Program-made: the position numbers and the translations under genes | The notes under the pieces: model-generated | The model's database searches: none | What the model saw: only the letters and a program-made list of their open reading frames with translations | Told to the model about the DNA's origin: nothing | Part shown: piece after piece, positions 1 through 64,000 of the stretch | Layout of the letters: every line of letters starts with the position of its first letter | Position numbering within the stretch: the stretch's first letter is position 1 | DNA from: Candidatus Eiseniibacteriota bacterium | GTDB taxonomy: Bacteria; Eisenbacteria; RBG-16-71-46; JABDJR01 | Length of the DNA: 64,000 bases | Reading direction: 5' to 3' | Assembly (NCBI GenBank): GCA_942491735.1 | Contig: CALOCN010000014.1 | Location: 3,147,534-3,211,533 of the forward strand

Positions 1-63
1 CACAGGGAAGCAGCATGAGAAGCAGGAACATCGAGGCGAGAGGTCGAAGTGTCGATCCTCCGG

Positions 64-1185
64 TCAAGCGTTGCCCCCCGAGGTGGGTGTTTCCTTTGCG
101 AAGCCGTCCAGGATCGCCGCGATCCGTTCGCCGGTGCGACCATCCCAGAGCTCCGGGATACCGCCCCGCTTCCCACCCCCCGCGAGCGCCTCCAGACCCG
201 CCGCGACAATGGCCTTGGGATCGGTGCCCACGAGATGGTTGGTGCCCTCGGTCACCGTGACCGGCCGCTCCGTGTTGAGCCGGGCGGTGAGACAGGGCAC
301 CCCCAGGAACGTGGTCTCTTCCTGGATCCCACCCGAGTCTGTAACGACGAGGGCGGTGTTGTCCATCAGATGGAGGAAGTCCAGGTACCCGAGGGGGTCC
401 ACCAGCCGCAGTCCCGGGTTCTTCTCCAGCACCGGCATGAGACCAAAGGACTCGATCCGGGCCCGGGTGCGGGGATGGACCGGGAAGATGACCGGTTTCT
501 CGCCGGATAGACGGGCCAACGCGCCCAGGATCCCCCGGAAGGTCTCCGCCACATCCACGTTGCTGGGGCGATGCAGGGTGACCAGGACGTAGCCCCGTTC
601 GCTCAGACCGAGCTCGGTCAACGCGGTGCTTTCCTTGGCCCGCTCCCGGTGGGCGACCAGGGAGTCGATCATCACGTTCCCCACGAAGTGGATGCGTTCC
701 TCGGGAACGCCTTCCTCGCGCAGGTTGGGCGCGGCGTCGGCACACGAGGTATAGAGGTCATCGGCGATGGCGTCGGTGACCAGACGGTTGATCTCCTCCG
801 GCATGTCCCGGTCCCGGGAGCGGAGGCCTGACTCCACATGACCAAGCCGGATCCGCATCTTCGCCGCGACCAGCGACGCGGCCAGGGTGGAGTTCACGTC
901 CCCCACCACCAGCACGTAGTCCGGCTGGTGCTCCAGGCACAGGGCCTCGAACTCGGTCATGACCTTGGCCGTCTGCACGCTGTGACTGGCCGACCCGATG
1001 CCCAGGTACACATCCGGTCGGGGCAGACCGAGGTCCTCGAAGAAGACCTTGGACATGGCCTCGTCGTAGTGCTGTCCGGTGTGGACAAGGAAAGGGGTCA
1101 GGGAGGGGTAGGACCGCATGGCATCGATGATGGGGGCGATCTTCATGAAGTTGGGACGCGCCCCAACCACGCAGGCCACTTTCAT
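64..1185 (-). CDS. wecB: UDP-N-acetylglucosamine 2-epimerase (non-hydrolysing)
   Basis: 393-aa ORF. The start is placed at the internal MKVACVVGARPNFMKIAP, with the typical epimerase_2 N-terminus plus HTGQHYD and DSGGIQEE motifs. The 4-bp overlap with the upstream rfbB stop suggests operon coupling. Confidence 0.85.
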   Translation of the reverse strand: MKVACVVGARPNFMKIAPIIDAMRSYPSLTPFLVHTGQHYDEAMSKVFFEDLGLPRPDVYLGIGSASHSVQTAKVMTEFEALCLEHQPDYVLVVGDVNSTLAASLVAAKMRIRLGHVESGLRSRDRDMPEEINRLVTDAIADDLYTSCADAAPNLREEGVPEERIHFVGNVMIDSLVAHRERAKESTALTELGLSERGYVLVTLHRPSNVDVAETFRGILGALARLSGEKPVIFPVHPRTRARIESFGLMPVLEKNPGLRLVDPLGYLDFLHLMDNTALVVTDSGGIQEETTFLGVPCLTARLNTERPVTVTEGTNHLVGTDPKAIVAAGLEALAGGGKRGGIPELWDGRTGERIAAILDGFAKETPTSGGNA

Positions 1186-2216
1186 TGGCCGGCGTACATG
1201 CGATCGTAGTAGTCGCGGAACGCCCCGCTCTTGATCCGTTCCCACCAGGTGCGGTGCTCCGTGTACCAGCGGATGGTCTCCGGCAGCGCCACCGGCACGG
1301 TGTGCTGGGGCTCGAAACCCAGCCGGTCCCGGATCTTCTCCGCCTTCATGGCATAGCGGCGATCATGACCCAGCCGGTCCTTGACGTGGTTGAGCAGGGT
1401 CTTGGGCTTGCCCAGGGTCTCGAGGATGATGTCCGCGATCTGGAGGATGTCGTACTCGTTCCCCCCGGCGATGTTGTAGATCTCCCCCTCCACCTGGTCC
1501 GCGTCCGCGGTGAGCAGCACCTCCAGGGCGCGGCAATGATCCGCGACATGGATGTAGTCCCGCTGGTTCTTCCCGCTGCCGTAGACCGGAAGCTCCTTGT
1601 CCTCCATGGCATTGGTGGTAAAGAGAGGGATCATCTTCTCCGGGTACTGGTAGGGACCGTAGTTGTTGCTGCAGCGGCTGATCACCACCGGCAGACCGAA
1701 CGTGGCCCAGAAGGCGTGCGCCATGGCGTCGCCTCCCGCCTTGGCCGCACTATAGGGATTGCGCGGCTTGAGCGGGGCCTCCTCGTCCACCGGGTCGTCC
1801 ATGACCTCGCCGTAGACCTCATCGGTCCCCACCTGGAGAAACCGGGTCACCGGATACCGGCGCGCCGCGTTGAGCAGAGTGAGCGGCCCTTCGATGTTGG
1901 CCCGGATGAGCAGCGACTGGTCCTCGATGCTGCGGTCCACATGGGTCTCGGCGGCGAAGTTGGCCACATAGTCGGCCTCTTCCATGAGCGGCGCCACCAC
2001 CGCCGGATCGGCGATGTCCCCCTTGACGAAGCGGAACCGGGGGTCCCCCTCGTGGCTCTGGTGGTTCTCGAGGTTTCCGGCGTAAGTCAGCTTGTCCAGG
2101 CAGATTACCTTGACGGTTCGGCCGGGCTCCAGGAGCTGATGGACGAAGTTGGTGCCAATGAAACCGGCCCCGCCGCCCACCAGCACGGTGGTGTTCTCCA
2201 GGCGTCGGTCGCTCAT
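1182..2216 (-). CDS. rfbB: dTDP-glucose 4,6-dehydratase
   Basis: 344 aa. The Rossmann GGAGFIG motif, the LTYAGN motif and an extended SDR (YxxxK) layout are typical of RmlB/RfbB. Confidence 0.88.
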   Translation of the reverse strand: MSDRRLENTTVLVGGGAGFIGTNFVHQLLEPGRTVKVICLDKLTYAGNLENHQSHEGDPRFRFVKGDIADPAVVAPLMEEADYVANFAAETHVDRSIEDQSLLIRANIEGPLTLLNAARRYPVTRFLQVGTDEVYGEVMDDPVDEEAPLKPRNPYSAAKAGGDAMAHAFWATFGLPVVISRCSNNYGPYQYPEKMIPLFTTNAMEDKELPVYGSGKNQRDYIHVADHCRALEVLLTADADQVEGEIYNIAGGNEYDILQIADIILETLGKPKTLLNHVKDRLGHDRRYAMKAEKIRDRLGFEPQHTVPVALPETIRWYTEHRTWWERIKSGAFRDYYDRMYAGQ

Positions 2217-3541
2217 GCCCGGTCCGGTCCCGCGGGCATGCCGCGCCCCACCCCGATGTGAACAAACCCGTGTTCACGCATCTGGGTGGGTTCATAGATG
2301 TTCTTGGTGTCGACGATCAGGTTCCCCCGCATCAGGGTCCTGAGACGGGCCAGGTCGAGGGTGCGAAACTCGTTCCACTCGGTGGCGATGACCACCGCGT
2401 CCGCTCCTTCCACCGCCTTGTAGACATCCTCGGTGTAGGTGATGTCCGCCGCCACCTGCCGTGCGTTGGGCACGGCTATGGGATCGAAGGCGCGCACATC
2501 GGCTCCCCGATCCTTGAGGTAACGCGTGAAGTCGATTCCCACCGAGTCCCGGATGTCGTCGGTCTGGGGCTTGAACGAGAGACCCAGAACGGCGATGGAC
2601 TTGCCCTTCACGCTCCCCAGTTCCCGCTCGGTCCGGGTCATGAGGCGACGACGCTGTTCCCGATTGACCTCGATGGTGGCCCGCACGATCTGGAGCGGAT
2701 ACCCGTGGGCCCGGGCCAGATGATCCAGGGCTTCGGTGTCCTTGGGGAAACAGGACCCGCCGTAGCCGGCCCCGGCGTGGAGGAACTTCTTGCCGATGCG
2801 GCGGTCCAGGCCGATCCCCTTCTCCACCGTCTTGACGTCCGCCCCCACCAGCTCGCACAGGTTGGCCATCTCGTTGATGAACGAGATCTTGGTGGCGAGG
2901 AAAGCGTTGGCCGCGTACTTGATGAGCTCCGCCGTCTCCACCGTGGTCCGCACCAGGGGGGTCTCGTTGAGGTAGAGCGGCTTGTAGATGTCGGCCAGCA
3001 CGTCCGCGGCCCGGTCGCTCCAGGTGCCGATGACCACCCGGTCCGGACGCATGAAGTCCTCGACCGCGCTCCCCTCCCGGAGGAACTCCGGGTTGCTGGC
3101 CACATCGAAGGCATGGTCGCCGTTGCGCTGGGAGTGGACCAGATCCCGGATCCGGGCTCCGGTGCCCACCGGGACCGTGCTCTTCTGGACGATCACCTTG
3201 TAGCCGTTGATGTGCTTGGCGATGTCCCGCGCGACCTGGAAGACGTACTGGAGGTCGGCCTCGCCATCCGTACCCCGGGGAGTCCCCACGCAGATGAAGA
3301 TGACCTCGTTCTCGCGAATGCCGGCGGCGAGATCCGTGGAGAAGTTGAGGCGCCCCTCACGGCGGCTGCGGTCGATGAGTTCTTCCAGTCCGAATTCGTA
3401 GAACGGTACCTTGCCGGCCTCGAGGCTCTTGATCTTTTCCTCGTCGGCATCCACGCAGGTGACCGCGTGGCCAAAGTCGGCCAGGCAAGCGCCGGTCACC
3501 AGGCCGACGTAACCCGTTCCTACCATGCAGATGCGGCGCAT
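2213..3541 (-). CDS. nucleotide-sugar dehydrogenase (UDP-glucose/UDP-ManNAc 6-dehydrogenase family)
   Basis: 442 aa with N-terminal GTGYVGL NAD-binding motif and the catalytic GGSCFPKD Cys motif. It sits beside wecB, so it may be WecC-like rather than Ugd; I cannot tell which without a search. Confidence 0.85.
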   Translation of the reverse strand: MRRICMVGTGYVGLVTGACLADFGHAVTCVDADEEKIKSLEAGKVPFYEFGLEELIDRSRREGRLNFSTDLAAGIRENEVIFICVGTPRGTDGEADLQYVFQVARDIAKHINGYKVIVQKSTVPVGTGARIRDLVHSQRNGDHAFDVASNPEFLREGSAVEDFMRPDRVVIGTWSDRAADVLADIYKPLYLNETPLVRTTVETAELIKYAANAFLATKISFINEMANLCELVGADVKTVEKGIGLDRRIGKKFLHAGAGYGGSCFPKDTEALDHLARAHGYPLQIVRATIEVNREQRRRLMTRTERELGSVKGKSIAVLGLSFKPQTDDIRDSVGIDFTRYLKDRGADVRAFDPIAVPNARQVAADITYTEDVYKAVEGADAVVIATEWNEFRTLDLARLRTLMRGNLIVDTKNIYEPTQMREHGFVHIGVGRGMPAGPDRA

Positions 3542-3667
3542 TGCAGCGTCTCCTTAAAGTCGTTTCGAGAGGCGGGAAAAGCGACGGAAGAGTATAGCGG
3601 GCGCTAGGTTGCCCTTCAAGCGGACACCTGGTTCGACACCAGACCCTCGAACAGCCCGATCATCCGT

Positions 3668-4736
3668 TCACCACCACGCTTGGGGCGAGGCCCCATGTCG
3701 AACCCGGTCCCGGGCTGCTGATCCCAATCGCTGCCCAAGGGCGGCATCCGCAGCCAATCTCACCATCGCGCCGGCCAGGGCGGCAACGTCTTCGGGAGGG
3801 ACCAGGAGTCCCTCCTTGCCCGAAACCAGGGTGTTCCGCAGGCTCTCCACATCCGTCGCCACCACCGGTAAGGCGTGGCTCATTGCCTCCATGACGCCAA
3901 GTGGATGACCTTCGAAGTGGGTGGCAAGGACAAAGAGGTCCGCATCCGCCAGATAGGGAGCGGGGTCGTCCACGAACCCGGTAAAGGTCACCTGATCCTC
4001 GAGTCCGAACCGAGACACCTCGGCGACAATACCGGGTCGGGTGGGGCCGTCCCCGACCAGGACAAGACGTGCCGGTGTCTCCTGGGTCAGGCGGGCAAAC
4101 GCCTGAACCAGGGTCCGATGGTCCTTCTGTGGCCTGAAGTTCGCCACGCTGACCACGGTCAGCGTCTCCCGGTCGGGCCTACGCTCTTGCGGTTCGGGGA
4201 GCCGCGCGAGCGCGTTGGGGATGAGAACAACACGCTCCGGAGAGGCCCAACCGTGGCCGGTGAGCAGGGTCTGGATCTCCTCGCTGATGGCGACATGCCG
4301 GCGAATCACACGCCCTCCCAGACGCGCAAGGAGTCGGGAGCCCTCGCGCCGGATGCCTCCCGCTGCTTGGGCGTCCTGAAGCGCACGGGGCGGATTGTGC
4401 CAGTGATAGACAACCGGAACCGGACACCCTCGGGGATCCAGGGCGAGAGCGACCGGAAGCGAGTAGCCGAAGTGCAGATGCACCACGTCGACCCCACGCA
4501 GCTTCACCAGGCGTCTCAGGGTGCGAGGGAATCCACGGGCCACGGGGTGGCGAATCGAGGGCAACACCAGGGACTCATCCGGTCCACCCATCCTCGGCAT
4601 CCAGGGGCTGGGCGTAGGGAAAGGCGATCGTCATGCGATGTCCGCGAGCACCCAGCGCCGCCTTCAGGTTCTCCATGGTGTCGATCATTCCGCCTGCAAA
4701 CGGAGGCGAGTAGTCGAGTACTTCCAGGACGTGCAT
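3668..4736 (-). CDS. family-4 glycosyltransferase, apparently frameshifted (N-terminal 54 aa in one frame, C-terminal 310 aa in another)
   Basis: ORF 4575..4817(-) encodes a GT4 N-terminus (MHVLEVLDYSPPFAGGM...ARGHRMT...DAEDGWTG*). ORF 3668..4600(-) continues in another frame (PDESLVLPSIRHP...EGHPLGVMEAMSHALPVVATDV = GT4 C-terminal EX7E region). Reading across 4580-4595 needs a 1-nt shift. Confidence 0.6.
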
Positions 4737-4738
4737 GG

Positions 4739-6298
4739 TCAAGACTCCGGCCGGGACGTCAACCACCGGTCCCGCAGCCGTTGCTCGGCCCACAGGACTT
4801 CCTCGACCCGACCCCACCTGCAGGCCAACGCATACACCGAAAGACCGGCCCCCCAGGCTACCGCCTGGCTCGCCAGCCCCCCCAACCCGGAATCGAACTC
4901 AAACCGGGTTGCCACCTGCGCGACGCCGAACGCCACCCCTGCCGCTACAGCGCTAGCGGGGAGCACGACCCTGGGCGCCGGTATCACCTCGCTCACGGAC
5001 CCCAACATGTCGCGCACCGCGAGAATGCAAAAGACGATGCTGAAGCCGGCGGTAGCCAACGCCAGCCCGGCGACGCCCAGGAATCGAACGAAGAGGAGAC
5101 TGAGCGCCAGCTTGAAGGCCAGCGCCACGACACGGAAACGCAGCACCCTTCCGTGGCGGTCCGAGGCATAGCCCGCGTAGAGCAGGATCGCGGACATGCC
5201 CAGGAAGGGCAAGCCGATCGCATAGCCGACCAGCGCCGACGCGGTGAGCAGGGTATCGCCGGCCTCGAAGGCGCCCCGTTCATAGATTGCTCGAACCAGT
5301 GGCACGCGAACCACCAGGATCATCGCCGCAACGGGTAGCAAGACCCCCACCATGACCCGCACCCCACGCACCGCCAAGGCCCGGAAAGCATCTCGATCTC
5401 CCTTGGCGTGGAGCCGGGCAAGCTCGGGAAACAGGGGAACTGCCAGGGCCAAGGCGAGGATGTTGAACGGTGCTTCGTACAGCGTGCGTGCATACGCCAG
5501 CGCCGAGATGGATCCATCCCCCAGGGATCGGTTGGCCAGAGCACGGTCGATCAAAGGAAAGACGAGTGCCGTCGCCTCGATGGCCACGAGCAGGACGACG
5601 GACGACACAACTCCCACCTCGAGGCCGGCGCCCCCCCGACCGCGAAACCCGCGCCAACAGGATGGGGCCATCATCACCAGAGGTATCGCGGCCCCGGACA
5701 ACGTTCCCCATGTCAGTGCTTGAATACCGGAGGACTCCGCAAACAGGAAAACCGTCGCCGCCACGACCGTTCCGACCATCAAGGATGCCACGGTGGGCAG
5801 TGCAAAGCGTCGCCACGCATTCAGGATGGCCCGAGTCAGCCCCTCCCAACCCCGAAGTACCACGATGATCGCAAGCAACTGCAAGAGCCGTGTGGCTTGG
5901 GTCGCGGCCTCCGGCGCAAGCTCGGGGGCCAGCATGGCAACCAGGGGGCGAGCCATCAGCGCAAGCACCACGGCGACCCCTCCAAGGACAAGGGTCATTC
6001 TCACGGCGTAGACCCTGGCCAGGGCGGAGGCGGCTACCGCGGATTGAGTGCCGGCCCGAACGTATGCGGGCAGAAAGGCATTCAGGGCAACATAGAGGGC
6101 CACGGTTCCCAGGATGTCCGGGATGGTGAAGGCGATCAGGAAGGCATCCAGCTCGCTTCCGGCTCCGAAAGCACGTGCAACTACGATCTCACGGACCAGA
6201 GCAGCCAGCTTGCCCAGGATGGACAAGCTGGCAAGGAGGAGTGCGGTCGCAGCGAAGCGGGAACCCGTCCACGCTCTTCCCGAATCCGCACCTCTCAC
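4739..6298 (-). CDS. murJ: MurJ/MviN-family (MOP superfamily) lipid-linked glycan flippase
   Basis: 519 aa and polytopic. The N-terminal SILGKLAALVREIVVARAFGAGSELDAFLIAFTIP resembles the MurJ signature. It overlaps the pyrF stop by 4 bp. Confidence 0.75.
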   Translation of the reverse strand: MRGADSGRAWTGSRFAATALLLASLSILGKLAALVREIVVARAFGAGSELDAFLIAFTIPDILGTVALYVALNAFLPAYVRAGTQSAVAASALARVYAVRMTLVLGGVAVVLALMARPLVAMLAPELAPEAATQATRLLQLLAIIVVLRGWEGLTRAILNAWRRFALPTVASLMVGTVVAATVFLFAESSGIQALTWGTLSGAAIPLVMMAPSCWRGFRGRGGAGLEVGVVSSVVLLVAIEATALVFPLIDRALANRSLGDGSISALAYARTLYEAPFNILALALAVPLFPELARLHAKGDRDAFRALAVRGVRVMVGVLLPVAAMILVVRVPLVRAIYERGAFEAGDTLLTASALVGYAIGLPFLGMSAILLYAGYASDRHGRVLRFRVVALAFKLALSLLFVRFLGVAGLALATAGFSIVFCILAVRDMLGSVSEVIPAPRVVLPASAVAAGVAFGVAQVATRFEFDSGLGGLASQAVAWGAGLSVYALACRWGRVEEVLWAEQRLRDRWLTSRPES

Positions 6299-6996
6299 GC
6301 TCCCTGCATGTCCTCCAGGATGGCCCGCGCCGCAGCCGCGGGATCCTCGGCCTGCGTGATGGGACGCCCCACCACCAGGTGGGTCGCGCCCTTGGCCAGG
6401 GCTTCGCGCGGGGTGGCAATGCGGGCCTGATCCTGGACCCCGGTTCCCGCCGGACGAATGCCGGGGGTGACGTAGATGAAGTCGTCGGGGAGCCCCGCGC
6501 CGTGCAGCGCTTCCAGCTCGTGCACCGAGCAGACCACGCCGTCCATGCCGGCCTCGGCCGCGCCCTTGGCGAAAGCCAGGACCCGCTCGCGCACGTTGTC
6601 GTCGCGGTACACCCCGGGATACTCGGACCCGTCGAGGCTGGTCAGCACGGTCACCGCGACCAGCTTGAGCTTGCGCTGGTTGGACTCGTCCCGCGCTTTG
6701 CGTGCCGCGCGCATCATGGCCGGCCCACCCGCGGCATGCACGGTGAGCATCTCCGCGTGCCAGTGCGCCGCCGCGTCCACTGCGCCGGCCACCGTGTTGG
6801 GAATGTCGTTGAGCTTGAGGTCCAGGAAGATGCGTTTGCCCAGGGATTTCAGGGCCTGCATGGCATCGGGACCGGTTCCGGTGAAGAGCTCCAACCCCAC
6901 CTTGACCCAGTGCACGTCGTCACCGAGTCTGCGGGTCATTTCCAGGGCAGGAGAAAGGCGGGGCACGTCGAGGGCTACGATCAATCGGTCGTTCAT
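6295..6996 (-). CDS. pyrF: orotidine 5'-phosphate decarboxylase
   Basis: 233 aa with LIVALDV, the DLKLNDIPNTV catalytic lysine motif and the C-terminal VVGRPI motif. Confidence 0.9.
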   Translation of the reverse strand: MNDRLIVALDVPRLSPALEMTRRLGDDVHWVKVGLELFTGTGPDAMQALKSLGKRIFLDLKLNDIPNTVAGAVDAAAHWHAEMLTVHAAGGPAMMRAARKARDESNQRKLKLVAVTVLTSLDGSEYPGVYRDDNVRERVLAFAKGAAEAGMDGVVCSVHELEALHGAGLPDDFIYVTPGIRPAGTGVQDQARIATPREALAKGATHLVVGRPITQAEDPAAAARAILEDMQGA

Positions 6997-7008
6997 GGTG
7001 CGCGCAGA

Positions 7009-7980
7009 TTACGCGGTTCCGGGGCCCTCGTCCACCGCGCGCGGGCCCAGAAGCCACTCCTCGTCCACGGTGACGCTCCCCACCAGGGCCTCCATGGAGT
7101 CCATCCCGTGCCGGACCAGGTAGCCCCCCAGCCCGTCCACGATGCGGGCCGGGGTAGTGGGATCGGCGTAGACCGCGGTCCCCACCTGCACCGCCTTGCA
7201 CCCCGCGATGAGGAACTGCAGGGCATCGTCCGTGGTCCCGATGCCCCCGATCCCGATCACATCGCAGCCCAGGACCCGCAGTAGCTCCCAGCATTTGACC
7301 AGGGCCACCGGCCGGATGGCCGGACCGCTGAGACCACCCACACCCCGCTTGAGCACCGGGACCCGGCGCTCCACGTCCAGGGTCATCCCCAGCAGGGTGT
7401 TGATCGCGGCGAGACCGTCCGCCCCGGCATCCAGACAGGCCTTCCCCACATCGCTGATCCGGGTCACGTTCGGGGTCAGCTTGGCCCACACCGGCTTGCG
7501 CGTCACCGCACGCACCGCGGTCACCACCTGCGCGGCCAGGTGCGGGTGGGTGCTCATGTCGAGCCCCCCCTCCTTCACGTTGGGACAGGAGATGTTGAGT
7601 TCCAGGGCGTCGCAGCGGGGAACGGCGTCCAGGCGCTCGGCGAGGCGTGCGAAGTCCTCGGGCCCGTAGCCGCCGATGGAGACCACCACCCGCGTGTCGA
7701 TGCCCTCCATGAGCGGAAGTTTCTCGTCCAGATAGCGCTCGATCCCCACCCCCTCGAGACCAATCGAGTTGAGCATCCCGGCCGGGGTCTCGGCGATCCG
7801 ATGGGGCGGGTTCCCGGCACGGACCTCCTCGAAAATCGTCTTGGTGACCACCCCGCCAATCAGCGCCGGGTCCAGAATCGGCTTGAGGTCCGCGCCGTAA
7901 CCCCCTGTGCCGGAAGCAACCAGCACAGGATTCTTCAGAGCAAGTCCGCCGGCGACCATCGAGAGGTTCGGGCTATTCAT
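7009..7980 (-). CDS. pyrD: dihydroorotate dehydrogenase catalytic subunit (class 1B)
   Basis: The start is placed at MNSPNLSMVAGGLALKNPVLVASGT (class 1 DHOD N-terminus). It carries the NISCPN active-site Cys motif and sits next to pyrK. Confidence 0.85.
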   Translation of the reverse strand: MNSPNLSMVAGGLALKNPVLVASGTGGYGADLKPILDPALIGGVVTKTIFEEVRAGNPPHRIAETPAGMLNSIGLEGVGIERYLDEKLPLMEGIDTRVVVSIGGYGPEDFARLAERLDAVPRCDALELNISCPNVKEGGLDMSTHPHLAAQVVTAVRAVTRKPVWAKLTPNVTRISDVGKACLDAGADGLAAINTLLGMTLDVERRVPVLKRGVGGLSGPAIRPVALVKCWELLRVLGCDVIGIGGIGTTDDALQFLIAGCKAVQVGTAVYADPTTPARIVDGLGGYLVRHGMDSMEALVGSVTVDEEWLLGPRAVDEGPGTA

Positions 7981-8788
7981 GGGGCATCCGCTCCCAGTCG
8001 ATCCGGTGCGCCTCAACCACCGGGCCCTCCACGCACTGCATGAGGAACCGGGTTTCGTCGAGCAACGGAACCGCGCAGCCACGGCACAGGCCCAACCCGC
8101 ATCCGTACACCCCCTCCAGGCTCACCTGGCAGGCGAGGTCGTGTTCCTTGGCCAGTGCCGCGGTGTGTCGCAGGAGAATCTCGGGACCGCAGGCATAGAG
8201 CACCGGGTCGTCGGCCAGCCACTGGGGACGACCGGTCCGGATCGCGTCCAGCACGGTCCCGGCGTGCCCGAGGCTGCCGTCGTCCGTGGCCAGGAGCAGA
8301 TCCTGTTCCCCGATGCGATCGAGGGCAAAGAACAGGTCGCGGGAGCGGGCGCCGAAAGCAAACCGCAACGACGCATGCCCTTGATCCCGGAAGAGTCGGT
8401 ACAGGTAGAGAAGCGGCGCGGCGCCTCGGCCCCCCGCGACCAGAAGGGCGGGCCGGTCCGCATCCATGCGGTAGGGGGCGCCCAAAGGACCCAGGCAATC
8501 CACCGCGTCCCCTTCGCGCCATCGCGACATGGCCAGGGTGCCCTCGCCCACCACGCCGTAGAACAACTCGACGATGGCGGCGTCCGGGGTGCGTCGGAAC
8601 TCGACCACGCCGAAGGGGCGGCGAAAGATGGGATCCCGCGCCCCGCCGGTGCGCAGGTTCAGGTACTGACCGGGGAGCGGAGCGGGATAGTCGGGGGGGA
8701 AGGCCAGCTCGAGCCAGAAGAATCCGGGATGCGTCTCACGCTGGCGGTGCACACGCGCCCGGTCGAGTCGGGGTTCGACCGACGTCAT
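7973..8788 (-). CDS. pyrK: dihydroorotate dehydrogenase electron-transfer subunit
   Basis: 271 aa with an FNR-like fold (RPFGVVEF) and a C-terminal CGLGLCRGC 2Fe-2S cysteine cluster. Its stop lies 2 bp from the pyrD start. Confidence 0.85.
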   Translation of the reverse strand: MTSVEPRLDRARVHRQRETHPGFFWLELAFPPDYPAPLPGQYLNLRTGGARDPIFRRPFGVVEFRRTPDAAIVELFYGVVGEGTLAMSRWREGDAVDCLGPLGAPYRMDADRPALLVAGGRGAAPLLYLYRLFRDQGHASLRFAFGARSRDLFFALDRIGEQDLLLATDDGSLGHAGTVLDAIRTGRPQWLADDPVLYACGPEILLRHTAALAKEHDLACQVSLEGVYGCGLGLCRGCAVPLLDETRFLMQCVEGPVVEAHRIDWERMPHE

Positions 8789-8797
8789 AGACCTCCC

Positions 8798-11461
8798 CTA
8801 GTCCGCGCCGGGTTTGGCGTCGGGATCCTTGGTCGCCTTCGCGTCCTTCTTGGGCGTCTCATTTTTCTTCGGTGCCTCCGCGTCCTTCTTCGGCGCCTCC
8901 GCGTCCTTGGCCGGCTTGACCGCCGGCGGATCCTTCTTCGGCGGCTGGGTCGTCCGGGTGTTCCGCGGGGACTCCGGGCGGGCCACAGTCTCCGGGACGC
9001 CGGCCACCGGCGTCGCGCCCTTCATGACCGGAGTGTATCCGTCGGCCGGCACTTCATGGGGATCCAGCGTCTTGCCGCTGCGTCCCGTGGGAAGCGGTCG
9101 GACCGCCGGCACGGCCGCAACCGGTGCGGGGTCGCCATCTCCCGCCATGGCCGCTCCGGCGGTCACCGCGGCTCCGGTCGCCGCGGCCCCGGTCGCCGAG
9201 ACCGTGGCGGGATTCTGCACGACGCCATGACCGGCCGCATCGGCAGGCAGGGTGTTCTGCGCAACGGGTGCCGCTGCTCCCTGGGGGGGCGGGAGGGACG
9301 CCTCGCCCGGCTGACCGCCTTCGGCCGCATCCCGTCGTCTTCGCTCCAGGAGTTCCGCCTGGCGAGCCGCCATGCTCTGCGCCTCGGCGCTTGACTGGCC
9401 GGCCAGGGCGCCTGCCGCGGCCACCCCCGCGGCATCGCCCGTGCCGTTGGCCCCTGCCGTATTGGCTCCCGCTGGGTCGGCCGGGAGCCCCTGGGCTTCT
9501 CGCTGAGCCGCGGCCAGGGCCTGCTCGGCAAACTCCACGCTGTCCCGCGCCGCGAACAGGGCCAGGTTTTCCGGGTCCCGCAGCATGGCAAGGGTGGGGC
9601 CGTAGTAGTCCGCTTCCTCGGGTTCCCGAGCCGGACCCCGCAGGAGTCGCCGGGCGCGACGACCATACTCGGTGTTGGCATACTGGCGCATGACGTCGGC
9701 GTACTGGGCCCGGCCGCGTGCGGTGTCGGCCATCGCGTAGAACTGCACCCACGCCTGGGCCAACGCCGCCTTGCCCGCGTAGTCGGATCCGGCGAAATCG
9801 TTCTCGATCCCCCGATACTCCTCCAACGCGCGCTCCGGTTTGTCCTGCTGGAAGAGATAGAGTTCCGCCTTCATGAAACGCGCCTCGACCGCCGCCTTGT
9901 TCGCGGACCCCGACGTGTCCTGCGCCGTAGCCTGGAGCCGGGCCATGGTGTCCTTGAGGTTGCGCGCCTTGCGTTGCGCGGCGTCGGTGAAAGCCGAGCG
10001 TCCCTGGGTGGATACCTTCTCGTAGGCTGCTTGCGCCTCGGGAAAGTCCTCGAGGTAGATCTCGCAGGTGTAGCCGATCTGGTACTGGGCCTCGGCCGCG
10101 AACGGAGTGCGGGGATACTCCGCCACCACCTGCTCGTAGGCCTCGATCGCGTCCCACGGGCGCTCCATCTTGGCCAGCACCGTCCCCTCGCGCAGCATGA
10201 CCTTGGCCAGTTCACGTTCCGCTTCGTTGTTGATGTCACGCACCCGCTTGCGTTGCTGTTCCTGCTGGGCCTGGGCCTGGGCTCGCGCCGCGTTGGGGTC
10301 GACCTGGTTGGCCAACTCGGTCGGACTCGGCACGGTGACGCCCTGCGGCAGTTCGTCTTCGTTGTTGGGAAGGTTCGGATTCCGTGGGTCCGGGGACGGA
10401 TTCCCGGTGGTGTTGTTCGGGTTGTTCGGGTCGTTGGTGGCAAACAGGTTCGGATCGTTGGGGTTGGTCGAGGCCGGCGTCGCACCCCGCACGCCCAGGG
10501 AGTCCCCGTTGTCGGCCAGGAACTGCCGGGCCGCGATGGAGTCCTGGTAGGCAGCCTCCGCCGCGGCCTGGAGGTCCGCCTCCAGTTGCTGCCGCTCGGC
10601 CCCGCTCATCCGACCGCCGAAGACATTGGGATCGAGGTCCCGCGCCAAACCCACGTACAACCCATAGGCCTCGTCGAGACGCCCCTGTCGCTCGAAGCAG
10701 TCCCCCAGATGGAGAATCGCTTCCTGGCGTTGCTCGGCGTGGGGCGAACGGCCTGCGACCTGGTTGAAGTAGGACTCCGCCTCCTCGTACTGACCTCGTT
10801 CCAGGAGGACCCGGCCCAGACGCAGTCGCGCGTCCCACTCGCGGTCCCCACCCGGGTCGTCAGCGAGAAAGGCCAGAAAGGCGGCCTCCGCCGACTCGAG
10901 GTCCCGTTCGTTCCACTCCGCGTCGGCGAGCAGGTACTCCACTTCGTCCCGTTCGTCGAAATCCGGATAGGAGGCCAGCAACGTGGTCCAGGTCTCCGCC
11001 GCCGTCTCGTAGTTCTCCAGGGCAAACTCGGTTCGCCCCAGCCAGAACCAGGAATCGGGGACCAGGTTGCTGTCGGGAAAGCGCTGCGGGAAACGGGAGA
11101 ATCCCTGGCGCGCCGCGAGGTAGTCCCGCCGCCCGTAGTAGGCCTTGGCCCGCAGGAGATGGGCGTCGTCCTGCCACTTGCTGCCGGGGTAGTTGGCGAT
11201 CATCTTGTCGCACTTCTCGATGCAACTGTTGTAGAGGCCGGCCGAGCGGCTGCCGCGGGTGCCGCTCTGCGCGCTGAGGTTGGCGCCCGCGCGCGCCTCG
11301 GTGCGTGCCGCGCCCTCCGCGTCCCCGTAGTATTTCTTGGCGTGGTAGAAGGTGTTGTAGTAGGCGCACCCCCCGAGCGAGCCGGACAGGGACAGCACCA
11401 CCACCAGCGCGCCGGCGCCTCGAAGTGCTCTCCTGATCATCCTGCCCGGTGTCGCCATCAC
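8798..11461 (-). CDS. large TPR-repeat lipoprotein with low-complexity Asn/Pro-rich and Lys/Ala/Glu-repeat regions
   Basis: 887 aa. It has a signal peptide plus lipobox (LSGSLGGC) and many TPR-like helices. Internal NPNDPN...NPNNTTGNP and C-terminal KDAEAPKK repeats are visible in both the DNA and the protein. It ends 9 bp upstream of pyrK. Confidence 0.75.
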   Translation of the reverse strand: MMATPGRMIRRALRGAGALVVVLSLSGSLGGCAYYNTFYHAKKYYGDAEGAARTEARAGANLSAQSGTRGSRSAGLYNSCIEKCDKMIANYPGSKWQDDAHLLRAKAYYGRRDYLAARQGFSRFPQRFPDSNLVPDSWFWLGRTEFALENYETAAETWTTLLASYPDFDERDEVEYLLADAEWNERDLESAEAAFLAFLADDPGGDREWDARLRLGRVLLERGQYEEAESYFNQVAGRSPHAEQRQEAILHLGDCFERQGRLDEAYGLYVGLARDLDPNVFGGRMSGAERQQLEADLQAAAEAAYQDSIAARQFLADNGDSLGVRGATPASTNPNDPNLFATNDPNNPNNTTGNPSPDPRNPNLPNNEDELPQGVTVPSPTELANQVDPNAARAQAQAQQEQQRKRVRDINNEAERELAKVMLREGTVLAKMERPWDAIEAYEQVVAEYPRTPFAAEAQYQIGYTCEIYLEDFPEAQAAYEKVSTQGRSAFTDAAQRKARNLKDTMARLQATAQDTSGSANKAAVEARFMKAELYLFQQDKPERALEEYRGIENDFAGSDYAGKAALAQAWVQFYAMADTARGRAQYADVMRQYANTEYGRRARRLLRGPAREPEEADYYGPTLAMLRDPENLALFAARDSVEFAEQALAAAQREAQGLPADPAGANTAGANGTGDAAGVAAAGALAGQSSAEAQSMAARQAELLERRRRDAAEGGQPGEASLPPPQGAAAPVAQNTLPADAAGHGVVQNPATVSATGAAATGAAVTAGAAMAGDGDPAPVAAVPAVRPLPTGRSGKTLDPHEVPADGYTPVMKGATPVAGVPETVARPESPRNTRTTQPPKKDPPAVKPAKDAEAPKKDAEAPKKNETPKKDAKATKDPDAKPGAD

Positions 11462-11678
11462 GATGCGCGGTCTCCCTCTACCAGTAAGCCAATATACGAC
11501 AGATGCTTAGATTCTCCTACGGGGGGAGGGTCCCCCAACGAGCTACAACACACCCTTCAACCCTTGTACTACCCGTGAATCTCCTCGGAGTTCCCATCCG
11601 AAACCGAACCAACGCGGGCGCTAACACCCGCTCCCGTGGTCGGTTGGCCCCACCGCCCTGTTGGGTCACAATAGCCCG

Positions 11679-13127
11679 ATGAACAAGCGTCACCTCTGGG
11701 TTGCCGGCGCCCTGGCCGGGCTGTTCCTTGGCGGGTGTGCTTCCGGGCCCAAGCCCCGGGGGCTTGCCGGGGTCGGCGCCTGCGCGGTGGGGCCCACGGA
11801 GAACCAGGCACCGCGCCCCCTGCGGGTCCTGCTTTCCGACGCGGTGCTCCCCGAGCACGCGCCCAATCCCACCAACGAGGCGGAGCGTCTGGTCTTTCGG
11901 CAGCTCTACGCCGGTCTGGTGCGCTGGGACTGCGACGGCAAGGCCCAACCCGACCTGGCGCGGTCCTGGGAAGGGCGCGAAGCCGGTCGCATCTGGACCT
12001 TCACCCTGGAGTCGGAGGCCCGTTTCCATGACGGATCACCGATCGACGCCGGGTCGGTGCGCCGGGCCTGGACCGCGAACGCGGCTCGCCCCCGGGGTGG
12101 CGCCGGCGTCTGGGCCTGGGTGGATCCGGAGTCGGTGACCGTGGTGGATTCCCGGCGCCTGGAGGTACGGCTGCATCGCGCCCTCGAGGACGCCCCCATC
12201 CTGTTTGCCCACCCGGGACTGGCCGTCACCGGCGAGGCGACCCATCGGGATTGGCCGTCGGGATCGGGCCCCTACCGGGTGGCTTCGGTGTCCGCGAGCC
12301 GGTTGTCCCTGGAGCCGGCGCTCGACGACAAGGGACGCCCCCGCGCCCTGTCCCCCATTGACTTCGCCCTGCGGCCGGGGGATGACGTGCGGGACTGGCT
12401 GGCCGAGGCCGACCTCGCCCTCACCCGCCTCCCCGCGGTGCGGGAGTTCGCCGGGACGCTGGGTTTCGCCGAGGCCGACCTCGGTCCCACCCACGCCTAT
12501 GTGCTGATCTCCCCCCGGCTCGACGGCGCGGAGCCGGCCAGGATGGACCCCGGGTTGCGTGAGGACCTGGTCCGCGACGCGACCGGGAACGCGCGGGCGC
12601 CCGGGTTCGACCTGTTGTGGATTCCGTGGCAGGAGAGCCCGCAGCCTACCGAAACACTCCTGGGCACCCGCAACCGCATCGTCTTTGGCCCCGACGCCGA
12701 GGCGCGCCGGTTGGCCGAGCGTCTCAGCGCAGTGACCCGGGCCGGCGACACCGGCGCCACCGACGACGTTCTGGCCCGCGTCTTTCCCGATGCCAACGAC
12801 ACGGAGCCGTCCGCGGTGGAGTTGACATCCGAGGCGCTGGCGCGGGCGGTGGGGGACGGGCAGGACCGCGCCTATGTCCTGGCCCTTCGCCGATTCGACT
12901 CCGGATACGCCACCGCGATCGCCGGTCTCAGCGGCGCCCCCTGGTTGGCCGGCCTGCCGGTGATGCGTGGCGTGGCCGATCCCCAGGCGCTGCAGGGGGC
13001 CCTGGCCCCGCTTCTGGAGACCCGCACCACGGTGCTGTATCGCGGGGACCTCGGGCCCTTCCGGATCGACGGCGACGGGACCCTCCGGTTGGAAGCGGCC
13101 GGCGGGCCGGTGGAGCCGTTGCCGTGA
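11679..13127 (+). CDS. family-5 solute-binding-protein-like lipoprotein
   Basis: MNKRHLWVAGALAGLFLGGCASG gives a lipoprotein signal. LARSWEGREAGRIWTFTLESEARFHDGSPIDAGSV matches the SBP_bac_5 signature. Its stop overlaps the kinase GTG start (GTGA). Confidence 0.75.
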   Translation: MNKRHLWVAGALAGLFLGGCASGPKPRGLAGVGACAVGPTENQAPRPLRVLLSDAVLPEHAPNPTNEAERLVFRQLYAGLVRWDCDGKAQPDLARSWEGREAGRIWTFTLESEARFHDGSPIDAGSVRRAWTANAARPRGGAGVWAWVDPESVTVVDSRRLEVRLHRALEDAPILFAHPGLAVTGEATHRDWPSGSGPYRVASVSASRLSLEPALDDKGRPRALSPIDFALRPGDDVRDWLAEADLALTRLPAVREFAGTLGFAEADLGPTHAYVLISPRLDGAEPARMDPGLREDLVRDATGNARAPGFDLLWIPWQESPQPTETLLGTRNRIVFGPDAEARRLAERLSAVTRAGDTGATDDVLARVFPDANDTEPSAVELTSEALARAVGDGQDRAYVLALRRFDSGYATAIAGLSGAPWLAGLPVMRGVADPQALQGALAPLLETRTTVLYRGDLGPFRIDGDGTLRLEAAGGPVEPLP

Positions 13128-14875
13128 GTCTCCGGCTACGCATTCTCCTGGGGTCCTGTCTGTTGGCGTTGATCCCCATTCTCGTGCTCGGGATCGGGGT
13201 GCGGCACGAGGTCACCGCCCGGCTCTCGGGCCAGTACACCGAGAACGTCGAGGCCATGGCGGCCTACCTGGAGACCGAGTTCACCGAGGAGTCCTCGGAG
13301 CTCGAGGTCAAGCTCACCGCCCTCGCGGCGGAGATCCGCGAGGACAACCGTTTTCGGCTGGCCCTGCTCGACGAGGCGGGCGGCGCCGACGAGGCTCCCT
13401 ACCTGCGGGACTTTGCCCAGCGGGCCATGGGACTGATGGGTCTCGCGGTGCTCCAGGTCCAGGATGCGCGGGGACGGATCCTGAGTTCGGGTCACTTCCG
13501 CAACGAGTACGGTCGGGAAGAACTCCAGGTGCTCCGGGCCCTGGCCGCCGCTCCCCAGGGCACCGGCCTCCTCAACGCCCGCACCCCCGAGGGAACGCTG
13601 CTGGGGTTGGCCCGGGTGGACTCGTTGCGGATGGGCGCGACGCGTTTGTACCTGGTCGCCGGCATCCCCATCGAGCGCCGCTTCCTACGGGGGCTCGCTC
13701 CACGCGGGTCGGTCACCCTCGTGCACCCGGGCGGCGTGCGCTCCAGCGACAACACACTCGCGGCGCGCATGGATTCCGTCCTTGCCGCGGGGGGGCCCTG
13801 GCGCGATGCCCTGCCCACGACCGCCTATCGGGTCCTCACCCACCCGGTTCCCATGGTGGTCGCATCGGGCGAAGACGCGAAGCTGGTCCAGGCGCAGTTC
13901 GTGGTGAGCTATCCCCTCGATGCCCTCACCCGGACCACCCGCAACCTGACCCTGTGGCTGCTGGTCGCCGGCGGGGTGGTCGCGGCCGGTGCGTTGGGCT
14001 TCGCGATCTGGCTTTCCTTCCGCCTGAGTCGACCCATCGCGGAGTTGGCCCGGGCCACCACCACCATCGACCTGGACCGGCTGGAGACCCGGCTCCCGGC
14101 CGGCCGCAGCGACGAGGTGGGCACCCTGTCCCGGTTCCTGGTCGACATGACCCGGCGTCTGCGGGCCAGCGCGAGCCGGTTGCAACAGGCGGAACGCCGG
14201 GCCACCCGGGGCGAGCTGGCGCGCCAGATCAATCACGACATCCGCAACGGCCTCACCCCCATCCGCAATGTGTTGCGGCATGTGTCCTCGGTGGCCGAGG
14301 AGTCCCCGGATCAGCTTCCCGCGGTCTACGCGGAACGCCGGGCAACGCTCGAGTCCAGCGTGGAGTACCTGGAGACCCTGGCCGCCAACTACGCGCGCCT
14401 CTCCCCCCGGATGGTGCGGGAGGCGACCGATGTGAACGGGGTGATCCGCGAGGCGGTCCACGAGGACGACGGCGCCCGGGTGCAGTTGCGGCTGGAGTCG
14501 CGATTGCCCCGGGCCATGGTGGACCCGGTTTCGTTGCGGCGCATCGTGGAGAACCTGGTGCGCAACGGGATCGAGAGCCTCGAGGGCGGGGGCACGGTCA
14601 CGGTGACCACGGAGTCCGCGGAAGACACGGTGCGGGTCACGGTGCGCGATACCGGAGTGGGGATCCCGGAGGAAGAGCAGGACCGGGTCTTCCAGGACTT
14701 CTTCAGCACCAAGGAGAGCGGGTCCGGGTTGGGGCTCTCCATCGTGCGCCGCCTGGTTTCGGACAATCATGGACGACTGACATTGACCAGCACCACCGGA
14801 GCGGGAACCTCGGTCAGCTTCACCCTGCCCCGGGCGACGGGTGCGGCGGCGAGTCCCGGCAAGGAGCCTTCATGA
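13124..14875 (+). CDS. sensor histidine kinase (two TM segments, ~270-aa periplasmic domain, HAMP, HisKA, HATPase)
   Basis: GTG start in VSLRLRILLGSCLLALIPILVLGI (TM1). TM2 is LTLWLLVAGGVVAAGALGFAIWL. The H-box is ELARQINHDIRNGLTP, and the N and G boxes are VRNGIESL and DTGVGIP...GSGLGLSIV. Its stop overlaps the regulator ATG (ATGA). Confidence 0.85.
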   Translation: MSLRLRILLGSCLLALIPILVLGIGVRHEVTARLSGQYTENVEAMAAYLETEFTEESSELEVKLTALAAEIREDNRFRLALLDEAGGADEAPYLRDFAQRAMGLMGLAVLQVQDARGRILSSGHFRNEYGREELQVLRALAAAPQGTGLLNARTPEGTLLGLARVDSLRMGATRLYLVAGIPIERRFLRGLAPRGSVTLVHPGGVRSSDNTLAARMDSVLAAGGPWRDALPTTAYRVLTHPVPMVVASGEDAKLVQAQFVVSYPLDALTRTTRNLTLWLLVAGGVVAAGALGFAIWLSFRLSRPIAELARATTTIDLDRLETRLPAGRSDEVGTLSRFLVDMTRRLRASASRLQQAERRATRGELARQINHDIRNGLTPIRNVLRHVSSVAEESPDQLPAVYAERRATLESSVEYLETLAANYARLSPRMVREATDVNGVIREAVHEDDGARVQLRLESRLPRAMVDPVSLRRIVENLVRNGIESLEGGGTVTVTTESAEDTVRVTVRDTGVGIPEEEQDRVFQDFFSTKESGSGLGLSIVRRLVSDNHGRLTLTSTTGAGTSVSFTLPRATGAAASPGKEPS

Positions 14876-16233
14876 GCGTTGTTCTTGTTGTCGACGATGT
14901 CCCGGCCCTGTGCGAGCAGTACGCCTACGATCTGAAACGGATCGGCGGCTACGGGACGCTCACCGCGACCTCGGGGCGCCAGGCCCTGGACATGCTGGAG
15001 AGCGAGGCGGTGGACTGCATGGTCCTGGACCTGGAAATGCCCGGCATGGACGGGTTCGAGGTGCTGACCCGCCTCGCGGAGGAACGGCGCACCCTCCCGG
15101 TCATCGTCTACACCAGCACCGGGGACTTCGATCGCTGTGTCCGGGCGGTCAAGCTGGGAGCCCACGGGTTCATCGACAAGTCGGAACCGGTGGAGCGGGT
15201 GGCGCACGAGATCGCCAACGCCCTGGAACGGTCGCGGCTGCGGGGCGAGGTGTCGGAATTGCGGCGGCGCCTGGGGTCGGAGTCCCCTCTCCTGGGGGAA
15301 AGCCCGGCCATGGAGACCCTACGGACCCGGATCGGCAAGCTGGCCCCCATCCCGAGCCCGGTCCTGATCCTGGGGGAAAGCGGAACCGGCAAGGAACTGG
15401 TGGCGCGGGCGCTGCACACCGGCAGCGGCCGCAAGGGGTCCTTCCTGGCCATCAACTGTGCCGCGCTCCCGGAGAACCTGGTGGAGAGCGAGCTCTTTGG
15501 CCATGAGAAGGGCGCGTTCACCGGGGCGGAACGGCTTCGCCGCGGTGCGTTCGAGTCCGCGGCGGGAGGGACGCTCTTTCTCGATGAGATCGGCGAGCTG
15601 CCCCAGGCCATGCAGGCCAAGATGCTGCGGGTGCTGGAGGAATCGGTGGTGACCCGGGTGGGGGGCACGCGCACCGTCGCGGTCACCGCGCGGGTGGTGG
15701 CGGCGACCAACCGCAACCTGGATCACGAGGTGACCGAGGGGCGCTTTCGCGAGGACCTGCTCTACCGGCTCAACGTGCACACGGTGGCGGTCCCGCCGTT
15801 GCGGGAGCGGCTGGGGGATGTGCCGCTGTTGGCGGCGCGGTTCGTGGAGTCGGTCTGCGCGAACCTGGGCGTGCGGGCCAAGAACCTGGACCCGGACGCA
15901 ACGCGGGTGCTCAAGGCGTACGACTGGAAACGCAACAACGTGCGCGAGCTGCGCAATATCGTGGAGCGCATGGTCATCGCCGCGGACGGGGAAACGATCG
16001 AGGCGGAGCATGTCCCGGACGAGGTGCTGGAAGGCGGACCACGCCCCCAGGGGGGCGGGCCCGCGGTGACGCTCAAGGATCGCAAGCTGGAGGCGGAGCG
16101 CGGGATCCTGGTGGAGGCGTTGGAGCGCAACGACTGGCACATCACGAATACCGCGAAGGAGCTGGGGCTGGCGGACCATGCGAGCCTGCTCAAGATCATG
16201 CGGCGACATGACCTGAAACGCCCGGGGTCGTAG
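14872..16233 (+). CDS. sigma-54-dependent response regulator (NtrC family: REC + AAA+ + HTH)
   Basis: Receiver domain (VLVVDD...LDLEMPGMDG), Walker A (GESGTGKE), GAFTGA motif (GHEKGAFTGAE) and a C-terminal Fis-type HTH. Confidence 0.9.
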   Translation: MSVVLVVDDVPALCEQYAYDLKRIGGYGTLTATSGRQALDMLESEAVDCMVLDLEMPGMDGFEVLTRLAEERRTLPVIVYTSTGDFDRCVRAVKLGAHGFIDKSEPVERVAHEIANALERSRLRGEVSELRRRLGSESPLLGESPAMETLRTRIGKLAPIPSPVLILGESGTGKELVARALHTGSGRKGSFLAINCAALPENLVESELFGHEKGAFTGAERLRRGAFESAAGGTLFLDEIGELPQAMQAKMLRVLEESVVTRVGGTRTVAVTARVVAATNRNLDHEVTEGRFREDLLYRLNVHTVAVPPLRERLGDVPLLAARFVESVCANLGVRAKNLDPDATRVLKAYDWKRNNVRELRNIVERMVIAADGETIEAEHVPDEVLEGGPRPQGGGPAVTLKDRKLEAERGILVEALERNDWHITNTAKELGLADHASLLKIMRRHDLKRPGS

Positions 16234-16286
16234 GGAACGAACCCCGGGCGCATCGTACGGTCTGGACCAGGGACCCTATCCCTGTA

Positions 16287-18632
16287 CTAGAACCCGAACC
16301 CTCCCGTGGGGACGTACACTTTCTTCCATGCCGTCCAGTCACTGTACTGCGTGCCGCTGGTCACGGCACGGACCTTGTACTTCCACCACTGGCCCTGGGT
16401 GGGCGTGGCGTCGTTGTAGCTCGTCGTCGACGAAGTGAACGTGGCCGGGGTTCCCGAGGGCCAGGGCTGACGCTCGATCTCGTAGTGGTCGATGGTCCCG
16501 CAGGTTGCCGTCGAGGCACTCCAGGACACGTTAACCACGCCGGGAATCGCGCCCAGGGTGAGGCCGCTGGGGCTTGTTGCGTACGGAATCGTGATCTCCA
16601 ACTCCCCGGTTCCGATCGAGAGCACACTGCTCGCGTTCTCCGCGAACACCTCGTAGTCGTGCAGGGTGGTGGAACAGGAAGAGACGGATGCATCCTGGTA
16701 GTACGTATTGGTGGTGCGGGCGAGCTCGGCCCCATCCCGGTACACGACGTATTCGTCCAGGCATCCGTTCGAGGGAACCGCGTCCCAGGTCAGCGTGACC
16801 GGGAACCCCGCCGAAGCGGTCGCGTCGGCCAGGTTGGTCGGTGCATCCACCGACGTGGCGTTCAGGTTGGTCGCCGAGGATACCCGGTCCACCTCGTCCA
16901 CCGACTTGACCTGGTAGGTCACGGTCGTGCAGCCCGCAGCCCCGGTGTCCTCATACTCCAGGGCGAGCCCGGTGTAGATGGGGGTCCCTCCCCCGTTTCG
17001 ATACAGGCGGTACTCCGTCACTTGCGAGTAGGTCCCATCCGCGGCGTTCCAGGCTATCGTGGGAGGGTTTCCCACGGTCTGAGTCACCGTGCTGGGAGGG
17101 TACGGATCGGTTCGATCGGCAACGTAGGTGCCGCCGACCTGCACCGAACCCAGCGTTGCGTGCGTAGCGGTCACGGAGAAGGTGTGCACACCCTCGGGTG
17201 CGTTTCCTCCTTCATAGACCAACGCCACGTCAACGACCTCGGTCTGCCCTCCCCCCACGCTGATGCTGGAGACCATGCTCAGCGAGAAGCCCGTCGGTGG
17301 CGTACCGGAGAGGCTGAAGAGCTCGGCTGCACCACAGCTGTTGTTGGTCAGATGGAGATCGAAGGGAACGGTCACCAGGCCGGACTTGGGTAATCCGGCG
17401 TTGACCACGCGATTCTCATCGAACGAGGCGGTTGGACCCGCCGGCGTGTAGGTGACGTCGACCGTGGCGCCGCTGGAGTCGCTGCTGACAAAGTCGATGG
17501 TGATCCCATCCAGGGTGATCGACGAGTTGGTGGCGTCGAGAATCGCCTCCAACTCGGACTCGAGGCCATCCTCGCGCTGGACGAGGACCTTCGAGAAGTA
17601 GTCCACTCCCCACACGCTGGTGTTCCCGGTCATGGAGCGGAAAAAGCTGGTGCCATCGAAGGATCCCGCCACCGGGTATCGATAGGACAGGTAGAGACTG
17701 TAAGTCCCGCCGTCGACACGCAGGACCTGGGGGTCCGTCCCCGGGGTCGCGGCCAAGGGGGCGATGGCCTGGCCCGAGACATCGCAGCTGATGACTTCCG
17801 GGCTCACCCACCCCGCCTGCACCTTGTGGTACCCGTGGAAGTGTCGATGAGGGAGGTTGTTCCCACCGAGAACCGGGGACCCCATTACGCAGGACAGGTC
17901 ACGGTAGCCTACCCCGACGTTGCCGAGGTTACCCGAGGGAACCGAAGGATCATGGTCGTCCGCATGCCGAATCAGGAAATTGTCCCGGATCCGGTGTCCC
18001 AGTTCATGGGAAAAGAATCCTGGAATATGCCAGGCATTGACCTCGATGTTCATCTCACCACCGGCCGCCTCCCCGGCCTGGCCCCCGCACTCGTTCTGGG
18101 CATTCGGGGTCACCCAGATCACCCGTTGGAACTGACCAGGAGTCTCCAGGTCGTAGCCTTCCGTCAGGGCCTGGGCGATCGCCTTTTCCTGCCAGCACGG
18201 CTTGTCGCATGGGCTGTCGTCGATTTCGCCGCAATCCTCGTTCGGGTCGAGGGTCGACATCACATAGGGGCCAAGAACCGTCCCGCTTATCTGTAGTGCG
18301 CCGTACGACATCTCCTCGAACAGCTCAGCCACCGAGAAGTCGTTCTCGGAGTCCCACAACGTTTCGAGGTAGGTGCCGGCGCTTGCGTCGAACATGATCT
18401 CGTCAATGATGGTGGCTGCCTCGTCCCCATCTGCGGCGGGAGACCAATCGGAGCCCACCGGCTCCACCAGGACCACCGCGACACTCATGGTATCGACCGA
18501 GGCGAGACCGAAGAGTCCGGGGGCGCTCCCGGGTCGGGTCGGAATTCCGTTCTCGTCGCTCTCGCCACAGGAGAGAGTCAACACGGCCAACAACAGCGTC
18601 AGGGGAATCAACAGTCGTTTGGAGTACCACAT
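16287..18632 (-). CDS. secreted zinc metallopeptidase lipoprotein (HExxH) with C-terminal Fn3/Ig-like beta-sandwich repeats
   Basis: The start is placed at MWYSKRLLIPLTLLLAVLTLSCGES (lipobox). The HELGH zinc motif is present, with repeated Thr/Ser-rich beta-rich modules (YRLYRNGG..., YVVYRDGAEL...) resembling Fn3 C-terminally. GC looks somewhat lower than in neighbouring genes. Confidence 0.75.
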   Translation of the reverse strand: MWYSKRLLIPLTLLLAVLTLSCGESDENGIPTRPGSAPGLFGLASVDTMSVAVVLVEPVGSDWSPAADGDEAATIIDEIMFDASAGTYLETLWDSENDFSVAELFEEMSYGALQISGTVLGPYVMSTLDPNEDCGEIDDSPCDKPCWQEKAIAQALTEGYDLETPGQFQRVIWVTPNAQNECGGQAGEAAGGEMNIEVNAWHIPGFFSHELGHRIRDNFLIRHADDHDPSVPSGNLGNVGVGYRDLSCVMGSPVLGGNNLPHRHFHGYHKVQAGWVSPEVISCDVSGQAIAPLAATPGTDPQVLRVDGGTYSLYLSYRYPVAGSFDGTSFFRSMTGNTSVWGVDYFSKVLVQREDGLESELEAILDATNSSITLDGITIDFVSSDSSGATVDVTYTPAGPTASFDENRVVNAGLPKSGLVTVPFDLHLTNNSCGAAELFSLSGTPPTGFSLSMVSSISVGGGQTEVVDVALVYEGGNAPEGVHTFSVTATHATLGSVQVGGTYVADRTDPYPPSTVTQTVGNPPTIAWNAADGTYSQVTEYRLYRNGGGTPIYTGLALEYEDTGAAGCTTVTYQVKSVDEVDRVSSATNLNATSVDAPTNLADATASAGFPVTLTWDAVPSNGCLDEYVVYRDGAELARTTNTYYQDASVSSCSTTLHDYEVFAENASSVLSIGTGELEITIPYATSPSGLTLGAIPGVVNVSWSASTATCGTIDHYEIERQPWPSGTPATFTSSTTSYNDATPTQGQWWKYKVRAVTSGTQYSDWTAWKKVYVPTGGFGF

Positions 18633-18955
18633 GGCAATCACCCTCTTGATTGGTAGATGGATGGCGGCCACGCGCCTTGAGTCCTGGGGTGTTTGCCTGG
18701 GTGTTGGGGACGGCAGGGCCAAGTAGCCGCCTACGATTTCGAGCACTCTCGCGCTCTCATACACACGCTAGCAAGCGACAGTATGCTCGGCTCTGCCCGG
18801 CTCGCATAGTCCCTTCGTTGTGCTCACGCATAGCGGAGTGTGTTCAGATGGACACCTCCGCCTGTGTCCGCCTGAACACGAGCGCTGGAACCCGCAACGC
18901 AAGCTCCGATCGCAACCAATTGATAGGACACTGATTAGGAAAGCAAACATCTATT

Positions 18956-18971
18956 TGGCCCGACTCCTGCT
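18956..18971 (+). promoter_or_regulatory. candidate sigma-54 (-24/-12) promoter TGGCCCGACTCCTGCT upstream of the TPR and OMP genes
   Basis: GG and GC elements sit at consensus spacing (TGGCAC-N5-TTGC), with one mismatch in each half. It lies ~105 bp upstream of the 19078 ATG, and two sigma-54 activators are encoded in the window. Confidence 0.3.
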
Positions 18972-19077
18972 TTAACCAACTCCCATAGCCCACAACGGGC
19001 CGCTTCGGAGGATCCACTCCGGAGCACACCGAACTTCGGCGACGCGTTCCGGCGCCGGGTTCACGGAGGGAGTCAAC

Positions 19078-20019
19078 ATGTCCAAGTCCACCACCCCCAT
19101 CGAAGCCAACCCCAAGACCGTACGGGCGGTGAGCCTCTCGCTCCTGCTTGGCTCCGGATTCCTCTTTGCCGGTGTCGGCGACGTCGCCGGCACCCAGGAC
19201 CCCGAGGTCCCGCGGACCTCGGACATCGTCTACGACCAGACGCAGCAGTACCCGCTCACTCTCGACGAGGCCATGGAGAGCTACCGGGAAGGCAACTACG
19301 AGGAAGCGCAGCTCTTCTTCTCCGAGTACGTCCGCCTGCGGCCCCAGGTGGCCTGGGGTCACTACATGCTCGGTCTGTGCGCCTGGAAGTCGGGTGACCT
19401 GGAGGCGGCGGAGCAGAGCCTCCTGCGTTCCGCCGAGCTGGGCCCGGAGAACCCCAAGGCCCGCATCAACCTGTGCCGCGTGCTCATGGACGCGGGACGG
19501 CACGAGGAAGCCCTGGATCACTGCCTGCTCGCCCAGGGAACCTGGCCCGAGAACGCCGAGGCGCACCGGGTGGCCGGACGCGCGCATCAGAACCTGGGAC
19601 AGCCCAACGAGGCAATCACCGCCTACCAGCACGCGCTGATCGCGGATCCCGAAGACGCCTGGTCCATGAACAACCTGGGCCTGGTCTACATCCACCAGGG
19701 TCGCTACGAGCAGGCCCTGGAACCGCTCGCCCGCGCCACCGAGCTGCGCAACGAGCCGGTCTTCTACAACAACCTCGGTATTGCTCTCGAACGAAGCGGC
19801 TATCCGGTGGCGGCGCGTGACGCCTATGCCGAAGCGGTGCGGCGCTCCGCGTCCTACACCCGGGCGGAAGACAACTTCAACCGCCTTGAGTCCATGGATG
19901 GATTGGTGTCCGGGGACCCCGGGCTCCCCATCCTCGCCGACCGCTTCGAGACGACCATCGGCACCTGGAGATCCTCCGAGGTGGCCAGTACGAACACCGC
20001 GACCGACTCCGATCGCTGA
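19078..20019 (+). CDS. TPR-repeat protein (secreted or membrane-anchored)
   Basis: 313 aa with an N-terminal hydrophobic segment and at least five TPR-like repeats (AWGHYMLGLC..., AEAHRVAGRAH..., AWSMNNLGLVY...). Confidence 0.7.
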   Translation: MSKSTTPIEANPKTVRAVSLSLLLGSGFLFAGVGDVAGTQDPEVPRTSDIVYDQTQQYPLTLDEAMESYREGNYEEAQLFFSEYVRLRPQVAWGHYMLGLCAWKSGDLEAAEQSLLRSAELGPENPKARINLCRVLMDAGRHEEALDHCLLAQGTWPENAEAHRVAGRAHQNLGQPNEAITAYQHALIADPEDAWSMNNLGLVYIHQGRYEQALEPLARATELRNEPVFYNNLGIALERSGYPVAARDAYAEAVRRSASYTRAEDNFNRLESMDGLVSGDPGLPILADRFETTIGTWRSSEVASTNTATDSDR

Positions 20020-20105
20020 GCTTCCTCGAGAGCAACCCCCCGGGTCCTTCCGCCTTCGGGCGGGGGGGCCCGGTCTTTTTGAAACCCGTTACCAAGGAGG
20101 AACCC

Positions 20106-20579
20106 ATGCGAAGCCGAATTTTCCGCCGAGCCTTATCGATATCCACCCTGGCCGCGGCGTTGAGCCTTCCCGTCGTTGCCCACGCGCATCCCTTCGGTCT
20201 GGGAGTGATGGTCGGTGAGCCCACCGGGCTCTCCGGGAAGCAGTGGCTTGGTTCCCACTCCGCGGTCGACTTCGGGGCCTCGTGGGCCCTGGAGAAGAAC
20301 GAGAACCTGCACCTGCACGCCGACTACCTCTGGCACTCGGCCGGGTTCATCAGCTCATCCGAACCCGAGCTGGGAGCGTACATCGGAGTGGGAGGGCGCG
20401 TGCTCTTCCTGGAGAACTCGGAGGACCGGATCGGGGTCCGGGTGCCCCTGGGAGTGAGCTATCAGTTCTCACAGAACCGATTCGAGCTGTTCTTCGAGGT
20501 GGCTCCGGTCGTGGACCTGGTCCCCGATACCGAGACCGACCTCGGGGGCGGGATCGGGCTCCGCTACCAGTTCCGGTAG
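20106..20579 (+). CDS. small outer-membrane beta-barrel protein (signal peptide, alternating hydrophobic strands)
   Basis: MRSRIFRRALSISTLAAALSLPVVAHA is a signal peptide, followed by amphipathic beta-strand patterning and a C-terminal LRYQFR. An alternative start lies at 20079. Confidence 0.55.
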   Translation: MRSRIFRRALSISTLAAALSLPVVAHAHPFGLGVMVGEPTGLSGKQWLGSHSAVDFGASWALEKNENLHLHADYLWHSAGFISSSEPELGAYIGVGGRVLFLENSEDRIGVRVPLGVSYQFSQNRFELFFEVAPVVDLVPDTETDLGGGIGLRYQFR

Positions 20580-20635
20580 GGGGGACACCGGGCTTCGCCG
20601 CCGTGCGGCGCACCTCCCGGGTACACTCGTGCCCC

Positions 20636-20668
20636 GACGCGCCCGGGGGGGTGCAGAGGCCTCGGCCA
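20636..20668. terminator. GC-rich hairpin between convergent OMP and carB genes (candidate bidirectional terminator)
   Basis: GAGGCCTCGGCCAAACGGCCGGGGCCTC is an inverted repeat followed by ATTCTATTC. Confidence 0.35.
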
Positions 20669-20686
20669 AACGGCCGGGGCCTCATT

Positions 20687-23600
20687 CTATTCGCTGCCTA
20701 CCTTGACCGGTCTCGCTTCCCCCATGCTCTGCAACGCCCGCACCTGGAACCCGCCCTTGAGAATCGCCTCGATCCCGCACACCGCCGCCGCCGCCCCGGG
20801 GAGCGTGGTCACGCAGGGCACACCCTGTTCCATGGCGGCAAGGCGGATCACCCGGTCGTCGGACTTGGACTTGCGACCCAGGGGGGTGTTGAGCACGAGG
20901 TGGACCTTGCCGTCGCGGATCATGTCCACCGCGGTCGGGCTGCCCTCCCCGACCTTGTGGATGGCGGTCACCGGGACGCCGTTCATGCGCAGGAACCGCT
21001 CCGTGCCCTCGGTCGCGACCAGATCGAACTGCATTGAAACAAGCTGCTTGGCCAGGAACACCACCGCACGTTTGTCCGCGTCGCGCACGGAGAGAAACAC
21101 GGTGCCGCTGGTGGGAAGCGGCTCCCCTGCCGCGGCCTGGGCCTTGGCGTACGCTTCGCCGAAGTCCGCCCCGGTGCCCATCACTTCTCCGGTCGACTTC
21201 ATCTCCGGGCCCAGGAGGGTGTCCTCGCCGGGAAAGCGGTCGAATGGGAGCACCGGTTTCTTGACGCTGACCAGGTCGCGGCGGGACATGGTTTCGGGGG
21301 TGTCCTTCAGCGACCCACCCAGGAGCGCCTTCACGGCAAGAGGAACCAGCGGAATCCCCGCCGCCTTGCTCACGAAGGGCACGGTGCGGGACGCACGCGG
21401 GTTGGCCTCGATGATGTAGATCGCATCCCCCTTCACCGCGTACTGCACGTTGATGAGACCACACACCTTGAACGCCCGCGCCAGTTGTGCCGTCATGTCC
21501 TTGAGGAGCTGCTCGGTGGTCGCGCCAATGCTGTAGGGCGGGGTGAGGCAGGAACTGTCCCCCGAATGCACGCCGGCTTCCTCGATGTGCTCCAGCACCG
21601 CGCCCACGATGACCGTCTTGCCGTCGCTCACCGCGTCAACGTCCAGTTCCACCGCGTCCTCCAGGAACGCGTCGAGCAGCACCGGCGCCTGGGGAGAGAT
21701 GGTGATGCCCTCGGCGATGAGGAGTTCCAGTTCCGTGCGGGCATAGATCGTGCGCATCCCCTGGCCGCCCAGGACGAACGAAGGACGGACCAGCACCGGG
21801 TAGCCAATCCGCTCCGCCTCCTGGATGAGGTCTTCGCGCCGGGTGGCGATGCGGCTCCTGGGCTGGGTGAGCCCCAGGCGCTGGATGAGCGCCCGGAAGG
21901 TGTCCCGGTTCTCGGCGTCGTCGATGGCCTGGGGCTGGGTTCCCAGGATGGGGATACGGGCCCGCTCGATGGGCCGGGCCAGCTTGAGCGGGGTCTGTCC
22001 GCCGAACTGCAACACCACCCCGCCCGGTCGCTCCTTCTCCAGCACGTTGAGGACATGTTCCTCGGTGAGCGGCTCGAAATAGAGCCGGTCGCTGACGTCG
22101 TAATCGGTGGAGACGGTCTCGGGGTTGGAGTTGATGAAGATGACGGGACGCCCGGAGGCCCGGATGGACTGGGCCGCCTGGACACAGCAGTAGTCGAACT
22201 CCACCCCCTGGCCAATGCGGTTGGGGCCGGAGCCCAGGACCGCCACCGCGCTCTCGCCCAGGGGTTCCCCCTCGTCCTCGGACTCGTAGGTGGAGTAGAA
22301 GTACGGGGTCTCGGCCGGGAACTCCGCGGCGCAGGTGTCCACCGCCTTGAAGGTGGGGCGCACGTCGAGGCGGAGCCGCAGGGCGCGAACGTCCGGTTCG
22401 GGAAGGTCGATGAGCCCGGCAATCCACGCGTCGGTGAGCCCCTGGCGCTTGGCCCGCCGCATGAGCGTCGCCGCGGCTTCCGTGTCGTTGGCCTTGAGCA
22501 GCTTGGGCAAGCGAGTGCGGATGGCCTGTTCCGTGGCGATGATCTCGGCCATGCGATCCAGGAACCACAGGTCCACCCCGGTGAGGTCCGCCAGTTGCTG
22601 TGGGGTGTGTCCGCGGCGCAGGGCGTGGAGAAGCAGGAACGGTCGTCGCCAGGTGGGCCGGGCCAGGTTCGCGTCATCCAGGGCACCCCGAGTGAACGCG
22701 GTGCCGCTGATCAAGGTGTCCACGTTGTCGATCTCGAGGCTCACCAGGGCCTTGATATAGGCCTCGGTGAAGGTACGACCAATGGCCATGACCTCCCCCA
22801 CCGACTTCATGCGCGTGGTCAGAGTGTCGTCGGCGAGAGGGAACTTGTTGAAGTTCCAGCGCGGGACCTTCACCACCACATAGTCCAGGCTGGGCTCGAA
22901 GCAGGCGGGGGTGACCCGGGTGATGTCGTTGGGAATGGCATCGAGCGTCTCGCCGCTGGCCAGACGGGCTGCGATCTTGGCGATGGGAAACCCGGTCGCC
23001 TTGCTGGCCAGGGCGCTGGAGCGGGAGACCCGCGGGTTCATCTCGATGATGACGATGCGCCCGTCCCTGGGGTTGAGGCCGAACTGGACGTTGGAGCCGC
23101 CGGTGTCGACCCCTACCGCGCGCAGGGTTTCCAGCGAGTAGTCGCGCAGGCGTTGGTACTCGCGGTCCGTGAGGGTCTGGATAGGGGCCACGGTGACCGA
23201 GTCCCCGGTGTGTACCCCCATGGGGTCCAGGTTCTCGATCCCGCACACGATGACCGCGTTGTCCGCGCCGTCCCGCATGACCTCGAGCTCGAACTCCTTC
23301 CAGCCGGTGAGGTCCTCCTCGATGAGCACGGTGGAAACCGGCGAGAGACGCAGGGCATCCTTGGTGATGCGGGTCAGTTCGTCGTGGTTGGTGGCGCGTC
23401 CGCCCCCCGCTCCGCCCAGGGTGAAGCTGGGACGGAGGATGACCGGGAAGCCGATCTCGTTGGCGAGTCGGGTTGCTTCTTCCAGGGAACGGGCGAACCC
23501 GGATTCGGGGAGAGGAATGCCGGCCTCGCGCATGGTGTCGCGGAAACGATCCCGGTCTTCGGCCTTCTGGATCGCTTCCGGCGTGGCGCCGATCATCTTG

Positions 23601-23920
23601 ACGTTGAGTTTGTCGAGGGTCCCCTGCTCGGCGAGGGTGATGGCCACGTTGAGCGCGGTCTGCCCACCGAGGGTAGGGAGCAGAAGGTCGATGTTCTCCT
23701 GCTCGAGGATCTTCGCCACCACGTCCGGGGTGATGGGCTCGATGTAGGTCCGGTCCGCCACCTCCGGGTCGGTCATGATGGTGGCCGGGTTGGAATTGAC
23801 GAGAACCACGCGGAAGCCCCGCTCGCGGAGCACGCGACAAGCCTGGGTGCCGGAGTAGTCGAACTCGCAGGCCTGGCCAATGACGATCGGGCCGGAGCCG
23901 AGGAGGAGAATGGATGTCAT
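20687..23920 (-). CDS. carB: carbamoyl-phosphate synthase large subunit
   Basis: 1077 aa with two ATP-grasp halves, a CPSase oligomerisation domain and a C-terminal MGS-like domain. It begins [24 protein letters not shown]. Confidence 0.95.
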
Positions 23921-24783
23921 GGGGACTCAAGCCCCTTTCTCAGAAGACTCATGTCGGCGGTGCGGTGAATCATATGCCTCGACGAGGCAATGACCTTCAA
24001 TGCGTAGTCTAGGCCGAAACACCGAGCGAACGCTTCCCCAGTATCACTCACGGCAACACAAGCTACATAAGCAGTTTCCGCTGCCAGCTCCGGATTCGGA
24101 AGCAAGTTGACCACTCCTGACTGAGGAGACTGCCTTATTGAGTAGCCCTCCCTCATCCCAAAGGCCGTCCGATGGAGGATCGCCGAAGCAATTGGGCCTA
24201 GCTTCCTAAACGTCATGCTCCGTAGCGGCGCCTCATCTGGATAGGACTTGTCCATTTCATCAACGAGGTTTGCAATCTCGTGCGCGTAGTACTTGGGTTT
24301 GAGGTCATTGGCCTGGAGCCACTTGCTTGCTGCCGCACCCTTTTGCTTCAACTCGCTCAGAACAGCTTTGGGGAACTGTCTATAGCCGCCCTCCGCCGCG
24401 AGCTTGTTGAGGCTTTGGGCCAAGTTGAGCGTCTGGACTGCCCCAGAGCAAGAGTATCTCTCAACTTCTTCGTCTCCACACTTACCTAAGTGCCAAGCGT
24501 GGACACTCCCCTCAAACAGGCTACGCAGTAGGCCATGGGCATCGGCAAACCGTCCGGATGACTGGAGCAATCGGATAGAGTCAAACGTAAAATACTGCGA
24601 TACGAACAACTCTCGAACGAGGTTCTGCCTTAACGTCGCAGAGCCAATTGCCAGATCCACCTGTGAAGACCACCCCTCCATGGCCTCCTTTAGCCAATCG
24701 CATACACGCACCCAAGGTTTGAACTCTTCTGCCGTTTCTCTCCAACGCTTCTCGGTGATCACCCGATAGTCTCTAGTCAACAT
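23917..24783 (-). CDS. hypothetical protein of unknown family, encoded in a visibly lower-GC (~50%) segment between carA and carB
   Basis: The long minus-strand ORF starts at [12 protein letters not shown] (288 aa). Its start overlaps the carA 3' end by 11 bp, and its TGA overlaps the carB ATG (ATGA). The composition differs sharply from flanking genes, and I recognise no known domain. Confidence 0.65.
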
Positions 24784-25972
24784 TGAGCTCGATTCCAATG
24801 ATCCCCCGCGCATCCATCGGCCCAGCACACGCCTCCGGATGAAACTGCACCGCCTGAATCCGCAGCTCCGGCACCGCAAACCCTTCGCAGGTCTCATCGT
24901 TCAAGCTCACGTGCGTCAACTGCGGCGCCGTCTGCACATCCCCGCCCAACGCAGCGCCCAACGAGTCCCCGTCCACGGCAAAGCCGTGGTTCTGGCTCGT
25001 CACCATGACCCTTCCTGTGCGCAGGTCCTTCACCGGGTGGTTGATCCCGTGGTGGCCGAACTTCATCTTGTAGGTCTTGGCCCCCAGCGCCAGCGCCAAC
25101 ACCTGATGGCCCAGGCAGATTCCCAGGATGGGCAGCTTGCCGAACAGCCCCGGCAGGGTCCGGATCAGCGTCGCCACGTCCACGGGGTCGCCCGGTCCGT
25201 TGGAGAGCAACAACCCATCCGGCTCCCCGGCCAGGATCTCCTCGGCGCTCGCGTTCGGGGTCACCAGACGCACCTTGGCCCCACGCCGCCGCAACGCCTG
25301 ATCGATCCCCTCCTTCATGCCGCAGTGCACCACCACAATGCGCTTGCCTGCAAGCGATGCCCCATCCGCCAGAGGAAACTCGTCGGCCAGCTCGGGTGGC
25401 GCGGCGTTCACCACCGCGTCCAACCCTTCAAACCCGGTCATGCTCTCCGTAGGCGCCACCTCATCCACCAGGTTTCGCCCGCTCAACCCCGGAAACGCAC
25501 GCACCCGTGCCAAGGCAACTTCGGCATCCACGCTCTGCGGCACCATCACCCCGCGCAATGCTCCGGCGGTACGGATGTGGCGGGTCAATGCCCGCGTGTC
25601 GACCTCGGTCAAACAGGGAATCCCATGCTCCCGGAGAAACTCCGGCAACGAACCCTCGCTGCGCCAGTTGCTGGGCGACTCGCACAGGTCCCGGCACACG
25701 ATCCCGGCCAACGCCGGTTCCGGCGCCTCGTCGTCCTGACGGTTGGCCCCCACGTTACCGATGTGCGGCGCGGTGAAGGTGACGATCTGCCCGCGGTACG
25801 ACGGGTCGGTGATCACTTCCTGGTAACCGGTCATCCCGGTCTGGAAAACCACCTCGCCGATGCCCGGTTCCTCGTTGCGCTGGGTCAAGCCTTCCGGGAC
25901 CGCCCCGGCCAGGCGCCCCGCGAATCGGCGACCGTCTTCCAGGATGAGATACCCGGCGTTCGTCCCGCTCAT
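24773..25972 (-). CDS. carA: carbamoyl-phosphate synthase small (glutamine amidotransferase) subunit
   Basis: 399 aa with a CPSase small-chain N-domain and a GATase catalytic triad region (GICLGHQ ... HGFAV). Confidence 0.95.
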   Translation of the reverse strand: MSGTNAGYLILEDGRRFAGRLAGAVPEGLTQRNEEPGIGEVVFQTGMTGYQEVITDPSYRGQIVTFTAPHIGNVGANRQDDEAPEPALAGIVCRDLCESPSNWRSEGSLPEFLREHGIPCLTEVDTRALTRHIRTAGALRGVMVPQSVDAEVALARVRAFPGLSGRNLVDEVAPTESMTGFEGLDAVVNAAPPELADEFPLADGASLAGKRIVVVHCGMKEGIDQALRRRGAKVRLVTPNASAEEILAGEPDGLLLSNGPGDPVDVATLIRTLPGLFGKLPILGICLGHQVLALALGAKTYKMKFGHHGINHPVKDLRTGRVMVTSQNHGFAVDGDSLGAALGGDVQTAPQLTHVSLNDETCEGFAVPELRIQAVQFHPEACAGPMDARGIIGIELNVD

Positions 25973-26256
25973 CGGCTCACCGGCTCCGTCTCGAACCGCT
26001 CGGCAAAGCGTTCAATCAACGGCTTCCCCCGCTCGATCGCTTCCCGGACCGAGGCCAGCCCCAACGACTCGGTGTGGTGCTCCCGGCTCTCCCAGACCTC
26101 GGTGATCCAGATCCCCTTGGGGTCTCCAGGATCCCGCGCGATCACGTAGCTCTTGCAACCGGGCATCACGAGCGTTCCCTCGACCAGAATCCGGATCAGC
26201 GTGTCCCGGTCGCCGTCGCCGCCGGTGCAGATCAAACGGCTGATCAATCCGTACAT
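25969..26256 (-). CDS. ABM-domain (antibiotic-biosynthesis-monooxygenase-like) small protein
   Basis: 95 aa. PGCKSYVIARDPGDPKGIWITEVWESREHHTESL matches the ABM ferredoxin-like fold pattern. Its stop overlaps the carA start. Confidence 0.6.
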   Translation of the reverse strand: MYGLISRLICTGGDGDRDTLIRILVEGTLVMPGCKSYVIARDPGDPKGIWITEVWESREHHTESLGLASVREAIERGKPLIERFAERFETEPVSR

Positions 26257-26295
26257 CGTCGCCCTCTCCTCGCGCTTTGGAACCTGTGCAATTTG

Positions 26296-26371
26296 TCCAC
26301 CCGGGTGGACTCACAACCCTCAGGGGTTGTTTTTACTTTACCCGGGTAAACGCACAACCCGATTCGGTTGT
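26296..26371. repeat. tandem 41-bp composite palindrome unit (A: xxACCCGGGTxx; B: ACAACC-N6-GGTTGT), two copies
   Basis: TCCACCCGGGTGGA (26296-26309), ACAACCCTCAGGGGTTGT (26313-26330), TTTACCCGGGTAAA (26337-26350) and ACAACCCGATTCGGTTGT (26354-26371). Like elements repeat at exactly 41 bp, inside the intergenic gap between the membrane-protein gene and the ABM gene. Confidence 0.6.
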
Positions 26372-26383
26372 ACCCAAACCCCC

Positions 26384-26815
26384 TCACTCCTTCACCCTTC
26401 CTCCCCACAGAAACGCCACCAGCCACACCGCCGCGGTCGCCATCAGCTGATAGAACGGCATGAACACCACCGCCACCCCCGACTGGGCATCCGGCGCAAT
26501 CACGAACGCACTCCAATACACGAACAAACCGGCCAGGGCGATCAGCACCGTCCCCACGTAGATCACCCGCACCCGCCGCGCGTTGAGCTTCGCCCAGCGC
26601 GACATGCGAAACAGCACCGTGTAGGGCAACACGCCCCAGGCCATGAACACGACCAGGGTCACCCAGCGCCCCTCGCTCGCGTTCTCGAGCCCTGCCCACA
26701 GGAGCAGCGCCAGCGTCCCGATCATGGACACCCCCAACACCACCCGCGTCCAGCGCTGCACCTTCTCGGGGCCGCTGAGCATCGCCGTCCGTGCGCTTCC
26801 GATCACCGGTTCCAA
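26384..26815 (-). CDS. small integral membrane protein (4 predicted TM helices), unknown function
   Basis: 143 aa and hydrophobic throughout. It is embedded between pyrC and the ABM/carA genes. Confidence 0.55.
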   Translation of the reverse strand: MEPVIGSARTAMLSGPEKVQRWTRVVLGVSMIGTLALLLWAGLENASEGRWVTLVVFMAWGVLPYTVLFRMSRWAKLNARRVRVIYVGTVLIALAGLFVYWSAFVIAPDAQSGVAVVFMPFYQLMATAAVWLVAFLWGGRVKE

Positions 26816-26843
26816 TTACCCTGCCGTGCGAGCCGCAATACCC

Positions 26844-28208
26844 TCACGAACCCACCGTTTCCATCCGCCCCTTGGGCGTCACGCTCCCGTGGGCAAACAC
26901 CATGCGCCCGGCCGACACCGTGGCCACCGGCAGCCCGGTCAGGGTCTGCCCCACCCACGGACAATTCCGCGACCGGCTCACGAAGTCCCGCGCCCCCACT
27001 TCCCAGGTCGCTTCAAGGTCCAGCACCGTCACATCCGCCGGCCCCCGGTCCCGCAACACCCCGTGGTCCAGATCCAACACTCCCGCGGCGCCGGTCGACA
27101 TCGCCTTGACCAGCGTGGCCAGATCCACCTCGCCGGTCTTCACCAAACCCGTGTGCAACGCCGCGAACGCGGTCTCGGTTCCGATCACCCCGTTGGGGGC
27201 CTCGTCAAACGTGACGTCCTTCGAGATCTCGTTGTGCGGCGCATGGTCGGTGGCGATCGAGGCAATCGTCCCGTCCCTCAGCCCCGCCACCAATGCCTCG
27301 CGATCGCTCGCTTCACGCAACGGCGGCGCCATCTTGAAGTGCGGGTCGTAGGTGGCAAGATCCGCGTCGGTGAACACCAGATGATGCGGCGTCACCTCAC
27401 CGGTGACCCGCAGCCCCTTGGCCTGGGCCTCACGGATCATCTCCACCGAACGCCGACAGGACAGATGCGCCACGTGCAACCGCCCCCCGGTGTGCTCGAC
27501 CAAGCAGATGTCCCGCGCCACGATTACCTCTTCCGTCGCCCGCGGAATGGGCCGGAGTCCCATCTTGGTCGACATGAACCCTTCGTGGGCCACGCCGGTC
27601 CCCTTGAGACACAGGTCCTCGGCATGACAGACAATCACCTTGTCCAGCATCCCGGCGTACTCCAGGGCCCGGCGCATGAGGTTGGCGTCCATGATGGTGT
27701 GCCCGTCATCCGAGAACGCCACCGCCCCCGCCGCGGCGAGGTCGAACATCTCGGTCAGCTCCCCACCGGCCAGCCCCTTGCTCACCGCGGCGATCGGATA
27801 CACCCGGGCCAGCCCCGCTTCCCGCGCCCGCTCCAGGACAAACCGCACCGACTGCGGATCGTCGATGGGCGGCTGGGTGTTGGCCATGCTGGCCACCGCC
27901 ACGAACCCGCCCCGAGCCGCGGCCGCGGTGCCGCTGGCAATGGTCTCCGAGTCCTCGGACCCCGGCTCGCGCAGGTGCACATGGATGTCCACGAACCCCG
28001 GCGCGGCCACCCGACCCGGCAGGTCAAACACCTGGGCGCTCTCGGGGATGTCCCCTTCGCTGATGAAGTGCAACACGCCGTCCTTGATCAGCAGGTCCTG
28101 CCGCGCCCGCACGCCGGTCTCCGGATCGAGTACGTCGATTCCGGTCAACGCGAACGGACGATCCCTGGAGTCCCGAACCGCCACCCGCTGTGCTTCCCAT
28201 CGTTCCAT
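26844..28208 (-). CDS. pyrC: dihydroorotase
   Basis: 454 aa with the amidohydrolase metal-binding motifs DIHVHLREPG and ...DHAPH.... Confidence 0.9.
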   Translation of the reverse strand: MERWEAQRVAVRDSRDRPFALTGIDVLDPETGVRARQDLLIKDGVLHFISEGDIPESAQVFDLPGRVAAPGFVDIHVHLREPGSEDSETIASGTAAAARGGFVAVASMANTQPPIDDPQSVRFVLERAREAGLARVYPIAAVSKGLAGGELTEMFDLAAAGAVAFSDDGHTIMDANLMRRALEYAGMLDKVIVCHAEDLCLKGTGVAHEGFMSTKMGLRPIPRATEEVIVARDICLVEHTGGRLHVAHLSCRRSVEMIREAQAKGLRVTGEVTPHHLVFTDADLATYDPHFKMAPPLREASDREALVAGLRDGTIASIATDHAPHNEISKDVTFDEAPNGVIGTETAFAALHTGLVKTGEVDLATLVKAMSTGAAGVLDLDHGVLRDRGPADVTVLDLEATWEVGARDFVSRSRNCPWVGQTLTGLPVATVSAGRMVFAHGSVTPKGRMETVGS

Positions 28209-28265
28209 CTTGCTCTCCTCGTTCGGGCGTGCGCCGTGCGCCGCGCCGTCAAAGTGTTCGGGAAT

Positions 28266-29997
<1,732 letters not shown>

Positions 29998-30069
29998 TTA
30001 AAGGTGGTCTCTGTCGGGCAGGAATGTAGCAGGCGGGTCACCGGACGGGCAAGTAGGTAGAATGGGCGC

Positions 30070-31026
30070 ATGAGCCGCAACACGCCATCCAGGCGACGCT
30101 TTCTCGCCGCAGCCGCGCCGTTTCTGGTCGCCCCGTTCGCTTTGGGCTCCCTGGTGCGGAGCGCTGTGGCCCAGGTTGGCGCCGACAGCACCTTGTCCCT
30201 GCCACCGGAGTTCATCGAAATCGTGCTCCGGCGTCGCCGGGAGCGTCTCCTCCCCCGCCCGTTTGCTCCCTTTCCACCCCACGCGGACTTGGGTTGGTTG
30301 GGCGCCGGGACCTATCAGGTGGGCGCCCCGGATCGGATTGTGGATGCACTGCGACGCGGCGTATCCCTCATCGACACCAGCCCCGACTATCGCGACGGCG
30401 AGACCGAGACCTGGGTGGGACAGGGCCTTCGCGTGGCGCCTCGCCCCGTGTTCGTCATGACCCAATTGCCGGTGGCGGCCTGGGAATCGGAGACGCCGGA
30501 GACCGCCTTTGACCGCGCGCTCCACGACAGCCTGAGACGACTGGGTCGGGACCGCATCGAGGTGCTGATGGTGCGCAACGCCGACCACGAGCGACTCGAG
30601 GACCCGGCCTTCCGCTCCTTCGCCGCCCGTGCGCTGGCCTCGGGACAGGTGGGCTGGATCGGGGCCAGCGGTCACGGTCCCGGGGTGCAGGGCGTGCTGG
30701 AACATGCGACCGGGGACCCGTTGATCTCGGTGGTGCTGTTCGGAGCGCACCTGGCGCGCCACAACGAGATGCCCGAACGGCTGGCCGCGGCATCCCAGGC
30801 GGGGGTGCGATTGGTTGCCATGAAATCGCGCGAGGCGGCGCTGTGGAACCGGGAGTCCGGGTGGGAGGTCGAGTCGGATCGCCGCCGCCACAATCCCTGG
30901 GACCCGCGTTGGGATCCCGAGTTCGTGCGCCGGGCGGTGCGCGCCGCCCGGAGTGCAACCGGAGCGGATGCCCTGGTGCTGGGAGTGCGCAGCGACGCGG
31001 ATCTGGAGCTGATTACGGGGGGGTGA
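30070..31026 (+). CDS. Tat-signal aldo/keto reductase-family oxidoreductase
   Basis: 318 aa with an SRRRFLAAAAPFLVAPFA twin-arginine signal. The AKR-like TIM-barrel signature is weak. Confidence 0.55.
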   Translation: MSRNTPSRRRFLAAAAPFLVAPFALGSLVRSAVAQVGADSTLSLPPEFIEIVLRRRRERLLPRPFAPFPPHADLGWLGAGTYQVGAPDRIVDALRRGVSLIDTSPDYRDGETETWVGQGLRVAPRPVFVMTQLPVAAWESETPETAFDRALHDSLRRLGRDRIEVLMVRNADHERLEDPAFRSFAARALASGQVGWIGASGHGPGVQGVLEHATGDPLISVVLFGAHLARHNEMPERLAAASQAGVRLVAMKSREAALWNRESGWEVESDRRRHNPWDPRWDPEFVRRAVRAARSATGADALVLGVRSDADLELITGG

Positions 31027-31069
31027 AGTGATGCCGCGTTGAGTTTCCGGTTGCACACTAAGCACATGA

Positions 31070-33544
31070 GTGGTATATTATTGGGAACCCGTTGGGATGC
31101 AACACGTTGACGAGGCACCAATGCACCACTTGGCACTGGCTCACGTCGTTCGGGAAACCGGGTCCCCTTACGAGGCTCCCGCGCGGCCGGGTGCGACCGG
31201 GGCAGGTCAAGGCCGACGATCGTCGATGCTCGCGGGCGCGGTGCGAGCCGCACACGGGCCCACCGGGGCGCCGCAGGAAGACCCCACCTATCTCCTCGCC
31301 GCACGTCTCTTCATTGCCACCAAGGCGATGGCCGCACAAGTGTTCGCTCTCGAGCGCACCGAGGCCGCCCATGTCCACGACGCACTCACCGAGCGACGCC
31401 ACCAAGCGGCGGGATTCTCCGCCTTCGGCGACTACGCCCGCGAGGTGCTCGGGATCTCACCCCGGAGCGCCCGACGACGAGTTGCTCTGGAGCGAGCACT
31501 TCGCGCAAGTCCGAAGCTCGAAGAGCGAGTGCTCGACGGGCGCATCGGCTCCCTGGCCGCGGCGCGACTACGCCCGGTTCTGGGAACCACGGAAGAGGCC
31601 TCATGGTTGGATCAGGCTCAAGCGCTAACCCTTCGGGAACTGGACGCCGCGTTGCGCTCGAGACTCTTGGACGAGTCGAACCCGCCAAGGAAGGCGGAAG
31701 GCCCAGGCCCGGAATCGGTTGCGACCTCGGATGTGACCTCGGCTTCGACCACGAGCCCGGAGACACCCAGGGTCGCCCCGGGCCCCGAAACAGCAGAACG
31801 GGATGTGCAGGAGAGCCTCGACATCGGGCGCAGAATCAGTTTCTCCGCGCCGGCCCGGGTCGCTGCGTTGTGGGACAACGCACTCGACCTCGCACGTCGC
31901 ACCCTCGGCTTCGACGCTCCGGTGCACGAGTGCGTGGCCGCCATGCTCAGCGAGGCCGCTTCCAGCTATCCGGCGCCTTTGTCTTCCGGGCTGGGTCTCA
32001 GTGAGAACAGGGTAAACACAGCAAGCGACAACGAACCGGATGGGACTCCGGATGACTCGAACTCCTTTGGCCGCACAACACCCGGGGCTTCTGCGGCTCG
32101 CCCGAGTGGGATCCTCCCACTGCACCCGGGACACCTTCAGGCCAAGGCGGTCAACCGCCTGCTTCGCGAGGTGGCGCGGGAGTTGGACATGCCAACCCCC
32201 GGGATCCGCGCAGGTGCGACCCCACGGACAGACCCACGCGCGGCAGCCTCAGCAGCACCGGCATCCGGTCTAGGCCCCAGCCCCCCTGCCGCCGACGCCC
32301 CAGTATCAACGGCCCATGGCGACCACACCGGCGGAGTCTTCACCGCGATCCGTGCCCAGCGACATCGCCTCCGGTTTCTCCTGGGGCGATGCCTCCAGGA
32401 GATCGACCGCATGGATGCCGCGCCGCTCCTTGGGTCCAGCGACATCATGACCCTGGCCACGCGCGTCCTCGGCGTGGGCGAGCGATCCATTCGCAACCTC
32501 CTGCGGGAATGCGATCTGTTGGAATCGGAACCCACCCTGCACGACGCCGTCGTGTCCGGTCGGATCGCCCGAGGCCAGGCCACCCTCCTGGGTCGCGTCG
32601 GTGCGGGATCCGGACTTGCGGATCACGTCGACCGAGCCACCTCGGTCACCCACCGCCAGCTTCAGCGGGAGGTCCGCGTCATCGAACGCTTGCAAGCCCT
32701 CGCGCCGCGGCTTGCCGTTCGCCATCCGGGACCCCTCCGGGCATCAAGCCTCGTGGAGGATCTGCGGGACCACCTGATCGCCTTGGGTCGTCCGGGATCC
32801 ACCCTCGACCAGTATCTCGCCGATCACGGCGTCACGCCTCCGGATGCGACCGCCGCAAGTCACGCGGATTCCACGGCCCCGGGCGGTCCGGATCCCGCCG
32901 AGGATCCCAGCACCCTGCGTTGCATCGAGTTGCTCCTGGACCTGGCGGCGTTCGGGTACGAGCCCGGGGAAGACGATCAGCACCGGCAGAATCACCACCC
33001 CGACCACCCCGATGCAGGAAACGGCTCGGACGACGACCGCTCTCCCCCCGCCTCCAGCCCCGCCTCATGGAAAACGTTGGCCTCCCCGGGCGACCGGACA
33101 CGCATCGGTTTCTGGGCCCCCACCGAGTTGGCCACGCAATGGGAGCAAACCCTCGGTGCCATCCGGGCCCAAGCCGGGCCGCTCCCGGCATGGGCAGCGG
33201 TAACACTGCTCCTGAACGACGTTCTAACCGCCTGGGCCAACGTGGATCCGGCCCGGCGCCCCGCCCAGTGGCGCACCCTGGAGCGGGACGACTACCGCTG
33301 CCAGGTCCCTGGCTGCTCGGCGCGTCGGCACTTGGAGACCCACCACATCGTCTTCCGATCGCAAGGTGGCTCGAACGCGCCGGACAACAAGGTAACCCTG
33401 TGTCACGGACATCACCGCCGGGGCGTGCATCGGGGATCGGTTCGCATCACAGGCGCCGCACCGCACGGTCTCGACTGGAGACTGGGGGACCCAAGCCGGG
33501 TACACCACGTTCTCCGCTACCGGGGCCAAAGGAGGCTCCCATGA
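31070..33544 (+). CDS. DUF222-domain + HNH endonuclease protein (REP13E12-like), unusually long (824 aa) with Pro/Ala/Ser-rich linker
   Basis: The N-terminal region (FGDYAREVLGISPRSARRRVALERALRASPKLEERVLDGRIGSLAAARL) fits DUF222. The C-terminal CQVPGCSARRHLETHHIVFRSQGGSNAPDNKVTLCHGHHRRGVH is a canonical HNH motif. The true start may be at MQHVDE (31091) or MHHLAL (31115). A TATATT box lies just upstream. Confidence 0.7.
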   Translation: MVYYWEPVGMQHVDEAPMHHLALAHVVRETGSPYEAPARPGATGAGQGRRSSMLAGAVRAAHGPTGAPQEDPTYLLAARLFIATKAMAAQVFALERTEAAHVHDALTERRHQAAGFSAFGDYAREVLGISPRSARRRVALERALRASPKLEERVLDGRIGSLAAARLRPVLGTTEEASWLDQAQALTLRELDAALRSRLLDESNPPRKAEGPGPESVATSDVTSASTTSPETPRVAPGPETAERDVQESLDIGRRISFSAPARVAALWDNALDLARRTLGFDAPVHECVAAMLSEAASSYPAPLSSGLGLSENRVNTASDNEPDGTPDDSNSFGRTTPGASAARPSGILPLHPGHLQAKAVNRLLREVARELDMPTPGIRAGATPRTDPRAAASAAPASGLGPSPPAADAPVSTAHGDHTGGVFTAIRAQRHRLRFLLGRCLQEIDRMDAAPLLGSSDIMTLATRVLGVGERSIRNLLRECDLLESEPTLHDAVVSGRIARGQATLLGRVGAGSGLADHVDRATSVTHRQLQREVRVIERLQALAPRLAVRHPGPLRASSLVEDLRDHLIALGRPGSTLDQYLADHGVTPPDATAASHADSTAPGGPDPAEDPSTLRCIELLLDLAAFGYEPGEDDQHRQNHHPDHPDAGNGSDDDRSPPASSPASWKTLASPGDRTRIGFWAPTELATQWEQTLGAIRAQAGPLPAWAAVTLLLNDVLTAWANVDPARRPAQWRTLERDDYRCQVPGCSARRHLETHHIVFRSQGGSNAPDNKVTLCHGHHRRGVHRGSVRITGAAPHGLDWRLGDPSRVHHVLRYRGQRRLP

Positions 33545-33554
33545 GCCGCCCGTA

Positions 33555-35669
33555 TTAGGCGACCGACTCCCCTTCCAGCACGATCCTCGACGGATCAAAC
33601 ACCGGCCGGAACAACGCCGCCACGTAATCCAGCAACGCAAGCCGGCGCGCGCGCTCGGCCGGGTCCTCGGACATCACCATCACCCCGTCGAAGAACCGAT
33701 CAATCGGATCCCGTAGCGAGAGGTACAACTGAACCGCCCGGGGGAAGTCCTGCAAGGCACGCGCCTCGTCCAGTTCCCTGCCGACCCGCTCCGCGGCCGC
33801 AAAGAGCCCCTGCTCGGACGCGTCCGTCGCCGACCAATCCACCGTGTCCGCCTTGGGCAGGCCCGACACGTCCGCGCTCTTGACGATGTTCGCCACCCGC
33901 TTGAAGCCGATCACCAGGCGCGCCAGATCCTCTTCGCCGCGAATGGTCTCCAGCGCCGTTGCCCGCAGGTGCACCAGCCAGGGGTCATCAAGCTCCGCGG
34001 CCAACACCGCCTCCACCACATCGTAGGCAATACCACGATCCCGCAAGGCAAACGCAACCCGATCGCGGAAGAAGTCCAGGATTTCCTGCTCCAACCCGTC
34101 CCGCCGCACCGCCTCGGGCAGCTGCCGCACCGCCATGCTCACGATCTCGGTGAGCGGCAACTGCAGCGACTTGTCGAGCAGGATCCGCACGATTCCGTTC
34201 GCCGCGCGGCGCAAGGCATACGGATCCTGGGACCCCGAGGGCACGAACCCGGCCGCCCAGCATCCGGCAATGGTGTCGAACTTGTCGGCCACGGACAGCA
34301 GCAGCCCTTCGCGGCTCTCCGGCAGACGGTCCCCCGCCCCCTGGGGCCGATACTGCTCTTCCAACCCCTTCACCACCCCCGCGGCCTCGTTCGCCGACGC
34401 CGCGTAGCGGGCGCCAATAATCCCCTGGAGCCCCGTGAACTCCTTGCCGTCCTTGATCATCTCGCTGGCCAGATCCGCCTTGGCCAACCGTGCGGCCCGC
34501 AGGGCACCTTCACCCATGGCCGCCCAGTCGTCCGCATACCAGAACCGACCCAGACGCTCCACCAACCAGTGCACCCGTTCCGCCTTCTCGGCCAGGGTCC
34601 CCACGGACTCCAGCCACACCACCTTGTCCAGCGCCTGGGCCATGGCATCGAGTCCGGTCTTGCGGTCCACGTCCCAGTAGAACCGCGCGTCGGCCAACCG
34701 GGCCCGCAACACCCGCTCGTTCCCCGCCAGGACCAACGCCGGGTCGTCCCACTCGCCGTCGGTGACCACCAGGAAGTTCGCACGCAGCGCGCCATCCTTC
34801 CCTTCCACCGCGAAGTAGCGCTGGTGCGCCTTCATCGCGGTGACCGTCACCTCGCGCGGCAGTTCCAGGAACTCCTCGTCAAAACTGCCCGAGTACACCC
34901 GAGGATGCTGGGCAAGGAAAACCACTTCTTCCAGCAGGTCCTCGTCCATGACGCACCGTCCACCCAGCTGCTCCGCCGCCTCGTTCAGCCCGGCCAGGAT
35001 GAGGCGTCCACGGGCCTGCGGGTCCAGGATGACCCCGGCGCTCTCCAGGACGCGCTCCAACGCACCCGCATCCGGCACCTCGTGCCACCCGGCCCCATGC
35101 AGCCGATGACCCCGCGTCCGGCGCCCGGCCTCGATGCCTCCCAAAGTAAACGGCAGCACGGCGTCGTCCAACAACGAGACAACCCAGCGCAAGGGCCTCG
35201 GGAAGCGGAACCCGGACGCATTCCAGCGCATGGTCTTGGGCCAGGCGAGGGAGCCCAGCACCCGGGTCAGCAATTCCGGCAGGACGACTTCCACCTCGCG
35301 CCCGGTCTCATGCACCCGCGCGGCAACGAAGGTCCCCTTGTCGGTCGTGACCTGTTCCAGCGCCTCCACCGCGACCCCGTTCTTGCGGGCAAATCCCTCC
35401 GCCGCCTTGGTGGGCGCGCCGTCCTTGAACGCGATGTCGACCCGGGGGCCGGTCACCTCCAGGGTCACATCGGCCTGGCGATCGGCGAGCCCCGCGATCT
35501 CCAGGACAAGGCGTTGTGCCGTGCCCCGGGTGGTCACGCTCTCCACCGGCAACCGCAGGGACTCGAGCCCCTTCTTCATGCCAACTTCGATCGCGGTCAG
35601 TGCATCGGCAAGGTATCCGGCCGGAATAGCCTCGGTTCCGAGTTCCAACAGGTATCGTTTCCCGCTCAT
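33555..35669 (-). CDS. glyS: glycine--tRNA ligase beta subunit
   Basis: 704 aa beginning [20 protein letters not shown]. It is coupled to glyQ by a 4-bp overlap. Confidence 0.9.
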
Positions 35670-36700
35670 GACCGTGCCGCTCCGTCGTTCTTGCCCGCGC
35701 CCTTCTTCCCGGCTCCTGCCTTACCCTCACCCTTGCCCGTGCTCGACTTCCTGGCCCGCGCCTCCGCCCGCTCCCGCGCCGCCTCCACCACCAGCGCCCG
35801 TGCCGCGGGGTCGTGGATCATGGGATAACCCAACCGCTCCCGCTGGCGCAGGAACGCCTGCGCCGCCATCCTGGACAGCCTGCGCACCCGGCCAATGTAA
35901 CCGGTGCGCTCGGTCACGCTGATCGCGCCGCGGGCCTCCAGCATGTTGAAGGCATGCGAGCTCTTCACCACGTAGTCGTAGCCGGGTCCCACCAGGTCCT
36001 TCTCCAGCAACCGCTCCGCCTCCCGCTCGAACTCCGCGAACAGCTTGAAATGGAGCGCGATGTCCGCCTCCTCGAAGTTGAAGGCACAGAACTCGCGCTC
36101 GGTCTCCAGGTTCAACGCATCCCAGGACGTATCCCCGGTGATCCGCAGATCCATGATCCGGTTCTCGCCCTGGAGGTAGGTGGCCAGCCGCTCGATGCCA
36201 TAGGTGATCTCGGCCGAGACCACGTCGACATCGATTCCCCCGACCTGCTGGAAGTAGGTGAACTGGGTCACCTCCATCCCGTCCAGCCACACCTCCCAAC
36301 CCAACCCCCAGGCGCCCAGGGTAGGCGACTCCCAGTCGTCCTCCACGTAACGCAGATCGTGCCGGCTCAGGTCGATGCCCATCGCGGTCAGCGACTGCTC
36401 GTAGAGCTCCAGCACGTTCTCCGGTGCCGGCTTGAGCAGCACCTGGTACTGGTAGAAGTGCTGCAGACGGTTGGGATTCTCCCCGTAGCGACCATCCTTG
36501 GGACGGCGGCTGGGCTCCACGTAGGCCACGCTCCACGGCTCGGGGCCCAATGCCCGGAGAAACGTCGCCGGGTTGAACGTGCCGGCGCCCACCTCGCTCG
36601 GGTAGGGCTGCGAGAGGAGGCAACCCTGCTCGTGCCAGAAGCGTTGCAGGGAGAGGAGGAGATCCTGAAAGTTCGGTGTCTCGATCGTATTCATGGTCAT
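35666..36700 (-). CDS. glyQ: glycine--tRNA ligase alpha subunit
   Basis: The start is placed at [22 protein letters not shown] (alternative at 36694). The class II aaRS core is conserved, with a short Lys/Gly-rich C-terminal tail. Confidence 0.9.
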
Positions 36701-36797
36701 ATCCAGGGTTCGAGGCCAAAGATGGCGGAGCAGTATACCAGCTTTCCCCACCGGCTCAGCCATGGCATGATCCCCATCCCCCCGAGACGGAGTCATC

Positions 36798-37442
36798 ATG
36801 TTCTCTCTGCCTCATTCCCTCGCCCGCTTCGCACTCCTCGGTATCCTCGTGGCCGCTCCCGCCCAGGGTCAGCCGGCCAGCGAGGAGCCGCCCCCATTCC
36901 GGCAGGGACTCACCGAGATCCACCTCTTCGGGGGTGCCGGTATGCCCACCGGCGACCTGCTGTTCCGGGATGGCGACACCGAGTTCCGGGTCGTCGACCC
37001 TTCCGGGGGGTTGCTCGTCGGCGGACACTTCGGCTACTTCGTGGAGCCGGGATTCATCATCGGAGCGGGCGTCGCCTTCCAGACCATGGGAGTGGACTCC
37101 ATCGCCCCGGCCCTCGCCAATCCCAGCGACGTCTCCGCGACCCGGCTCTTCGGATTCGCCAAGTTCTTCCTCAGCTCGCATCCCGCGTGGCTCCCCTACT
37201 TCCGGGGCGAGATCGGGGTGATCAGCCAAAAGCTGACCGAGGATGTCGGGGATGGGCTCTCGGGGAGCACCAACGAATCCAACTTCGGGCTGGGGGCAGG
37301 GCTGGGTCTGCAGCGCATGGGCCGCAACAAGTTCGGCCTGACCGCGGAGCTGAGCACCTTCTACACCGCGTCGAAAAGGGGACCGTTCTACGTGGAGCTG
37401 CGCCTGGGTCTGGTCATCACCCCCGGTCGGGCCAAACGCTAG
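36798..37442 (+). CDS. outer-membrane beta-barrel protein (porin-family-like)
   Basis: Signal peptide [24 protein letters not shown], followed by Gly-rich amphipathic strands. Confidence 0.5.
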
Positions 37443-37455
37443 TCCCGCCACACGG

Positions 37456-38103
37456 CTAGGCCACGGCAACTCCCAGCGCCGCGAGGATCTTCCCGGAACG
37501 CTCGCGAATCGCCGCGTAGTCCCCCCGGGCAATCTCCCCCGCGTCGAACAGGCTGTTCACGAACCCCACCCCGAACGCACCCGCGGCCAGGATCTCCCGG
37601 AAGTTCTCCGGAGTCACCCCGGCGGTGGGAAAGAGCCGCAGGAACGGTAGCGGCCCCAGCACCTGACCCACCATCCCCACCGGGTCCGCTGCCGCGGGGA
37701 ACACCTTGACGAGGTCGGCCCCCGCGCGATGCGCCGCGAGCATTTCGGTCGGGGTCGAGGTGCCGGGAACGGTCACCGCGCCCAGTTCGCGCCCGGCCCG
37801 GATCACCTCGGGATCCATCACCGGGGACACGATGAACCGGGCCCCGGCCTCCACCGCGTCCCGGGCGTCGTCGGGGGTCAGGACCGTCCCCGCTCCCACC
37901 AGGAGCTCGGCCCTCGCCGAGTACCGGCGAATGAGGTCCAGCGCTCCCGGCGTGTTCAACGTGAACTCGATCGCCCGGAAGCCCCCCTCGACCGCGGCCG
38001 CCATGGCCCGGTCGGCCCGTTCGGCATCGTGGGTGCGCAGGATCGCGCTGATACGGTAGCCGGCCAGCAGCTCCAGGGTCTCGGTTCGTCGTGCTTCACT
38101 CAT
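37456..38103 (-). CDS. eda: 2-dehydro-3-deoxyphosphogluconate (KDPG)/KHG aldolase
   Basis: 215 aa with a TIM-barrel. EFTLNTP and the lysine in KVFPA are typical of Eda. Confidence 0.8.
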   Translation of the reverse strand: MSEARRTETLELLAGYRISAILRTHDAERADRAMAAAVEGGFRAIEFTLNTPGALDLIRRYSARAELLVGAGTVLTPDDARDAVEAGARFIVSPVMDPEVIRAGRELGAVTVPGTSTPTEMLAAHRAGADLVKVFPAAADPVGMVGQVLGPLPFLRLFPTAGVTPENFREILAAGAFGVGFVNSLFDAGEIARGDYAAIRERSGKILAALGVAVA

Positions 38104-38900
38104 GATTCAGCCTCCGTGGCAATCCCTCGCCGGCGCCGGCCGGACAGCCATTGCGCCAATCTCAGGGCCCGCAACATCTCGTAGCGCTCCACATGCGCCT
38201 GAAGGAACGGCTCCAGCAACAATCCGGCCCGGTTCAGGGCCGCCGAGGACGCGGGAGACCCGGACAGGTCCATCAGCGTCCCGTGCATCAGACCCCGCAG
38301 CGTCCCCTGGACCCCGGGGTCCATCCGCATCAGGCCGTCGATCCCCGGCGCGCAGTCCCCACACACCAGCCCCCCCGCGAACGCCGAGAACCAGGCCTCG
38401 CTTCCCTCCGGCTCACGCCCACACTCTACACAACGATAGAGCTCGGGCCGATGCCCCAGGAACGAGATCGCCTTGATCTCGAAAGCCCGGAACACCGTCG
38501 CCAACGCCCCCGGATCGCACGAACCGAGGACCTCCAACGACCGCAGGGCAAGGGGAAACATCCGCCCGCCCGGCTCGTTCCCGGTGAGCGCCTTGAGCAT
38601 GAACTCCAGCACCGCGGCTCCGTAGGCAAAGCGTTCCGGTGACGCGGTCAGTCCCAGGTGCGGTTCCAGCAGGGATGCCTGCGACAGGAGTTGCAGTTCC
38701 CGCGAGTCCTTCTGGTAGTAGATCAGATCCGTATGGGCGAAGAGCTCCAGCGCCGCGCCGAAGCGGGGCTTGGGCCCACGCACTCCCTTGGCCAGCAACG
38801 AGACCATGCCGTGCTCCGAGGTATAGGCGGTGAGCACCTTGCTGGTGTCGCGAAACGGAATGACGCGAAGGATCAGGCCCTCGCTCTTGAGGATGGGCAC
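38100..38900 (-). CDS. recO: DNA repair protein RecO
   Basis: 266 aa with an N-terminal OB-fold (GLILRVIPFRDTSKVLTAYT) and a C-terminal CxxC...CxxC zinc motif. Confidence 0.85.
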   Translation of the reverse strand: MPILKSEGLILRVIPFRDTSKVLTAYTSEHGMVSLLAKGVRGPKPRFGAALELFAHTDLIYYQKDSRELQLLSQASLLEPHLGLTASPERFAYGAAVLEFMLKALTGNEPGGRMFPLALRSLEVLGSCDPGALATVFRAFEIKAISFLGHRPELYRCVECGREPEGSEAWFSAFAGGLVCGDCAPGIDGLMRMDPGVQGTLRGLMHGTLMDLSGSPASSAALNRAGLLLEPFLQAHVERYEMLRALRLAQWLSGRRRRGIATEAES

Positions 38901-38910
38901 GCCGACTCCC

Positions 38911-39708
38911 CTACGGGGTCTCGCGCCCCGGGGGCTCCGCCCGCGGCGAACCGGGAGCCGCCTTGTCGGTCCGGGACTCCGGCGGCCCGGCGTCCCCCTG
39001 GGGATCCTCGATCTCGATCACCGCGCTTTCGTCCCCTCCCCCGAACAACCGGGCCAGCCACCCACGACGACGCCGGCGCGGACGGAGCACCGGCGCCATG
39101 CCCCCCGCTTCCCCGGGAACGATCGCCCCACCCGAAATGACCATTTTCAGACCCTCCTCGACCGAGATGGCCAATGCGGTGAGGTCCTTCTCGGGCACCA
39201 TGAGGAGAAAGCCCGAGGTGGGATTCGGGGTGGTGGGCAGAAAGACCGACCGCAATCGTTCCCCCGCGATGGCGTGCATTTCCTCGTTCGGGCTCTCGGT
39301 GATGAACACCAGGGACCACAGCCCCCGCCGCGGGTACTCGATCATTCCCACCGCGCGGAACACCGTCCGCTCGCTCGCGAACAGCGCCTCGCCGATCTGC
39401 TTGAGCGCGGTGTAGATCTTGTTGAAGAGCGGGATCCGGGTCAGGAACCGGTCGTACACGGAGTACAACCGCCGACCCAGGTAGTTGTTGACGAGCAGAC
39501 CGATGAGCAGCACGGCGAGGGTCACCGCAATGATCCCGACCCCCGGGATTCCCCCGGGGCGCACCCAGCCAAACCGGATGTCCTCCCACAGCAGGGTATC
39601 CACCCAGTAGAACAGCCGGTAGAGAACCCACGCCGCCACCGCGGCCGGAACCACGACCAGCATGCCGGTGAAGAAGTGTCGTCGGAAGTTGAGTGCTACC
39701 CGGCCCAC
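38911..39708 (-). CDS. DUF502-family membrane protein
   Basis: 265 aa with two N-terminal TM helices and a conserved ...GMIEYPRRGLWSLVFIT... region. Confidence 0.65.
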   Translation of the reverse strand: MGRVALNFRRHFFTGMLVVVPAAVAAWVLYRLFYWVDTLLWEDIRFGWVRPGGIPGVGIIAVTLAVLLIGLLVNNYLGRRLYSVYDRFLTRIPLFNKIYTALKQIGEALFASERTVFRAVGMIEYPRRGLWSLVFITESPNEEMHAIAGERLRSVFLPTTPNPTSGFLLMVPEKDLTALAISVEEGLKMVISGGAIVPGEAGGMAPVLRPRRRRRGWLARLFGGGDESAVIEIEDPQGDAGPPESRTDKAAPGSPRAEPPGRETP

Positions 39709-39715
39709 GTGCTTC

Positions 39716-40918
39716 TCACGATCGGTCTCCGTCCCCTTCGCCGTCGGCCACGATCACCCGCACCGCGTTGATGCGATGCGGTTCCGCTGCCGCCACTTCG
39801 ATCCATACCCCGTTCTCCCGGATCCGTTCCCCCGGTTGCGGGACATGTTCCAGCCGGTCCAGCATCAGACCGGCCAGGGTGTCGTAGTCCCCCTCTTCGA
39901 GATGCAGGTCCAGACTCTCGTTCAGGTCGTCCACCCGCATGGACGCCTCCACCCAGTACACCCCGGGCTCCAGTCTCCGGAAGGGAATCTCCTCCTCGTC
40001 ATGCTCGTCCTCGATCTCCCCTACCAGCTCCTCCAGCAGGTCCTCGATGGTGGCCAGCCCCGCCGTCCCCCCGTACTCGTCGACCACCACCGCCATCTGA
40101 TTGTACGTTGCCTGCAGTTCCCGCAGCAGATCCCCCGCGGGTTTCGTGCCTGGGGTGAGGTAGGGATCCCGGGCCAGGGACTCGACCCGGGTTTCCAGGT
40201 CCGCCCCCAGGCAGTCGAAAACGTGCAACACCCCGGTCACATGGTCCAGGGTGTCACGATACACCGGGTACCGGCTGAACCCCTCGGCCTCGATCAGGGT
40301 CAACACCTCGGCCAGGGTCGACCCCGCGGCAACCCCCACCACCTCCTCGCGGGGCACCATGACATCCTCGACCCGCGTCGTGCCGAAATCATGCAGGGTG
40401 GCCAGCATCTCCCCCTGCTCATCCTCGAAGGAACTCCCCATCAGCCAACGCCGCTCCTCGTCGAGTTCGACCAGACGTTCGTCCGCTCCGGCCGGGTGGC
40501 TCAGTCCCGGCAACCGCCCCACCACCCGCACCAGCCCGCGCAGGACCACCCCGACCCAACGCAGCGGCCAGTAGACCGCACGCCCCGCAATGCCCAGCGG
40601 ACTGCGCCACTGCACCGCCGAGAAGGACGCGGCCAGGATCGCCACCAGCAGTCCCGTCACCAGCAACCCGGCCAGGACCAGCACACGCCCTTCCACCAAC
40701 GCCACCAGGGCGACACCGGCAAACGCGACCGCCATGGCGAAACGCCCCATGGTGCGGGACCACGCCGCCTCCCAGGCAAGACCGGTGGCCTCGCTAGCCT
40801 TCTCCGGCCCGCGGGATTCCAGGTCCAGGGCATTGCGTCCGAACCAGGCCGCGCTCTCCTCCAGGAGAAACGCGATCAGGACCAGCCCCGCCCCCAGGGC
40901 ACAGGCAACCAGCATCAT
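39716..40918 (-). CDS. CNNM/HlyC-CorC family protein (TM + CBS pair + CorC_HlyC transporter-associated domain)
   Basis: 400 aa with CBS motifs and a C-terminal acidic CorC_HlyC-like region ([19 protein letters not shown]). Confidence 0.75.
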
Positions 40919-41934
40919 CGTCCCGTCCCCCCGTCCTTCTCCCGCTCGTCGTACAGCTCACCGACGATCTCCTCCAGGACGTCCTCCATGGTCACCAGGC
41001 CCACCGGACGCCCCAGGGCGTCCACCGCCACCGCCAGATGCACCCGCGCTTCCTGCAGCTCGTTCATCAGTTCGCTCATGGTCGCCTGCCGACGCACGTA
41101 GTACACCGGGCGCAGCAGATCCGCCAGAGGTATCGGCTCCGGGCGCCCACCGGCCAGCAGCAGGTCCTTCACCGTCACCAACCCCACAACCCGCCCGGCA
41201 TCCATCACCGGGTGGCGACTATGACCGGAGTCCTGGACCTGGCGCGTCGTTTCCGCGAGATCCATGCCGATCTCGAGACGCCGCACCCGTTCCCACGGGG
41301 TCATGATGTCCGAGACGGGAATGCTCGCCCCCGCCAGAAGCCGACGCAGGAACCGCCGCTCCACGAACCCCAGGCGTCCTCCGGCCGGGGTTGCCGCCGC
41401 CTGGGACTCGGCCAGGACATGCGCCGCCGACTCCTCCGCGGTTTCCGGCAACCGGCGCAGGTGCAGCCCCGGTCGGGCCAACCGCGCCGCCGGCTGGGTG
41501 AGCTTGGCCCAGACCGCATACCCGGCTCCGCCCCGGGCACGGGAAAACCGGCGCACCGAGGCTCCACCTCCCGAGGCCTCGGCCATGGAAGCCAACAGCC
41601 ATCCCACAGACCCAGCCAGCACTCCCAACGAAACGGAGCCCAGGCTGGCCACCCCCACCGCAAGACAGGCCGGGACCAGGGCGGCCGCCAGGACCCGGGA
41701 GAACCGGAGACGCAATCCCAGATGCACGGGATCGTCGCGCAGGCGCTGGAGCCGCGCGATCACCGCGTAGTCCGCATCCCCCACCGCGCCCCCCTGCTCC
41801 AGTCCGAGCAGATCGCGGCGCACCGCCGAAGCCACCGCGCCGATCCACCAGGCCATGCCGGCCAGGAGGATCCAGGGAAGCCAGGTCAACAACGGCACGA
41901 CGTCCATCTCAGGCCAGGGCCTCCGTATCGCCAC
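40915..41934 (-). CDS. DUF21 + CBS-pair membrane protein (CNNM family)
   Basis: 339 aa with an N-terminal polytopic DUF21-like region and a CBS pair (VSDIMTPWERV ... VGLVTMEDVLEEIVGE). Its start may be the internal MDVVPLL (41907), which would avoid overlap with ybeY. Confidence 0.7.
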   Translation of the reverse strand: MAIRRPWPEMDVVPLLTWLPWILLAGMAWWIGAVASAVRRDLLGLEQGGAVGDADYAVIARLQRLRDDPVHLGLRLRFSRVLAAALVPACLAVGVASLGSVSLGVLAGSVGWLLASMAEASGGGASVRRFSRARGGAGYAVWAKLTQPAARLARPGLHLRRLPETAEESAAHVLAESQAAATPAGGRLGFVERRFLRRLLAGASIPVSDIMTPWERVRRLEIGMDLAETTRQVQDSGHSRHPVMDAGRVVGLVTVKDLLLAGGRPEPIPLADLLRPVYYVRRQATMSELMNELQEARVHLAVAVDALGRPVGLVTMEDVLEEIVGELYDEREKDGGTGR

Positions 41935-42403
41935 GCAGAAGTGTCCCCGGCAGGTAGGCGGTCATGGCCCGTCGCTCCGCCGCCTTCATCCGTCGCCCCT
42001 CGGCCGGCGCGTGGTGGTCGTACCCGAGGAGGTGGAGCAGCCCGTGCGTGATGAGCCGGGCCAGCTCCGCGTCCGGGGTGTTGTGGAACCGGGGGGCCTG
42101 CGCACGCGCCCGCTCCAGGGAGATGACGACATCGCCAAGATAGCGGCCGGCCCCCTCGCTCCCGTCGAACACCGGATCGTCCGGGTCGTCATGGTCGGGA
42201 AACGCCAGCACATCGGTAGGCCGGTCCTTGTCCCTGAACTGCCGGTTGAGTTCGTGGATCTGCGCGTCGTCGGTGAGGACGAGGGTCACCGAACCGTCGG
42301 CGACTCCCTCGCCGCGCAGGACCGACTTGGCGAACCGTCTCACCGCGAGCGGATCCACCGTCTTCGGATCAACCCGTCGCTCGAGGTGAATACGCAGGCT
42401 CAC
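41909..42403 (-). CDS. ybeY: rRNA maturation RNase YbeY
   Basis: GTG start VSLRIHLERR. It carries the HGLLHLLGYDH zinc-binding motif. Confidence 0.8.
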   Translation of the reverse strand: MSLRIHLERRVDPKTVDPLAVRRFAKSVLRGEGVADGSVTLVLTDDAQIHELNRQFRDKDRPTDVLAFPDHDDPDDPVFDGSEGAGRYLGDVVISLERARAQAPRFHNTPDAELARLITHGLLHLLGYDHHAPAEGRRMKAAERRAMTAYLPGTLLRGDTEALA

Positions 42404-42410
42404 GACCGGA

Positions 42411-44729
42411 TCAACTGCCGCTGGATCCGCCCGCCGAGGAGGACGGCCGCGTGAACTCGCGGGTCGTCTCAACGGTGCTGATCCCGGTCTCGAGCTCGGG
42501 ACGGAAGACCCGTTCTTCCGCCTCCCCACCCAACGCGCGCTCCCCACCGTCCTTCTGCCACTGGTACTTCACCCGGCTGTGATGAACGCCGGTCAACACG
42601 TGGGTAAACGCGTCGCGGGCCTTGGCCAGTTCGGAAACGGTCAAACCGCAATCATCCAGCTGACCATCGGCGATCCGCGCCTCGAACAGTCGCATGAGGA
42701 CCGCGCGGATCTTGCTTGGACTCTGGTCGTCCAGCGAGCGCACCGTTGCCTCGGCCGCGTCGGCCAGCATCACGATCCCGGTCTCCCGGGTCTGGGGGCG
42801 CGGACCGGGATAGCGGTAGTCCCGCTCCTCGACTTCGGGGTCCATTTCCAGCGCCTTGGCGTAGAAGTACTGCATGAGCGTCGTGCCCTGGTGCTCGGGG
42901 ATGAACGCGGCCACGCTCTTGGGCAAGCCGATTTCCCGTGCCATCTCCAGACCCTCCCGCACATGGGATTCCAGGATCAGGCTCGACATGGTGGGAGTGA
43001 GCCGCTCGTGCGGGTTCTTGGCCCCCATGCGCAGGTTCTCCCCGAAGTACCCCGACTTGGCGATCTTTCCGATGTCGTGATAGTACGCACCGACCCGGGA
43101 CAGCAGGGGGTTGGCCTCGATCGCCTCGGCCGCCGCCTCCGAAAGCAGTCCCACCACCATGCTGTGGTGATAGGTCCCGTTGGCCTCGATCACCATCCGC
43201 TTGAAGATGGGTCGATTGAGGTCGGACAGTTCCAGCAGGGTCAGGTTGCTGGCCAGACCGAACATCTTCTCCAGGATGGGAAGCAGGGTCATGGCCACCG
43301 CGATGGAAAAGACCACGTTGACCGCGACCCAGATGAGCTCCCGCAGGATCATCGACAAGGGCACGACCGGTCCCACTAGGTGAACCCCCACCACCGTCGC
43401 CACCATGCCCCCGGTAATGGGAAGCGCCGCGCGCAGGAACTCGAGCCGGTGAAAGGCATTACGCACCGAGAACGCCGCGATCACGCCGCCCACCGCACCG
43501 GACAGCGTCACCGGCAGGCCCCACCCGGTGATGGTCCCGAGCAACGCGGAAAGCCCGATCACCACCACCACCGCCGGCACCGCGCCGATCAGCATGGTGA
43601 TCAGGATCGCGGCCAGGGAGATGGGTACCACGAACGGATGCAACGCCCCGGAGCGGAAGACCACCGCGGCCAGGATCAGGGTGAGCAACGTCACCAGGCT
43701 CATCAGGGCGAGCAACCCGAGGTCCCCCCACACATCCGGTCGCGCCTGGCGCAGGAACACCCCGACCAGCGTGAGAATCACCCCCATCAGCAGCGCACGC
43801 CCCAGGATGGGCCACAACCAGCCGGCCAGACGATCCGACGGATTCCGCGACATCTGGGCCCGCTGGTAGGCCTCCAGCACCATGAGATCCTCGCGGGTGA
43901 TCCGCTCGTTCGCGTCGATGATGCGTTCGTCCTTCTGGATGCTGGCCATGATCGGGGACACCGCGTTGCGCGCGGCCCGACGATTGGCCTCGGTGACCTG
44001 GGGATCGAAGCGCAGGTTGGGCGTGGCCAGCCCTTCGGCCAGTTCCCGCATGGCCGCCGATCCGGCCGGGCCCAGCTTGTCCATCCCCCGCTCCGCGGCC
44101 AGCGCCAGCAGGCGGGAGGGTTCGTACAGATCCAGGGTGGAAACCACCTCGTCCCCGCGCTCGGTCCGCAGACCCACCTGGACGTTGGTCTCCAGGAGAT
44201 CCGCGTCCTGGGACTCCACCAACCCCGCGTCGTTGACCTCGCCCAGCACCCGCTCGGTCTCGAACAGCACGATCTCCCCGATATCCGAACTGGACACCAG
44301 GTCGAACGAAGAGGGACCCAGGTTGACCCCGGCCGAGTCCAACACCGCGGCGAAACGGGCGGAATCCCCGCGGGCCGCCCGGAGGGTCGCCATGATCCCG
44401 TCGTAGGAAGGCTTGGATTGGATGCGCGTGAAGACGGAGCGCACCCCCTCGGCGGCGCGGGCCTGCTCCCGCTCGAGCAGATCCTCCGGCTTGTCCACGT
44501 CGAACGCGAAGTCGGCGATGACCTCCTCGGATGCGATCATCCCCTCCAGATAGCTGGGCAGCTCGAACGAGATCCCCAGCGGAAACAGGAGAATGGCCGC
44601 GGCGAGAAGCAACGCCGCCATGAGCAGGCGGATCAGTCCGCGCGTCGTACGCCCCAGAGGCTCGCGCTCGTGGGCGAGCTGGATCCGCCGTCTGCGGCGC
44701 CCTCGCCAGAGGCTATTGATGGGTTTCAT
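42411..44729 (-). CDS. 7TM-receptor HD-domain membrane phosphohydrolase (PgpH/YqfF-like)
   Basis: 772 aa with an extracellular N-domain, a 7-TM block and a C-terminal HD/HDIG domain (YYHDIGKI). It sits in the conserved phoH-(this gene)-ybeY arrangement. Confidence 0.85.
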   Translation of the reverse strand: MKPINSLWRGRRRRRIQLAHEREPLGRTTRGLIRLLMAALLLAAAILLFPLGISFELPSYLEGMIASEEVIADFAFDVDKPEDLLEREQARAAEGVRSVFTRIQSKPSYDGIMATLRAARGDSARFAAVLDSAGVNLGPSSFDLVSSSDIGEIVLFETERVLGEVNDAGLVESQDADLLETNVQVGLRTERGDEVVSTLDLYEPSRLLALAAERGMDKLGPAGSAAMRELAEGLATPNLRFDPQVTEANRRAARNAVSPIMASIQKDERIIDANERITREDLMVLEAYQRAQMSRNPSDRLAGWLWPILGRALLMGVILTLVGVFLRQARPDVWGDLGLLALMSLVTLLTLILAAVVFRSGALHPFVVPISLAAILITMLIGAVPAVVVVIGLSALLGTITGWGLPVTLSGAVGGVIAAFSVRNAFHRLEFLRAALPITGGMVATVVGVHLVGPVVPLSMILRELIWVAVNVVFSIAVAMTLLPILEKMFGLASNLTLLELSDLNRPIFKRMVIEANGTYHHSMVVGLLSEAAAEAIEANPLLSRVGAYYHDIGKIAKSGYFGENLRMGAKNPHERLTPTMSSLILESHVREGLEMAREIGLPKSVAAFIPEHQGTTLMQYFYAKALEMDPEVEERDYRYPGPRPQTRETGIVMLADAAEATVRSLDDQSPSKIRAVLMRLFEARIADGQLDDCGLTVSELAKARDAFTHVLTGVHHSRVKYQWQKDGGERALGGEAEERVFRPELETGISTVETTREFTRPSSSAGGSSGS

Positions 44730-45732
44730 TCTTTGCTTTGTTCACCGGATCGTCTTCGGCTGCGGTTGCAGTCTCGTACCGCTCGAAGGCCTTGAGGATA
44801 GACTGCACGAGGCGGTGCCGGACCACATCACGGGCCAGAAACCGCACGAACCCGATCCCCTCCACGTTGCGCAGGATCGACTCGACCTGGACCAGACCGC
44901 TTTCCCTGGGATCCACCAGGTCGATCTGGGTCACGTCCCCCGTGATCACCGCCCGCGAGCGGGCTCCGATACGGGTCAGGAACATCTTCATCTGCTTGAG
45001 CGTCGTGTTCTGCGCCTCGTCCAGCACGACGAAGGCCCGGGACAGGGTGCGTCCCCGCATGTAGGCCAGGGGAGCGATCTCCAGCACCCCCATCTCCTGG
45101 TACCGGCGCAGCTTGTCGTGCGGAATGAAATCATGGAGCGCGTCGTAGAGCGGGCGCAGGTACGGATCGATCTTCTCCTCGAACGTCCCGGGGAGGAAAC
45201 CCAGCTTCTCGCCCGCCTCCACCGCGGGCCGGGTCAGGATGATCCGCTCCACTTCCCGGTTGCGCAGGGCCTGCACCGCCATCGCCACCGCAAGATAGGT
45301 CTTCCCGGTTCCCGCCGGGCCGATCCCGAACACGATGTCATGGTCGGCAATGGCCTCCACGTACGCTTCCTGCCCCTTGGACTTGAGTTGAACCCGGCCG
45401 CGCTCGAACACGAGCTCCCGTGAGGGTCGGGACCCGGCCACCGCGTCCGGGCCATCCTCGTCCTGGAGCGCAGCGAGGTACTCGATGTCCCGGGACTCCA
45501 CCACATCGCCCCGCTCCACCCGGTCGGCGAGCTCACGGACAATGGTGGCCGCGCGCCGGACGTCCGCCTCCTCGCCGGACAGGGTCAACAAACCCTGCCG
45601 CAACACGGCGGTGACATGGAAGCGCTCTTCGAGGTGTCGGAGATTCGAGTCCTTCTCACCCACGAGGGCCAGCGGCTCGATCCGGGAAAGATCAATCTGA
45701 AGACGATGGGTATCGGATGCCAGGACCGGCAC
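44713..45732 (-). CDS. phoH: PhoH-family ATPase
   Basis: 339 aa with Walker A GPAGTGKTYLAV and a PhoH C-terminal domain. Confidence 0.9.
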   Translation of the reverse strand: MPVLASDTHRLQIDLSRIEPLALVGEKDSNLRHLEERFHVTAVLRQGLLTLSGEEADVRRAATIVRELADRVERGDVVESRDIEYLAALQDEDGPDAVAGSRPSRELVFERGRVQLKSKGQEAYVEAIADHDIVFGIGPAGTGKTYLAVAMAVQALRNREVERIILTRPAVEAGEKLGFLPGTFEEKIDPYLRPLYDALHDFIPHDKLRRYQEMGVLEIAPLAYMRGRTLSRAFVVLDEAQNTTLKQMKMFLTRIGARSRAVITGDVTQIDLVDPRESGLVQVESILRNVEGIGFVRFLARDVVRHRLVQSILKAFERYETATAAEDDPVNKAKNETHQ

Positions 45733-45791
45733 CTCCGTGATGGCGGAATTGTTGACTGCCTTCGGCAGAAGCCATCATGCCGGGAGCAGCG

Positions 45792-45865
45792 TGGCTGGGG
45801 AGCAAGGATTCGAACCTTGATTCTCGGCTCCAAAGGCCGATGTCCTGCCGTTGGACGACTCCCCA
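45792..45865 (-). tRNA. tRNA-Gln (anticodon UUG)
   Basis: Cloverleaf read by hand. The acceptor stem is UGGGGAG/CUCCCCA + G + CCA, the D-arm GUCC..GGAC, the anticodon stem UCGGC/GCCGA with loop CUUUGGA, and the T-arm CAAGG-UUCGAAU-CCUUG. The ends match E. coli tRNA-Gln (UGGGG...CCCCAGCCA). Confidence 0.9.
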
Positions 45866-45937
45866 AGGCCATCCCGGATTGGGACTCGCCCAAAAAACAC
45901 AGAACGGGCTCCTCGAGGAACCCGCTCGCTGGCCAGT

Positions 45938-45966
45938 AGCCTAGCATCGGTCCCCGGGAGCGTCAA
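45938..45966 (-). promoter_or_regulatory. candidate sigma-70 promoter for tRNA-Gln (TTGACG-N17-TAGGCT)
   Basis: Read on the minus strand, about 70 nt upstream of the tRNA 5' end. Confidence 0.35.
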
Positions 45967-46024
45967 CTTGACCCGCCCGCGACCGCATCGCTAACCTCAC
46001 CAACGACAACCGGTTGCGGAGGCG

Positions 46025-47788
46025 CTACTCAACCACCTTCAGGTGCAGGTCCATCAGATCCTGCGGGTCGACCTTGGCCGGCGCCCCGTCCATCAGGCTC
46101 GACGCCCGGGCGGTCTTGGGGAAGGCAATCACGTCCCGCAGCGAACGGCGCCCGCTCATGAGCATGATGATCCGGTCGAGACCGGTGGCGATTCCGCCGT
46201 GCGGGGGGGCCCCGTACTCGAAGGCTTCCAGGAGGAATCCGAACTTCTCCTGGGCTTCCTCCGCACTCACCCCGGCCACCTTCATGACCCGCTCCTGGAT
46301 GTCCCGCCGGTGGATCCGGATGCTTCCGGACCCGAGCTCGTAACCGTTGGCCACCAGGTCGTAGAGCACCGCATGGACCCGGCCGGGATCACTCTCCAGA
46401 TGCTCCAGGTCCTCTTCCCGCGGCATGGAAAACATGTGATGCGCCGGTTCCCAACGGCCCTGGTCGGCGTTGAACTCGAAGAGGGGGAACTCCCGCACCC
46501 ACAGGAAGCGGAACTCCTTCTCCCGTCCCGCGATCAAGGGTTCGCCGAGCGCACTGCGCACGGCCCCCAGTGCCTTGCACGCGGTGCCCCAGCTGTCGGC
46601 GACAAACAGGAGCAGGTCCCCGGGCCCCGCCGCCAGGGCCCCGCACAGCTCGGCCCCATCCCCCAGGAACTTCCCGATCCCCCCCTCGAAGCCGGACTCG
46701 CCGATCTTGGTCCAGGCGAGCCCCTTCGCCCCGTAGGTCCTGGCCACCGCTTCCAGTCCGTCGATCTCCTTGCGGCTCCTGGCCGCTCCCCCCGGCACCC
46801 GGATGCCCTTGACCGTTCCACCCGCCCCCACCGTGTCGGCGAAGACCTTGAACCCGGAATCCTTGACCACATCCGACAGGGTCACCAGTTCCAGGTCGAA
46901 CCGCAGGTCCGGCTTGTCGGTCCCGAACCGATCCATGGACTCCCGATAGGTTATCCGCTGGAAGGGGGTTTCCAACTGCACGTCCAGACAGGTGTCGAAA
47001 ATGTGCGCCATCAGCCCCTCGATCACCCGATAGACATCGTCTTCACCGACATAGGCCATCTCGAGATCGATCTGGGTGTGCTCCGGCTGGCGATCGGCCC
47101 GCAGGTCCTCGTCCCGCATGCACCGGGCCAACTGGAAGTAGCGATCCATCCCGCTCACCATGAGGATCTGTTTGTAGAGTTGGGGACTCTGGGGCAGGGC
47201 GTAGAACGAGCCCGGGTGCAGACGCGCCGGAACCACGTAGTCCCGCGCTCCCTCCGGGGTCGGACGCACCAGCATCGGCGTCTCGATCTCGATGAACTCG
47301 CGACCGCAAAGGTAGTTCCGCGTCTCCAGGGTCACCTTGGAGCGCAGTCGTAACGCATCCTGCAGCGACGGACGGCGCAGATCCAGGTACCGGTAGCGCA
47401 GTCGCAGGTCCTCGCCCACCTCGGCCTCGTCATCCACCGCGAAGGGGGGCGTGGCCGAGAGGTTGAGAATGCGGAACCCGGTGACGTCCAGCTCGACATG
47501 CCCGGTCGGCAGGTCCGCGTTGATCATGGAGTCCGGTCGTCGGGTCACCTGCCCCCGCACCGCCACCACGCTCTCGGAACGCAGGGCGCGCGCCTCGGAC
47601 AGCGGGCCCTCCTCGACCTTGCCCGGGTGGAACACGACCTGGGTCATCCCGGTGTGATCCCGCAGGTCGATGAACAACACGCCGCCATGATCGCGGGTCC
47701 GGTGCACCCAACCCATCAACACCGCCTCGTGCTCCGCATCGTCCGCCCGCAGCTCACCGCACCGATGGGTCCGTCTCCAGTCCCCCAG
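46025..47788 (-). CDS. aspS: aspartate--tRNA ligase
   Basis: The start is placed at MLGDWRRTHRCGELRA. An anticodon-binding OB fold is followed by a class II core with GGxD insertion motifs. Confidence 0.9.
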   Translation of the reverse strand: MGDWRRTHRCGELRADDAEHEAVLMGWVHRTRDHGGVLFIDLRDHTGMTQVVFHPGKVEEGPLSEARALRSESVVAVRGQVTRRPDSMINADLPTGHVELDVTGFRILNLSATPPFAVDDEAEVGEDLRLRYRYLDLRRPSLQDALRLRSKVTLETRNYLCGREFIEIETPMLVRPTPEGARDYVVPARLHPGSFYALPQSPQLYKQILMVSGMDRYFQLARCMRDEDLRADRQPEHTQIDLEMAYVGEDDVYRVIEGLMAHIFDTCLDVQLETPFQRITYRESMDRFGTDKPDLRFDLELVTLSDVVKDSGFKVFADTVGAGGTVKGIRVPGGAARSRKEIDGLEAVARTYGAKGLAWTKIGESGFEGGIGKFLGDGAELCGALAAGPGDLLLFVADSWGTACKALGAVRSALGEPLIAGREKEFRFLWVREFPLFEFNADQGRWEPAHHMFSMPREEDLEHLESDPGRVHAVLYDLVANGYELGSGSIRIHRRDIQERVMKVAGVSAEEAQEKFGFLLEAFEYGAPPHGGIATGLDRIIMLMSGRRSLRDVIAFPKTARASSLMDGAPAKVDPQDLMDLHLKVVE

Positions 47789-47799
47789 CATTTCCTGTT

Positions 47800-49164
47800 T
47801 CAAGCTGTCTCCTCCCGCGCCCACGACGCAATGTGTCGTGCCGCGTCCGCCAGCGGGAGGCGTACCTGTTCGCCCCGCTGCAAGTGCTTCAATGTGATTT
47901 GCCCCGACGCCACCTCGTCATCCCCGAGAATGGCCGCCACCGGGGCCCCGATCTGATCCGCGTACTGGAGCTGCTTGCCCAGCTTCGCTTCCTCGGGGTA
48001 GACCTCGACCCGCAGATCCCCCCGCCGCAACTCCCGCGCCGCACCCAGGGCGGCGGCCGCGATCGCTCCCATCCAGCACACCAGAACGTCCGGTCCCACC
48101 GGGAGCGGCGGGTACATCCCGCGCTCCTCCATGACCAGCACGATCCTTTCCAGCCCCAGGGAAAACCCGACCGCGGGGACCGAACGCTTACCGAACATCC
48201 CGATCAACCCGTCGTATCGTCCCCCACCCCCCAGGCTCCCGGCCAGGTCCGGCACATCGATCTCGAAGATGGGGCCGGTGTAGTAGCTGAGCCCGCGCGC
48301 CAGGTCCGGCGTCACCCGGACGTGCCGGCCCGCCGGCGTATCCGCCACCAGATCCAGCAGACGCCCCAGGGTCGCAAGCCCCTCACGCGATGCCTCATCG
48401 TCCAACCGACGACCCAGCGCCTCCAGCACTTCGGCGTTCCCGGCCTCCGACCCCCGGATGCTCTCCAGGAGCCGCTGGCCGGCCTGGGCGTCGATCCCGC
48501 GTTCCACGAGTTCCTTGACCACCCCCTCCTCGCCGATCTTGTCCAACTTGTCCACCGCCACCAACGCGGTCTGCTCCGCTTCGTCCGCGATGCCGGCCGC
48601 GCGCACCAGCCCCCGCAACACCGCGCGGTGGTTGAGACGCAGCCGGAACTCCTCGAACCCCAACCCCTCCATCACCTCGCACACCGCGGCGAGGATCTCC
48701 GCGTCCGCGACCTCGCTCGTGCTGCCCAGGCTGTCCACGTCGCACTGGTAGAACTCGCGGTAGCGACCCCGTCCGGGACGGTCCGCTCGCCACACCGGCT
48801 GGATCTGGTAGCGCTTGAAGAACCGGGGCAAATCGCCGTACTGGGCAATGACGCGGGCCAGGGGAACGGTCAGGTCGTAGCGAAGCCCCAGATCGCCCAG
48901 CGCACCCTCGGTGACCGGGCTCTGCTCCAGGGCCCGAGCCAGGGCATCCCGCCGGTGCAGGAGCCGGAACAGGAGTTGGTCCCCTTCCTCACCGTATTTT
49001 CCGGTCAGAACACTCAGGTTCTCGAAGGCCGGGGTCTCGAGCGGGGCAAAGCCGTACCGCTCGAATCCGGATTGGATCTGCTGCACCACGTAACGGCGAC
49101 GCGCCACCTCCTGGGGCAGGAAATCGCGGGTTCCGCTGGGAGGCTTGGTGCTCGGTCGACTCAT
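47800..49164 (-). CDS. hisS: histidine--tRNA ligase
   Basis: 454 aa beginning MSRPSTKPPSGTRDFLPQE (HisRS N-terminal motif). It overlaps the aspS start by a few bp. Confidence 0.9.
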   Translation of the reverse strand: MSRPSTKPPSGTRDFLPQEVARRRYVVQQIQSGFERYGFAPLETPAFENLSVLTGKYGEEGDQLLFRLLHRRDALARALEQSPVTEGALGDLGLRYDLTVPLARVIAQYGDLPRFFKRYQIQPVWRADRPGRGRYREFYQCDVDSLGSTSEVADAEILAAVCEVMEGLGFEEFRLRLNHRAVLRGLVRAAGIADEAEQTALVAVDKLDKIGEEGVVKELVERGIDAQAGQRLLESIRGSEAGNAEVLEALGRRLDDEASREGLATLGRLLDLVADTPAGRHVRVTPDLARGLSYYTGPIFEIDVPDLAGSLGGGGRYDGLIGMFGKRSVPAVGFSLGLERIVLVMEERGMYPPLPVGPDVLVCWMGAIAAAALGAARELRRGDLRVEVYPEEAKLGKQLQYADQIGAPVAAILGDDEVASGQITLKHLQRGEQVRLPLADAARHIASWAREETA

Positions 49165-49171
49165 GGATTCC

Positions 49172-49564
49172 TCAGGTATCCTGGGATGGATCGATACGTT
49201 TTGAACGGACAGACTGCACGACGGATGCTCCCAGCAGCGCTCCCAGGGTGTCGGCTACCCCATCCGCCGCGCTGGTCATCCGCCCCTGGGTCCCCTGGAA
49301 CAACTCGTCCAGGACCCCCACCGTTCCCCCGATGATCACCGCGACCCCGATCACCCAGAGGGTCCGCCGTCGCCGTCCCCGACCCAAAACGCGGGCCAGG
49401 AGCGCACCCAGGACGCCGTACTCCAGCAGGTGGGCCACCTTGTCCAGGTGGGCCGCATCTCCCGGCGGAGCCAGGCTGGCCATCGAGGACAGGGTGAAGA
49501 TCATCAGGATATAGACCCCGACGGGAAGCCAAGCGCTCATGGCGGAAGCCAAGGAGTATGCCAC
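49172..49564 (-). CDS. VanZ-like family small membrane protein
   Basis: 130 aa with 3-4 TM helices and a VanZ-like pattern (...LDELFQ...). Confidence 0.5.
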   Translation of the reverse strand: MAYSLASAMSAWLPVGVYILMIFTLSSMASLAPPGDAAHLDKVAHLLEYGVLGALLARVLGRGRRRRTLWVIGVAVIIGGTVGVLDELFQGTQGRMTSAADGVADTLGALLGASVVQSVRSKRIDPSQDT

Positions 49565-49573
49565 AGGCGGGGG

Positions 49574-50031
49574 TTACCCGGTGATCCTGGACTCCTCGTC
49601 GCGAATGCTGGCCATGGCCTCGGCGGCGGAGCGGGCGCGCAGGAGGTTGCGCTGCAGATCACCCGTGTAGAGAAGACGGCTGATGCGGGCGAGGATCCGA
49701 ATGAAACCGGATCCCTCCTCGGGGCCGACCACCATGAAGACCAACTGCACCGGGCGCTCGTCGAGGGCTTCGAAATCAATGGGGGCGCGAAGTCGGCCCA
49801 ACGCCAGGGCCAGACGGCTCGCGCCGACACTCTGGGCATGCGGCACGGCGATCCCGCCGCCGATCCCCGTGCTCATGACGCGTTCCCGGGTCTGGATATC
49901 CTCCATCATCCGGTCCGCATCGGTGACCACGCCCCCCTTGACCTGGACGTCGACAAGCGAGCGCAGGACATCGTCCTTGGTACGGGCGGTCAGGTCCAGC
50001 GCAACGCAGGACTCCTGGAGTATTTCGGTGA
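49574..50031 (-). CDS. PTS EIIA(Ntr)-like protein (EIIA type 2), start codon unresolved
   Basis: A conserved EIIA domain (GIGGGIAVPHAQ with the active His) runs in-frame upstream of the tracked ORF as LTEILQESCVALDLTARTKDDVLRSLVDVQVKGG. No ATG/GTG/TTG lies between the upstream TAA (50038-50040) and the domain, so a non-canonical start or a sequence error is implied. Confidence 0.5.
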
Positions 50032-50128
50032 GCAGGAGCGGATCCTCTGTTTATTCGGGTGGGCCGGTCCGGGCGTTACGAGGCCAACTATAGCAGTGCC
50101 CGTATCCGAATTCCATGCGCTACCGGGC

Positions 50129-50869
50129 CTAGTAGTTGAACTCCATCCGGTACCAGGCGTCGACCCGCTCGTCCCCCATCATGGCCGGTCGAAACCGCAT
50201 GCTCGCCGCCGATTTCAGCAGTGCGGCCAGGAGAACCTCGGGGAGATCGGTCTGCAACGGCTTCACCTCGATCACCCGCCCGTTGCGATCCACGTGGAGG
50301 CGGACCTCGATCGCCAGGGGGGACGGCAGGCCCTTCGCTTCCTCCGGCGTCAACGGCAGCGCGGCCCGTTGCAGGCGAGGCGGCCGGAATCGGGCGGGCG
50401 GGGCCGAGTCCCCGCTGTCCCCCTCACCGTCCCCCTTTCCCAGACCGACCCCTTCGCTTCCCTCCCCTTCCCCCGCCACCTCCCCCTCGCCCGCGAACCG
50501 GGAAGCCGGGGCCAGCGGCGACGGGGTGGGTTCCGTGGGCGCCTCGAACCACTCCGCGACGTCCAACGGCTCGGAGCCGGTTTCCTCGAACGGGTCGACC
50601 TCGATCAGGGTGGCCAGCCGGGGAGCCGGCACCGGTTCGGGATCCAACAGACCGTCCGGGGCCGGCTCGGCCTCCACCGCCGCGGGAACCAACTCGGGCG
50701 CGGCGGCCATCGCGGGCGGGGCAAGCGTCACTTCGAAGGCGGCGCCTCCTGCCCGCTCGCCCCCCGCACCCCCTCCCGGCTCCGCATCCGTGGAGGGGCG
50801 GGGGCCAAGCACCAGACCCACGTGGATCAGCACCGAGGCCACCAGCGCCCCCCGCATCCGGGGGTTCAT
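50129..50869 (-). CDS. TonB-family protein (N-terminal anchor, Pro/Glu-rich spacer, TonB C-terminal domain)
   Basis: 246 aa. MNPRMRGALVASVLIHVGLVLG is the anchor. The Pro-rich spacer is PEPVPAPR... The C-terminus IEVRLHVDRNGRVIEVK...SAASMRFRPA matches TonB_C. Its start overlaps the GWxTD gene stop. Confidence 0.6.
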   Translation of the reverse strand: MNPRMRGALVASVLIHVGLVLGPRPSTDAEPGGGAGGERAGGAAFEVTLAPPAMAAAPELVPAAVEAEPAPDGLLDPEPVPAPRLATLIEVDPFEETGSEPLDVAEWFEAPTEPTPSPLAPASRFAGEGEVAGEGEGSEGVGLGKGDGEGDSGDSAPPARFRPPRLQRAALPLTPEEAKGLPSPLAIEVRLHVDRNGRVIEVKPLQTDLPEVLLAALLKSAASMRFRPAMMGDERVDAWYRMEFNY

Positions 50870-52860
50870 CGGTTGCGTCCCGGCTTGAGGACAACGAACG
50901 GGCCCTCCCGTTCCACGGAGGTCCCGGCGACGAGGTCCTCGACGCGGATGCGCAGCACGTAGTCACCCGGCTTCAGCGGCGGGACATCGATGGCCAGGAG
51001 CTGATCCAGCGTGGGCCCCGGGTCCGCGGCCTGGAACAACAACTCCGCTTCGGAGGCCCCGCCGCTTCCCAACACCACCTTGAGGAAACCGGTCCGGGTC
51101 TGCTGGCCGACCGTCACCCCGATCCGCACCTTGTGGTAGCCCTCGCGATCCGTGGCCAGGTGATAGGCCTCGAACGCGACCCCCAGCGGTTCTCCCACCC
51201 GGTAGCGGTGACCCGGGTTCGGGACCCCCGATCCGAACCCCCGCTGATACCGCCCTCCCACGTCCGGGTCAAACCCGAGCGTGCGCAGGAAGGCAATGTC
51301 GCTCAGGAGCGGTGTGGCCGGGTCGACGGTCTGAGCCGCCAGCGAGGCATAGCCGGATGCTCGCCCGCGGTTGAGCCGATCCACCGTCTCCAATCCAACG
51401 ATCACGCTGTCGGCCGTGCCGTCGATGGAGAACACCCCGACCAGGCGGTCCAGGGCATCCGTCTCGAACAGGGACCAGCTCCAGATGGAGGCATCCTCCA
51501 TGTCCCAGTCCGCGTCGTACCGGGACACCTTGCTAGAAAGACGATGCGGCTCCTCCAGGACATCCCGCCACGAGTCCGCGGGCAGGGCCACCGCAACCTC
51601 GATCCGCCCCTTGCCGGCGCCGTCCACGAACCGCCACAGCTCCACTTCCTGGTCCTTGGCGGGGGCGGTGAAGGGGACCGCGTAGTCGGTGGGATCCAGG
51701 GCCACGGTGAAGTCCGCGGCCAACGGGACGAAGGCGATCGGGTTGTAGAACCGTCCGTTGAGGTTGTAGTCCACGAAGAAGAAGGTCTTGGATCGATGCC
51801 GCTGACCATAGGTGACCCCGATCGTGGGCGATCCGTGTGGGGTCGCGGTCCGGCTCTCTTCCCCACGGAACACATCCACCCCCCAGCGAAAATCCCGGGG
51901 AAGCCCGTAACGTATGATCATGCGGCCCGGTGCGTGATCCCAACCCCGGAGTTCCATCTCGTCGATCCCGAACAGGAGCTGGGCCTGGACCAGACGCCGA
52001 TAGTGCTCCAGGAGACGCGGGTTTTCGGGATCCGCCGGGGTGGGATCCTTCCAACGCCAGTAGTCCTCGACGAACCCGGTGCTGTCCGCCGTCTCCACCC
52101 GTTCGTCCTCGGCCTTGGGATCGATCCAGTCCAGACGATGAAAGGCGTAGAGCTCGTTGCTGGTCATCAGGGTCAACCCGGCGCGGAACGACTCCTCGGC
52201 CAGGGTCCATGCCCCCGCTTCGGTGTAGAGCATGCCGCGCAGCAGGGAGGGCCAGGGGTCATCCGGTTCCGCCTCCAGCCAACGCAACGACAGTGAGTCC
52301 ACCGCGGCGCGGTCGTTGGTGTAGTAGGCGATCCGCAGGCCCCGGCGGATGGCCGCGGCGTTGTCCGGGTCCACCCGGAGGGTGCGGCGATTGGCCAGGA
52401 TGGAGTTGTCCAGGTGCTCGTTACGGAAGTAACGCTGGTACCGGCGCAGCTCGTGCTGGGCGAGATCCCCCCACAATCCGGGCTGGTCGGGATCCAGTTC
52501 CAGGGCGCGGTGGAACGAGGATCGGGCGTCCCGTCGGAAGCCGCGCCGCTCCTGGAGGTGCGCCATGCGGGCCCACAGGTCCGGGTCGTCCTCGTTGACC
52601 TCGATGGCTTCCTGCAGGGCGTCGAACGCTTCGCGACGGAGTTCCACGTCGGGACTGTCGCCGAGCAGCTCCGAGAGCTGCTTGCGGGACTCCACGTCCC
52701 GGCGGTCCTTGCGGATCCGAATCCGCAGTTCGCTCACCCACTGGGCGGAATCGGCGGGAGCAACGGCGGGGAGAGTGGATTCGGCGGCCAAGGCGGCGCC
52801 GGTCCCAGCGAGAACAACGCCGGTCACGGCCAGAACAGTGCCGGTCACGGCCAGTACCAT
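50866..52860 (-). CDS. TPR + GWxTD-domain protein
   Basis: RGWDHAPGRMIIRYGLPRD resembles the GWxTD signature. N-terminal TPR-like repeats and a hydrophobic N-terminus built from LAVTG repeats are present. The start is set at M49 of the tracked ORF to avoid a 97-bp overlap with the upstream gene (alternative GTG at 52869). Confidence 0.65.
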   Translation of the reverse strand: MVLAVTGTVLAVTGVVLAGTGAALAAESTLPAVAPADSAQWVSELRIRIRKDRRDVESRKQLSELLGDSPDVELRREAFDALQEAIEVNEDDPDLWARMAHLQERRGFRRDARSSFHRALELDPDQPGLWGDLAQHELRRYQRYFRNEHLDNSILANRRTLRVDPDNAAAIRRGLRIAYYTNDRAAVDSLSLRWLEAEPDDPWPSLLRGMLYTEAGAWTLAEESFRAGLTLMTSNELYAFHRLDWIDPKAEDERVETADSTGFVEDYWRWKDPTPADPENPRLLEHYRRLVQAQLLFGIDEMELRGWDHAPGRMIIRYGLPRDFRWGVDVFRGEESRTATPHGSPTIGVTYGQRHRSKTFFFVDYNLNGRFYNPIAFVPLAADFTVALDPTDYAVPFTAPAKDQEVELWRFVDGAGKGRIEVAVALPADSWRDVLEEPHRLSSKVSRYDADWDMEDASIWSWSLFETDALDRLVGVFSIDGTADSVIVGLETVDRLNRGRASGYASLAAQTVDPATPLLSDIAFLRTLGFDPDVGGRYQRGFGSGVPNPGHRYRVGEPLGVAFEAYHLATDREGYHKVRIGVTVGQQTRTGFLKVVLGSGGASEAELLFQAADPGPTLDQLLAIDVPPLKPGDYVLRIRVEDLVAGTSVEREGPFVVLKPGRNR

Positions 52861-52880
52861 GCCGGTCACGGCCAGAAGGA
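52797..52880. repeat. imperfect tandem 21-bp repeat (about 4 copies of gccggtcacggccagaacagt) in the 5' end of the GWxTD gene
   Basis: Seen directly in the sequence. It encodes the LAVTG(M/T/V)V repeats of the N-terminal hydrophobic segment. Confidence 0.6.
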
Positions 52881-52907
52881 CAGCCGCGATCCAATGCAGG
52901 CGGATGC

Positions 52908-55900
52908 TCAGGGCTGGAGGGAGTCCAAGCCGTAGCGGGTGATCTTGTTCTTGAGGCCCTTGCGGCTGAGACCCAGCTCCTGGGCGGCTCGCGTCTTGTT
53001 CCACTGGTGTTTGCCCAATGCGTCCAGCACCAAACGACGCTCCATGTCCTCGACGGTGGTCCGGAGATCCCCATCGGCCGAGCCACCGGCTCCACCGGAT
53101 TCCTCGGTGGCGTCCAGCACCTCGCTGGGCAGGAGTTCCACTCCGATCATCTCGCCGTCGTCGGCCAGGATCGCCGCACGGCGCACGACCTTTTCGAGTT
53201 CGCGGACGTTACCGGGCCAATTGTAGCGCACGAGACGCTGCAGGGCGGACCGGTTGAAACCGCTCGCCTCGCGACCCGTCTGGGCGGTGACGTTGGCCAG
53301 GAAGTACTCGGCGAGCAGCGGAATGTCCTCGACCCGCTCCCGCAGGGAGGGCACCCGGATAATGATGTCGTTGAGCCGGTAGTAGAGGTCCTTGATGAAC
53401 GGTCCGTCACCGTCCACTCCAAGCAGGTTGGCCTTGGAGGTGGCGCAGATCACCCGCACGTTGAGCTTGCGGTACGAGGTGGATCCCACCGGCCGCACTT
53501 CCCCCTTGTCGAGCAGGTGGAGGAGCCGGCGTTGCACGCCCAGTCCCGCCTTGCCGATCTCGTCCAGGAAGATGGTGCCGCCGTCGGCTTCCTCGAAGAG
53601 CCCCTTCTTGTCCGCCGAGGCGCCGGTGAAGGCGCCCTTGACGAACCCGAACAGCTCGCTCTCGAGCAGGTTCTCGGGAAGCGCCGCGCAGTCGACGGTC
53701 ACGAAGGAACCCTCGGCGCGGTCACTGGAAAGATGGATGGCCCGCGCGATCAGGGTCTTGCCCGTTCCCGTCTCCCCCTGGAGGAGGACGGTGAGGTCGG
53801 TGCGGTTGACCTTCTCGACCAGCTTGAGGATCTCCAGCATCTCGGCATTCTGGGTCACCACGTCGGCGAGGAACGTGCGGCGCTTGAGGTTGTCTTCCTC
53901 GGTCAGGATGCTGGACTCCAGGCTGGCCCGGCCGGTCAGGGCCTCCAGCTGCGGGACCAGCGCGAGGGCCAGGTTGAGATGACTGGGGCCGAACGAGCCG
54001 TGCCCGTTCTCGGCCATACGGTCGAAGTAGAGATAGGCGGTCTGGCCGCTGCCGGAAACCGGGATCACCAGCAGGGAGCTGGCGTCGCGGGCCGAGGCCA
54101 CGTCCTGCCAGGGCTCGCGCACTGCGGTCCCGGCGTCGATCACGATCTCGGGCCGCTCCGGGCGTGTCTGCCGCAGGATGGCGGTGAGAATCTGTGACGG
54201 CGCGGTTCCGATCCGATGCGTGGCCGGTCCCAGGTCCGGGTTCGCGAACACGATCGCCGCCCCGTCCGCTTCCACCGCAGCGGAGAGGATCTGCAGGACC
54301 TCGTTCAGCTTGTCCGCATAGGGTCGCCGCGACTCGACGATCTCTTCCAGACGGCCCGCGGTGCGGTACGCGCCCAGGTTGGTCACCGACGAGTCGACCA
54401 GACGCCCCTCGAGGTCCTTCTGGGTCTCGGCAAGGAGGCCGCGGATGGTGGGATCCTGGACATCGGCGGCCAGCGCGCGCGCCTTCTCCAGATAATCCCC
54501 GGCCAGGTCCAGCTGGTCACGACGGATGGCCGCGTTGGCCAGGGAGACCAGGATTTCGACTTCGAATTCGGAAAGGTTGAGCGAGCGCACGATGGTACGC
54601 GCCTCGGCGAGCACCTTCTCGGCCCGGCCCAGGTCGTCGCCACGCTCCAGGCGGGCACGTCCCTCGAAAAAGAGCGCCTGGGCGAGGGGGAAACCCTTGC
54701 CCCAACGGCGAAGCAGGTCATGGGCGGTGGCGAAGGTGGTGTAGGCGGCGCGATCCCGGTTGGCCTGCTGCACCCGGGCCAGGGCCACGTGGGCCAGGGC
54801 GTGTTCCAGGTTGTCGTCCACGCGCCGGCTGAGATCCACCGCACGCCGCACCAGGTTCTCGGCACTGTCCAGGTCCTTTTCCTGCAGCGACAGCTCACCC
54901 CGCAGCCGCAGCAGCTGGCAGATGAGGTCGCTTTCCTGCGAGATCTCGATCGCCTTGCGCCAGGCCACTTCCAGGCACCGGCGCGCGCGGGTCAGGTCGC
55001 CGCGGCTCTGGTGCAGTTGTCCCAACGCCATATAGGTGAGGGACGTCTCACGCGGATACTGCTCTTCCGAGGTGAACTCCAGGGCCTGCTCGAGCGTCTC
55101 GAGACAGTCTTCCCAGCGGCGCAGCACGAGATCCACTCCGGCCCGACCCAACAGGGCGCGAATGATGCCGACCGGGTCGTTGACCTCGCGGCACAGGGTC
55201 TCGGAGTCGGTGAAACGCTCGCGGGCGCGCTCCCACTGGCTCATGCGGAAGTGGACGATCCCCAGGTTCTGCAATCCGCCACGCTGCTCGGCGTAGCTCC
55301 CCTCGATCGCCTTGAGGCTGGAAGCCACCTGGAGGTACTCCAACGCACGCTGCCAATCGCAGCGCTGCTGGTAGGTGACCCCGAGGTTGTTGTAGGCCTT
55401 GGCCAGGTTGCGGATGTCCCCGGCGTTCTTGAACGCGGCCAGGGCCGCTTCGAAATACTTGATGCTCTGGGAGACATCCCCGTTGCGGTTGTGTCCGGTA
55501 CCCAGGAGCAGGAGCGCGAACCCGCGCGTGGAGGCATCCGTCTCCTCGTCGAGCAGGGCGAGGGCCTGCTCACCGCAACGGATGGAGGTGTCGAGGGATC
55601 CCTGCTGGAGATGCACCTTGCCCAGCTTGACCTGGATTCGACCCAGCTCGGCCGTGTCCCCTGCTTCGGTGGCCGCCTCGGCCGCATCCTGCAGGGTCAG
55701 GAGTGCATCCTTCCAACGTCCAGTGATCTCCTGACAGGTCCCGACGCCCCGCAAGGCGCGCGCCCGTTGGGCCGGGGTGGGCGACTGGTCGAGGACCTGG
55801 CGATACGTCCGGCTTGCGGATTCGTAGTTCGCCGCGGCCTCTTCCAGCTCGGCCACGCTCAACAGGTCGTGGGACTGGCCCGCGGTTCCTGGAACGCCCG

Positions 55901-55955
55901 TCGCGGATGCGGTTTTTCTTTTTGGCTCAGCCATGACTCCAACCCTCCGGGGCAC
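52908..55955 (-). CDS. sigma-54-dependent transcriptional activator with N-terminal TPR array and GAF domain (TPR-GAF-AAA+-HTH)
   Basis: 1015 aa. It has multiple TPR repeats, a central GAF-like region, Walker A GETGTGKT, GAFTGA (GFVKGAFTGAS) and a C-terminal Fis-type HTH. Confidence 0.85.
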   Translation of the reverse strand: MPRRVGVMAEPKRKTASATGVPGTAGQSHDLLSVAELEEAAANYESASRTYRQVLDQSPTPAQRARALRGVGTCQEITGRWKDALLTLQDAAEAATEAGDTAELGRIQVKLGKVHLQQGSLDTSIRCGEQALALLDEETDASTRGFALLLLGTGHNRNGDVSQSIKYFEAALAAFKNAGDIRNLAKAYNNLGVTYQQRCDWQRALEYLQVASSLKAIEGSYAEQRGGLQNLGIVHFRMSQWERARERFTDSETLCREVNDPVGIIRALLGRAGVDLVLRRWEDCLETLEQALEFTSEEQYPRETSLTYMALGQLHQSRGDLTRARRCLEVAWRKAIEISQESDLICQLLRLRGELSLQEKDLDSAENLVRRAVDLSRRVDDNLEHALAHVALARVQQANRDRAAYTTFATAHDLLRRWGKGFPLAQALFFEGRARLERGDDLGRAEKVLAEARTIVRSLNLSEFEVEILVSLANAAIRRDQLDLAGDYLEKARALAADVQDPTIRGLLAETQKDLEGRLVDSSVTNLGAYRTAGRLEEIVESRRPYADKLNEVLQILSAAVEADGAAIVFANPDLGPATHRIGTAPSQILTAILRQTRPERPEIVIDAGTAVREPWQDVASARDASSLLVIPVSGSGQTAYLYFDRMAENGHGSFGPSHLNLALALVPQLEALTGRASLESSILTEEDNLKRRTFLADVVTQNAEMLEILKLVEKVNRTDLTVLLQGETGTGKTLIARAIHLSSDRAEGSFVTVDCAALPENLLESELFGFVKGAFTGASADKKGLFEEADGGTIFLDEIGKAGLGVQRRLLHLLDKGEVRPVGSTSYRKLNVRVICATSKANLLGVDGDGPFIKDLYYRLNDIIIRVPSLRERVEDIPLLAEYFLANVTAQTGREASGFNRSALQRLVRYNWPGNVRELEKVVRRAAILADDGEMIGVELLPSEVLDATEESGGAGGSADGDLRTTVEDMERRLVLDALGKHQWNKTRAAQELGLSRKGLKNKITRYGLDSLQP

Positions 55956-55988
55956 CCCGTCCGGGGCGAGTGCCGCAGATCACGAGAG

Positions 55989-56354
55989 CTACCCTGGGAA
56001 CGTCGCGAACCGCGTCATTGTCGCGATCCAAAGCAGGACGAAGCGTCTCCAGGCATCCCGGGGGCTCCGCTCCGGGCGATCCTGGCGCTCGAACTCGAGA
56101 TCGCCTTCGGCGTCGATGTCGAACGAGTTGGGATCGGCTTCGGAGGTTCCGCCCCCATCCCCGCTATCCCCTGGAGGGGCACCGGGGCCGGGAGGGCCAC
56201 CTCGATCCGACTGACTTCCATCCTTGTCCAGCACGCCACCGCCGAAGGTATCGTCGGTGGTCTGGGCTGAGACCTGTGCGGGCAGCGACAGCACCAGCGC
56301 GAGCACCACGCCCAGAAGAGCTGTCCATCCCATCCATCCGAGTTTCCGTTTCAT
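55989..56354 (-). CDS. small secreted acidic Gly/Pro-rich protein, unknown function
   Basis: The start is placed at MKRKLGWMGWTALLGVVLALVLSLPAQVSA (signal peptide). The region after it is low-complexity. The gene ends 33 bp upstream of the activator ATG. Confidence 0.45.
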   Translation of the reverse strand: MKRKLGWMGWTALLGVVLALVLSLPAQVSAQTTDDTFGGGVLDKDGSQSDRGGPPGPGAPPGDSGDGGGTSEADPNSFDIDAEGDLEFERQDRPERSPRDAWRRFVLLWIATMTRFATFPG

Positions 56355-56405
56355 TTCACCTGTCCTCGCTTCCCAAAAGACTGGAAAACCATGCATAGGT
56401 ATAAG

Positions 56406-56420
56406 GCACATACCATGCCA
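56406..56420 (-). promoter_or_regulatory. candidate sigma-54 promoter TGGCATGGTATGTGC upstream of the small secreted gene and activator operon
   Basis: On the minus strand the GG (-24) and GC (-12) elements sit at consensus spacing, with one mismatch in each half. It lies ~50 bp upstream of the 56354 ATG. Confidence 0.35.
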
Positions 56421-56600
56421 GGGTCGCCGCCTTCCTGGAAACAGGGCGAACTCCGTAACAAACCATGTCGCTTGAGGTTAGAAACGGGCTCCTGTCCGTG
56501 CCCGAGGGGGGTTGAGAACAGTATACTCGCCAAACTGGAACCTGGCTACCCAGCCCCAAAGGCTCACGCCTTAACTCATTACAATTGAACAATTTAGAAG

Positions 56601-56617
56601 TGGGTACCAAATACCCA
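56601..56617. promoter_or_regulatory. 17-bp palindrome TGGGTACCAAATACCCA (candidate activator UAS/operator)
   Basis: 6-bp perfect arms (TGGGTA/TACCCA) sit ~190 bp upstream of the candidate sigma-54 promoter, in the divergent region shared with the GGDEF gene. Confidence 0.3.
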
Positions 56618-56774
56618 CCCCGATCCGGTCCCGGTTATAGGCGGATACCCCGTGACCACCCTGCCGCCGGTTGACGTAACCTGTTGACTGTGAGACAATT
56701 GGGCCGTTCATCTCCCACCCTGAACCGGTCCCGCCGGGATTCCGGCCCTCAATCGGAGGCGCCCACGGCGGCAA

Positions 56775-58166
56775 ATGAAGCGGCGTAGCATCCCCTTCAG
56801 GGATCTCCTGAAACAAGTCCTACCGGTCGATCGCCTCCCCACGGATGTGAGGGAGCGGGTTGCGCGTGCCCTGGATCAGGGGGACCCGCGGACCCTGGAA
56901 GCCCTCGCCCTCGAGGCCATGGGGCTCCTCGAGGCCGAGGGACACCTGCGTTTCATCGAGGAGGTGCTCCAGGGGGACGACAAGTTCCGCCGCTACCGCG
57001 ACCTGACCACCGGGAACATCCTGGCCGTCCGGGTCCCGGTGACCGAGGAGGATGAGGGGGTTCTCAAGATCGCCCTCCCCATCCAGAAGTGGCGGGGACG
57101 CACCTCCCTCGATCAGATTCGCACGCTGTTCGGGCTCTACAACAGGATCCTCACCCGCAACTCGGAGCTGCTCAGCTCTCCCCGCCAGATCCTGCGCGAG
57201 ATCCGCACTACCGGTCGCCAGGTGCTGGGCTGCGACGAGGTCACCTTCTGGGCTGCCCCCCGCAAGAAGACCCCCGCCGATCTGGTCGAGGCCAGCGCGG
57301 ACCCCTATGACGAGGAGCTGGTCACGGAGTGGGTCCTGGGCAAACGCCACATGCTCTGCTACACCGACCTCCCGGCGCAGATTCATCCGGAGACCGGGCA
57401 CCTCGACACCCGTTACCAGTCCCTGGCCATCATCCCCCTGGGCGACGCCGAGCAGGCGGTGTACGGCGCCCTCCTGGCCTGGAGCTCCCAACCCCACTTC
57501 TTCGATGAGAATCGGATGGGTTTGCTGAGCCTTCTCTCCGAGGTCGCGGGGGATCTCTGTCGGCGCTCCGAGATCCTCGGCAAGATGGTGTTCGTCGACG
57601 GACCCACCGGTGTGTACAACCGGGCCTTCTACGAACTGCAGCTGGACAACGAGATCGCGCGAGCGCAGCGGGACAAGCAGACCTTCGCCCTGGGCATCGC
57701 CGACATCGACGACTTCAAGCAGTTCAACGAACGCTATGGCTACGAAGCCGGTAACCAGGTCCTGGTCACCGCGGCCCAGGTCTTTCGCGGCGGCCTGCGG
57801 CCGTTCGATACCGTGGCGCGGTGGGGAGGAGAGGAATTCACCCTCATCCTCACCGCACCGGTCACTCCCGAACACGCCATGGTGGTCTGCGACCGCCTGC
57901 GCAATGCGGCCGAGCTGTCGCGGTTCACCCTGACCGGGCTGGATGGGGAGTCCCTCTCCGCCCAGCTCACCGTGTCGATCGGGGGAGCCCTCTACCCCCA
58001 GGACGGCGGCACGGCAAAGGAACTCTGGAACGCGGCCAACACCGCCCTGAAGCACGCGAAGCAGACCGGCAAGAACAAGGTGGTCTTCGCTTCCGATCTC
58101 CCGCCCGACAGCGCCTCGACCGGAACCCGGAACGCGGCAACGAAGAGCCGCAAGAAGAAAGCCTGA
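56775..58166 (+). CDS. GAF-domain diguanylate cyclase (GGDEF)
   Basis: 463 aa with a GAF-like middle domain, a C-terminal GGDEF domain and the active-site motif RWGGEEF. Confidence 0.85.
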   Translation: MKRRSIPFRDLLKQVLPVDRLPTDVRERVARALDQGDPRTLEALALEAMGLLEAEGHLRFIEEVLQGDDKFRRYRDLTTGNILAVRVPVTEEDEGVLKIALPIQKWRGRTSLDQIRTLFGLYNRILTRNSELLSSPRQILREIRTTGRQVLGCDEVTFWAAPRKKTPADLVEASADPYDEELVTEWVLGKRHMLCYTDLPAQIHPETGHLDTRYQSLAIIPLGDAEQAVYGALLAWSSQPHFFDENRMGLLSLLSEVAGDLCRRSEILGKMVFVDGPTGVYNRAFYELQLDNEIARAQRDKQTFALGIADIDDFKQFNERYGYEAGNQVLVTAAQVFRGGLRPFDTVARWGGEEFTLILTAPVTPEHAMVVCDRLRNAAELSRFTLTGLDGESLSAQLTVSIGGALYPQDGGTAKELWNAANTALKHAKQTGKNKVVFASDLPPDSASTGTRNAATKSRKKKA

Positions 58167-58253
58167 CCCACGCGACCCGTTCCAATACATCCCAGCTATT
58201 ATCGGAAACAATCCATAAATACTTATCCACACCGGACCCGCCCCCGGGGCAAC

Positions 58254-58296
58254 AAAAAACGGCCCGGCGCCACGGGGGCGCAGGGCCGCTTTGTCC
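58254..58296. terminator. bidirectional intrinsic terminator between GGDEF (+) and HU (-) genes
   Basis: The hairpin CGGCCCGGCGCC-ACGGG-GGCGCAGGGCCG is flanked by A6 on one side and CTTTGT on the other, giving hairpin + U6GUU on the minus strand. Confidence 0.55.
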
Positions 58297-58311
58297 AACC
58301 GGTCGCGAGTC

Positions 58312-58578
58312 CTAGAGGCTGCCCTTGTAGGCCTTGCCGGGACGGAACCGCACGGTCTTGCTGGCCTTGATCTTGATGGCCTCACCCGTCTTCGGGTTGC
58401 GACCCATGCGGGCCTTGCGGGCGCTGACGTTGAAGGAACCGAAGCCGGCGATGGTCACGCCGCCCTTCTTGGTTCCGCGCTTGATGGCGTCGAGCGTGGC
58501 GTCGACGGCCAACGAGGCATCCTTCTTGGTCAGCTGCGTCTTCTTCGCGACGGATTCAATCAGTTCAGCTTTGTTCAT
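58312..58578 (-). CDS. hup: HU-family DNA-binding protein
   Basis: 88 aa beginning MNKAELIESVAKKT, with ...GFGSFNVSARKARMGRNPKTGE... as the HU/IHF signature. Confidence 0.9.
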   Translation of the reverse strand: MNKAELIESVAKKTQLTKKDASLAVDATLDAIKRGTKKGGVTIAGFGSFNVSARKARMGRNPKTGEAIKIKASKTVRFRPGKAYKGSL

Positions 58579-58810
58579 GGCATGTCCCTCCTGTGCCTAG
58601 AACGGGTTTCTCGTAGTCGGCCGACTTTGCCGACCAACAGGATGGATATCACCCCGTTATCGGTCCGTCAACGAAAAACAATCCGGAAAGCCGCAAGAAA
58701 TCAGGGCAAAACGGGGGTCCGTCAGCGGGATCCTCCGCGCCCACAGGGAACCGGGATCACCGACCGCCCGATCCACCGGCCGGTGGGGCCGGGAGTCATC
58801 GTCGACGGGG

Positions 58811-61800
58811 TCAACGCGCCACCGCCACCCGCTCCAGATGGCGGATCTGCTCGCCGCCCGGGCCGGAAAGCTCCAGGACAAACAGGTAGACCCCGTTGGC
58901 CACCTCTTCCCCGGTGTCGTCCCGGAAGTCCCAGGTGAACTGGTTTCGTCCCGCCCGCACCGGGCCCGGGGTGGACAGGACCCGCCGCCCCTTGACCGTG
59001 TAGACCGAGACCTGGGCCGTCTCGGCCGCGCGCGACAGTTCGTAGATCAACCCGCCCGGGAGCACCTCATACGGATTCGGGTAGAAGTACACGTTGAGCA
59101 GGCTGAGATCGTCCCCCCGGGCCGCCACGTCCACGGACCGGGTGACCGATTCCCCGCCTCCGCTGGCCCGGATGCCCACCCGGTGGTCCCCCGTCCAGTC
59201 CAGGCCCACCAGTCGGGCCGTCCAGAAACGCCCCGATTCGTCGTCCGCGTCCAGCGTGGCGGTCACCGGCACCTCGTCCAGGAGGACCTCGAAGTCGGTG
59301 GCCTGCATGGGAACCGGAGTCTCGATGGCAATGGAGACCTCCGACTCCGGGTCGATGAGGTTCAACCCGCCCGGGTCGAGCAGGGAGCCGTCGGCGGAAA
59401 AGACGGTGTTGTACTGGACCGGGAAGCGGAAGCTGGACATCCGACCGGACCAGTCGGTGGCCTCCAGGGCCACGTCGTAGGTCCCGAGCCGCAACGCGGT
59501 CCTGAAGCTCACCCCATAGAACTGGGCTCCCTGATCCGTGGGATCCGGCTGGACCAGCGCGATTCGCTCGGCGGGCACCACCAGGTCCCCTTCCATCACC
59601 CGGATCGTGCTCACGTCCACGTCGTCGCTCAGGATGGCGTCGATGGCCAGCGAGTCGTCGAACGAATCGGCAAAGAGCCGGGTTTCGTTCCCCACCGGGC
59701 TCCCATCGAGGCTGACCTGGAACTGCACGTCCCAGATGTCGATCCGGGTGGCCGGATCCCCCAGCAACATGTAGGTACGGAGCATCTCGTTCCAGTCGTT
59801 GAACTGGAACCCGCCGTTCTCGGCCGCGTTGGCCACCAGCCCCCGGGTCAGGGCCTCACCGAGGACGCGCCGCGGGCGGCCGGTTTCCGGATCCCGGGGC
59901 AGGTCCCAGAAGAAGGGCCGGGTGGTGTAGATCTGGGCGTCCGGATTGGTATGCAGCCATTCGTACCCCGTGGAAGCGATCGAGGCCACCGCTCCGCGGT
60001 TGGGAGAGAGCACCAGGACCTCACCGAAGCTTTCCCCCCGGGTCCCCTCCCAGGCGTGTTCGAACTCGTTGAGATGGCAGGCGTACCCTTCGAAGATGAA
60101 CGGTCGGCCCAGGTTGTTCAGACGGTCCAGGTCCCGGTTGGAGAGGGCGAGGTCCGGCCGGTGCAGCAGGAGCGACTCCGTGGTCACCAGGTTCTTGTTG
60201 GCGTGCCCGGTGAACTGCACGAAGAGATAGCCCTCATCCATCTTCTCCAGGAGCCGGGGAGTCACCCGGGCGCGCGAGTAGTTGGTGGTCGCCCGCAGCG
60301 CGGTCTGGTTCGGGAAGGTGGGGTCCTTGGGGCAGTTCTGGGGATTGCCCGGCTCCCGGTCAAGGGTGGAGACCGTGTCCAGATACGCGTCGAGGAAGAA
60401 CGGTTCGGCGAGGAACCCGGCCAAACGACCCTTCTCCACGATGGAGTCGGCCATGGCTTCCGTGGTCAGCCGGAAGCTGCGTTCCTGCGACTTGTAGCAG
60501 TAGCCGGTGTTGAAGGTGATGCTGGTCGAATACTGGTCGTCCGAGACGAGCAACGCGCGCCGACGCCAATCCTCATCGGGATCCGCGGACTCGTACGCGA
60601 TGATCTTCTGCACCACCGCATCCACCTCGGTCACGCTCCCCACCGGCAAGCGACCCACATGCATGTCCGGCACAAAGTCCAGGAACGGCGAGTCCGGAGC
60701 CAGGAACCCGACGAACCAGTTGTCGGTCCCCGCCATCTCCCGCCCCCCCGGGCCGGGCACGTTGTTGAAGTGCATCATGGTCGGCACCCAGTCCACGTCG
60801 GCCTGCTCGTTGGAGTGCCGGTAGTCCTCGCTCGCGTCCCCCCCCAGCAGGAGATAGCTCGGGGCGGGATCCCAGCACTTGAACGCCTGGGTCAGGAAGC
60901 GCTGGATGGCCCACGGCGTCTTGTCCCCTCCGGCGAACTGGTCATAGACCTCGTGCGTGTTGACCACGAACACCCGGTGTCCCTGGGATTCGCGGTGGGC
61001 CACCAGGGGGGCCCAGGCGTCCTGATGATCCCGGTGGGTGACCAGGATGTAGTCGCTGCCGGCGCCTTCATGCAGCAGATCCCGGGACAGTCCGCGCTCC
61101 ACCACTGCCGGTCCCAGGTCCGGGGGCAGGTTTGGACCTTCCGGACGGAGATCGCCCTCGGTCAGCACGCGGGCCACCAGCACGGAGGGGAACCGCCCGG
61201 TCACGTTCACCCGCACCGTGGCGGAGAAGGTCCCGCCGACCGCGTCCACCTTGGGAGTGAGCAACACGACATCGAGGGGGTCCGAGACGTCGAGGACCAC
61301 CACCTCGTCGCTGGAGAACCCGCTCACCGTGTACTCGAGCAACCCCTTGTGCTCCCCCGTATTGAACTCGAGGTGATCGTTCTGGGCCACCAGCAACCGG
61401 TCGTAGGTAACCTCGAACCAGTCGAAGTAGGCGCCGCTGGTGGAGGTCAGCTGGTCCGTGCGCCCCTGCAGCCGGACCAGGTTCCCGGAGCTCCGCATGC
61501 AGTCGGCAATGTCCAGGGGGGGGCTGCTGAAGAGGTAGGGGTTGCGCCCGAAGAACAGGTGGTCCGTGACCAACTGGCAGTCGTTGAGCTTCAGCGACAC
61601 GAAGTGGTTGGTGGTCGCGGCGGTGGTGAAGATGCCCTCCCAACGGGCCCGGATCGACATCTGTCCCGCGGGATCCGGGGTGGGCGCGGGGAAGGACAAC
61701 GATTCGTCCACCTCGGACGGCTGGAGCCAGAAGATGAACGACTCCAGGGGATAGAACGCCGCCCCGGAGTCGCGGGGGTTGTTGATGTAGTGGTTGTCCA

Positions 61801-63000
61801 CTTCGAAGTGGGCGGAATACGGGAAGTTGGTCAGCTGCGTGTACCCGTCGCCGGCGGGGTATCCATCCCCCTCGCTGAACCCCACCCCCCCCTCGGGATC
61901 GTGGGTGATCCAGTAGGAATGGAAGAAGGAGAAGCGGGACTCGCTGAACAGCGGTTCGAACCGGTCCTCGTAGTTGAACCCGTAGAAGATCACCCAGTCC
62001 CCGTCATCGAGGGTCCCGTTCTCGTTCGAATCGATGACGATCCGGGGCACCGGGGTCAGGGGGAACGGGTTGGCGACCCGGTCGTTGTAGCCCCGCTCCA
62101 TCACCTGGACATCGTCCACCGGCACTCCGGACGGCCAGCCCTGGGAGGCCAGTTCGGAATACGCGACCCGGGCCAAACCGGAGGCCCCGAACCGGACCCG
62201 AACCTGGACCTGACCCTCCTTCACCACCGGCGGGGGCAACTCGGTCATCGCGCGCGTGGCGAAGGAACGGGCCGAGGCCGCGTTGAGCACCACCGCCTTC
62301 TGGATCCCGTCCCAGGCCGGTTCCGGCCCCACCCGCACTTCACGCTCCTCCCCCGGGACGAGGGATGGGGCGCCGACCGCCGAGGTCTCCCGTTCGAACC
62401 GGACCGTGACCTCGATCTCCCGCGCCACCGAGTAGCTTCCCGACCCCAGGTCCACCGACACCGGGCGAACCAGGAGGGACTGGACACGCTGGAAGCGCCA
62501 CCCCTGCACAGGGCCGGCCTCGACCACCGGGGTCAGCCCCGCCACGGCGTAGGCCTGCGGGTCCTCGACGAACGTCTCCACCTGGGTGTCCAGGGGCACC
62601 CCCGGGACGACGGTCCGGGTGGGGACCGGCGCGGGGCGCGGACCCTGGAAGCTGGAGCTCCGGGTCACGCGATGGGTCACCACCGCCCGATGCCCGGCCG
62701 GCACCGCGAAGGGGAACCCGCGCATGGGGAGGCTGGGCGCGCCGGCGGCCTCGCTCCCGGGGCTCACGTAGCCGGGCAAGGCCACGGTGAGCCGCACCCC
62801 GACCTCGGGGTGCTCCTGAAGGGCACGCACCGGCTCCGGGACCCGGATACGCACGACAAACCCATCCGGGCTCTCCGAGACGACGGTCAACCCATCCTCG
62901 GGGCGGGCATCGCTCAACCCGGGGGCCAGCGCGGGGAGCAGCAGGGCAAGAAGAAGGCAGGAAAGGAGCCGGCGGGGGCTTCCGTGATCGCTAGCGTTCA
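58811..63000 (-). CDS. peptidase C25 (gingipain-like) family protein with C-terminal Por/FlgD-Ig-like sorting (beta-sandwich) domain
   Basis: The start is placed at MNASDHGSPRRLLSCLLLALLLPALAPGLSDA (signal peptide). The C25-like catalytic dyad context is FVQFTGHANKN (His) and IFEGYACHLNEF (Cys). The C-terminal NVYFYPNPY...VSVYTVKGRRV...NGVYLFVLEL resembles the Por_Secre_tail/T9SS CTD. The tracked ORF's further 5' extension (to 63964) is spurious. Confidence 0.8.
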
Positions 63001-63121
63001 TGAATACCTCGGGTTTCCCCGCTCGGGGGCTTGGTAGGAAAGCTGACGAGTTTAACCCGAATGGGGATCGGTGGTTCCCGGTTGACCCCCCCTGGAGTCG
63101 CTGATAGCGTGCCACCCCTCC

Positions 63122-64000
63122 ATGATGCGTCGACTGTCGCTCTACTGGGAGTTCTCCCGGCCATTTACGCTCCTCGCCCCCGCCCTGGGGATGCTCTCGG
63201 GCGGGTTGGCCGCCGTGGGCGCTGCTCCCGCGAGCCCCCTGACCGGCACCCTGGGCCTCAACCTGTTGTTCGGCACCCTGATGGCCGTGGCCATGAACGC
63301 CGGCAGCAACGCCCTCAATCAGATCTACGATCTCGATGTGGACCGCGTGAACAAGCCGGACCGGGCTCTTCCCAGTGGTCGGATCTCGATCTCCGAGGCC
63401 TACGGATTGACCGCGGTCCTGTTTGCCCTCGGCCTGGCCCTGGCCTGGGCGGTGAATGTCCTGCTCTTCGTTCTCGCCCTGGGGGCGATCCTCTTCACCG
63501 CGGCCTACTCCATCCCTCCGGCCCGCACCAAGAGCCGGGGGCTGGGCGCCAATTTGACCATCGCCATCCCACGCGGGGTCGGTCTCAAGATCGCCGGGTG
63601 GGCTTGCGTCAAATCCATCTTCGCGGTGGAACCCTGGGCCATCGGCCTCGTGTTCGGGCTCTTCCTCCTGGGCACCACCTCCACCAAGGACTTTGCCGAC
63701 ATCGAAGGGGACAAGGCGGGGGGGTGCCGGACGCTGCCCATCGTCTACGGGGTACGCCGTGCCGCGTGGCTGATCGCGCCGTTCTTTGTCCTGCCGTTTC
63801 TCCTGCTGCCCCTGGGCGCGGGAGTCGGCATCCTCACCGGAAACCGCGTGCTCCTGTCCCTGTTGGGACTGGCCCTGAGCGCCTGGGGAAGCTACGTCGC
63901 GTTCCTCATCGTGAAGGATCCCCGTACGCTGACCGCGGGGGAGAATCACGCCTCCTGGAAACACATGTACGGCATGTTGTTCGTCGCCCAGATCGGGTTG
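63122..64000 (+). CDS. UbiA-family prenyltransferase (partial, runs off window end)
   Basis: This ORF is not in the supplied track (no stop in the window). The ATG is at 63122. It is polytopic, with NALNQIYDLDVDRVNKPDRALPSGRIS (the UbiA Asp-rich motif, DGGGP-synthase/BchG-like) and a second motif KDFADIEGDKAGG. Confidence 0.7.
   Translation, partial: MMRRLSLYWEFSRPFTLLAPALGMLSGGLAAVGAAPASPLTGTLGLNLLFGTLMAVAMNAGSNALNQIYDLDVDRVNKPDRALPSGRISISEAYGLTAVLFALGLALAWAVNVLLFVLALGAILFTAAYSIPPARTKSRGLGANLTIAIPRGVGLKIAGWACVKSIFAVEPWAIGLVFGLFLLGTTSTKDFADIEGDKAGGCRTLPIVYGVRRAAWLIAPFFVLPFLLLPLGAGVGILTGNRVLLSLLGLALSAWGSYVAFLIVKDPRTLTAGENHASWKHMYGMLFVAQIGL

Follow-up and report, generated by a model that had tools for sequence, protein, structure and literature searches.

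We analyzed a 64-kb stretch of DNA (hereafter, the window) that carries a pyr operon on its minus strand. The initial annotation had described a collinear order, pyrR-pyrB-pyrC-carA-carB ... pyrK-pyrD-pyrF, and Pfam assignments and coordinates agree with it. They also locate all seven genes said to separate carB from pyrK, five of them on the plus strand, and the reported 9-bp gap between the TPR887 stop codon and the pyrK ATG is correct, as is the AT-richer spacer of 445 bp. The order of the pyr genes is thus retained in the window, broken at three junctions. Our analysis identified the following features, in which L008 and L089 denote two Logan assemblies, independent of each other and built from different sequencing runs:

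6295..6996, minus strand: pyrF, OMP decarboxylase (Pfam OMPdecase)
7009..7980/8082, minus strand: pyrD, catalytic subunit of class 1B dihydroorotate dehydrogenase (Pfam DHO_dh; 323-aa gene call in L008)
7973..8788, minus strand: pyrK, electron-transfer subunit of class 1B dihydroorotate dehydrogenase (Pfam DHODB_Fe-S_bind)
8798..11461, minus strand: TPR887, gene for an 887-aa TPR lipoprotein (Pfam, NCBIfam; synteny in 86 loci; AlphaFold2)
11462..11678: divergent intergenic region of 217 bp between SBP and TPR887, GC 0.60, which arose through the insertion
~11679..13127, plus strand: inserted gene 1, SBP_bac_5, family-5 solute-binding protein (SBP; Pfam; 482-aa call in L008)
13124..14875, plus strand: inserted gene 2, HAMP histidine kinase of 583 aa (Pfam HAMP and HATPase_c; L008 gene call)
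14872..16233, plus strand: inserted gene 3, NtrC-type sigma-54 activator (Pfam Response_reg, Sigma54_activat, AAA_lid_14 and HTH_8)
16287..18632, minus strand: inserted gene 4, HExxH (HELGH) lipoprotein (lipobox LTLSCG and HELGH in the translation)
18633..19077: divergent spacer of 445 bp, GC 0.60 (window as a whole: 0.67)
18956-18971, upstream of the TPR313 gene: sigma-54-like -24/-12 site (TGGCCC-N5-CTGCT, 9/11 positions)
19078..20019, plus strand: inserted gene 5, TPR protein of 313 aa (TPR313; Pfam TPR_2, TPR_16 and related families)
20040-20073, 3' of the TPR313 gene: strong hairpin with a T-run (terminator scan)
20107..20579, plus strand: inserted gene 6, small outer-membrane beta-barrel (OMP) of 157 aa with a signal peptide (Pfam OMP_b-brl, sub-threshold, 22 bits)
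20656..20683: GC-rich 12-bp hairpin where the OMP and carB genes converge (terminator scan and direct reading)
20687..23920, minus strand: carB, carbamoyl-phosphate synthase large subunit (Pfam CPSase_L domains and MGS), predicted to close the upstream transcription unit
23917..~24783, minus strand: DUF5677 gene at the carA|carB junction (Pfam DUF5677, E = 2.4e-9)
24773..25972, minus strand: carA, carbamoyl-phosphate synthase small subunit (Pfam CPSase_sm_chain and GATase)
25969..26815, minus strand: small insertion at the pyrC|carA junction, two GC3-supported ORFs
25969-26256, minus strand: first of these, an ABM-domain ORF (Pfam ABM match)
26384-26815, minus strand: second of these, a 143-aa ORF, GC3-supported, with no function assigned
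26844..28208, minus strand: pyrC, dihydroorotase (Pfam Amidohydro_1 and DHOase)
28266..29225, minus strand: pyrB, aspartate carbamoyltransferase (Pfam OTCace_N and OTCace)
29209..29781, minus strand: pyrR, PyrR/uracil phosphoribosyltransferase-type regulator (Pfam Pribosyltran and UPRTase), predicted to head the upstream transcription unit

Judging from sequence similarity, the window derives from an uncultured relative of Candidatus Eisenbacteria. The sole relative in the genome collection is a Candidatus Eisenbacteria MAG whose pyrK is 70% identical, and P0119 bears the same phylum name. In related loci, pyrR homologues 56-76% identical to that of the window stand at the operon head, and pyrK homologues carry the JGI name of the electron-transfer subunit of class 1B dihydroorotate dehydrogenase. 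The pyrK and pyrD genes overlap, and pyrF is followed on its 3' side by murJ and then by glycosyltransferase and UDP-sugar genes.

The pyr operon of Bacillus subtilis has the order pyrR-pyrP-pyrB-pyrC-pyrAA-pyrAB-pyrK-pyrD-pyrF-pyrE. The window shares with it the single-strand order pyrR, B, C, carA, carB, K, D, F; in both, the first gene is of the PyrR type and the dihydroorotate dehydrogenase, of class 1B, includes a PyrK subunit. It differs in having neither pyrP nor pyrE, in the TPR lipoprotein gene that constantly stands between carB or pyrC and pyrK, and in three further insertions that are added in the window. A PyrR-binding attenuator RNA gave no Rfam match at E <= 1 in positions 1-34000, and no ARUCCAGAGAGGYU-like loop motif was found near the operon.

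The insertion proper spans 11462-20686 (~9.2 kb) and comprises six genes. The SBP gene overlaps the kinase start by 4 nt (L008 gene call), and its product probably acts with the kinase as periplasmic sensor. The kinase in turn adjoins, again with a 4-nt overlap, an activator with the REC, sigma-54 AAA+ and Fis-type HTH domains of NtrC-type two-component systems. The HExxH lipoprotein, which has C-terminal FN3-like repeats, matches the NCBIfam M6 metalloprotease domain weakly (31.6 bits, cut-off 110.8). This protein is rare: among 1.84 billion representatives it has a single full-length homologue, at 43% identity, and its protease domain has about six relatives. For the OMP gene, an RBS and the ATG at 20107 can be read in the sequence, and L089 gives the same 157-aa call.

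The seventh gene between carB and pyrK, TPR887, has a different history. A scan centered on this gene returned 79 metagenomic loci, and 72 related loci could be tested for the pyrK neighbor; the related loci are mostly metagenome fragments without taxonomy, so that the "group" they form has no precise name. A TPR887 homologue lies directly 5' of pyrK (pyrK within 200 nt downstream) in 68 of the 72; this homologue is itself directly preceded by carB (36 loci), pyrC (24) or pyrR (2). Where relatives lack the insertion, there is practically no intergenic gap between the TPR gene and the preceding carB or pyrC. Seven of seven look-ups centered on pyrK (39-70% identity) likewise showed a TPR gene directly upstream. 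In L002, the series pyrR-B-C-carA-carB, an 871-aa TPR gene and pyrK-D-F runs unbroken on a single strand and the TPR stop overlaps the pyrK start, an overlap that is frequent among the related loci; from these sequences, the TPR gene would usually be translationally coupled to pyrK in the group. Since the linkage holds across loci that span 27-71% pyrK identity and GC contents of 0.42-0.76, TPR887 is best regarded as an ancestral member of the operon and not as cargo. The proposal that the last gene before pyrK leads into pyrKDF is supported. The insertion itself represents ordinary genome plasticity; of greater interest is the conserved linkage of the TPR gene to pyrK.

The six remaining genes behave differently. 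Homologues of the SBP, kinase, HExxH, TPR313 and OMP genes were found in no other related locus, and for the sigma-54 activator the other loci gave weak, generic matches only. This absence from all relatives, together with the nearly orphan HExxH lipoprotein, the atypical GC3 of the OMP gene and the more AT-rich spacers, could suggest that the 9.2-kb block is a recent foreign island, acquired by horizontal transfer from another phylum. We consider such an origin improbable, because the SBP, kinase, activator and TPR313 genes, four of the six, equal core genes in GC3 (0.87-0.89) and codon usage (CAI 0.71-0.76), as measured against a host reference that consists of the 64-kb window only. The HExxH (CAI 0.62) and OMP (GC3 0.67) genes deviate mildly, and the tetranucleotide distance of the block peaks at only about z = 2, not above the rest of the window. 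Pfam and NCBIfam scans of the seven genes detected no integrase, transposase or other mobility gene; there is no tRNA at the block (the only one in the window lies at 45792-45865), and the two block ends share no repeat longer than 10 nt. The tetranucleotide comparison with the flanks proposed in the initial annotation showed a largely host-like block, as did codon usage. The block resembles genomic islands and hot-spots in its opposite-strand genes, in its accessory envelope, signalling and secreted-protein functions, and in the variable content of the junction that it occupies (empty in 36 loci, different genes in at least four lineages); it differs from islands in lacking an integrase, a tRNA target and direct repeats and in its mostly host-like composition, which argues against a classic recent island. 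Most likely, the block was inserted long ago or consists of native envelope and signalling genes that were translocated within the genome.

Comparison with relatives indicates that the interruption is derived. In 36 loci carB directly adjoins the TPR gene, and the two are parted, there by different genes, only in L001, L003, L060 and probably L004, where the junction holds an N-glycanase, an OPT transporter, a protein kinase or cargo with a T9SS sorting domain. A neighbor-joining tree of PyrK and PyrD (553 columns) groups the window with L002, L009, L010, L011 and L015 (84% bootstrap). Neither these five partners nor the outgroups L016, L005, L013 and L014 are interrupted. It should be noted that this is a simple tree of two proteins, in which the sister-clade grouping has a support of only 36%. 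As the tree places the window among relatives in which carB abuts the TPR gene, the insertion appears derived, and as the junction was opened independently, by other genes, in the sister clade, it behaves as a permissive slot. The host-like composition of the block and the occupied junctions of L001, L003, L004 and L060 would also be compatible with an ancestral arrangement that included the six extra genes, the relatives with a tight carB-TPR junction having each lost the block. This is very unlikely, since the empty junction is found in all tree outgroups, the occupied junctions of other lineages carry unrelated genes, and many independent and precise deletions would be required.

Still less probable is the reading under which the whole 8.8-20.7 kb, TPR887 included, is a single seven-gene island that separated a once-adjacent carB and pyrK. 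Seven non-pyr genes do stand between carB and pyrK in the window, and in Bacillus-type pyr operons carB (pyrAB) and pyrK are adjacent. However, no locus recovered through pyrK or through the TPR gene has carB directly next to pyrK, as the TPR gene intervenes, and this gene precedes pyrK in 68/72 loci and follows carB or pyrC in 60. The inclusion of TPR887 in the inserted block, as made in the initial annotation, must for the same reason be given up. The synteny comparison that it had suggested for carB and pyrK instead recovered carB-TPR adjacency, in the 36 loci given above. It had also allowed that a gene order universal in the phylum, with uniform composition, would mark an ancestral arrangement; for TPR887, and not for the other six genes, we find an order that is universal in the group. 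What stands of the proposed island or rearrangement in a core operon is a derived, lineage-specific insertion after carB that includes opposite-strand genes, with TPR887 outside it and with no mobility signatures.

Finally, a chimeric join during assembly or binning can be dismissed almost entirely, even though the source is evidently a metagenome-derived genome (an identical TPR887 protein, at 100%, is on record from a contig of 3.36 Mb), because L008 (100% identical to window 6419-15402, 8,984 bp) covers the SBP|TPR887-pyrK junction and L089 (99.9% over 3,288 aligned columns against window 18716-22003) covers the TPR313-OMP|carB junction. The interrupted operon is not an assembly artefact, as both junctions are reproduced in separate runs.

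We therefore favor, with good but not full confidence, an ancestral operon that already included the TPR lipoprotein gene, a ~9.2-kb insertion of six genes of old or intragenomic origin at its carB|TPR junction, and an outcome of two transcription units. The ancestral operon of the group would have read pyrR-pyrB-pyrC-(carA-carB)-[TPR lipoprotein]-pyrK-pyrD-pyrF, with one non-pyr gene already in place. In the lineage of the window, six genes would then have entered as three units, namely two plus-strand units, SBP-kinase-activator and TPR protein-OMP, and between them the minus-strand gene for the HExxH lipoprotein. The convergence of OMP and carB on the hairpin at 20656-20683 and the divergence of SBP and TPR887 suggest that the insertion probably divides the operon in two. 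The first predicted unit would run from pyrR through carB and end at the hairpin just past carB, which is likely a bidirectional terminator; we infer this function, as the carB side shows no clear U-tract. The second would comprise TPR887-pyrK-pyrD-pyrF, read from a putative new promoter in 11462-11678; a promoter scan that included this region matched no sigma-70 consensus. The sigma-54-like site upstream of the TPR313 gene is only a lead, since matches of this kind are no more frequent than chance in the window (11 found, 20 expected).

The conservation of TPR887 beside pyrK raises the question of what it encodes. The protein has a lipobox at Cys32, conserved in all family members, followed by a AYYNTFYHAKKYY motif. 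Two TPR blocks, the first of them N-terminal, are separated by a disordered Asn/Pro-rich insertion bounded by long helices, and the protein ends in a disordered tail. The AlphaFold2 model (pLDDT > 90 in both TPR blocks) places the helices at 256-290 and 358-373 and the disordered stretch at 291-357, and it agrees with the description of SprE as a TPR scaffold with a disordered 'finger' insertion and a disordered C-terminus (PMC10994853).

In the type IX secretion translocon, PorW/SprE serves as the TPR lipoprotein scaffold. Taking F. johnsoniae SprE (PDB 8gl8 chain I) and NCBIfam NF052312 as references, we found that TPR887 and SprE are N-terminal lipoproteins, similar in size (887 and 870 aa), with a TPR scaffold split by a disordered, helix-flanked segment of ~100 residues, more TPRs and a disordered C-terminal tail. 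Matches of TPR887 to NF052312 are collinear and N-terminally anchored; they stay below its curated cut-off of 250 bits (54 bits for TPR887, 39-197 bits for family members), and generic TPR_6-rich proteins score 100-150 bits on the same model. For the family member L007, whose hhalign probability of family membership is 99.95%, SprE is the best PDB match (E = 9.8e-11). In a Foldseek search of the PDB, SprE ranks second, at low TM-scores (0.23 and 0.30) that other TPR solenoids about equal, and the central domain, taken by itself, is closer to CpoB and BamD than to SprE.

TPR887 shares its repeat type (TPR_6/YfiO) with CpoB/YbgF and BamD (YfiO). It scores 129 bits on the YbgF model (TIGR02795, cut-off 90.1) through several partial repeat matches, and several of its orthologues are labelled 'TolA-binding protein' by JGI. 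It differs from CpoB/YbgF (~260 aa) in being three to four times longer, with a lipobox, two TPR blocks, long disordered regions and a pyr-operon context. There is no tol-pal or bam gene context around it and no tol-pal gene within the window. On the BamD model (TIGR03302, cut-off 81.4 bits) it reaches only 73-75 bits, over residues 73-145 only, and its architecture is far larger than that of BamD, a ~240-aa lipoprotein with five TPRs. TPR887 is probably an outer-membrane-type lipoprotein related to PorW/SprE, an identity that we regard as putative and based on resemblance. A literature search found no report of porW or sprE linked to pyr genes.

It is conceivable, though we hold it to be rather unlikely, that the family is the PorW/SprE orthologue of Eisenbacteria and neighboring lineages and that its stop/start-coupled co-expression with pyrKDF is functional, coupling UMP and UDP-sugar supply to secretion or surface-glycan assembly, rather than hitch-hiking. 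Conserved downstream genes encode a UDP-sugar dehydrogenase, an epimerase and a UDP-GlcNAc 2-epimerase. In L088 the TPR-pyrK pair is kept with no other pyr genes nearby, a hint that the TPR gene is tied to PyrK itself. Elsewhere in the window, positions 58811-64000 encode a PorU-like C25 sortase with an FlgD_ig tail, and the loci L001 and L004 encode cargo with a TIGR04183 T9SS sorting domain; these are partial hints of a type IX secretion system.

The initial annotation did not mention that there are interruptions in the upstream half of the operon, too. Between pyrC and carA, where the relatives have a median gap of 11 nt (18 loci), the window holds the two small ORFs listed above. At the carA|carB junction, where the two genes overlap in L002, it holds the DUF5677 gene, for which no related locus contains a homologue. 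With a GC of 0.54, a GC3 of 0.45 and a CAI of 0.25, compared with ~0.67, 0.87 and 0.72 for its neighbors, this gene is the only clearly foreign one in the operon, and it lies outside the block that had been delimited.

Genes in the window (overall GC 66.9%) were called by GC3-guided ORF calling combined with Pfam scans. The pyr genes, the ABM-domain ORF and the DUF5677 ORF are Pfam assignments, and the seven genes from the small outer membrane protein (OMP) to the 887-aa TPR lipoprotein (hereafter TPR887) lie between carB and pyrK:

29209-29781, minus strand, pyrR
28266-29225, minus strand, pyrB
26844-28208, minus strand, pyrC
26384-26815, minus strand, 143-aa ORF with no family match and host-like GC3
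25969-26256, minus strand, 95-aa ABM-domain ORF with host-like GC3
24773-25972, minus strand, carA
23917-~24783, minus strand, DUF5677 ORF
20687-23920, minus strand, carB
20107-20579, plus strand, small OMP
19078-20019, plus strand, 313-aa TPR protein (TPR313)
16287-18632, minus strand, HExxH lipoprotein
14872-16233, plus strand, NtrC-type sigma-54 activator
13124-14875, plus strand, HAMP histidine kinase
~11679-13127, plus strand, family-5 solute-binding protein (SBP)
8798-11461, minus strand, TPR887
7973-8788, minus strand, pyrK
7009-7980, minus strand, pyrD
6295-6996, minus strand, pyrF
6295 to 64, past pyrF, minus strand, murJ, GT4 glycosyltransferase, UDP-sugar dehydrogenase, epimerase and UDP-GlcNAc 2-epimerase

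The initial annotation had described minus-strand pyr genes with seven genes between carB and pyrK, a 9-bp gap before pyrK and an AT-richer 445-bp spacer (18633-19077, GC 0.60), and the ORF calls and Pfam matches bear out each of these, coordinates included. A chimeric assembly was rejected: two Logan contigs from separate runs, L008 (ERR9670067), identical to positions 6419-15402, and L089 (ERR9669565), 99.9% identical to 18716-22003, jointly cover both junctions of the inserted genes. The locus follows a variant of the Bacillus-type pyr gene order, from which it differs in lacking pyrP and pyrE, in having no detectable PyrR attenuator, and in the constant TPR lipoprotein gene that precedes pyrK.

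A PyrK scan of the genome collection returned a single locus, a Candidatus Eisenbacteria MAG with 70% identity, and synteny was therefore drawn from metagenome contigs, which carry no taxonomy (loci designated by L numbers below); among 5.8 billion proteins, the top PyrK match was 71% identical. TPR887 has a recorded protein of 100% identity on a 3.36-Mb contig. These matches point to a sparsely sampled lineage that belongs to, or lies close to, Candidatus Eiseniibacteriota. A large TPR (YfiO-like) gene lies directly upstream of pyrK in seven of seven PyrK-centred loci (39-70% identity). The cleanest case is L002, a 1.4-Mb contig that carries pyrR-pyrB-pyrC-carA-carB, an 871-aa TPR gene and pyrK-pyrD-pyrF on one strand, with the TPR gene stop overlapping the pyrK start. 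The TPR orthologues were then aligned and the metagenome collection was scanned, yielding 79 loci, and the window proteins were placed on all loci with tblastn. In 68 of 72 testable loci, pyrK starts less than 200 nt from the end of the TPR gene, frequently overlapping its stop codon, and the immediate upstream neighbour of the TPR gene is carB (36 loci), pyrC (24 loci, a sub-lineage whose operon lacks carAB) or pyrR (2 loci). Across these loci PyrK identity varies from 27 to 71% and GC content from 0.42 to 0.76, and the linkage is therefore old and broad. The initial annotation had counted TPR887 with the accessory genes, while allowing that an order general among relatives would mark an ancestral arrangement; this is what the adjacency counts reveal for this gene, which is an ancestral member of the pyr operon in the group and not cargo.

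Exceptions to this arrangement could reveal whether the link is specifically to PyrK. In L088 (6445-9569) sulfatase and glycoside-hydrolase genes surround the TPR-pyrK pair, with neither pyrD nor other pyr genes nearby, and in L050, L052 and L061 pyrK does not follow the TPR gene, which in the latter two lies directly after pyrR. We found no publication describing a linkage between this lipoprotein and pyrK, and the literature searched gave no connection of sprE/porW to pyrK or pyrD and nothing on the neighbours of Fjoh_1051. An envelope TPR lipoprotein gene is embedded in a pyrimidine operon across a large, mostly uncultured group and over deep divergence, and this linkage is the part worth pursuing, mattering more than the insertion beside it.

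The remaining six genes (SBP, kinase, activator, HExxH lipoprotein, TPR313 and OMP) form a 9.2-kb block at 11462-20686. In tblastn searches, none had homologues in the other loci except the sigma-54 activator, with weak generic matches in L007 and L049. carB and the TPR gene are apart only in L001, L003 and L060 (~1-6 kb), and probably in L004, where carB falls outside the fetched range. In a neighbour-joining tree of concatenated PyrK and PyrD (553 ungapped columns, 200 bootstraps), the window groups with L002, L009, L010, L011 and L015 (84% support); carB directly adjoins the TPR gene in these five and in the outgroups L016, L005, L013 and L014. The interrupted L001, L003 and L004 fall outside the window's group, L001 and L004 being paired (92% support), and the genes that occupy their carB-TPR junction differ from those of the window, encoding an N-glycanase, an OPT transporter, a protein kinase and giant proteins with type IX secretion system (T9SS) sorting domains of type A. 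On the simplest reading, the window insertion is a derived one that arose independently of the interruptions in L001, L003 and L004, and the carB-TPR junction is a recurrent landing site.

Tetranucleotide distance, computed in 3-kb windows, peaks at only about z = 2 (8-12, 16-19 and 24-27 kb), and excursions of similar size occur elsewhere in the window, at 53-56 and 60-63 kb. Codon statistics were as follows:

core genes (range), GC3 0.76-0.89, CAI 0.52-0.79
SBP, kinase, activator and TPR313, GC3 0.87-0.89, CAI 0.71-0.76
HExxH lipoprotein, GC3 0.81, CAI 0.62
OMP, GC3 0.67, CAI 0.38
DUF5677 ORF (between carA and carB), GC3 0.45, CAI 0.25

By these measures the SBP, kinase, activator and TPR313 genes are indistinguishable from core genes, the HExxH gene is slightly off in composition and the OMP gene is atypical. 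Pfam and NCBIfam scans detected no integrase or transposase in the block, the sole tRNA of the window lies 25 kb away, and the block boundaries share no common repeat longer than 10 nt. Because its composition is mostly host-like and it comes without mobility genes, tRNA or repeats, the block is better explained by an old insertion, or by translocation within the genome, than by a classic recent island. Thus, of the seven-gene, ~12-kb island initially proposed, the split itself is real, its extent contracts to ~9.2 kb and six genes, and the classic-island character falls away; such an interruption of an operon by accessory genes is real but ordinary.

The pyrC-carA and carA-carB junctions are also interrupted in the window, while in most relatives they are tight (median gaps of 11 nt, measured over 18 related loci, and 72 nt, respectively), and the window genome is unusually invaded at its pyr operon. 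The single clearly foreign gene is the DUF5677 ORF, which lies outside the block as first delimited. It is oriented with the operon and fits exactly into the carA-carB junction, where its stop overlaps the start of carB; its overall GC, GC3 and CAI (0.54, 0.45 and 0.25) compare with ~0.67, 0.87 and 0.72 in its neighbours, and no related locus holds a homologue. It looks like a recent horizontal acquisition within a core operon. PADLOC gave no defence-system assignment for the DUF5677, 143-aa or HExxH proteins. In the sister clade, the pyrD-pyrF junction is also broken (L001, 11741-14756; L003, 11810-13806; L004, 11825-13294) by an opposite-strand Acetyltransf_6 gene and/or a DUF1232 gene, and the L004 pyrF is seemingly fragmented, giving two separate matches.

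In relatives, the TPR gene trails carB or pyrC essentially without a spacer. In the window, the OMP and carB genes converge on a 12-bp GC-rich hairpin just past the carB stop (20656-20683), and the SBP and TPR887 genes diverge from a 217-bp spacer of 60% GC. Because of this convergence and divergence, the operon would be read as two units, pyrR through carB and TPR887-pyrK-pyrD-pyrF, the latter running on into murJ. We consider it quite likely that the locus combines an ancestral TPR member, a derived six-gene insertion and an operon working as two such units. A core biosynthetic operon may then tolerate being cut into separately transcribed halves, which is useful, if unsurprising, for the study of operon evolution. 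A sigma-70 promoter scan gave no consensus match in 7.5-24.5 kb, and neither Rfam (E up to 1) nor a loop-motif search detected a PyrR-binding RNA in 1-34000; PyrR, encoded by the first gene of the operon, may use a diverged element or, in this lineage, have no role other than that of a uracil phosphoribosyltransferase.

Within the block, 4-nt overlaps link the genes for the SBP, kinase and activator, which together make up a sigma-54-dependent two-component module of standard type, with a periplasmic binding protein as partner. Sigma-54-like matches are fewer than expected by chance across the window and include one plausibly placed site (18956-18971, 9 of 11 positions), 107 nt upstream of the TPR313 gene, on which the neighbouring activator could act. 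The stretch from the TPR313 stop to the OMP start contains a very strong hairpin with a T-run (20040-20073, plus strand; 15 bp, including 12 G-C pairs), which could act as a terminator or attenuator between these genes; the sole Rfam match, "DUF1874 RNA", overlaps it at 29 bits, below the gathering score of 42, and is probably due to chance. The HExxH lipoprotein matches the M6 metalloprotease domain weakly (31.6 bits, cut-off 110.8), and its family is rare: a search of 1.84 billion representatives yielded a single full-length homologue, at 43% identity, plus about six catalytic-domain relatives, other matches being to its common C-terminal FN3-like repeats, and a word-indexed homologue search returned essentially only the protein itself. 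It is plausible that the two-component system controls this predicted secreted or surface protease together with the TPR313-OMP pair.

With regard to the identity of the conserved TPR lipoprotein, the motif AYYNTFY[LH]A[KR] follows the lipobox cysteine in all family members. An AlphaFold2 model of TPR887, numbered from the lipobox cysteine (ORF residue 32), has pLDDT above 90 in both TPR blocks and is arranged as follows:

1-245, TPR block
256-290, 35-residue helix
291-357, disordered Asn/Pro-rich stretch
358-373, helix
to ~625, second TPR block
659-683, one more helix within a mostly disordered tail

SprE (PorW) of F. johnsoniae, a T9SS scaffold lipoprotein, is likewise a TPR lipoprotein with a disordered C-terminus, and a "Finger Region", in which ~100 residues between two helices are unresolved, breaks its ninth repeat (PMC10994853); the TPR887 model mirrors this architecture. 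Matches to the NCBIfam model NF052312 run collinearly from the N-terminus (54 bits for TPR887, 79-197 bits for other members), although no family member reaches the curated cut-off of 250 bits, and unrelated TPR_6-rich proteins score 100-150 bits without collinearity. For the member in locus L007, placed in the family at 99.95% probability by hhalign, the top PDB match is SprE (E = 9.8e-11), aligned collinearly in one segment on either side of the finger region. Foldseek ranked SprE second among 350,542 chains at low TM-scores, and does not separate it from other TPR solenoids. The assignment is weakened by a profile of the central domain alone, which CpoB and BamD match better than SprE, and we give the identification as PorW/SprE roughly an even chance. 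The automatic labels "TolA-binding protein" and YbgF are probably wrong, as they rest on repeat type and fit neither the size, the lipobox nor the gene context of the family. In L037 (2411-4375), a member carries a C-terminal TonB domain (TIGR01352, 49 bits) instead of the disordered tail, which suggests that the tail region mediates envelope contacts. If the protein is PorW/SprE, it offers a handle on secretion systems outside Bacteroidota and raises the testable question of why its expression is tied to pyrimidine synthesis.

Elsewhere in the window, a giant Peptidase_C25 protein with a C-terminal FlgD_ig domain (58811-64000, minus strand) is truncated by the window end and scores 177 bits against the model of the T9SS sortase PorU (cut-off 420); nearby are a GWxTD-domain TPR protein and a TPR-containing sigma-54 activator (50866-53208 and 52908-55979, both minus strand). 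Since this PorU-like protein is joined by the TIGR04183 sorting domains of the proteins at the carB-TPR junction of L001 and L004, type IX secretion is plausible in the group, and the window proteins hint at a type IX-like secretion and sorting system in this genome. The literature searched gave nothing on T9SS in Eisenbacteria.

On the other side of the operon, pyrF is followed by a UDP-glucose/ManNAc-type dehydrogenase gene in 20 related loci, usually with an NAD-dependent epimerase next. Loci with sugar genes after pyrF include L002, L005, L010, L014, L022-L028, L044, L048, L058 and L073, many of which additionally carry genes for UDP-GlcNAc 2-epimerase and for polysaccharide export. The pattern suggests that pyrimidine synthesis is joined to UDP-sugar and surface-polysaccharide genes in a conserved super-cluster. 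Just beyond the operon head, separated from pyrR by a divergent aldo-keto reductase gene, 31070-33544 (plus strand) encodes an 824-aa protein with a marginal PADLOC match to DpdF (19 bits), whose sole recognizable feature is a weak C-terminal HNH endonuclease motif.

Follow-up and report, generated by a model that had tools for sequence, protein, structure and literature searches.

Kinases assisted by solute-binding proteins (SBPs) are thought to be widespread, and few of them have been identified (PMC8050422). SBPs that deliver to transporters are as a rule encoded alongside them; those that stimulate kinases have their genes beside signalling genes, and their partner sensors are often unannotated dCache-like domains, as listed for the SBP-dependent ChiS, VirA, MbaA and ScrC in the review by Matilla and Krell (PMC8050422). 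The locus studied here lies in a 64 kb stretch of DNA (hereafter the window) from a Candidatus Eiseniibacteriota bacterium. It resembles these "three-component" systems in general in that its SBP gene is linked to signalling and not to transporter genes.

Several described systems share more specific traits with it. The AioX/AioS/AioR system likewise has a dedicated SBP encoded with signalling rather than transporter genes, and a membrane kinase (PMC8050422). It differs in the family of the SBP (Phosphonate-bd, PF12974, vs SBP_bac_5), in the sensor of the kinase (sCache-like in AioS, dCache-like in the window) and in its output, which is the arsenite oxidase aioBA and not a TPR protein. AioR is sigma-54-dependent and, as in the window, an NtrC-type activator. 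In Vibrio, the SBP_bac_5 protein CBP (VC_0620) regulates ChiS, a kinase with an unannotated dCache-like domain, so a pairing of an SBP5 protein with a kinase does exist; CBP differs, however, in that it also serves an ABC transporter as binding protein and is encoded with this transporter. LuxP/LuxQ and TorT/TorS are similar in having dedicated SBPs without transporter genes that are constitutive partners of a kinase sensor, but LuxP belongs to the Peripla_BP_4 family. TorT is of the sugar-binding type like LuxP, LuxQ and TorS are hybrid kinases, and neither system has a sigma-54 output. The SBP5 proteins of ABC importers (Opp, Dpp, Nik) have the same fold as the window protein, yet a cognate permease or ATPase was not found near the latter.

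Also among the closest described systems is CrdS/CrdA of Myxococcus xanthus and other Myxococcales (PMC3147164, PMC3510030, PMC3892784). The crdS operon of Myxococcales carries an SBP_bac5 gene, which was noted by Willett and Kirby in 2011 (PMC3147164). The first-pass annotation of this DNA did not regard the pairing as characterised. This was overstated, given CBP-ChiS, AioX-AioS-AioR and the SBP_bac5 gene of the crdS operon (PMC8050422, PMC3147164).

The three-gene operon and its conservation

The operon consists of the following genes:

11679..13127, plus strand: SBP-like gene, 482 aa; predicted SBP5-fold lipoprotein (Pfam, AF2/Foldseek, family alignment)
13124..14875, plus strand: sensor histidine kinase gene, 583 aa
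14872..16233, plus strand: NtrC-type sigma-54 response regulator gene, 453 aa

The GTG start of the kinase gene at 13124 (ccGTGAgt) overlaps the TGA of the SBP-like gene by 4 bp, and the ATG start of the regulator gene at 14872 (tcATGAgc) overlaps the stop of the kinase gene by the same length. Upstream lies a divergent gene for an 887-aa TPR protein. No palindrome or -24/-12 site was present 5′ of the SBP-like gene in the window, and autoregulation of the operon was therefore dropped. A search of 11400-20300 yielded no sigma-70-like promoter. Among the related loci, L041 alone has two weak palindromes 5′ of its SBP-like gene.

The SBP-like protein begins with MNKRHLWVAGALAGLFLGGC and has the lipobox L17-G18-G19-C20, with Cys20 as the lipobox cysteine; in the family alignment, C35 and C85 are two invariant cysteines. 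Its sole Pfam match is to SBP_bac_5 (E 7e-19), confined to the N-terminal half. The AF2 model (pLDDT 78, pTM 0.79) matched NikA, CntA and OppA best in Foldseek over the whole length (E 1e-20), with ~520 columns aligned and TM scores of 0.57-0.60. Judging by this model, the protein has a complete two-lobed cluster-C SBP5 fold. The family is rare and divergent, and the best PDB sequence relative of its profile is MppA, an orphan SBP5 that binds murein tripeptide and works with Opp. Peptides are the commonest ligands of SBP_bac_5 proteins.

In the kinase, hydrophobic segments at residues ~7-26 (TM1) and 277-299 (TM2) leave about 250 periplasmic residues between them (~27-276), and the HAMP, DHp and HATPase_c parts follow, with H371 of the DHp in HDIRNGLTPI. 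Pfam recognises HAMP and HATPase_c, and no Pfam family matched residues 27-276. This sensor has a dCache-like fold that Pfam leaves unannotated, which is new here; its nearest fold is DctB (E 3e-7), and the nearest solved structures also include the ligand-binding domains of the chemoreceptors PctD, TlpQ and Tlp3. When the alignment of 43 sensors was used in a word-indexed search, nothing but fragments came back, and an exhaustive profile search was used instead. The latter yielded 830 representatives at E<=1e-3 (50% clustering), 263 of them at E<=1e-30, and the locus thus defines a sizeable family in several poorly studied phyla. The H-box of the window kinase family reads HDI[KR]NGL. Of the top-150 members that are full-length, every one with a recognised H-box carries D directly behind the His, and position +5 is G in nearly all of them.

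The regulator carries Response_reg, Sigma54_activat, AAA_lid_14 and HTH_8 domains in Pfam. Its receiver has the acidic D8/D9 and DLEMPG from residue 53, its AAA+ domain has Walker A GESGTGKE at 168 and GAFTGA at 214, and the C-terminal HTH is of the Fis type. With the regulators of homologous loci it shares 57-67% identity.

The arrangement of the trio goes far beyond chance. The order of an SBP-like gene, a kinase with a homologous sensor and a regulator is kept in about 50 of the 59 species-level loci, in Gemmatimonadota, Eisenbacteria, Krumholzibacteria and Acidobacteriota; one of the related loci, L061, comes from a MAG assigned to Gemmatimonas aurantiaca. A 4-bp overlap joins the SBP-like and kinase genes in 34 of 43 assessable loci; between kinase and regulator the overlap is 4 bp in 25 loci and 1 bp in 8 more, of about 41. 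In L003/L004 and L039, the SBP-like gene is intact in the same synteny and the kinase, regulator and TPR genes have been lost, so the SBP-like protein is able to persist alone.

Each related locus was inspected over about 20 kb, and the window genome over 64 kb. None of the window ORFs from 64 to 31065 is an ABC component, and SBP5 permease or ATPase genes are absent for at least 11 kb upstream and 14 kb downstream of the trio in the window. A Walker-A/LSGGQ screen for ABC ATPases in 63 loci and in the window's first 27 kb returned only 4 ABC-ATPase-like ORFs, none of them closer than 4.4 kb to an SBP-like gene.

Most of what the first-pass annotation had said of these genes holds. The SBP5 homologue with a lipobox, the two 4-bp overlaps (GTGA and ATGA) and the NtrC-type activator were all borne out. 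The same is true of the lack of adjacent ABC permease or ATPase genes. A periplasmic kinase domain was also correctly called, at ~270 aa vs about 250 here. Of the checks that it had proposed, the HMM assignment of this domain gave no Pfam family, and the search for SBP5-kinase pairs lacking transporters led to the conserved order described above.

The promoter cassette and the TPR gene

Downstream of the operon, the window contains the following features:

16287..18764, minus strand: gene for a Zn-metalloprotease-like lipoprotein with HELGH and weak matches to M6 and FN3
18840..18855, no strand: predicted upstream activator site 1, palindrome GTGTTCAGATGGACAC
18864..18879, no strand: palindrome GTGTCCGCCTGAACAC, predicted upstream activator site 2; its start lies 24 bp from that of site 1
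18911..18955, no strand: AT-rich spacer separating the activator sites from the promoter, 38% G+C vs 67% in the genome
18956..18971, plus strand: predicted sigma-54 -24/-12 promoter, TGGCCCGACTCCTGCT (GG-N10-GC)
19078..20019, plus strand: TPR gene, 313 aa; exported or anchored; predicted conserved target
20040..20083, plus strand: intrinsic terminator, 15-bp stem with 12 G-C pairs and a T-run; closes the monocistronic TPR unit

The palindromes, the sigma-54-type promoter and the TPR gene are conserved together in at least four phyla. The consensus of the two palindromes is GTGTCC-N4-GGACAC, and 55 of its 67 occurrences in about 1 Mb lie upstream of the conserved TPR gene; most of 10 others follow regulators with a TPR gene that was cut off or missed. 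TGGY-N7-YTGC occurs 51-98 nt downstream of 24 of the 27 tandem palindrome pairs, a 32-fold enrichment over background, and across the loci the conserved -24/-12 element reads TGGCC-N6-CYTGC. AT-rich stretches are visible in other loci at the position matching the window's spacer, which is possibly a bending or IHF-type region. The TPR gene directly follows the regulator gene in 34 loci, and most homologues of the window TPR protein are lipoproteins of ~340 aa.

These comparisons of sequence give good support to the prediction, new here, that the conserved output of the module is the TPR gene at 19078-20019 and not the metalloprotease. The sigma-54-like site at 18956 had already been picked out in the first pass; it turned out to be conserved across phyla, on the plus strand and facing the TPR gene. 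The predicted transcription start is near 18982. The proposed scan for TGGCAC-N5-TTGC, carried out in the window only, was uninformative. With one mismatch allowed, it gave 2 matches vs 3.8 expected, and the 18956 site, which is 2 mismatches away from this pattern, was recognised only through comparison across loci.

The dedicated SBP5-fold protein, the dCache-like kinase and the sigma-54 activator are inherited together, with a single, clearly marked predicted target promoter. For tests, the module is a clean system whose promoter is ready for a reporter and whose putative operator is defined.

A putative envelope-sensing circuit and its alternatives

We propose that the SBP-like lipoprotein, the kinase, the regulator and the TPR protein form a four-part envelope-sensing circuit, and we put the probability of this reading at about 0.5. 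Its output half, from the regulator through the promoter to the TPR gene, is well supported. That the SBP-like protein is a putative co-sensor for the kinase is plausible, and it is the most likely role that we infer for this protein. The lipoprotein would capture a periplasmic ligand in the cleft between its lobes and, either liganded or unliganded, dock on the dCache-like domain of the kinase, shifting its kinase/phosphatase balance. The kinase would phosphorylate the regulator, which may then oligomerise on the two palindromes and activate the sigma-54 holoenzyme at 18956. The resulting TPR protein could be an envelope effector or a feedback adaptor.

Among the points counted against this circuit are the loci that retain only the SBP-like gene (L003/L004, L039) and the mirror-tree analysis, in which the partial r was 0.22 for SBP and sensor vs 0.21 for the SBP-regulator control, with no signal of specific co-evolution above the phylogenetic background. 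Both would also suit a kinase that senses directly through its dCache-like domain, with the SBP-like lipoprotein having a separate job; it might scavenge or buffer the same compound or deliver it to a distant transporter. Since DctB and other dCache domains are direct binders of ligands, and so are the remaining solved folds nearest to the kinase sensor (PctD, TlpQ, Tlp3), the kinase might do without a partner. MppA, the best PDB relative of the SBP-like family, is itself an orphan SBP5. Nevertheless, the stop/start overlap of the SBP-like and kinase genes is kept across phyla, the 59 loci and their surroundings are free of ABC genes (none within 4.4 kb in the screen), and SBPs that serve transporters are typically encoded with them (PMC8050422). 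We consider direct sensing rather unlikely. It is more doubtful still that the protein is an ordinary transport SBP with an ABC partner elsewhere in the genome, its adjacency to two-component genes reflecting co-regulation. The complete SBP5 fold would fit such a role, and the view of each genome extends over 64 kb here and about 20 kb per related locus. However, the family is rare and divergent, with only the N-terminal half reached by the Pfam model, its gene precedes, with overlapping codons, that of the same kinase family, and it never adjoins permease or ATPase genes in the loci screened.

The alternatives considered so far concern the input of the circuit; a further one replaces its output with the neighbouring secreted Zn-metalloprotease, as the first-pass annotation had suggested. 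That annotation called the gene divergent, but it is on the minus strand and convergent with the operon. Its probable start is M45 at 18632. The palindromes lie ~75-250 bp upstream of its two possible starts, 18632 and 18764, which are on the opposite strand, and enhancer sites can work in both orientations; moreover, Krumholzibacteria-type loci have a different protease (S49/SppA-like) in the same slot. Yet no homologue of the metalloprotease was found in the other loci, with which it shares no cluster, and the conserved -24/-12 element sits on the plus strand. The best minus-strand candidate, CGGAGCTTGCGTTGCG at 18893-18908, fits 7 of 11 positions only, and the palindromes lie between it and the protease gene, on the transcribed side and not upstream. 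The metalloprotease gene is an insertion that separates the regulator from the TPR target in this lineage specifically, and we rejected it as the output, a role that we now consider highly improbable.

Distant relationship to CrdS/CrdA

Like the window module, CrdS/CrdA combines a kinase with two transmembrane segments around a periplasmic sensor and an NtrC-like sigma-54 activator, and in both systems an SBP_bac5 gene lies directly 5′ of the kinase gene (PMC3147164). For the comparison of sensors, the CrdS motif was rebuilt from the primer and strain tables of PMC3510030, and close metagenomic proxies with the exact CrdS helix motif were used in place of M. xanthus CrdS. Proxies carrying this alpha-1 motif, RLAHEIKNPLTPIRM, matched the profile of 43 window-family sensors over its full length (positions 1-290) with E values of 1e-17 to 3e-29. 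Both groups of sensors have an N-terminal M-x-LR-x-R and G-x-[IV]-LSSGH, which points to distant homology between the window sensor and CrdS-type sensors. In the CrdS-like locus L073, the gene order is the published one (PBP, FG-GAP, SBP_bac_5, kinase), and the SBP gene (Pfam SBP_bac_5, E 2e-8) ends 10 nt before the kinase gene.

The remaining parts are less alike. The cytoplasmic halves of the kinases are ~30% identical, the H-box is HEIKNPL in CrdS vs HDI[KR]NGL in the window family, and the CrdS DHp signature HEIKNPLTPIRM..ET is absent from the window kinase, which has HDIRNGLTPIRNVLRH. The shared numbering of His371 was taken to be coincidental; the CrdS-like proxies start with a conserved MRLRTRL, are ~549 aa long and have the His near 342. 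The SBP-like proteins of the window family and of the CrdS-like loci are barely alignable (hhalign E 0.09), and hmmsearch with the window profile gave no match in the CrdS-like loci. CrdS-like loci are without palindromes, unlike the window family. In Myxococcus the regulator is followed by the OmpA-domain lipoprotein CrdB, whereas the window has a TPR gene without an OmpA domain. Taken together, these alignments suggest that the window module is a distant relative of CrdS/CrdA and not an ortholog-level match.

The link, though distant, leads to a developmental regulator of Myxococcus. One speculative idea, which we hold to be quite unlikely, is that the module and the crdS operon with its PBP1a both serve an ancient envelope surveillance, in which the SBP would report peptides or muropeptides to the dCache-like kinase and the TPR protein, as the sigma-54 output, would adjust how the cell wall or outer membrane is assembled. 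If true, the cis-elements described here would be a first handle on the signal and targets of CrdS/CrdA-type systems. The crdS operon also differs in its PBP1a and FG-GAP genes, neither of which is in the window module; among the window-family loci, an FG-GAP gene was seen in L065 only.

The three-gene operon and its conservation

The overlapping three-gene arrangement described in the first-pass annotation was confirmed. Both junctions (ccGTGAgt between genes 1 and 2, tcATGAgc between genes 2 and 3) are 4-bp stop/start overlaps, and Pfam assigned the domains listed below.

Genes of the trio
11679-13127, +, gene 1, SBP-like lipoprotein (SBP_bac_5)
13124-14875, +, gene 2, sensor kinase, 583 aa (HAMP, HATPase_c)
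14872-16233, +, gene 3, sigma-54 regulator (receiver, sigma-54 AAA+ with GAFTGA at 214, Fis-type HTH)

Hydrophobic segments of the kinase span about 7-26 and 277-299, and its His371 lies within HDIRNGLTPI. Genes beside the trio code for pyrimidine enzymes, TPR proteins, envelope polysaccharide enzymes and MurJ; as the first reading of the window had it, no ABC component is present among the flanking ORFs.

A genome scan with a motif of the SBP-like family yielded 59 species-level loci from Gemmatimonadota, Eisenbacteria, Krumholzibacteria, Acidobacteriota/Thermoanaerobaculia and one Fibrobacteraceae MAG. The order SBP-like gene, kinase, regulator recurs in about 50 of the 59, with homologous kinase periplasmic domains (31-47% identity to that of the window) and regulators at 57-67% identity. 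An ABC ATPase motif screen covering 63 loci and the window's first 27 kb matched four ORFs, all at least 4.4 kb from the SBP-like gene. The SBP/kinase 4-bp overlap is retained in 34/43 assessable loci, while among about 41 loci the kinase/regulator overlap is 4 bp in 25 and 1 bp in 8 more. Mean pairwise identity across 27 loci is 40% for the SBP-like protein, 48% for the kinase sensor, 57% for its cytoplasmic part and 66% for the regulator; by this measure the signalling path evolves fastest at its input end and slowest at its DNA-binding end.

Pyrimidine-biosynthesis genes lie on both sides of the module (window 7009-8788 and 20687-25972), with dihydroorotate dehydrogenase and its Fe-S subunit on one side and carB, a DUF5677 gene and carA on the other. 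A divergently transcribed gene (8798-11461, -), not kept beside the module in other loci, encodes an 887-aa protein rich in TPR and YbgF/CpoB-like repeats (TIGR02795 E 2e-37). The envelope polysaccharide cluster (64-6298, -) comprises UDP-GlcNAc 2-epimerase, an NAD-dependent epimerase/dehydratase, UDP-glucose dehydrogenase, a GT4 glycosyltransferase and a MurJ-type flippase, and a very large ORF of 1717 aa (58811-63964, -) is located close to the window end.

The TPR gene as predicted sigma-54 target

Clustering of all ORFs of the loci revealed a fourth conserved gene. Its product is a TPR protein of about 340 aa, and most homologues carry a lipoprotein signal. In 34 loci it lies downstream of the regulator on the same strand.

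Features downstream of the regulator gene
16287-18764, -, Zn-metalloprotease gene (HELGH motif, weak M6 and FN3 matches, lipobox after Met45)
18840-18855 and 18864-18879, two copies of the palindrome GTGTCC-N4-GGACAC, upstream of the -24/-12 element
18956-18971, +, -24/-12 element TGGCCCGACTCCTGCT (alignment of regions preceding the TPR gene)
19078-20019, +, TPR gene (ORF clustering across loci)
20040-20073, strong intrinsic terminator 3' of the TPR gene

The sigma-54 promoter first proposed at 18956 emerged at the same site from the cross-locus alignment, with the consensus TGGCC-N6-C[CT]TGC. When at most 1 mismatch was allowed, the palindrome occurred 67 times in about 1 Mb of loci, 55 times upstream of the TPR gene; most of the 10 unclassified ones follow regulators whose TPR gene is cut off or unclustered. 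Tandem pairs (n=27) are mostly spaced by 24 or 34 bp, and 24 of them are followed on the same strand, 51-98 nt downstream, by TGGY-N7-YTGC, a 32-fold excess over background. In the window, which has about 67% G+C, the spacer between palindromes and promoter is AT-rich (38% G+C). Taken together, the conservation of the TPR gene, the palindrome and promoter statistics and the terminator indicate, on comparative grounds, that the circuit acts on one dedicated and conserved sigma-54 target. For the whole predicted output half, from regulator through palindromes and sigma-54 promoter to TPR protein, the comparative evidence is strong.

The secreted metalloprotease, earlier named as a plausible output, was rejected: the gene has no counterpart in the other loci compared, and no good candidate for a minus-strand -24/-12 site precedes it. 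Described before as divergent, it is so relative to the TPR gene but convergent with the regulator gene. It encodes C-terminal FN3-like repeats and looks like an insertion that separated the regulator gene from its target. In the same slot, five Krumholzibacteria-type loci (L021, L024, L029, L034, L060) carry on the + strand an S49/SppA-like peptidase of about 860 aa, unrelated to the M6-like one. That two peptidases occupy one slot may be fortuitous, or may point to a link with periplasmic proteolysis or peptides.

On a Thermoanaerobaculia chromosome (L041, 9782-9818), two palindrome-like sites, GTGTCCAGCTCGACAC and GTGTCCGAGGGGGCAC, precede the called SBP ORF by 60-80 nt, which suggests autoregulation in this lineage only.

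The SBP-like protein and the kinase sensor

The gene 1 product begins with MNKRHLWVAGALAGLFLGGC, its lipobox ending at Cys20. Its Pfam match to SBP_bac_5 (E 7e-19) covers the N-terminal half only, and relatives detectable by search number 29 in 5.8 billion sequences. Since its AlphaFold2 model (pLDDT 78, pTM 0.79) aligns over the whole length with the cluster-C SBPs NikA, CntA, OppA and MppA (E about 1e-20, TM 0.57-0.60), the protein is predicted to be a complete two-lobed SBP5 fold and not a remnant. Besides the lipobox Cys, C35 and C85 are invariant in the family (motifs A-C-x-[VL] and V-D-C); a disulfide between them probably pins the N-terminal extension onto lobe I. Among PDB sequences, MppA matches the family profile best, in the N-terminal lobe only. 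SBP_bac_5 shows no clear ligand preference, though peptides account for nearly half of the ligands known for it (PMC10443332).

No Pfam family matched the roughly 250 periplasmic residues of the kinase. In the model of its N-terminus (pLDDT 81.5), a long helix is followed by two alpha/beta modules, and among solved structures it comes closest to the DctB sensor (E 3e-7) and to chemoreceptor dCache ligand-binding domains. The domain assignment suggested in the first pass thus gives a dCache-like fold, as judged from the model, in a region without Pfam annotation. An exhaustive profile search for the sensor domain found 830 representatives with E<=1e-3 and 263 with E<=1e-30. Most full-length members measure about 550-610 aa, and nearly all of them, where it could be located, carry the H-box HD[IVL][KR]NGL.P[ILV].

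On the input side, the SBP-like protein would act as a co-sensor for the kinase. The conserved gene overlap, the complete absence of transporter genes nearby and the intact SBP fold argue for this role. So does precedent: genes of kinase-stimulating SBPs adjoin signalling genes, and ChiS, VirA, MbaA and ScrC are listed with dCache-like sensors that lack annotation (PMC8050422). Against it stand the ability of dCache domains to bind ligands directly, a mirror-tree test that revealed no specific SBP-sensor co-evolution, and loci L003/L004 and L039, where only the SBP-like gene is kept although the synteny is otherwise identical. These SBP-only loci have the usual Gemmatimonadales order (glyoxalase, SBP, acyltransferase, MFS) and lack the kinase, regulator and TPR genes; their SBP-like gene is intact (L003 9199-10530, L004 3-1313, L039 8371-9717).

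Comparison with known systems

The first-pass annotation treated the SBP5-kinase pairing as not known to be characterised, which overstated its novelty. AioR of the AioXSR system is a sigma-54 activator. AioXSR unites SBP, kinase and activator, like the module, and an SBP5-kinase pairing already exists in CBP-ChiS (PMC8050422). What is new is a well-defined four-part module across several phyla. It unites traits seen in known SBP-assisted systems, is distantly tied to CrdS/CrdA and makes the co-sensor hypothesis open to direct testing.

The Myxococcus two-component system CrdS/CrdA is the closest, if distant, relative among known systems. CrdS, a kinase with a periplasmic sensor and two TM segments, phosphorylates the NtrC-like CrdA, and the crdS operon also carries an SBP gene (PMC3147164). 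Primer and strain tables in PMC3510030 allowed the CrdS alpha-1 sequence RLAHEIKNPLTPIRM to be rebuilt, and its back-translation was used in a metagenome scan. The recovered CrdS-like kinases match the sensor profile of the window family over its full length (E 1e-17 to 3e-29); the N-terminal and LSSGH motifs of the family also occur in them. One such locus, L073, has the published gene order, its SBP_bac_5 gene lying 10 nt before the kinase gene. However, identity in the cytoplasmic half of the kinases is about 30%, the H-boxes differ, and the SBP-like proteins are scarcely alignable. Additionally, the PBP1a and FG-GAP genes of the crdS operon are absent in the window, and the downstream gene encodes a TPR protein there but the OmpA-domain CrdB in CrdS/CrdA.

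In Eisenbacteria-type loci, the gene for a second NtrC-like regulator, more distantly related, immediately precedes the SBP-like gene (L005 2419-3834, L006 7852-9273, L015 7733-9247, L065 1470-5789). The L065 region additionally holds a kinase fragment and a gene for an 827-aa FG-GAP protein, which recalls the Myxococcales crdS operon.

What the first reader, a model, noticed from the sequence alone, without database searches (positions are those of the whole stretch)
23917..24783. Compositionally foreign gene spliced precisely between carA and carB
A 288-aa ORF lies in a segment of ~50% GC (eye estimate), against ~70% for both flanks. It sits exactly between the two carbamoyl-phosphate synthase subunit genes, which are normally adjacent. 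Its start overlaps the carA 3' end by 11 bp and its TGA overlaps the carB ATG, so it would be co-translated with an essential operon. I recognise no domain; the protein has no signal peptide or TM segment, so it is probably cytoplasmic. A horizontally acquired gene hitch-hiking inside carAB could be a regulator, a toxin or defense factor, or a moonlighting CPSase accessory protein. It is the strongest candidate in the window for something undescribed.
Basis: seen in the sequence. Interest (0 to 1): 0.72.

Follow-up and report, generated by a model that had tools for sequence, protein, structure and literature searches.

The report
Foreign DUF5677 gene inside carAB operon
A single gene of clearly foreign composition, a divergent member of the uncharacterised DUF5677 family whose relatives sit in prophages and defence islands, has been wedged between the two carbamoyl-phosphate synthase genes and wired into their translation; it is a real curiosity of gene transfer, not a new kind of system.

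Summary
On the minus strand, carA (24773-25972), a 288-aa ORF "X" (23917-24783) and carB (20687-23920) are chained by an 11-nt overlap and an ATGA overlap. X has 54% GC and GC3 0.61; its neighbours have about 67% GC and GC3 0.84-0.90. This is the lowest-GC stretch of the 64-kb window.

About ten relatives, all at 28% identity or less, were found in 1.8 billion representative proteins. They lie in a prophage accessory region next to an AbiJ-like gene, beside a helicase/methylase cluster with an IS21-type element, near a HEPN_AbiU2 gene, or as tandem pairs behind NYN or HNH nuclease genes. None lies near carAB.

In the seven closest lineages, four have carA and carB adjacent and three carry an unrelated DUF4760 gene at the junction.

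Best reading: a recently acquired accessory gene, probably conflict- or defence-related and HEPN-like, expressed by riding the pyr/car operon. It is not a CPSase subunit. Its biochemical function is untested. Interest is moderate to low: a new member of a known kind in an unusual place.

The parts
23917..24783 (-). ORF X: 288 aa, DUF5677-family protein, predicted all-alpha with a HEPN-like helical core. It retains the family-invariant residues F67, L73, L86, R87, E91, S200 and H204.
23921..24805 (.). Low-GC foreign segment, about 0.88 kb, with approximate boundaries. It is essentially the ORF alone, plus about 20 nt that now encode the last residues of carA.
   Evidence: the 30-nt GC trace drops at about 24805 and recovers at about 23920; GC3 is 0.61 against 0.88.
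24773..24783 (-). 11-nt overlap ATGTTGACTAG, containing the start codon of X and the last codons plus the TAG stop of carA.
   Evidence: read directly from the sequence.
23917..23920 (-). ATGA overlap: the TGA stop of X and the ATG start of carB. An AAAGGGG Shine-Dalgarno-like stretch for carB lies inside the 3' end of X.
   Evidence: read directly from the sequence.
24773..25972 (-). carA, the CPSase small (glutaminase) subunit. The conserved core runs to ...FHPEACAGPMDARG, and the last roughly 9 codons have low-GC codon usage.
   Evidence: CPSase_sm_chain and GATase domains. (C-termini of relatives).
20687..23920 (-). carB, the CPSase large subunit. It is full length, with N-terminus [16 protein letters not shown] as in relatives.
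26844..29781 (-). Upstream part of the same operon: a pyrR-like gene (29209-29781), pyrB (28266-29225) and pyrC (26844-28208). The order pyrR-pyrB-pyrC-carA-carB is conserved in seven relatives.

Best explanation
X is a real gene acquired horizontally and fairly recently. It encodes a very divergent member of the DUF5677 family. It landed as a bare ORF in the short carA-carB junction of a conserved pyrR-pyrB-pyrC-carA-carB operon, in a high-GC bacterium related to Candidatus Eisenbacteria.

X has no promoter or terminator of its own. It is most likely transcribed with the operon and translated by coupling: ribosomes finishing carA restart at its overlapping ATG, and ribosomes finishing X restart at the overlapping carB ATG. 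Only insertions that kept carB expressed could survive, which explains the 'surgical' junctions.

The protein is a soluble, all-alpha protein whose core resembles the HEPN four-helix bundle. It has an invariant Arg/Glu/Ser/His set. Relatives are rare, AT-rich relative to their hosts, and found in prophage, defence-island and nuclease-linked contexts. I therefore infer that X belongs to the conflict/defence gene pool: a HEPN-like RNA-targeting or nuclease-associated effector, or its regulator. It is not part of carbamoyl-phosphate synthesis.

Shown: the anatomy, the foreign composition, family membership, absence from relatives' junctions, and the contexts of relatives.
Inferred: co-translation, HEPN homology, and any defence or RNase activity.

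The confidence of 0.55 is for the whole statement. It is about 0.9 for 'horizontally acquired DUF5677 gene riding carAB' and about 0.4 for the conflict/defence, HEPN-like functional class.
For: Anatomy and composition.

Expression signals: no sigma-70-like promoter or terminator-like site lies inside 23.9-24.8 kb.

Family: DUF5677 scores above the Pfam cut-off for X and for all 10 relatives. Only 6 relatives appeared in 1.84e9 representative proteins, and about 10 in total. X keeps every invariant column.

Contexts of relatives:
- A Paenibacillus prophage accessory region next to an AbiJ_NTD4 gene.
- A Riflebacteria locus beside an Eco57I-type methylase, a DEAD/MZB helicase, a UvrD helicase and an IS21-type element.
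- Next to an integrase fragment.
- Near a HEPN_AbiU2 gene.
- NYN or HNH_2 nuclease followed by two tandem DUF5677 paralogues.
- The family genes are AT-richer than their own loci in most cases.

Literature: DUF5677 is reported as enriched next to serine recombinases that mark defence islands (PMC12632615).

Junctions in relatives: carA and carB are adjacent in L002, L003, L080 and L092. An unrelated DUF4760 gene occupies the junction in L089-L091.

Neighbourhood: no integrase or transposase among the likely genes checked in roughly 7-37 kb of the window, and nothing at all at the junction itself.
Against: - No experiment or expression data exist.
- X lacks a strict Rx4-6H motif. It has R87 and H95 (Rx7H) with Ser at the position where 6 of 11 relatives have His.
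- There is no sequence-level link to any HEPN Pfam family or to the neighbouring AbiU2 and AbiJ proteins.
- Foldseek against PDB and BFVD finds nothing significant.
- No PADLOC model matches.
- The one DUF5677 ORF tested in PMC12632615 was not among the five of nine ORFs that protected against phage.
- There are no hits in phage or plasmid collections or in IMG/VR.
- X is solo, with no partner or antitoxin gene. That is unusual for a toxic HEPN RNase.
- The Shine-Dalgarno sequence before X is weak.
Confidence: 0.55

Rival explanations
1. Neutral passenger. X is a recently captured gene with no selected function in this host. It persists only because deleting or disrupting it would have polar effects on the essential carB, whose ribosome-binding stretch and start context now lie in X's 3' end.
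For: - It occurs in a single genome, and no close relative exists anywhere.
- Its composition is not ameliorated.
- X is the most divergent member of its subfamily, at 58-97 bits to all others.
- It has Ser in place of the His that many relatives carry.
- carB's start overlaps X's stop.
Against: - The 288-codon frame is intact.
- All seven family-invariant residues are retained.
- The full-length N- and C-termini match relatives.
- With a single sequence, selection cannot be measured either way.
Confidence: 0.25
2. Orphan immunity or antitoxin-like protein. In relatives, DUF5677 paralogues follow small NYN or HNH nuclease genes, as immunity or antitoxin genes follow toxins. A solo copy such as X could neutralise an incoming or resident nuclease instead of being an effector itself.
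For: - Nuclease plus DUF5677-A plus DUF5677-B modules occur in L088 and L170, and a tandem pair occurs in L169.
- The proteins are all-alpha, sporadic and AT-rich.
- X is solo, and constitutive co-expression with an essential operon appears to be tolerated.
Against: - At 250-300 aa the proteins are larger than typical immunity proteins.
- An invariant Arg/Glu/Ser/His constellation suggests catalysis or specific ligand binding.
- Solo members in prophage and defence-island settings look more like effectors.
- No interaction data exist.
Confidence: 0.15
3. CPSase accessory or regulatory protein. X binds CarA/CarB or tunes carbamoyl-phosphate synthesis, and that is why it sits between the subunit genes.
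For: Only its position and its translational coupling with carA and carB. A sister lineage also keeps a small gene (DUF4760) at the same junction with host-like GC.
Against: - None of about 10 relatives is near carAB or any pyrimidine or arginine gene.
- The four closest lineages with an empty junction manage without it.
- The composition is foreign.
- The DUF4760 gene is unrelated (hhalign probability 0.1%).
Confidence: 0.05
4. Selfish homing-type element. This would be a free-standing nuclease gene that targets the conserved carA-carB junction, as mobE sits between nrdA and nrdB in T-even phages.
For: - The insertion is precise, ORF-only, and lies between two highly conserved genes.
- The junction is variably occupied in the clade.
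- A distant DUF5677 gene is likewise embedded in a hyp operon directly after hypD.
Against: - No known homing-endonuclease fold or motif is present.
- The insertion occurs once only.
- Relatives are not at conserved junctions, apart from the distant P0011.
- The mobE comparison is from my own recollection and was not tested here.
Confidence: 0.03
5. Assembly chimera or contamination: foreign reads were mis-joined into the carAB locus.
For: The composition break is sharp and the gene is unique.
Against: - Both junctions are in-frame functional overlaps that supply the carA stop and the carB start.
- An independent short-read assembly contig spans ABM-carA-X-carB identically.
- The source contig is 3.36 Mb.
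Confidence: 0.02

Closest known systems
Pfam DUF5677 (PF18928), an uncharacterised family
   Same: X scores 38.3 bits against a gathering cut-off of 27.1 over residues 55-178. All ten relatives also match. X shares the invariant motifs F-T-F..S-I..L, D-x-F-x-L-L-R-x-L-F/Y-E and S-E-Y/F-L-H.
   Different: X is the most divergent member found, at 28% identity or less. It has far higher GC than any relative, and it is the only one found inside a carAB operon.
HEPN superfamily, e.g. AF0298 (2HSB), sacsin HEPN (3O10), TT1696 (1UFB), Csm6, HEPN/MNT toxins
   Different: X itself has Rx7H, with Ser at the canonical His position. No HEPN profile matches by sequence. The protein is about twice the size of a minimal HEPN domain, with extra helices and a beta-hairpin. 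Generic four-helix bundles score almost as well.
AbiV (Lactococcus), a single-protein HEPN RNase abortive-infection toxin (PDB 9BJ7; bioRxiv 10.1101/2024.05.05.592566)
   Same: Both are stand-alone, roughly 200-290-aa, all-alpha proteins with a four-helix core plus a beta-hairpin. They share the same set of nearest structural neighbours (2HSB, 1UFB, 3O10, 3JYY). The catalytic R and H are not strictly conserved across either family. Both have mobile or defence contexts.
   Different: There is no sequence similarity and no HEPN_AbiV Pfam hit. The direct Foldseek match is weak (TM 0.41 on the target, probability 0.30). No abiV2-like RNA antitoxin locus is evident. X is embedded in a biosynthetic operon.
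Variable carA-carB intervening regions, e.g. the large variable intergenic sequence in Neisseria (Lawson et al. 1995, recalled from my own knowledge and not checked here), and the guaA or DUF4760 insertions seen here
   Same: The carA-carB junction tolerates inserted DNA or genes while both subunits stay co-expressed.
   Different: Here the insert is a single compositionally foreign ORF fused by overlapping start and stop codons. It is neither repeat-rich non-coding DNA nor a host-like metabolic gene.

Membership tests
Pfam DUF5677 (PF18928) | Whole-protein score at or above the curated gathering threshold | tested here: met
   38.3 bits against 27.1, E 1.9e-9, residues 55-178 on profile positions 3-132 of 166. 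The collection's precomputed annotation agrees.
Pfam DUF5677 (PF18928) | Conserved family motifs retained | tested here: met
   X has all invariant columns of the 11-sequence alignment (F67, L73, L86, R87, E91, S200, H204).
HEPN superfamily | Four-helix up-down bundle core superposable on solved HEPN domains | tested here: inconclusive
HEPN superfamily | Rx4-6H catalytic motif | tested here: not met
   X reads R87-SLFEGSV-H95 (Rx7H), with Ser93 where 6 of 11 relatives have His (Rx5H). The Arg is invariant in the family and the His is not.
HEPN superfamily | Profile-level sequence relationship to a HEPN family | tested here: not met
   no HEPN Pfam family appears at E <= 10 for any of the 10 members; hhalign against the neighbouring AbiU2-HEPN and AbiJ proteins gives probability below 1%; no PDB HEPN is found by profile.
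HEPN superfamily | Homodimer with a composite active site; RNase activity | not testable with these tools
No biochemistry was possible.
AbiV abortive-infection family | Match to the HEPN_AbiV profile or to the AbiV structure | tested here: not met
   no HEPN_AbiV hit; 9bj7_N is only rank 50, with E 1.3, probability 0.30, and TM 0.24 (query) and 0.41 (target).
Catalogued anti-phage defence systems (PADLOC-DB 2.0) | Match to any component model | tested here: not met
   no family matches X. Relatives give only chance-level hits (E about 0.03).
Genomic island or prophage | Integrase or transposase, a tRNA or attachment site, or a multi-gene foreign block | tested here: not met
   the foreign segment is about 0.88 kb, a single ORF. 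The neighbours examined are housekeeping genes (pyr, car, glyQS, TPR, kinase). The only tRNA is 21 kb away.
Integron-type gene cassette | attC recombination site 3' of a promoterless ORF | tested here: not met
   X's stop codon overlaps the carB ATG, so there is no 3' non-coding DNA. Only a weak 16-nt, 75% inverted repeat lies at the borders, within native carA and carB codons. No dedicated attC model was run.
CPSase subunit or accessory protein | Conserved linkage with carA/carB across genomes | tested here: not met
   no X-like sequence appears in 160 carA loci; no relative is near car or pyr genes.

The most novel reading that the evidence does not exclude
DUF5677 is an unrecognised branch of HEPN-like conflict proteins. 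It occurs solo, or as A/B heterodimeric pairs behind NYN or HNH nucleases. X would then be an active effector that has become 'addicted' into an essential operon. Its expression would be tied to PyrR-controlled pyrimidine status, and its removal would be blocked because carB's translation start lies within it. The carA-carB junction in this clade would also be a recurrent landing site for such genes, with DUF4760 in a sister lineage.
Probability: 0.12. Interest if true: 0.7.

Novelty: new member of a known kind. Interest (0 to 1): 0.38.

Why it matters
This is a clean natural example of how a promoterless foreign ORF can be domesticated at the junction of two translationally coupled essential genes. 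It also gives the uncharacterised DUF5677 family a first structural hypothesis (a HEPN-like core with an invariant R/E/S/H set) and a set of genomic associations: prophage accessory regions, defence clusters and nuclease-led tandem pairs. Both can be tested directly. If the family proves to be an RNase-type defence or toxin module, X would show such a module running from a core biosynthetic operon. If not, it remains a well-documented hitch-hiker of local interest only.

Tried and rejected
- Domain libraries. NCBIfam, PADLOC and PHROGs gave nothing for X beyond chance.
- PDB by sequence, with the single protein and with a profile, gave chance hits only.
- Structure prediction. Single-sequence AlphaFold was useless (pLDDT 41). 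The second run with 10 sequences worked.
- Fold searches. Foldseek against PDB and BFVD found no significant match. The afdb50 library was unavailable.
- Word-indexed homologue searches with the protein and with two alignments found only about 5 sequences each. One call failed on an E-value limit.
- Contig scans. An IMG/VR scan with the family motif gave no confirmed relative. With the X protein it found no relative.
- tblastn of X and of P0008 against phage and plasmid collections gave no match. The DUF4760 protein against phages gave no match.
- hhalign of the family against DUF4760, AbiU2-HEPN and AbiJ showed no relationship.
- Repeat search at the insert borders found no target-site duplication. 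Only a weak inverted repeat (23910-23925 / 24802-24817, 75%) lies inside native carA and carB codons, and I judge it to be chance.
- I rejected the longer 326-aa reading of the ORF (ATG at 24897). It would overlap carA by 125 nt, and relatives' N-termini align with the ATG at 24783.
- A literature search for a citable source on Neisseria carA-carB spacers did not find one.

Full report
**1. The observation**

All genes concerned are on the minus strand:
- carA runs 24773-25972 (399 aa).
- A 288-aa ORF, here called X, runs 23917-24783.
- carB runs 20687-23920 (1077 aa).

X's ATG lies inside the last codons of carA. The shared 11 nt are ATGTTGACTAG. X's TGA shares ATGA with the carB start codon. 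Pfam confirms the identities of carA, carB, pyrC, pyrB and a PyrR-like PRTase upstream.

- 200-nt windows give 0.51-0.56 GC across 23.9-24.8 kb, against 0.64-0.70 on both sides.
- GC3 is 0.612. 288-codon windows of the seven neighbouring genes give 0.88 +/- 0.018, so X is about 15 SD lower.
- A CAI-like index built on the neighbours is 0.32, against 0.68-0.77 for the neighbours themselves.
- The segment contains the lowest-GC 500-nt window of the whole 64 kb.

The low-GC tract is only about 0.88 kb (about 23921-24805), which is essentially the ORF alone. There is no TM segment. No sigma-70-like promoter or terminator-like site lies inside the tract. An independent Logan assembly of run ERR9670067 reproduces the ABM-carA-X-carB junctions exactly. 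An assembly chimera is therefore very unlikely.

**2. What the protein is**

Nothing matches in NCBIfam, PADLOC, PHROGs or the PDB by sequence.

The subfamily is extremely sparse:
- An exhaustive phmmer search of 1.84 billion representative proteins found six relatives at 23-28% identity.
- Profile searches added four more.
- X is the most divergent of them, at 58-97 bits to all others.

The alignment has seven invariant columns, and X keeps all of them: F67, L73, L86, R87, E91, S200 and H204. X's N-terminus aligns with the relatives' starts. That supports the ATG at 24783 over the upstream ATG at 24897.

**3. Structure**

With the 10-sequence alignment, AlphaFold gives a confident model (pLDDT 84, pTM 0.83). 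It consists of about twelve helices plus one beta-hairpin.

Evidence that the core is HEPN-like:

Evidence against a firm HEPN assignment:
- Foldseek finds nothing significant in PDB or BFVD.
- No HEPN profile matches any family member.
- hhalign against the neighbouring AbiU2 and AbiJ proteins is negative.
- The family consensus R-x-L-F/Y-E-x-H fits Rx5H in 6 of 11 members, but X has Ser93 with His95, which is Rx7H.

I therefore call the core HEPN-like. Membership in the HEPN superfamily is not established.

**4. Genomic company of the relatives**

| Relative | Context |
|---|---|
| P0008 | Paenibacillus prophage, between the lysis cassette and the repressor genes, next to an AbiJ_NTD4 gene |
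| P0006 | Riflebacteria, after an Eco57I-type methylase, a DEAD/MZB helicase and a UvrD helicase, beside an IS21-type element |
| P0002 | Near an integrase fragment |
| P0005 | Three genes from a HEPN_AbiU2 gene |
| P0010 + P0004 | Tandem DUF5677 pair behind an NYN nuclease gene |
| P0007 | Second gene of a tandem DUF5677 pair behind an HNH_2 gene; its partner is confirmed by hhalign at probability 100% |
| P0003 | Followed by another DUF5677 paralogue |
| P0011 | Distant 404-aa member wedged into a hyp operon immediately after hypD |

In most cases the DUF5677 gene is clearly AT-richer than its own locus. None is near car or pyr genes.

One preprint found DUF5677 enriched next to serine recombinases that mark defence islands. 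The one ORF tested there was not among those that protected E. faecalis against six phages.

The association with mobile and conflict loci is therefore consistent. It remains circumstantial.

**5. The junction in related genomes**

The nearest carA homologues (62-67% identity) are Candidatus Eisenbacteria MAGs and soil metagenome contigs. The order pyrR-pyrB-pyrC-carA-carB is conserved in them.

- carA and carB abut in L002, L003, L080 and L092.
- L089, L090 and L091 carry a different gene at the junction. It is 169-170 aa, has a hydrophobic N-terminal stretch that looks like a membrane helix, and matches DUF4760. L091's GC profile shows no dip there (the other two were not profiled). It is unrelated to X.
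- No X-like sequence occurs in any of about 160 carA loci.

That condition is not met.

'Normally adjacent' does overstate the case. Among the sampled loci where both genes were found, 30 are adjacent and 44 are separated by 300 nt or more. The separating genes include guaA in Syntrophales, a 291-aa coiled-coil protein in Nitrospinota-like contigs, and a radical-SAM-like gene in L015. In many other loci carB is simply not nearby.

The likely genes I checked in roughly 7-37 kb of the window are housekeeping genes, with no integrase or transposase among them. Nothing else is inserted at the junction itself, so this is a lone-gene insertion and not an island.

**6. How it most likely works**

Shown: a foreign, intact DUF5677 ORF fused by overlapping start and stop codons into an otherwise conserved operon.

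Inferred:
- X is transcribed from the operon promoter. It would presumably follow PyrR-type pyrimidine control, given the PyrR-like gene upstream.
- X is translated by termination-reinitiation coupling from carA, and carB is coupled in turn to X.
- The 3' end of X now supplies carB's Shine-Dalgarno-like AAAGGGG stretch and its start context.
- The surgical look of the junctions is best explained by survivorship. Only insertions that preserve carB translation are viable. Once fixed, the gene is hard to lose.

For the protein itself, I commit to a conflict/defence-pool function built on a HEPN-like core. That means an RNA-targeting effector or a nuclease-associated partner. My probability is about 0.4 for that functional class. 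It is about 0.9 for the underlying claim that this is a horizontally acquired DUF5677 gene riding carAB.

Rivals, in order of weight:
- a functionless passenger locked in place;
- an orphan immunity or antitoxin-like protein, suggested by the nuclease-led modules;
- a CPSase accessory protein, for which no support was found;
- a homing-type selfish gene;
- an assembly artefact.

**7. Novelty and verdict**

X belongs to a catalogued, uncharacterised family, so it is a new and very divergent member of a known kind in an unusual location. The HEPN-like fold, the nuclease-led tandem modules and the repeated occupation of the carA-carB junction in this clade are useful leads. None is yet a discovery of a new mechanism. 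Interest is about 0.38.

Noticed in passing
L089:1375-1887, L090:4170-4679, L091 approx. 4190-4694: In three soil-metagenome relatives (carA 65-67% identical), the carA-carB junction holds a different small gene. It is a 169-170-aa DUF4760 protein (E 2.7e-14) with a hydrophobic N-terminal stretch that looks like a membrane helix. L091's GC profile shows no dip there. It is unrelated to X. The junction therefore seems to be repeatedly occupied in this clade.
   Followed up: partly
L088:112-2490; L170:6383-8668; L169:105-1287: A recurrent module: a small stand-alone nuclease gene (NYN in L088, HNH_2 in L170) followed by two tandem, divergent DUF5677 paralogues (type A, then type B). It matches no PADLOC model and may be an undescribed conflict system.
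   Followed up: partly
L171:8001-9215: A distant 404-aa DUF5677 protein (P0011) starts one base after hypD, inside a hypC-hypD-...-hypE-hypA hydrogenase-maturation operon. This is a second case of a DUF5677 gene embedded in a conserved operon.
   Followed up: no
window 25969-26256 and 26384-26815 (minus strand): A 95-aa ABM-domain gene and a 143-aa gene with no Pfam match lie between pyrC and carA. The latter's sequence looks hydrophobic, like a membrane protein, but this was not computed. Neither has a counterpart in any of the seven closest relatives, where pyrC is usually followed directly by carA. Both have host-like GC3 (0.85-0.90), so they look like older additions to the same operon.
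   Followed up: partly
L014, L028, L101 and other Syntrophales/Smithella loci; L031, L125; L015: Other lineages also keep genes between carA and carB. Syntrophales have guaA (GMP synthase, 509 aa; identified from its sequence by eye, no Pfam run). Nitrospinota-like contigs have a conserved 291-aa coiled-coil protein. L015 has a 222-aa radical-SAM-like protein.
   Followed up: partly
L082, L084, L085, L087, L170 (DUF5677 genes against their loci): DUF5677 genes are markedly AT-richer than their surrounding DNA in most hosts, for example 0.38 against 0.51 and 0.33 against 0.46. Family members therefore look horizontally mobile almost everywhere they occur.
   Followed up: yes
window 23910-23925 and 24802-24817: An imperfect 16-nt inverted repeat (75% complementary) brackets the low-GC segment. 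Both arms lie in native carA and carB codons. I judge it to be chance, but it was not tested statistically.
   Followed up: partly
window 18501-19000 and 56251-56750: These are two further mild low-GC spots (0.59 and 0.57), probably intergenic. They were not examined.
   Followed up: no
window 16287-18764 (-), 31070-33544 (+), 18844-19695 (-): These are large ORFs (825, 824 and 283 aa) with no Pfam match at E <= 1e-5. At least the first has gene-like GC3 (0.80).
   Followed up: no

What the first reader, a model, noticed from the sequence alone, without database searches (positions are those of the whole stretch)
50129..56617. Sigma-54 module: secreted small protein, TPR-GAF-sigma-54 activator, GWxTD protein and TonB-C protein with predicted promoter and UAS
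Four co-directional, tightly spaced genes form this module. A -24/-12 element (TGGCATGGTATGTGC) sits ~50 bp upstream of the first gene's ATG. A 17-bp perfect-arm palindrome (TGGGTACCAAATACCCA) lies ~190 bp further upstream, at the distance expected for an activator-binding site, which suggests autoregulation. Two 21-bp direct repeats (CCCACCCYGAWCCGGTCCCG at 56614 and 56714) lie exactly 100 bp apart in the same region. The activator's fusion to a TPR array and a GAF domain is unusual. The function of GWxTD proteins is unknown. A TonB-C partner hints at an envelope-spanning signalling or uptake device. A divergent GGDEF cyclase shares the control region.
Basis: partly seen in the sequence, partly recalled or inferred. 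Interest (0 to 1): 0.6.

Follow-up and report, generated by a model that had tools for sequence, protein, structure and literature searches.

The report
Self-activating sigma-54 operon for envelope proteins
An uncultured soil bacterium (Candidatus Eisenbacteria) has a gene cluster with its own sigma-54 switch (a conserved promoter, two activator-binding sites and a large sensor-activator) that most likely turns on three cell-envelope proteins of unknown function; the switch is a familiar type, but what it controls is uncharacterised.

Summary
On the minus strand lie a small secreted ORF, a TPR/GAF-fold/AAA+/HTH sigma-54 activator, a TPR-GWxTD protein and a TonB-like protein.

Pattern counts alone do not exceed chance. 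The evidence is conservation. In 10 distinct related Eisenbacteria loci (activator 33-67% identical) the TGGCA-N7-TGC element is kept upstream of the small ORF. The dyad sits about 175-200 bp upstream of it.

A deep clade swaps the TonB and GWxTD gene order and has different flanking genes. It still keeps GGDEF, small ORF, activator, TonB, GWxTD and PtsN together.

The GAF call fails by sequence but holds by predicted fold. The 100-bp direct repeat is real but not conserved.

Best reading: a classical, positively autoregulated sigma-54 operon driving an uncharacterised envelope set. The regulation is ordinary. The activator architecture and the regulated proteins are new variants. Nothing here is experimentally shown, and rpoN could not be checked.

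The parts
56406..56420 (-). Sigma-54 -24/-12 promoter element TGGCATGGTATGTGC. GG is at 56419-56418 and GC at 56407-56406. The predicted transcription start is near 56395.
   Evidence: Sequence read. TGGCA-N7-TGC is invariant in the 7-locus alignment and present in all 10 related loci. It is the only strict match in the 64-kb window. Nine of 11 strict matches in 358 kb of fetched loci are this orthologous site.
56601..56617 (.). UAS1: 17-bp dyad TGGGTATTTGGTACCCA (family pattern TGGnTAC-N3-GTnnCCA). This is the proposed binding site for the activator.
   Evidence: Its centre lies 185-201 bp upstream of the -24 GG in clade 1 and 175-176 bp in clade 2.
56536..56552 (.). UAS2: second 17-bp dyad TGGGTAGCCAGGTTCCA, 65 bp promoter-proximal to UAS1.
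   Evidence: The UAS1-UAS2 spacing is exactly 65 bp in the window and all seven other clade-1 loci. L023 has a degenerate copy at +65 and L025 has none. The repeat finder family D7 also shows the 65-bp spacing.
55989..56354 (-). First gene: small secreted protein of 121 aa. It has a Sec signal peptide (VSA|Q), a Gly/Pro/Asp-rich region, an EADP(D/N) motif and a C-terminal W-hydrophobic tail.
   Evidence: Orthologues of 115-123 aa with the same layout sit at the same position. The GAGG ribosome-binding site and ATG are conserved. No family hit. GC3 is 0.72 against about 0.85 in neighbouring genes.
52908..55934 (-). Sigma-54 activator (bEBP) with four parts: a MalT-like TPR array (~1-500), a GAF-fold domain (~526-690), an AAA+ domain with GAFTGA, and a Fis-type HTH. 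It is cytoplasmic.
   Evidence: Pfam hits. Orthologues are 63-67% identical and start at the ATG at 55934. The GAF fold comes from an AF2 model (pLDDT 82) matched by Foldseek. Related bEBPs carry a Pfam-detectable GAF at the same position.
50866..52860 (-). TPR-GWxTD protein of 664 aa: N-terminal hydrophobic export or anchor segment, TPR superhelix, GWxTD core (motif GWDHA) and C-terminal beta-sandwich domains.
   Evidence: TIGR04514 scores 36.3 against a cutoff of 28. The AF2 model has pLDDT 81.8. Foldseek matches only the TPR and Ig-like parts. No solved structure covers the GWxTD core.
50129..50869 (-). TonB-like protein of 246 aa: N-terminal membrane helix with SxxxH (ASVLIH), Pro/Glu-rich linker and TonB_C-like C-terminal domain. 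Its start overlaps the GWxTD stop (ATGA).
   Evidence: The clade-2 orthologue is called TonB_C by Pfam, and the profile comparison gives 97% probability.
49574..50035 (-). PtsN-like EIIA(Ntr) gene immediately downstream, with the active-site motif GIAVPH. It is a conserved neighbour of the module in both clades and a possible fifth member.
   Evidence: PTS_EIIA_2 scores 84.9 bits. Adjacency is kept where the other downstream genes differ. A conserved CTG start is likely.
56775..58166 (+). Divergent diguanylate cyclase with an N-terminal region, a GAF domain and GGDEF (GGEEF active site, RPFD I-site). It shares the 420-bp control region with the operon.
   Evidence: It is divergent from the operon in every locus of both clades.
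56671..56699 (+). Sigma-70-type promoter for the cyclase gene: TTGACG-N17-GACAAT. It starts 54 bp beyond UAS1.
   Evidence: The block is conserved in the orthologue alignment, for example TTGACC-N17-TAGAAT.
56614..56733 (.). Two 20-nt direct repeats (56614-56633 and 56714-56733), 18 of 20 identical and 100 bp apart. One abuts UAS1. The other lies in the cyclase 5' leader.
   Evidence: It exceeds all 300 shuffles. It is not conserved in orthologues. Only the GTGGGAG part of the second copy is conserved, and that part tracks the cyclase promoter rather than UAS1.

Best explanation
This is a positively autoregulated, enhancer-dependent (sigma-54) operon of Candidatus Eisenbacteria.

Proposed regulatory mechanism:
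1. RpoN holoenzyme binds the -24/-12 element at 56420-56406 and forms a closed complex.
2. The operon's own activator binds through its Fis-type HTH to two 17-bp dyads 65 bp apart. Their centres lie about 190 and 125 bp upstream of the -24 GG.
3. The activator oligomerises, loops the DNA to the promoter and uses ATP hydrolysis and its GAFTGA loop to open the complex.
4. The N-terminal TPR superhelix and the GAF-fold domain are the cytoplasmic sensor that gates the AAA+ ring. The signal is unknown.

Transcript and products:
- The transcript encodes a small secreted protein, the activator itself, a periplasmic or envelope TPR-GWxTD protein and an inner-membrane TonB-like protein. The TonB-like gene is translationally coupled to the GWxTD gene.
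- A PtsN-like EIIA gene may belong to the same transcript.
- The three exported products most likely work together at the envelope, with the TonB-like protein supplying proton-motive-force-driven contact.
- An active GGDEF cyclase is transcribed divergently from a sigma-70 promoter next to UAS1.

Shown in silico: the domains, the motifs and their conservation, spacing and linkage. Inferred: RpoN dependence, which protein binds the dyads, autoregulation, co-transcription, and any function of the envelope proteins.

My confidence is about 0.8 for the regulatory architecture and about 0.3 for 'the three exported proteins form one envelope device'.
For: Promoter:
- TGGCA-N7-TGC is invariant in an intergenic alignment of only 50% mean identity.
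- It is present in all 10 related loci. The -24 GG lies 65-67 nt before the small ORF's ATG in most, 84-86 in L004/L007 and 126-130 in clade 2.
- Nine of 11 strict matches in 358 kb of fetched DNA are this orthologous site.

Enhancer:
- UAS1 and UAS2 are conserved with fixed 65-bp spacing. Their distance to -24 changes by about 5-10 bp between lineages.
- The HTH recognition helix (SRKGLKNKI) is invariant across both clades, which fits the conserved half-site.

Activator competence:
- Sigma54_activat scores 198.9 bits, and HTH_8 is present.
- Walker A GETGTGK, GAFTGA and Walker B are intact.
- The GAF fold is supported by predicted structure.

Operon:
- Gaps are 54 nt and 47 nt, followed by a 4-nt overlap.
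- Terminator-like sites are no more frequent than chance, and none lies between the genes.

Linkage:
- The cluster is kept across clade 1.
- It is also kept in clade 2, despite swapped TonB/GWxTD order and different flanks (ClpB and nuo instead of HU and VanZ-HisS).

Related systems:
- A third lineage of TPR/GAF bEBPs sits next to a sigma-54-type promoter in front of an envelope lipoprotein operon.
- An unrelated MAG has a near-consensus sigma-54 promoter and a perfect palindrome in front of an operon containing a GWxTD gene, directly after a TonB_C gene.
Against: - No rpoN gene could be checked, because only the window is available, and there are no expression data.
- Pattern frequency alone is at chance level.
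- The -12 box reads GTGC rather than TTGC. The element is quasi-palindromic, and a perfect palindrome in L005, so it could in principle be an operator for a dimeric regulator.
- A sigma-70-like match (TAGCCA-N17-TATACT, 56548-56520) overlaps UAS2. Its -10 box is conserved in five loci. The operon may therefore also, or instead, be read by the housekeeping sigma.
- UAS2 is weak or absent in clade 2.
- One species lacks the TonB-like gene.
- GWxTD genes in Rubricoccaceae, Caldithrix and Gemmatimonadales have no nearby bEBP or sigma-54 promoter.
- The whole 40-kb region is syntenic in clade 1, so linkage within that clade alone is weak evidence.
- The small ORF has weaker codon bias than its neighbours.
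Confidence: 0.75

Rival explanations
1. The operon is transcribed by the housekeeping sigma factor from the sigma-70-like site overlapping UAS2. On this view the conserved TGGCA...TGCC element is an operator for a dimeric repressor or other regulator, not an RpoN site.
For: TAGCCA-N17-TATACT lies at 56548-56520. Its TATACT box is conserved in five clade-1 loci. The -24/-12 element is quasi-palindromic and is a perfect palindrome, GGCACGgtaCGTGCC, in L005. Sigma-54 pattern counts are at chance level.
Against: The -10 box is not conserved in L004, L007, L012 or clade 2, whereas TGGCA-N7-TGC is conserved in all loci. Conservation is asymmetric: the leading T is invariant but no symmetric A follows TGCC. 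A bEBP with an intact GAFTGA loop is encoded in the operon itself. Both promoters may coexist, as at glnAp1 and glnAp2 (comparison from my own knowledge).
Confidence: 0.1
2. The two dyads are operators for a different regulator that controls the divergent cyclase gene, or both genes. The bEBP would then bind elsewhere or regulate other targets.
For: UAS1 ends 54 bp from the cyclase -35 box. No binding experiment exists. The dyads and the cyclase promoter share one 420-bp region.
Against: The dyads keep a fixed distance to the sigma-54 promoter, whereas their distance to the cyclase promoter block varies from 100 to 143 bp. Tandem dyads 100-200 bp upstream of -24 are the canonical bEBP arrangement. 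The HTH is invariant where the half-site is conserved.
Confidence: 0.1
3. Only the small ORF and the activator form the regulated unit. GWxTD, the TonB-like protein and PtsN would be unrelated neighbours kept by general synteny.
For: The whole region from C25 to CorC is syntenic in clade 1. GWxTD genes stand alone in other phyla. The TonB-like gene is missing in L010/L011. A PtsN gene lies near HisS and within 5 kb of a GWxTD gene in a Rubricoccaceae MAG that has no bEBP.
Against: Clade 2 keeps these genes together although their order is swapped and both flanks differ. The GWxTD stop and TonB-like start overlap. No terminator-like site lies in any gap between the four operon genes. An unrelated MAG also places TonB_C, a sigma-54 promoter and GWxTD together.
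Confidence: 0.12
4. The module is an accessory of a type-IX-like secretion and sorting system built around the neighbouring PorU-related C25 peptidase. GWxTD would be a periplasmic or outer-membrane scaffold for it.
For: A C25 peptidase related to the sortase PorU (NF033707, 178.7 bits) lies 2-7 kb away in both clades. In L019 a PorV/PorQ/BamG-family outer-membrane protein directly precedes the GWxTD gene. In L026 a PorV-like protein is part of the sigma-54 operon next to a TPR/GAF bEBP.
Against: The PorU score is far below the model cutoff of 420. No T9SS core genes were seen in the window. GWxTD does not match PorW/SprE or any other T9SS model. The small protein has no T9SS C-terminal domain. 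The C25 link is lost in L010.
Confidence: 0.1

Closest known systems
NtrC / glnAp2-type sigma-54 promoters with tandem upstream activator sites (glnALG of enteric bacteria)
   Same: A -24/-12 promoter, two upstream dyads for a Fis-type HTH bEBP, the activator gene inside the regulated operon, and a possible weak sigma-70 promoter overlapped by an activator site. The glnAp1/glnAp2 comparison comes from my own knowledge.
   Different: The sensor is a ~500-aa TPR array plus a GAF-fold domain, not a phospho-receiver. The dyads lie at about -190 and -125 relative to the -24 GG. The regulated genes are envelope proteins of unknown function. No cognate kinase is present.
GAF-containing bEBPs (NifA, NorR, FhlA, Aquifex Nlh2)
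   Same: The order GAF, AAA+, HTH. The predicted GAF fold matches the Nlh2 (4g3v) and NifA (8jrc) GAF domains and a Chlorobium bEBP GAF (3k2n).
   Different: There is an extra N-terminal MalT-like TPR superhelix. The GAF is too divergent for Pfam or profile detection. The ligand is unknown.
PEP-CTERM regulatory system PrsK/PrsR/PrsT (Haft et al. 2006, PMC1569441)
   Same: Sigma-54 promoters with an upstream activator motif in front of small secreted proteins. A sigma-54 activator and a TPR protein with an export signal belong to the system.
   Different: No receiver domain or histidine kinase, no PEP-CTERM signal and no exosortase. TIGR02915 and TIGR02917 score far below their cutoffs. This is a functional analogy only.
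TonB / ExbB-ExbD energy transduction
   Same: An N-terminal membrane helix with the SxxxH motif, a Pro/Glu-rich spacer and a TonB_C-like C-terminal domain.
   Different: No ExbBD or TolQR genes and no TonB-dependent receptor in the module or window. The gene is paired with a TPR-GWxTD protein. The YP motif is replaced (LTP). The Pfam score is below cutoff in this copy.
GWxTD domain proteins (TIGR04514 / PF20094), an uncharacterised family
   Same: TIGR04514 scores above its cutoff. The full-length architecture (TPR, GWxTD, beta-sandwich) is shared with hundreds of 50%-identity cluster representatives.
   Different: The motif reads GWDHA. In Eisenbacteria the gene has been placed in a sigma-54 operon with a TonB-like gene. 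No paper in the searchable library mentions the family and no structure exists.
TPR-AAA+ sigma-54 regulators of Pyrinomonadaceae (Acidobacteria) and a third TPR/GAF/AAA+ lineage
   Same: The same ~1020-aa architecture. These regulators sit next to sigma-54-type promoters driving small exported or envelope products.
   Different: Only 22-29% identical. Their neighbours are a microviridin-type RiPP cluster or lipoprotein/PorV-like genes, with no GWxTD or TonB-like gene.

Membership tests
Bacterial enhancer-binding protein (sigma-54 activator) | AAA+ Sigma54_activat domain with Walker A and Walker B motifs | tested here: met
   PF00158 scores 198.9 bits (E 6e-59). GETGTGK and IFLDEI are present in the alignment.
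Bacterial enhancer-binding protein (sigma-54 activator) | GAFTGA loop that contacts sigma-54 | tested here: met
   KGAFTGAS is present. G, F, T, G and A are invariant in the orthologues.
Bacterial enhancer-binding protein (sigma-54 activator) | C-terminal Fis-type HTH for enhancer binding | tested here: met
   PF02954 scores 44.2 bits. The recognition helix is invariant across both clades.
Sigma-54-dependent promoter | GG at -24 and GC at -12 with the canonical spacing, upstream of a gene | tested here: met
   TGGCATGGTATGTGC lies at 56420-56406, with its 3' end 51 nt before the ATG. It is conserved in all 10 related loci.
Sigma-54-dependent promoter | rpoN present in the genome, and transcription dependent on RpoN and a bEBP | not testable with these tools
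   Only the 64-kb window is available, and it holds no rpoN. There are no expression data.
GAF domain | Match to a GAF sequence model | tested here: not met
   No Pfam GAF hit, only a faint PHY match (E 0.01). The profile comparison with the neighbouring cyclase's GAF gave 0.2% probability. The PDB profile search found nothing.
GAF domain | GAF fold | tested here: met
   The AF2 model of residues 526-698 has pLDDT 82 and pTM 0.78. The top 50 Foldseek hits are almost all GAF or GAF-like sensor domains, with TM-scores of 0.53-0.68. Homologous bEBPs carry a Pfam GAF at the same position.
GWxTD domain family | Score above the TIGR04514 cutoff | tested here: met
   36.3 bits against a cutoff of 28.
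GWxTD domain family | The GWxTD motif itself, and a match to the Pfam PF20094 model | tested here: inconclusive
   The motif is GWDHA here and GW[DNEQ]HA in the orthologues, with G and W invariant. PF20094 is not reported at E<=0.01.
TonB family | TonB_C domain above the Pfam gathering score | tested here: inconclusive
   20.1 bits against 24.6 for the window protein. Clade-2 orthologues are called TonB_C. The profile comparison gives 97% probability.
TonB family | N-terminal membrane helix with SxxxH, and a Pro-rich spacer | tested here: met
   ASVLIH in the window, and S-x3-H in all full-length orthologues. A Pro/Glu/Ala-rich linker is present.
TonB family | ExbB/ExbD (or TolQ/TolR) partner and an outer-membrane target | not testable with these tools
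   None is found in the window. The rest of the genome was not available.
PEP-CTERM PrsR/PrsT regulatory system | Equivalog scores for PrsR (TIGR02915) and PrsT (TIGR02917) | tested here: not met
   274 bits against a cutoff of 502.6, and 34 bits against 312.
Type IX secretion sortase PorU (the neighbouring C25 gene) | Score above the NF033707 cutoff | tested here: not met
   178.7 bits against a cutoff of 420. Peptidase_C25 and FlgD_ig domains are present.

The most novel reading that the evidence does not exclude
The small secreted protein, the TPR-GWxTD protein and the TonB-like protein could form a previously undescribed envelope machine energised by the proton-motive force.
- The small protein's conserved strand-like (E/D)ADPDxFxID motif or its C-terminal W-rich helix might dock to the TonB C-domain or to the TPR groove.
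- Production of the machine would be set by a cytoplasmic TPR/GAF sigma-54 activator. That activator might integrate c-di-GMP from the divergent cyclase, or the phosphorylation state of the adjacent PtsN-like EIIA.
- If so, this would give the large, unstudied GWxTD family its first functional context. It might also link the family to PorU/PorV-type surface sorting.
Probability: 0.15. Interest if true: 0.7.

Novelty: new variant of a known kind. Interest (0 to 1): 0.4.

Why it matters
The regulatory logic is the standard sigma-54 enhancer mechanism, so that part alone is not surprising. Three things make the locus useful.

- It is a clean regulatory unit in a phylum with no cultured member. 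It offers defined DNA sites (one promoter, two dyads with fixed 65-bp spacing) that can be tested in a heterologous host.
- It puts a bEBP sensor architecture that I found no experimental work on (MalT-like TPR array plus a cryptic GAF) next to its likely target. Two other lineages show the same pairing with different targets.
- It gives the first contextual handle on GWxTD proteins. This family has thousands of members, no structure and no mention in the searchable literature. Here it is tied to a TonB-like partner, a small secreted protein, a diguanylate cyclase and a PtsN-like protein.

Tried and rejected
Searches and tools that failed or found nothing:
The close alignment A4 was used instead and returned only 10 loci.
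- Sequence tests for GAF were all negative: Pfam on the subdomain, a PDB profile search and a profile comparison with the neighbouring cyclase's GAF. Only the fold test succeeded.
- Rfam found nothing credible across 49000-59000.
- PADLOC gave only generic AAA+/TPR hits, so there is no link to anti-phage defence.
- A literature search for 'GWxTD' returned no papers. Studholme & Dixon 2003 on bEBP domain architectures was not held.

Ideas tested and dropped:
- An attenuator or terminator between the small ORF and the activator. The fold is no better than shuffled sequence (z = 0.09).
- An IHF site between UAS2 and the promoter. Only L002 has a consensus match, so I do not claim one.
- The 690-aa protein beside the Pyrinomonadaceae regulator as a GWxTD relative. 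It is not.
- The conserved GTGGGAG as a third activator half-site. It tracks the cyclase promoter, not UAS1.
- FleQ-type c-di-GMP-binding motifs in the AAA+ domain. Reading the sequence against motifs recalled from memory gave no convincing match, so no claim is made.

Full report
**What is in the window.** Between 50129 and 56354 the minus strand carries four tightly packed genes.
- The first is a 121-aa ORF (56354-55989). It has a Sec-type signal peptide, a Gly/Pro/Asp-rich middle and no family match.
- The second is a ~1008-aa regulator. The orthologue alignment points to a start at the ATG at 55934, and the gene ends at 52908. It has a long TPR array (TPR_12, and TPR_MalT at 72 bits), a Sigma54_activat AAA+ domain (198.9 bits), an AAA lid and a Fis-type HTH_8. 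No NCBIfam equivalog reaches its cutoff.
- The third is a 664-aa protein (52860-50866). It has TPR repeats and a GWxTD domain, with TIGR04514 at 36.3 bits against a cutoff of 28.
- The fourth is a 246-aa protein (50869-50129). Its ATG overlaps the preceding stop codon. It has an N-terminal membrane helix carrying SxxxH (ASVLIH), a Pro/Glu-rich linker and a weak TonB_C match of 20.1 bits against a cutoff of 24.6.
- Divergently, at 56775-58166, lies a GAF-GGDEF diguanylate cyclase with a GGEEF active site and an RPFD I-site.
- Downstream on the operon strand come a PtsN-like EIIA, VanZ, HisRS and AspRS. Upstream lie an HU-family gene and a 1381-aa C25 peptidase.
- The rest of the window is housekeeping: pyrimidine synthesis, tRNA synthetases, RecO, YbeY and the like. 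It holds no rpoN and no exbBD.

**Checking the cis elements.**
- TGGCATGGTATGTGC is at 56420-56406 on the minus strand. Its 3' end is 51 nt from the ATG.
- The 17-bp dyad TGGGTATTTGGTACCCA is at 56617-56601.
- The two 20-nt repeats start at 56614 and 56714. They match at 18 of 20 positions and are 100 bp apart.
- Counting patterns gives no support for the promoter. The consensus with up to two mismatches occurs 49 times against 57 expected. The strict form TGGCAY-N6-TGC occurs once against 0.95 expected.
- The repeat is beyond chance. None of 300 dinucleotide shuffles of the intergenic region reaches 18/20, and the best is 16.

**Relatives and taxonomy.**
- The GWxTD protein has 30 close homologue clusters at 42-100% identity. 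Genome records name them Candidatus Eisenbacteria.
- Seven further distinct clade-1 loci were recovered with flanks. All show the order C25, HU, divergent GGDEF, small ORF, activator, GWxTD, TonB-like, PtsN, VanZ, HisS, AspS, PhoH and onward.
- There are two exceptions. In L004 the TonB-like gene was simply not annotated. One species (L010/L011) truly lacks it and has a transposase-disrupted upstream flank.
- Protein identities to the window are: PtsN 69-78%, activator 63-67%, GGDEF 58-63%, GWxTD 45-52% and the TonB-like C-domain 37-61%. In 14 of the 15 clade-1 loci the small protein is too divergent for tblastn (L014 gives a 39% hit). All keep its layout.

**Phylogenetic footprint.** The intergenic DNA aligns at only 50% mean identity, yet several blocks stand out.
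- TGGCA-N3-T-N3-TGC is invariant.
- The GAGG ribosome-binding site and the ATG are invariant.
- The UAS1 dyad is conserved as TGGnTAC-N3-GTnnCCA.
- A second dyad of the same length and outer TGG...CC(A/G) pattern is also conserved. In the window it is TGGGTAGCCAGGTTCCA at 56552-56536.
- A block near the cyclase gene is conserved too.

Measured locus by locus:
- The -24 GG lies 65-67 nt before the ATG, or 84-86 nt in L004/L007.
- The UAS1 centre lies 190-192 bp upstream of the GG (185 in L004/L007, 201 in L005).
- The UAS2 centre lies 125-127 bp upstream (120 and 136 in the same loci).
- The UAS1-UAS2 distance is 65 bp in the window and all seven other clade-1 loci.
- L005 carries a 10-bp insertion between UAS2 and the promoter.

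Across all 358 kb of fetched loci, both strands, the strict pattern TGGCA[CT]-N5-[TG]TGC occurs 11 times. Nine of these are this orthologous site.

**A deep clade settles the linkage question.**
- A search with the sensor half of the activator found a second Eisenbacteria clade. Its activator is 33% identical, its GWxTD protein 26% identical over the full length (E 1e-34), and its TonB-like protein scores 97% by profile comparison.
- In two such genomes, L023 and L025 (the latter a 2.69-Mb record), the order is C25, HEAT-PPIase, ClpB, divergent GGDEF, small ORF, activator, TonB_C, GWxTD, PtsN and then nuo genes.
- Both flanks differ from clade 1 and the TonB/GWxTD order is swapped. The set GGDEF | small ORF, activator, TonB-like, GWxTD, PtsN is nevertheless intact.
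- These loci also keep a -24/-12 element (TGGCATAATTAATGC and TGGCATGTTTGATGC). The -24 GG lies 126-130 nt before the ATG.
- They keep a UAS1-type dyad ([C/T]GGTTACT[T/C]GGTATCCA) centred 175-176 bp upstream of the GG. The second site is degenerate in L023 and absent in L025.
- The clade-2 small protein keeps the signal peptide, the Gly-rich stretch, a DADPDD motif and an LLWLVLR tail.
- The HTH recognition helix is invariant across both clades. This fits the shared half-site.

**The sensor.**
- Residues ~521-695 of the activator match no GAF model. Pfam gives only a faint PHY hit. A PDB profile search finds nothing. A profile comparison with the neighbouring cyclase's GAF gives 0.2% probability.
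- An AlphaFold model of residues 526-698 has pLDDT 82 and pTM 0.78. By Foldseek it is matched almost exclusively by GAF domains. These include the bEBP GAFs of Aquifex Nlh2, NifA and a Chlorobium regulator, at TM-scores of 0.53-0.68.
- A third lineage of ~1030-aa regulators, 25-29% identical, has a Pfam-detectable GAF at the same position.
- The architecture is uncommon but not unique. Pyrinomonadaceae encode ~1020-aa TPR-AAA+ regulators, one of them next to a microviridin-type peptide cluster. The third lineage sits next to TGGCATGACGATTGC, which lies 67 nt before an operon of lipoproteins and a PorV-like protein.

**The regulated proteins.**
- The GWxTD model (pLDDT 81.8) shows a TPR superhelix at 35-300, an alpha/beta core that contains the conserved W-x3-DP-x-P...N-x4-EH-x2-R...GW-x3-PG...YG-x-P residues, and C-terminal beta-sandwiches.
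- Foldseek recognises only the TPR part and the Ig-like parts, the latter through arrestin and RbmA. No solved structure matches the core by sequence.
- The family is large: 158 50%-identity cluster representatives below E 1e-30 and 2364 below 1e-10, mostly 650-750 aa, many with lipoprotein signals.
- Outside Eisenbacteria, in Rubricoccaceae, Caldithrix and Gemmatimonadales, the gene has variable neighbours, no bEBP and no sigma-54-like promoter.
- One unclassified MAG (L019) is the exception. After Bat genes and a TonB_C gene comes a perfect palindrome (TGCAAACTATGTTTGCA). Then comes a near-consensus sigma-54 promoter (TGGCATAACGTTTGCA), 34 nt before an operon of an unknown protein, a PorV/PorQ/BamG-family protein, a GWxTD protein and another unknown.
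- The sigma-54/TonB-C/GWxTD association therefore recurs at least once independently, but it is not a general property of the family.

**Mechanism.**
- The best-supported reading is a classical enhancer-dependent operon with positive autoregulation, as set out in the Best explanation section.
- I commit to RpoN holoenzyme at 56420-56406 and to the operon's own activator on the two dyads. The rest of the mechanism follows the standard looping and ATP-driven opening model.
- The TPR and GAF domains would gate the AAA+ ring. By analogy with other GAF bEBPs, I infer that they hold it inactive until a signal arrives. That step is inference.
- A basal promoter is needed to prime such a loop. The sigma-70-like TAGCCA-N17-TATACT that overlaps UAS2 is a candidate. 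It is conserved in only part of clade 1.
- The cyclase has its own conserved sigma-70-type promoter, TTGACG-N17-GACAAT at 56671-56699. It starts 54 bp beyond UAS1, so cross-talk is possible but untested.
- The three exported products probably act together at the envelope. The GWxTD and TonB-like genes are translationally coupled.
- What they do is unknown, and I put only about 0.3 on 'one device'.

**What is not supported.**
- The 100-bp direct repeat is not found in any orthologue. Only the GTGGGAG inside the second copy is conserved, and its position follows the cyclase promoter, not UAS1.
- No known RNA family, no defence-system signature and no attenuator between the first two genes were found.
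- rpoN could not be searched for.

**Verdict.**
- The corrections are: two dyads rather than one, a GAF call that holds only at fold level, a repeat specific to this genome, and PtsN and GGDEF as conserved companions.
- The mechanism is a known kind. The sensor architecture and the regulated gene set are new variants.
- Interest is moderate. The main value is a tractable entry point to GWxTD proteins and to regulation in an uncultured phylum.

Noticed in passing
window 49574-50053 (minus strand): The conserved N-terminus of the PtsN-like EIIA has no canonical start codon. An in-frame TAA lies 5 codons upstream (50053-50051). The first ATG/GTG/TTG would remove about 35 conserved residues. A CTG at 50035-50033 is preceded by AGAGGA at a 7-nt spacing. 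L004, L007 and L009 have the same CTG-CTC-AC/TC-GA context behind a purine-rich stretch. A CTG initiation codon is likely.
   Followed up: partly
window 52797-52877: A 21-bp tandem repeat of 3.9 copies (85% matches) lies inside the N-terminal hydrophobic segment of the GWxTD gene. It encodes reiterated VLAVTGx heptads. This makes the export or anchor segment unusually long and the true start codon uncertain (52860 or 53004).
   Followed up: no
window 58811-62956 (minus strand): A 1381-aa C25 peptidase with a C-terminal FlgD_ig domain. It is related to the type IX secretion sortase PorU (178.7 bits, cutoff 420). It lies within 2-7 kb of the module in both Eisenbacteria clades.
   Followed up: partly
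window 56520-56548 (minus strand): A sigma-70-like promoter match, TAGCCA-N17-TATACT. Its -35 box lies inside UAS2. The TATACT box is conserved in five clade-1 loci. The layout recalls glnAp1/glnAp2, where activator binding would shut a basal promoter.
   Followed up: partly
window 56712-56719 (plus strand): A conserved CTCCCAC(C) lies just downstream of the cyclase gene's -10 box, at the start of its roughly 68-nt leader. It is invariant in seven loci. Its function is unknown and there is no Rfam match.
   Followed up: partly
L014 6162-6176 and L004 about 6244: A second element close to the sigma-54 consensus (TGGCAATGCGGTTGC and TGGCAACTTGTTTGC) lies about 32 bp upstream of UAS1, in the operon's orientation, in two orthologous loci. 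L007 has a degenerate version. It is absent from the window.
   Followed up: no
L019 5966-6113: In an unclassified MAG, a perfect palindrome (TGCAAACTATGTTTGCA) and a near-consensus sigma-54 promoter (TGGCATAACGTTTGCA) lie between a TonB_C gene and an operon. The operon encodes an unknown protein, a PorV/PorQ/BamG-family protein, a GWxTD protein and another unknown. BatD and BatE-like genes lie upstream.
   Followed up: partly
L024 4531-4545 and 8001-13543: A Pyrinomonadaceae TPR-AAA+ sigma-54 regulator sits next to a microviridin-type cluster: an Inhibitor_I10-like 66-aa peptide and two MvdD-type ATP-grasp ligases. A TGGCATGATTGTTGC element lies about 200 bp before a 690-aa protein of unknown family.
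   Followed up: no
L026 11341-11357 and 11851-11865: In a third TPR/GAF/AAA+ regulator lineage, TGGCATGACGATTGC lies 67 nt before an operon of two lipoproteins, a secreted protein and a PorV-like protein. A perfect 17-bp palindrome, TGGCACGGGCCGTGCCA, lies about 500 bp upstream and has the same TGG-N11-CCA outline as the Eisenbacteria dyads.
   Followed up: no
L016 4541-11701: In a Rubricoccaceae MAG a PtsN-domain gene and HisS lie about 5 kb upstream of the GWxTD gene, with no bEBP nearby. The proximity of GWxTD, PtsN and HisS may therefore predate the sigma-54 module.
   Followed up: no
window 55989-56354: The small ORF has weaker third-position GC bias (0.72) than its neighbours (0.83-0.87), and it evolves very fast (17-30% identity between orthologues). 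It still looks like a real gene: the RBS, ATG, signal peptide, ADPD motif and a single invariant Trp are all conserved.
   Followed up: partly
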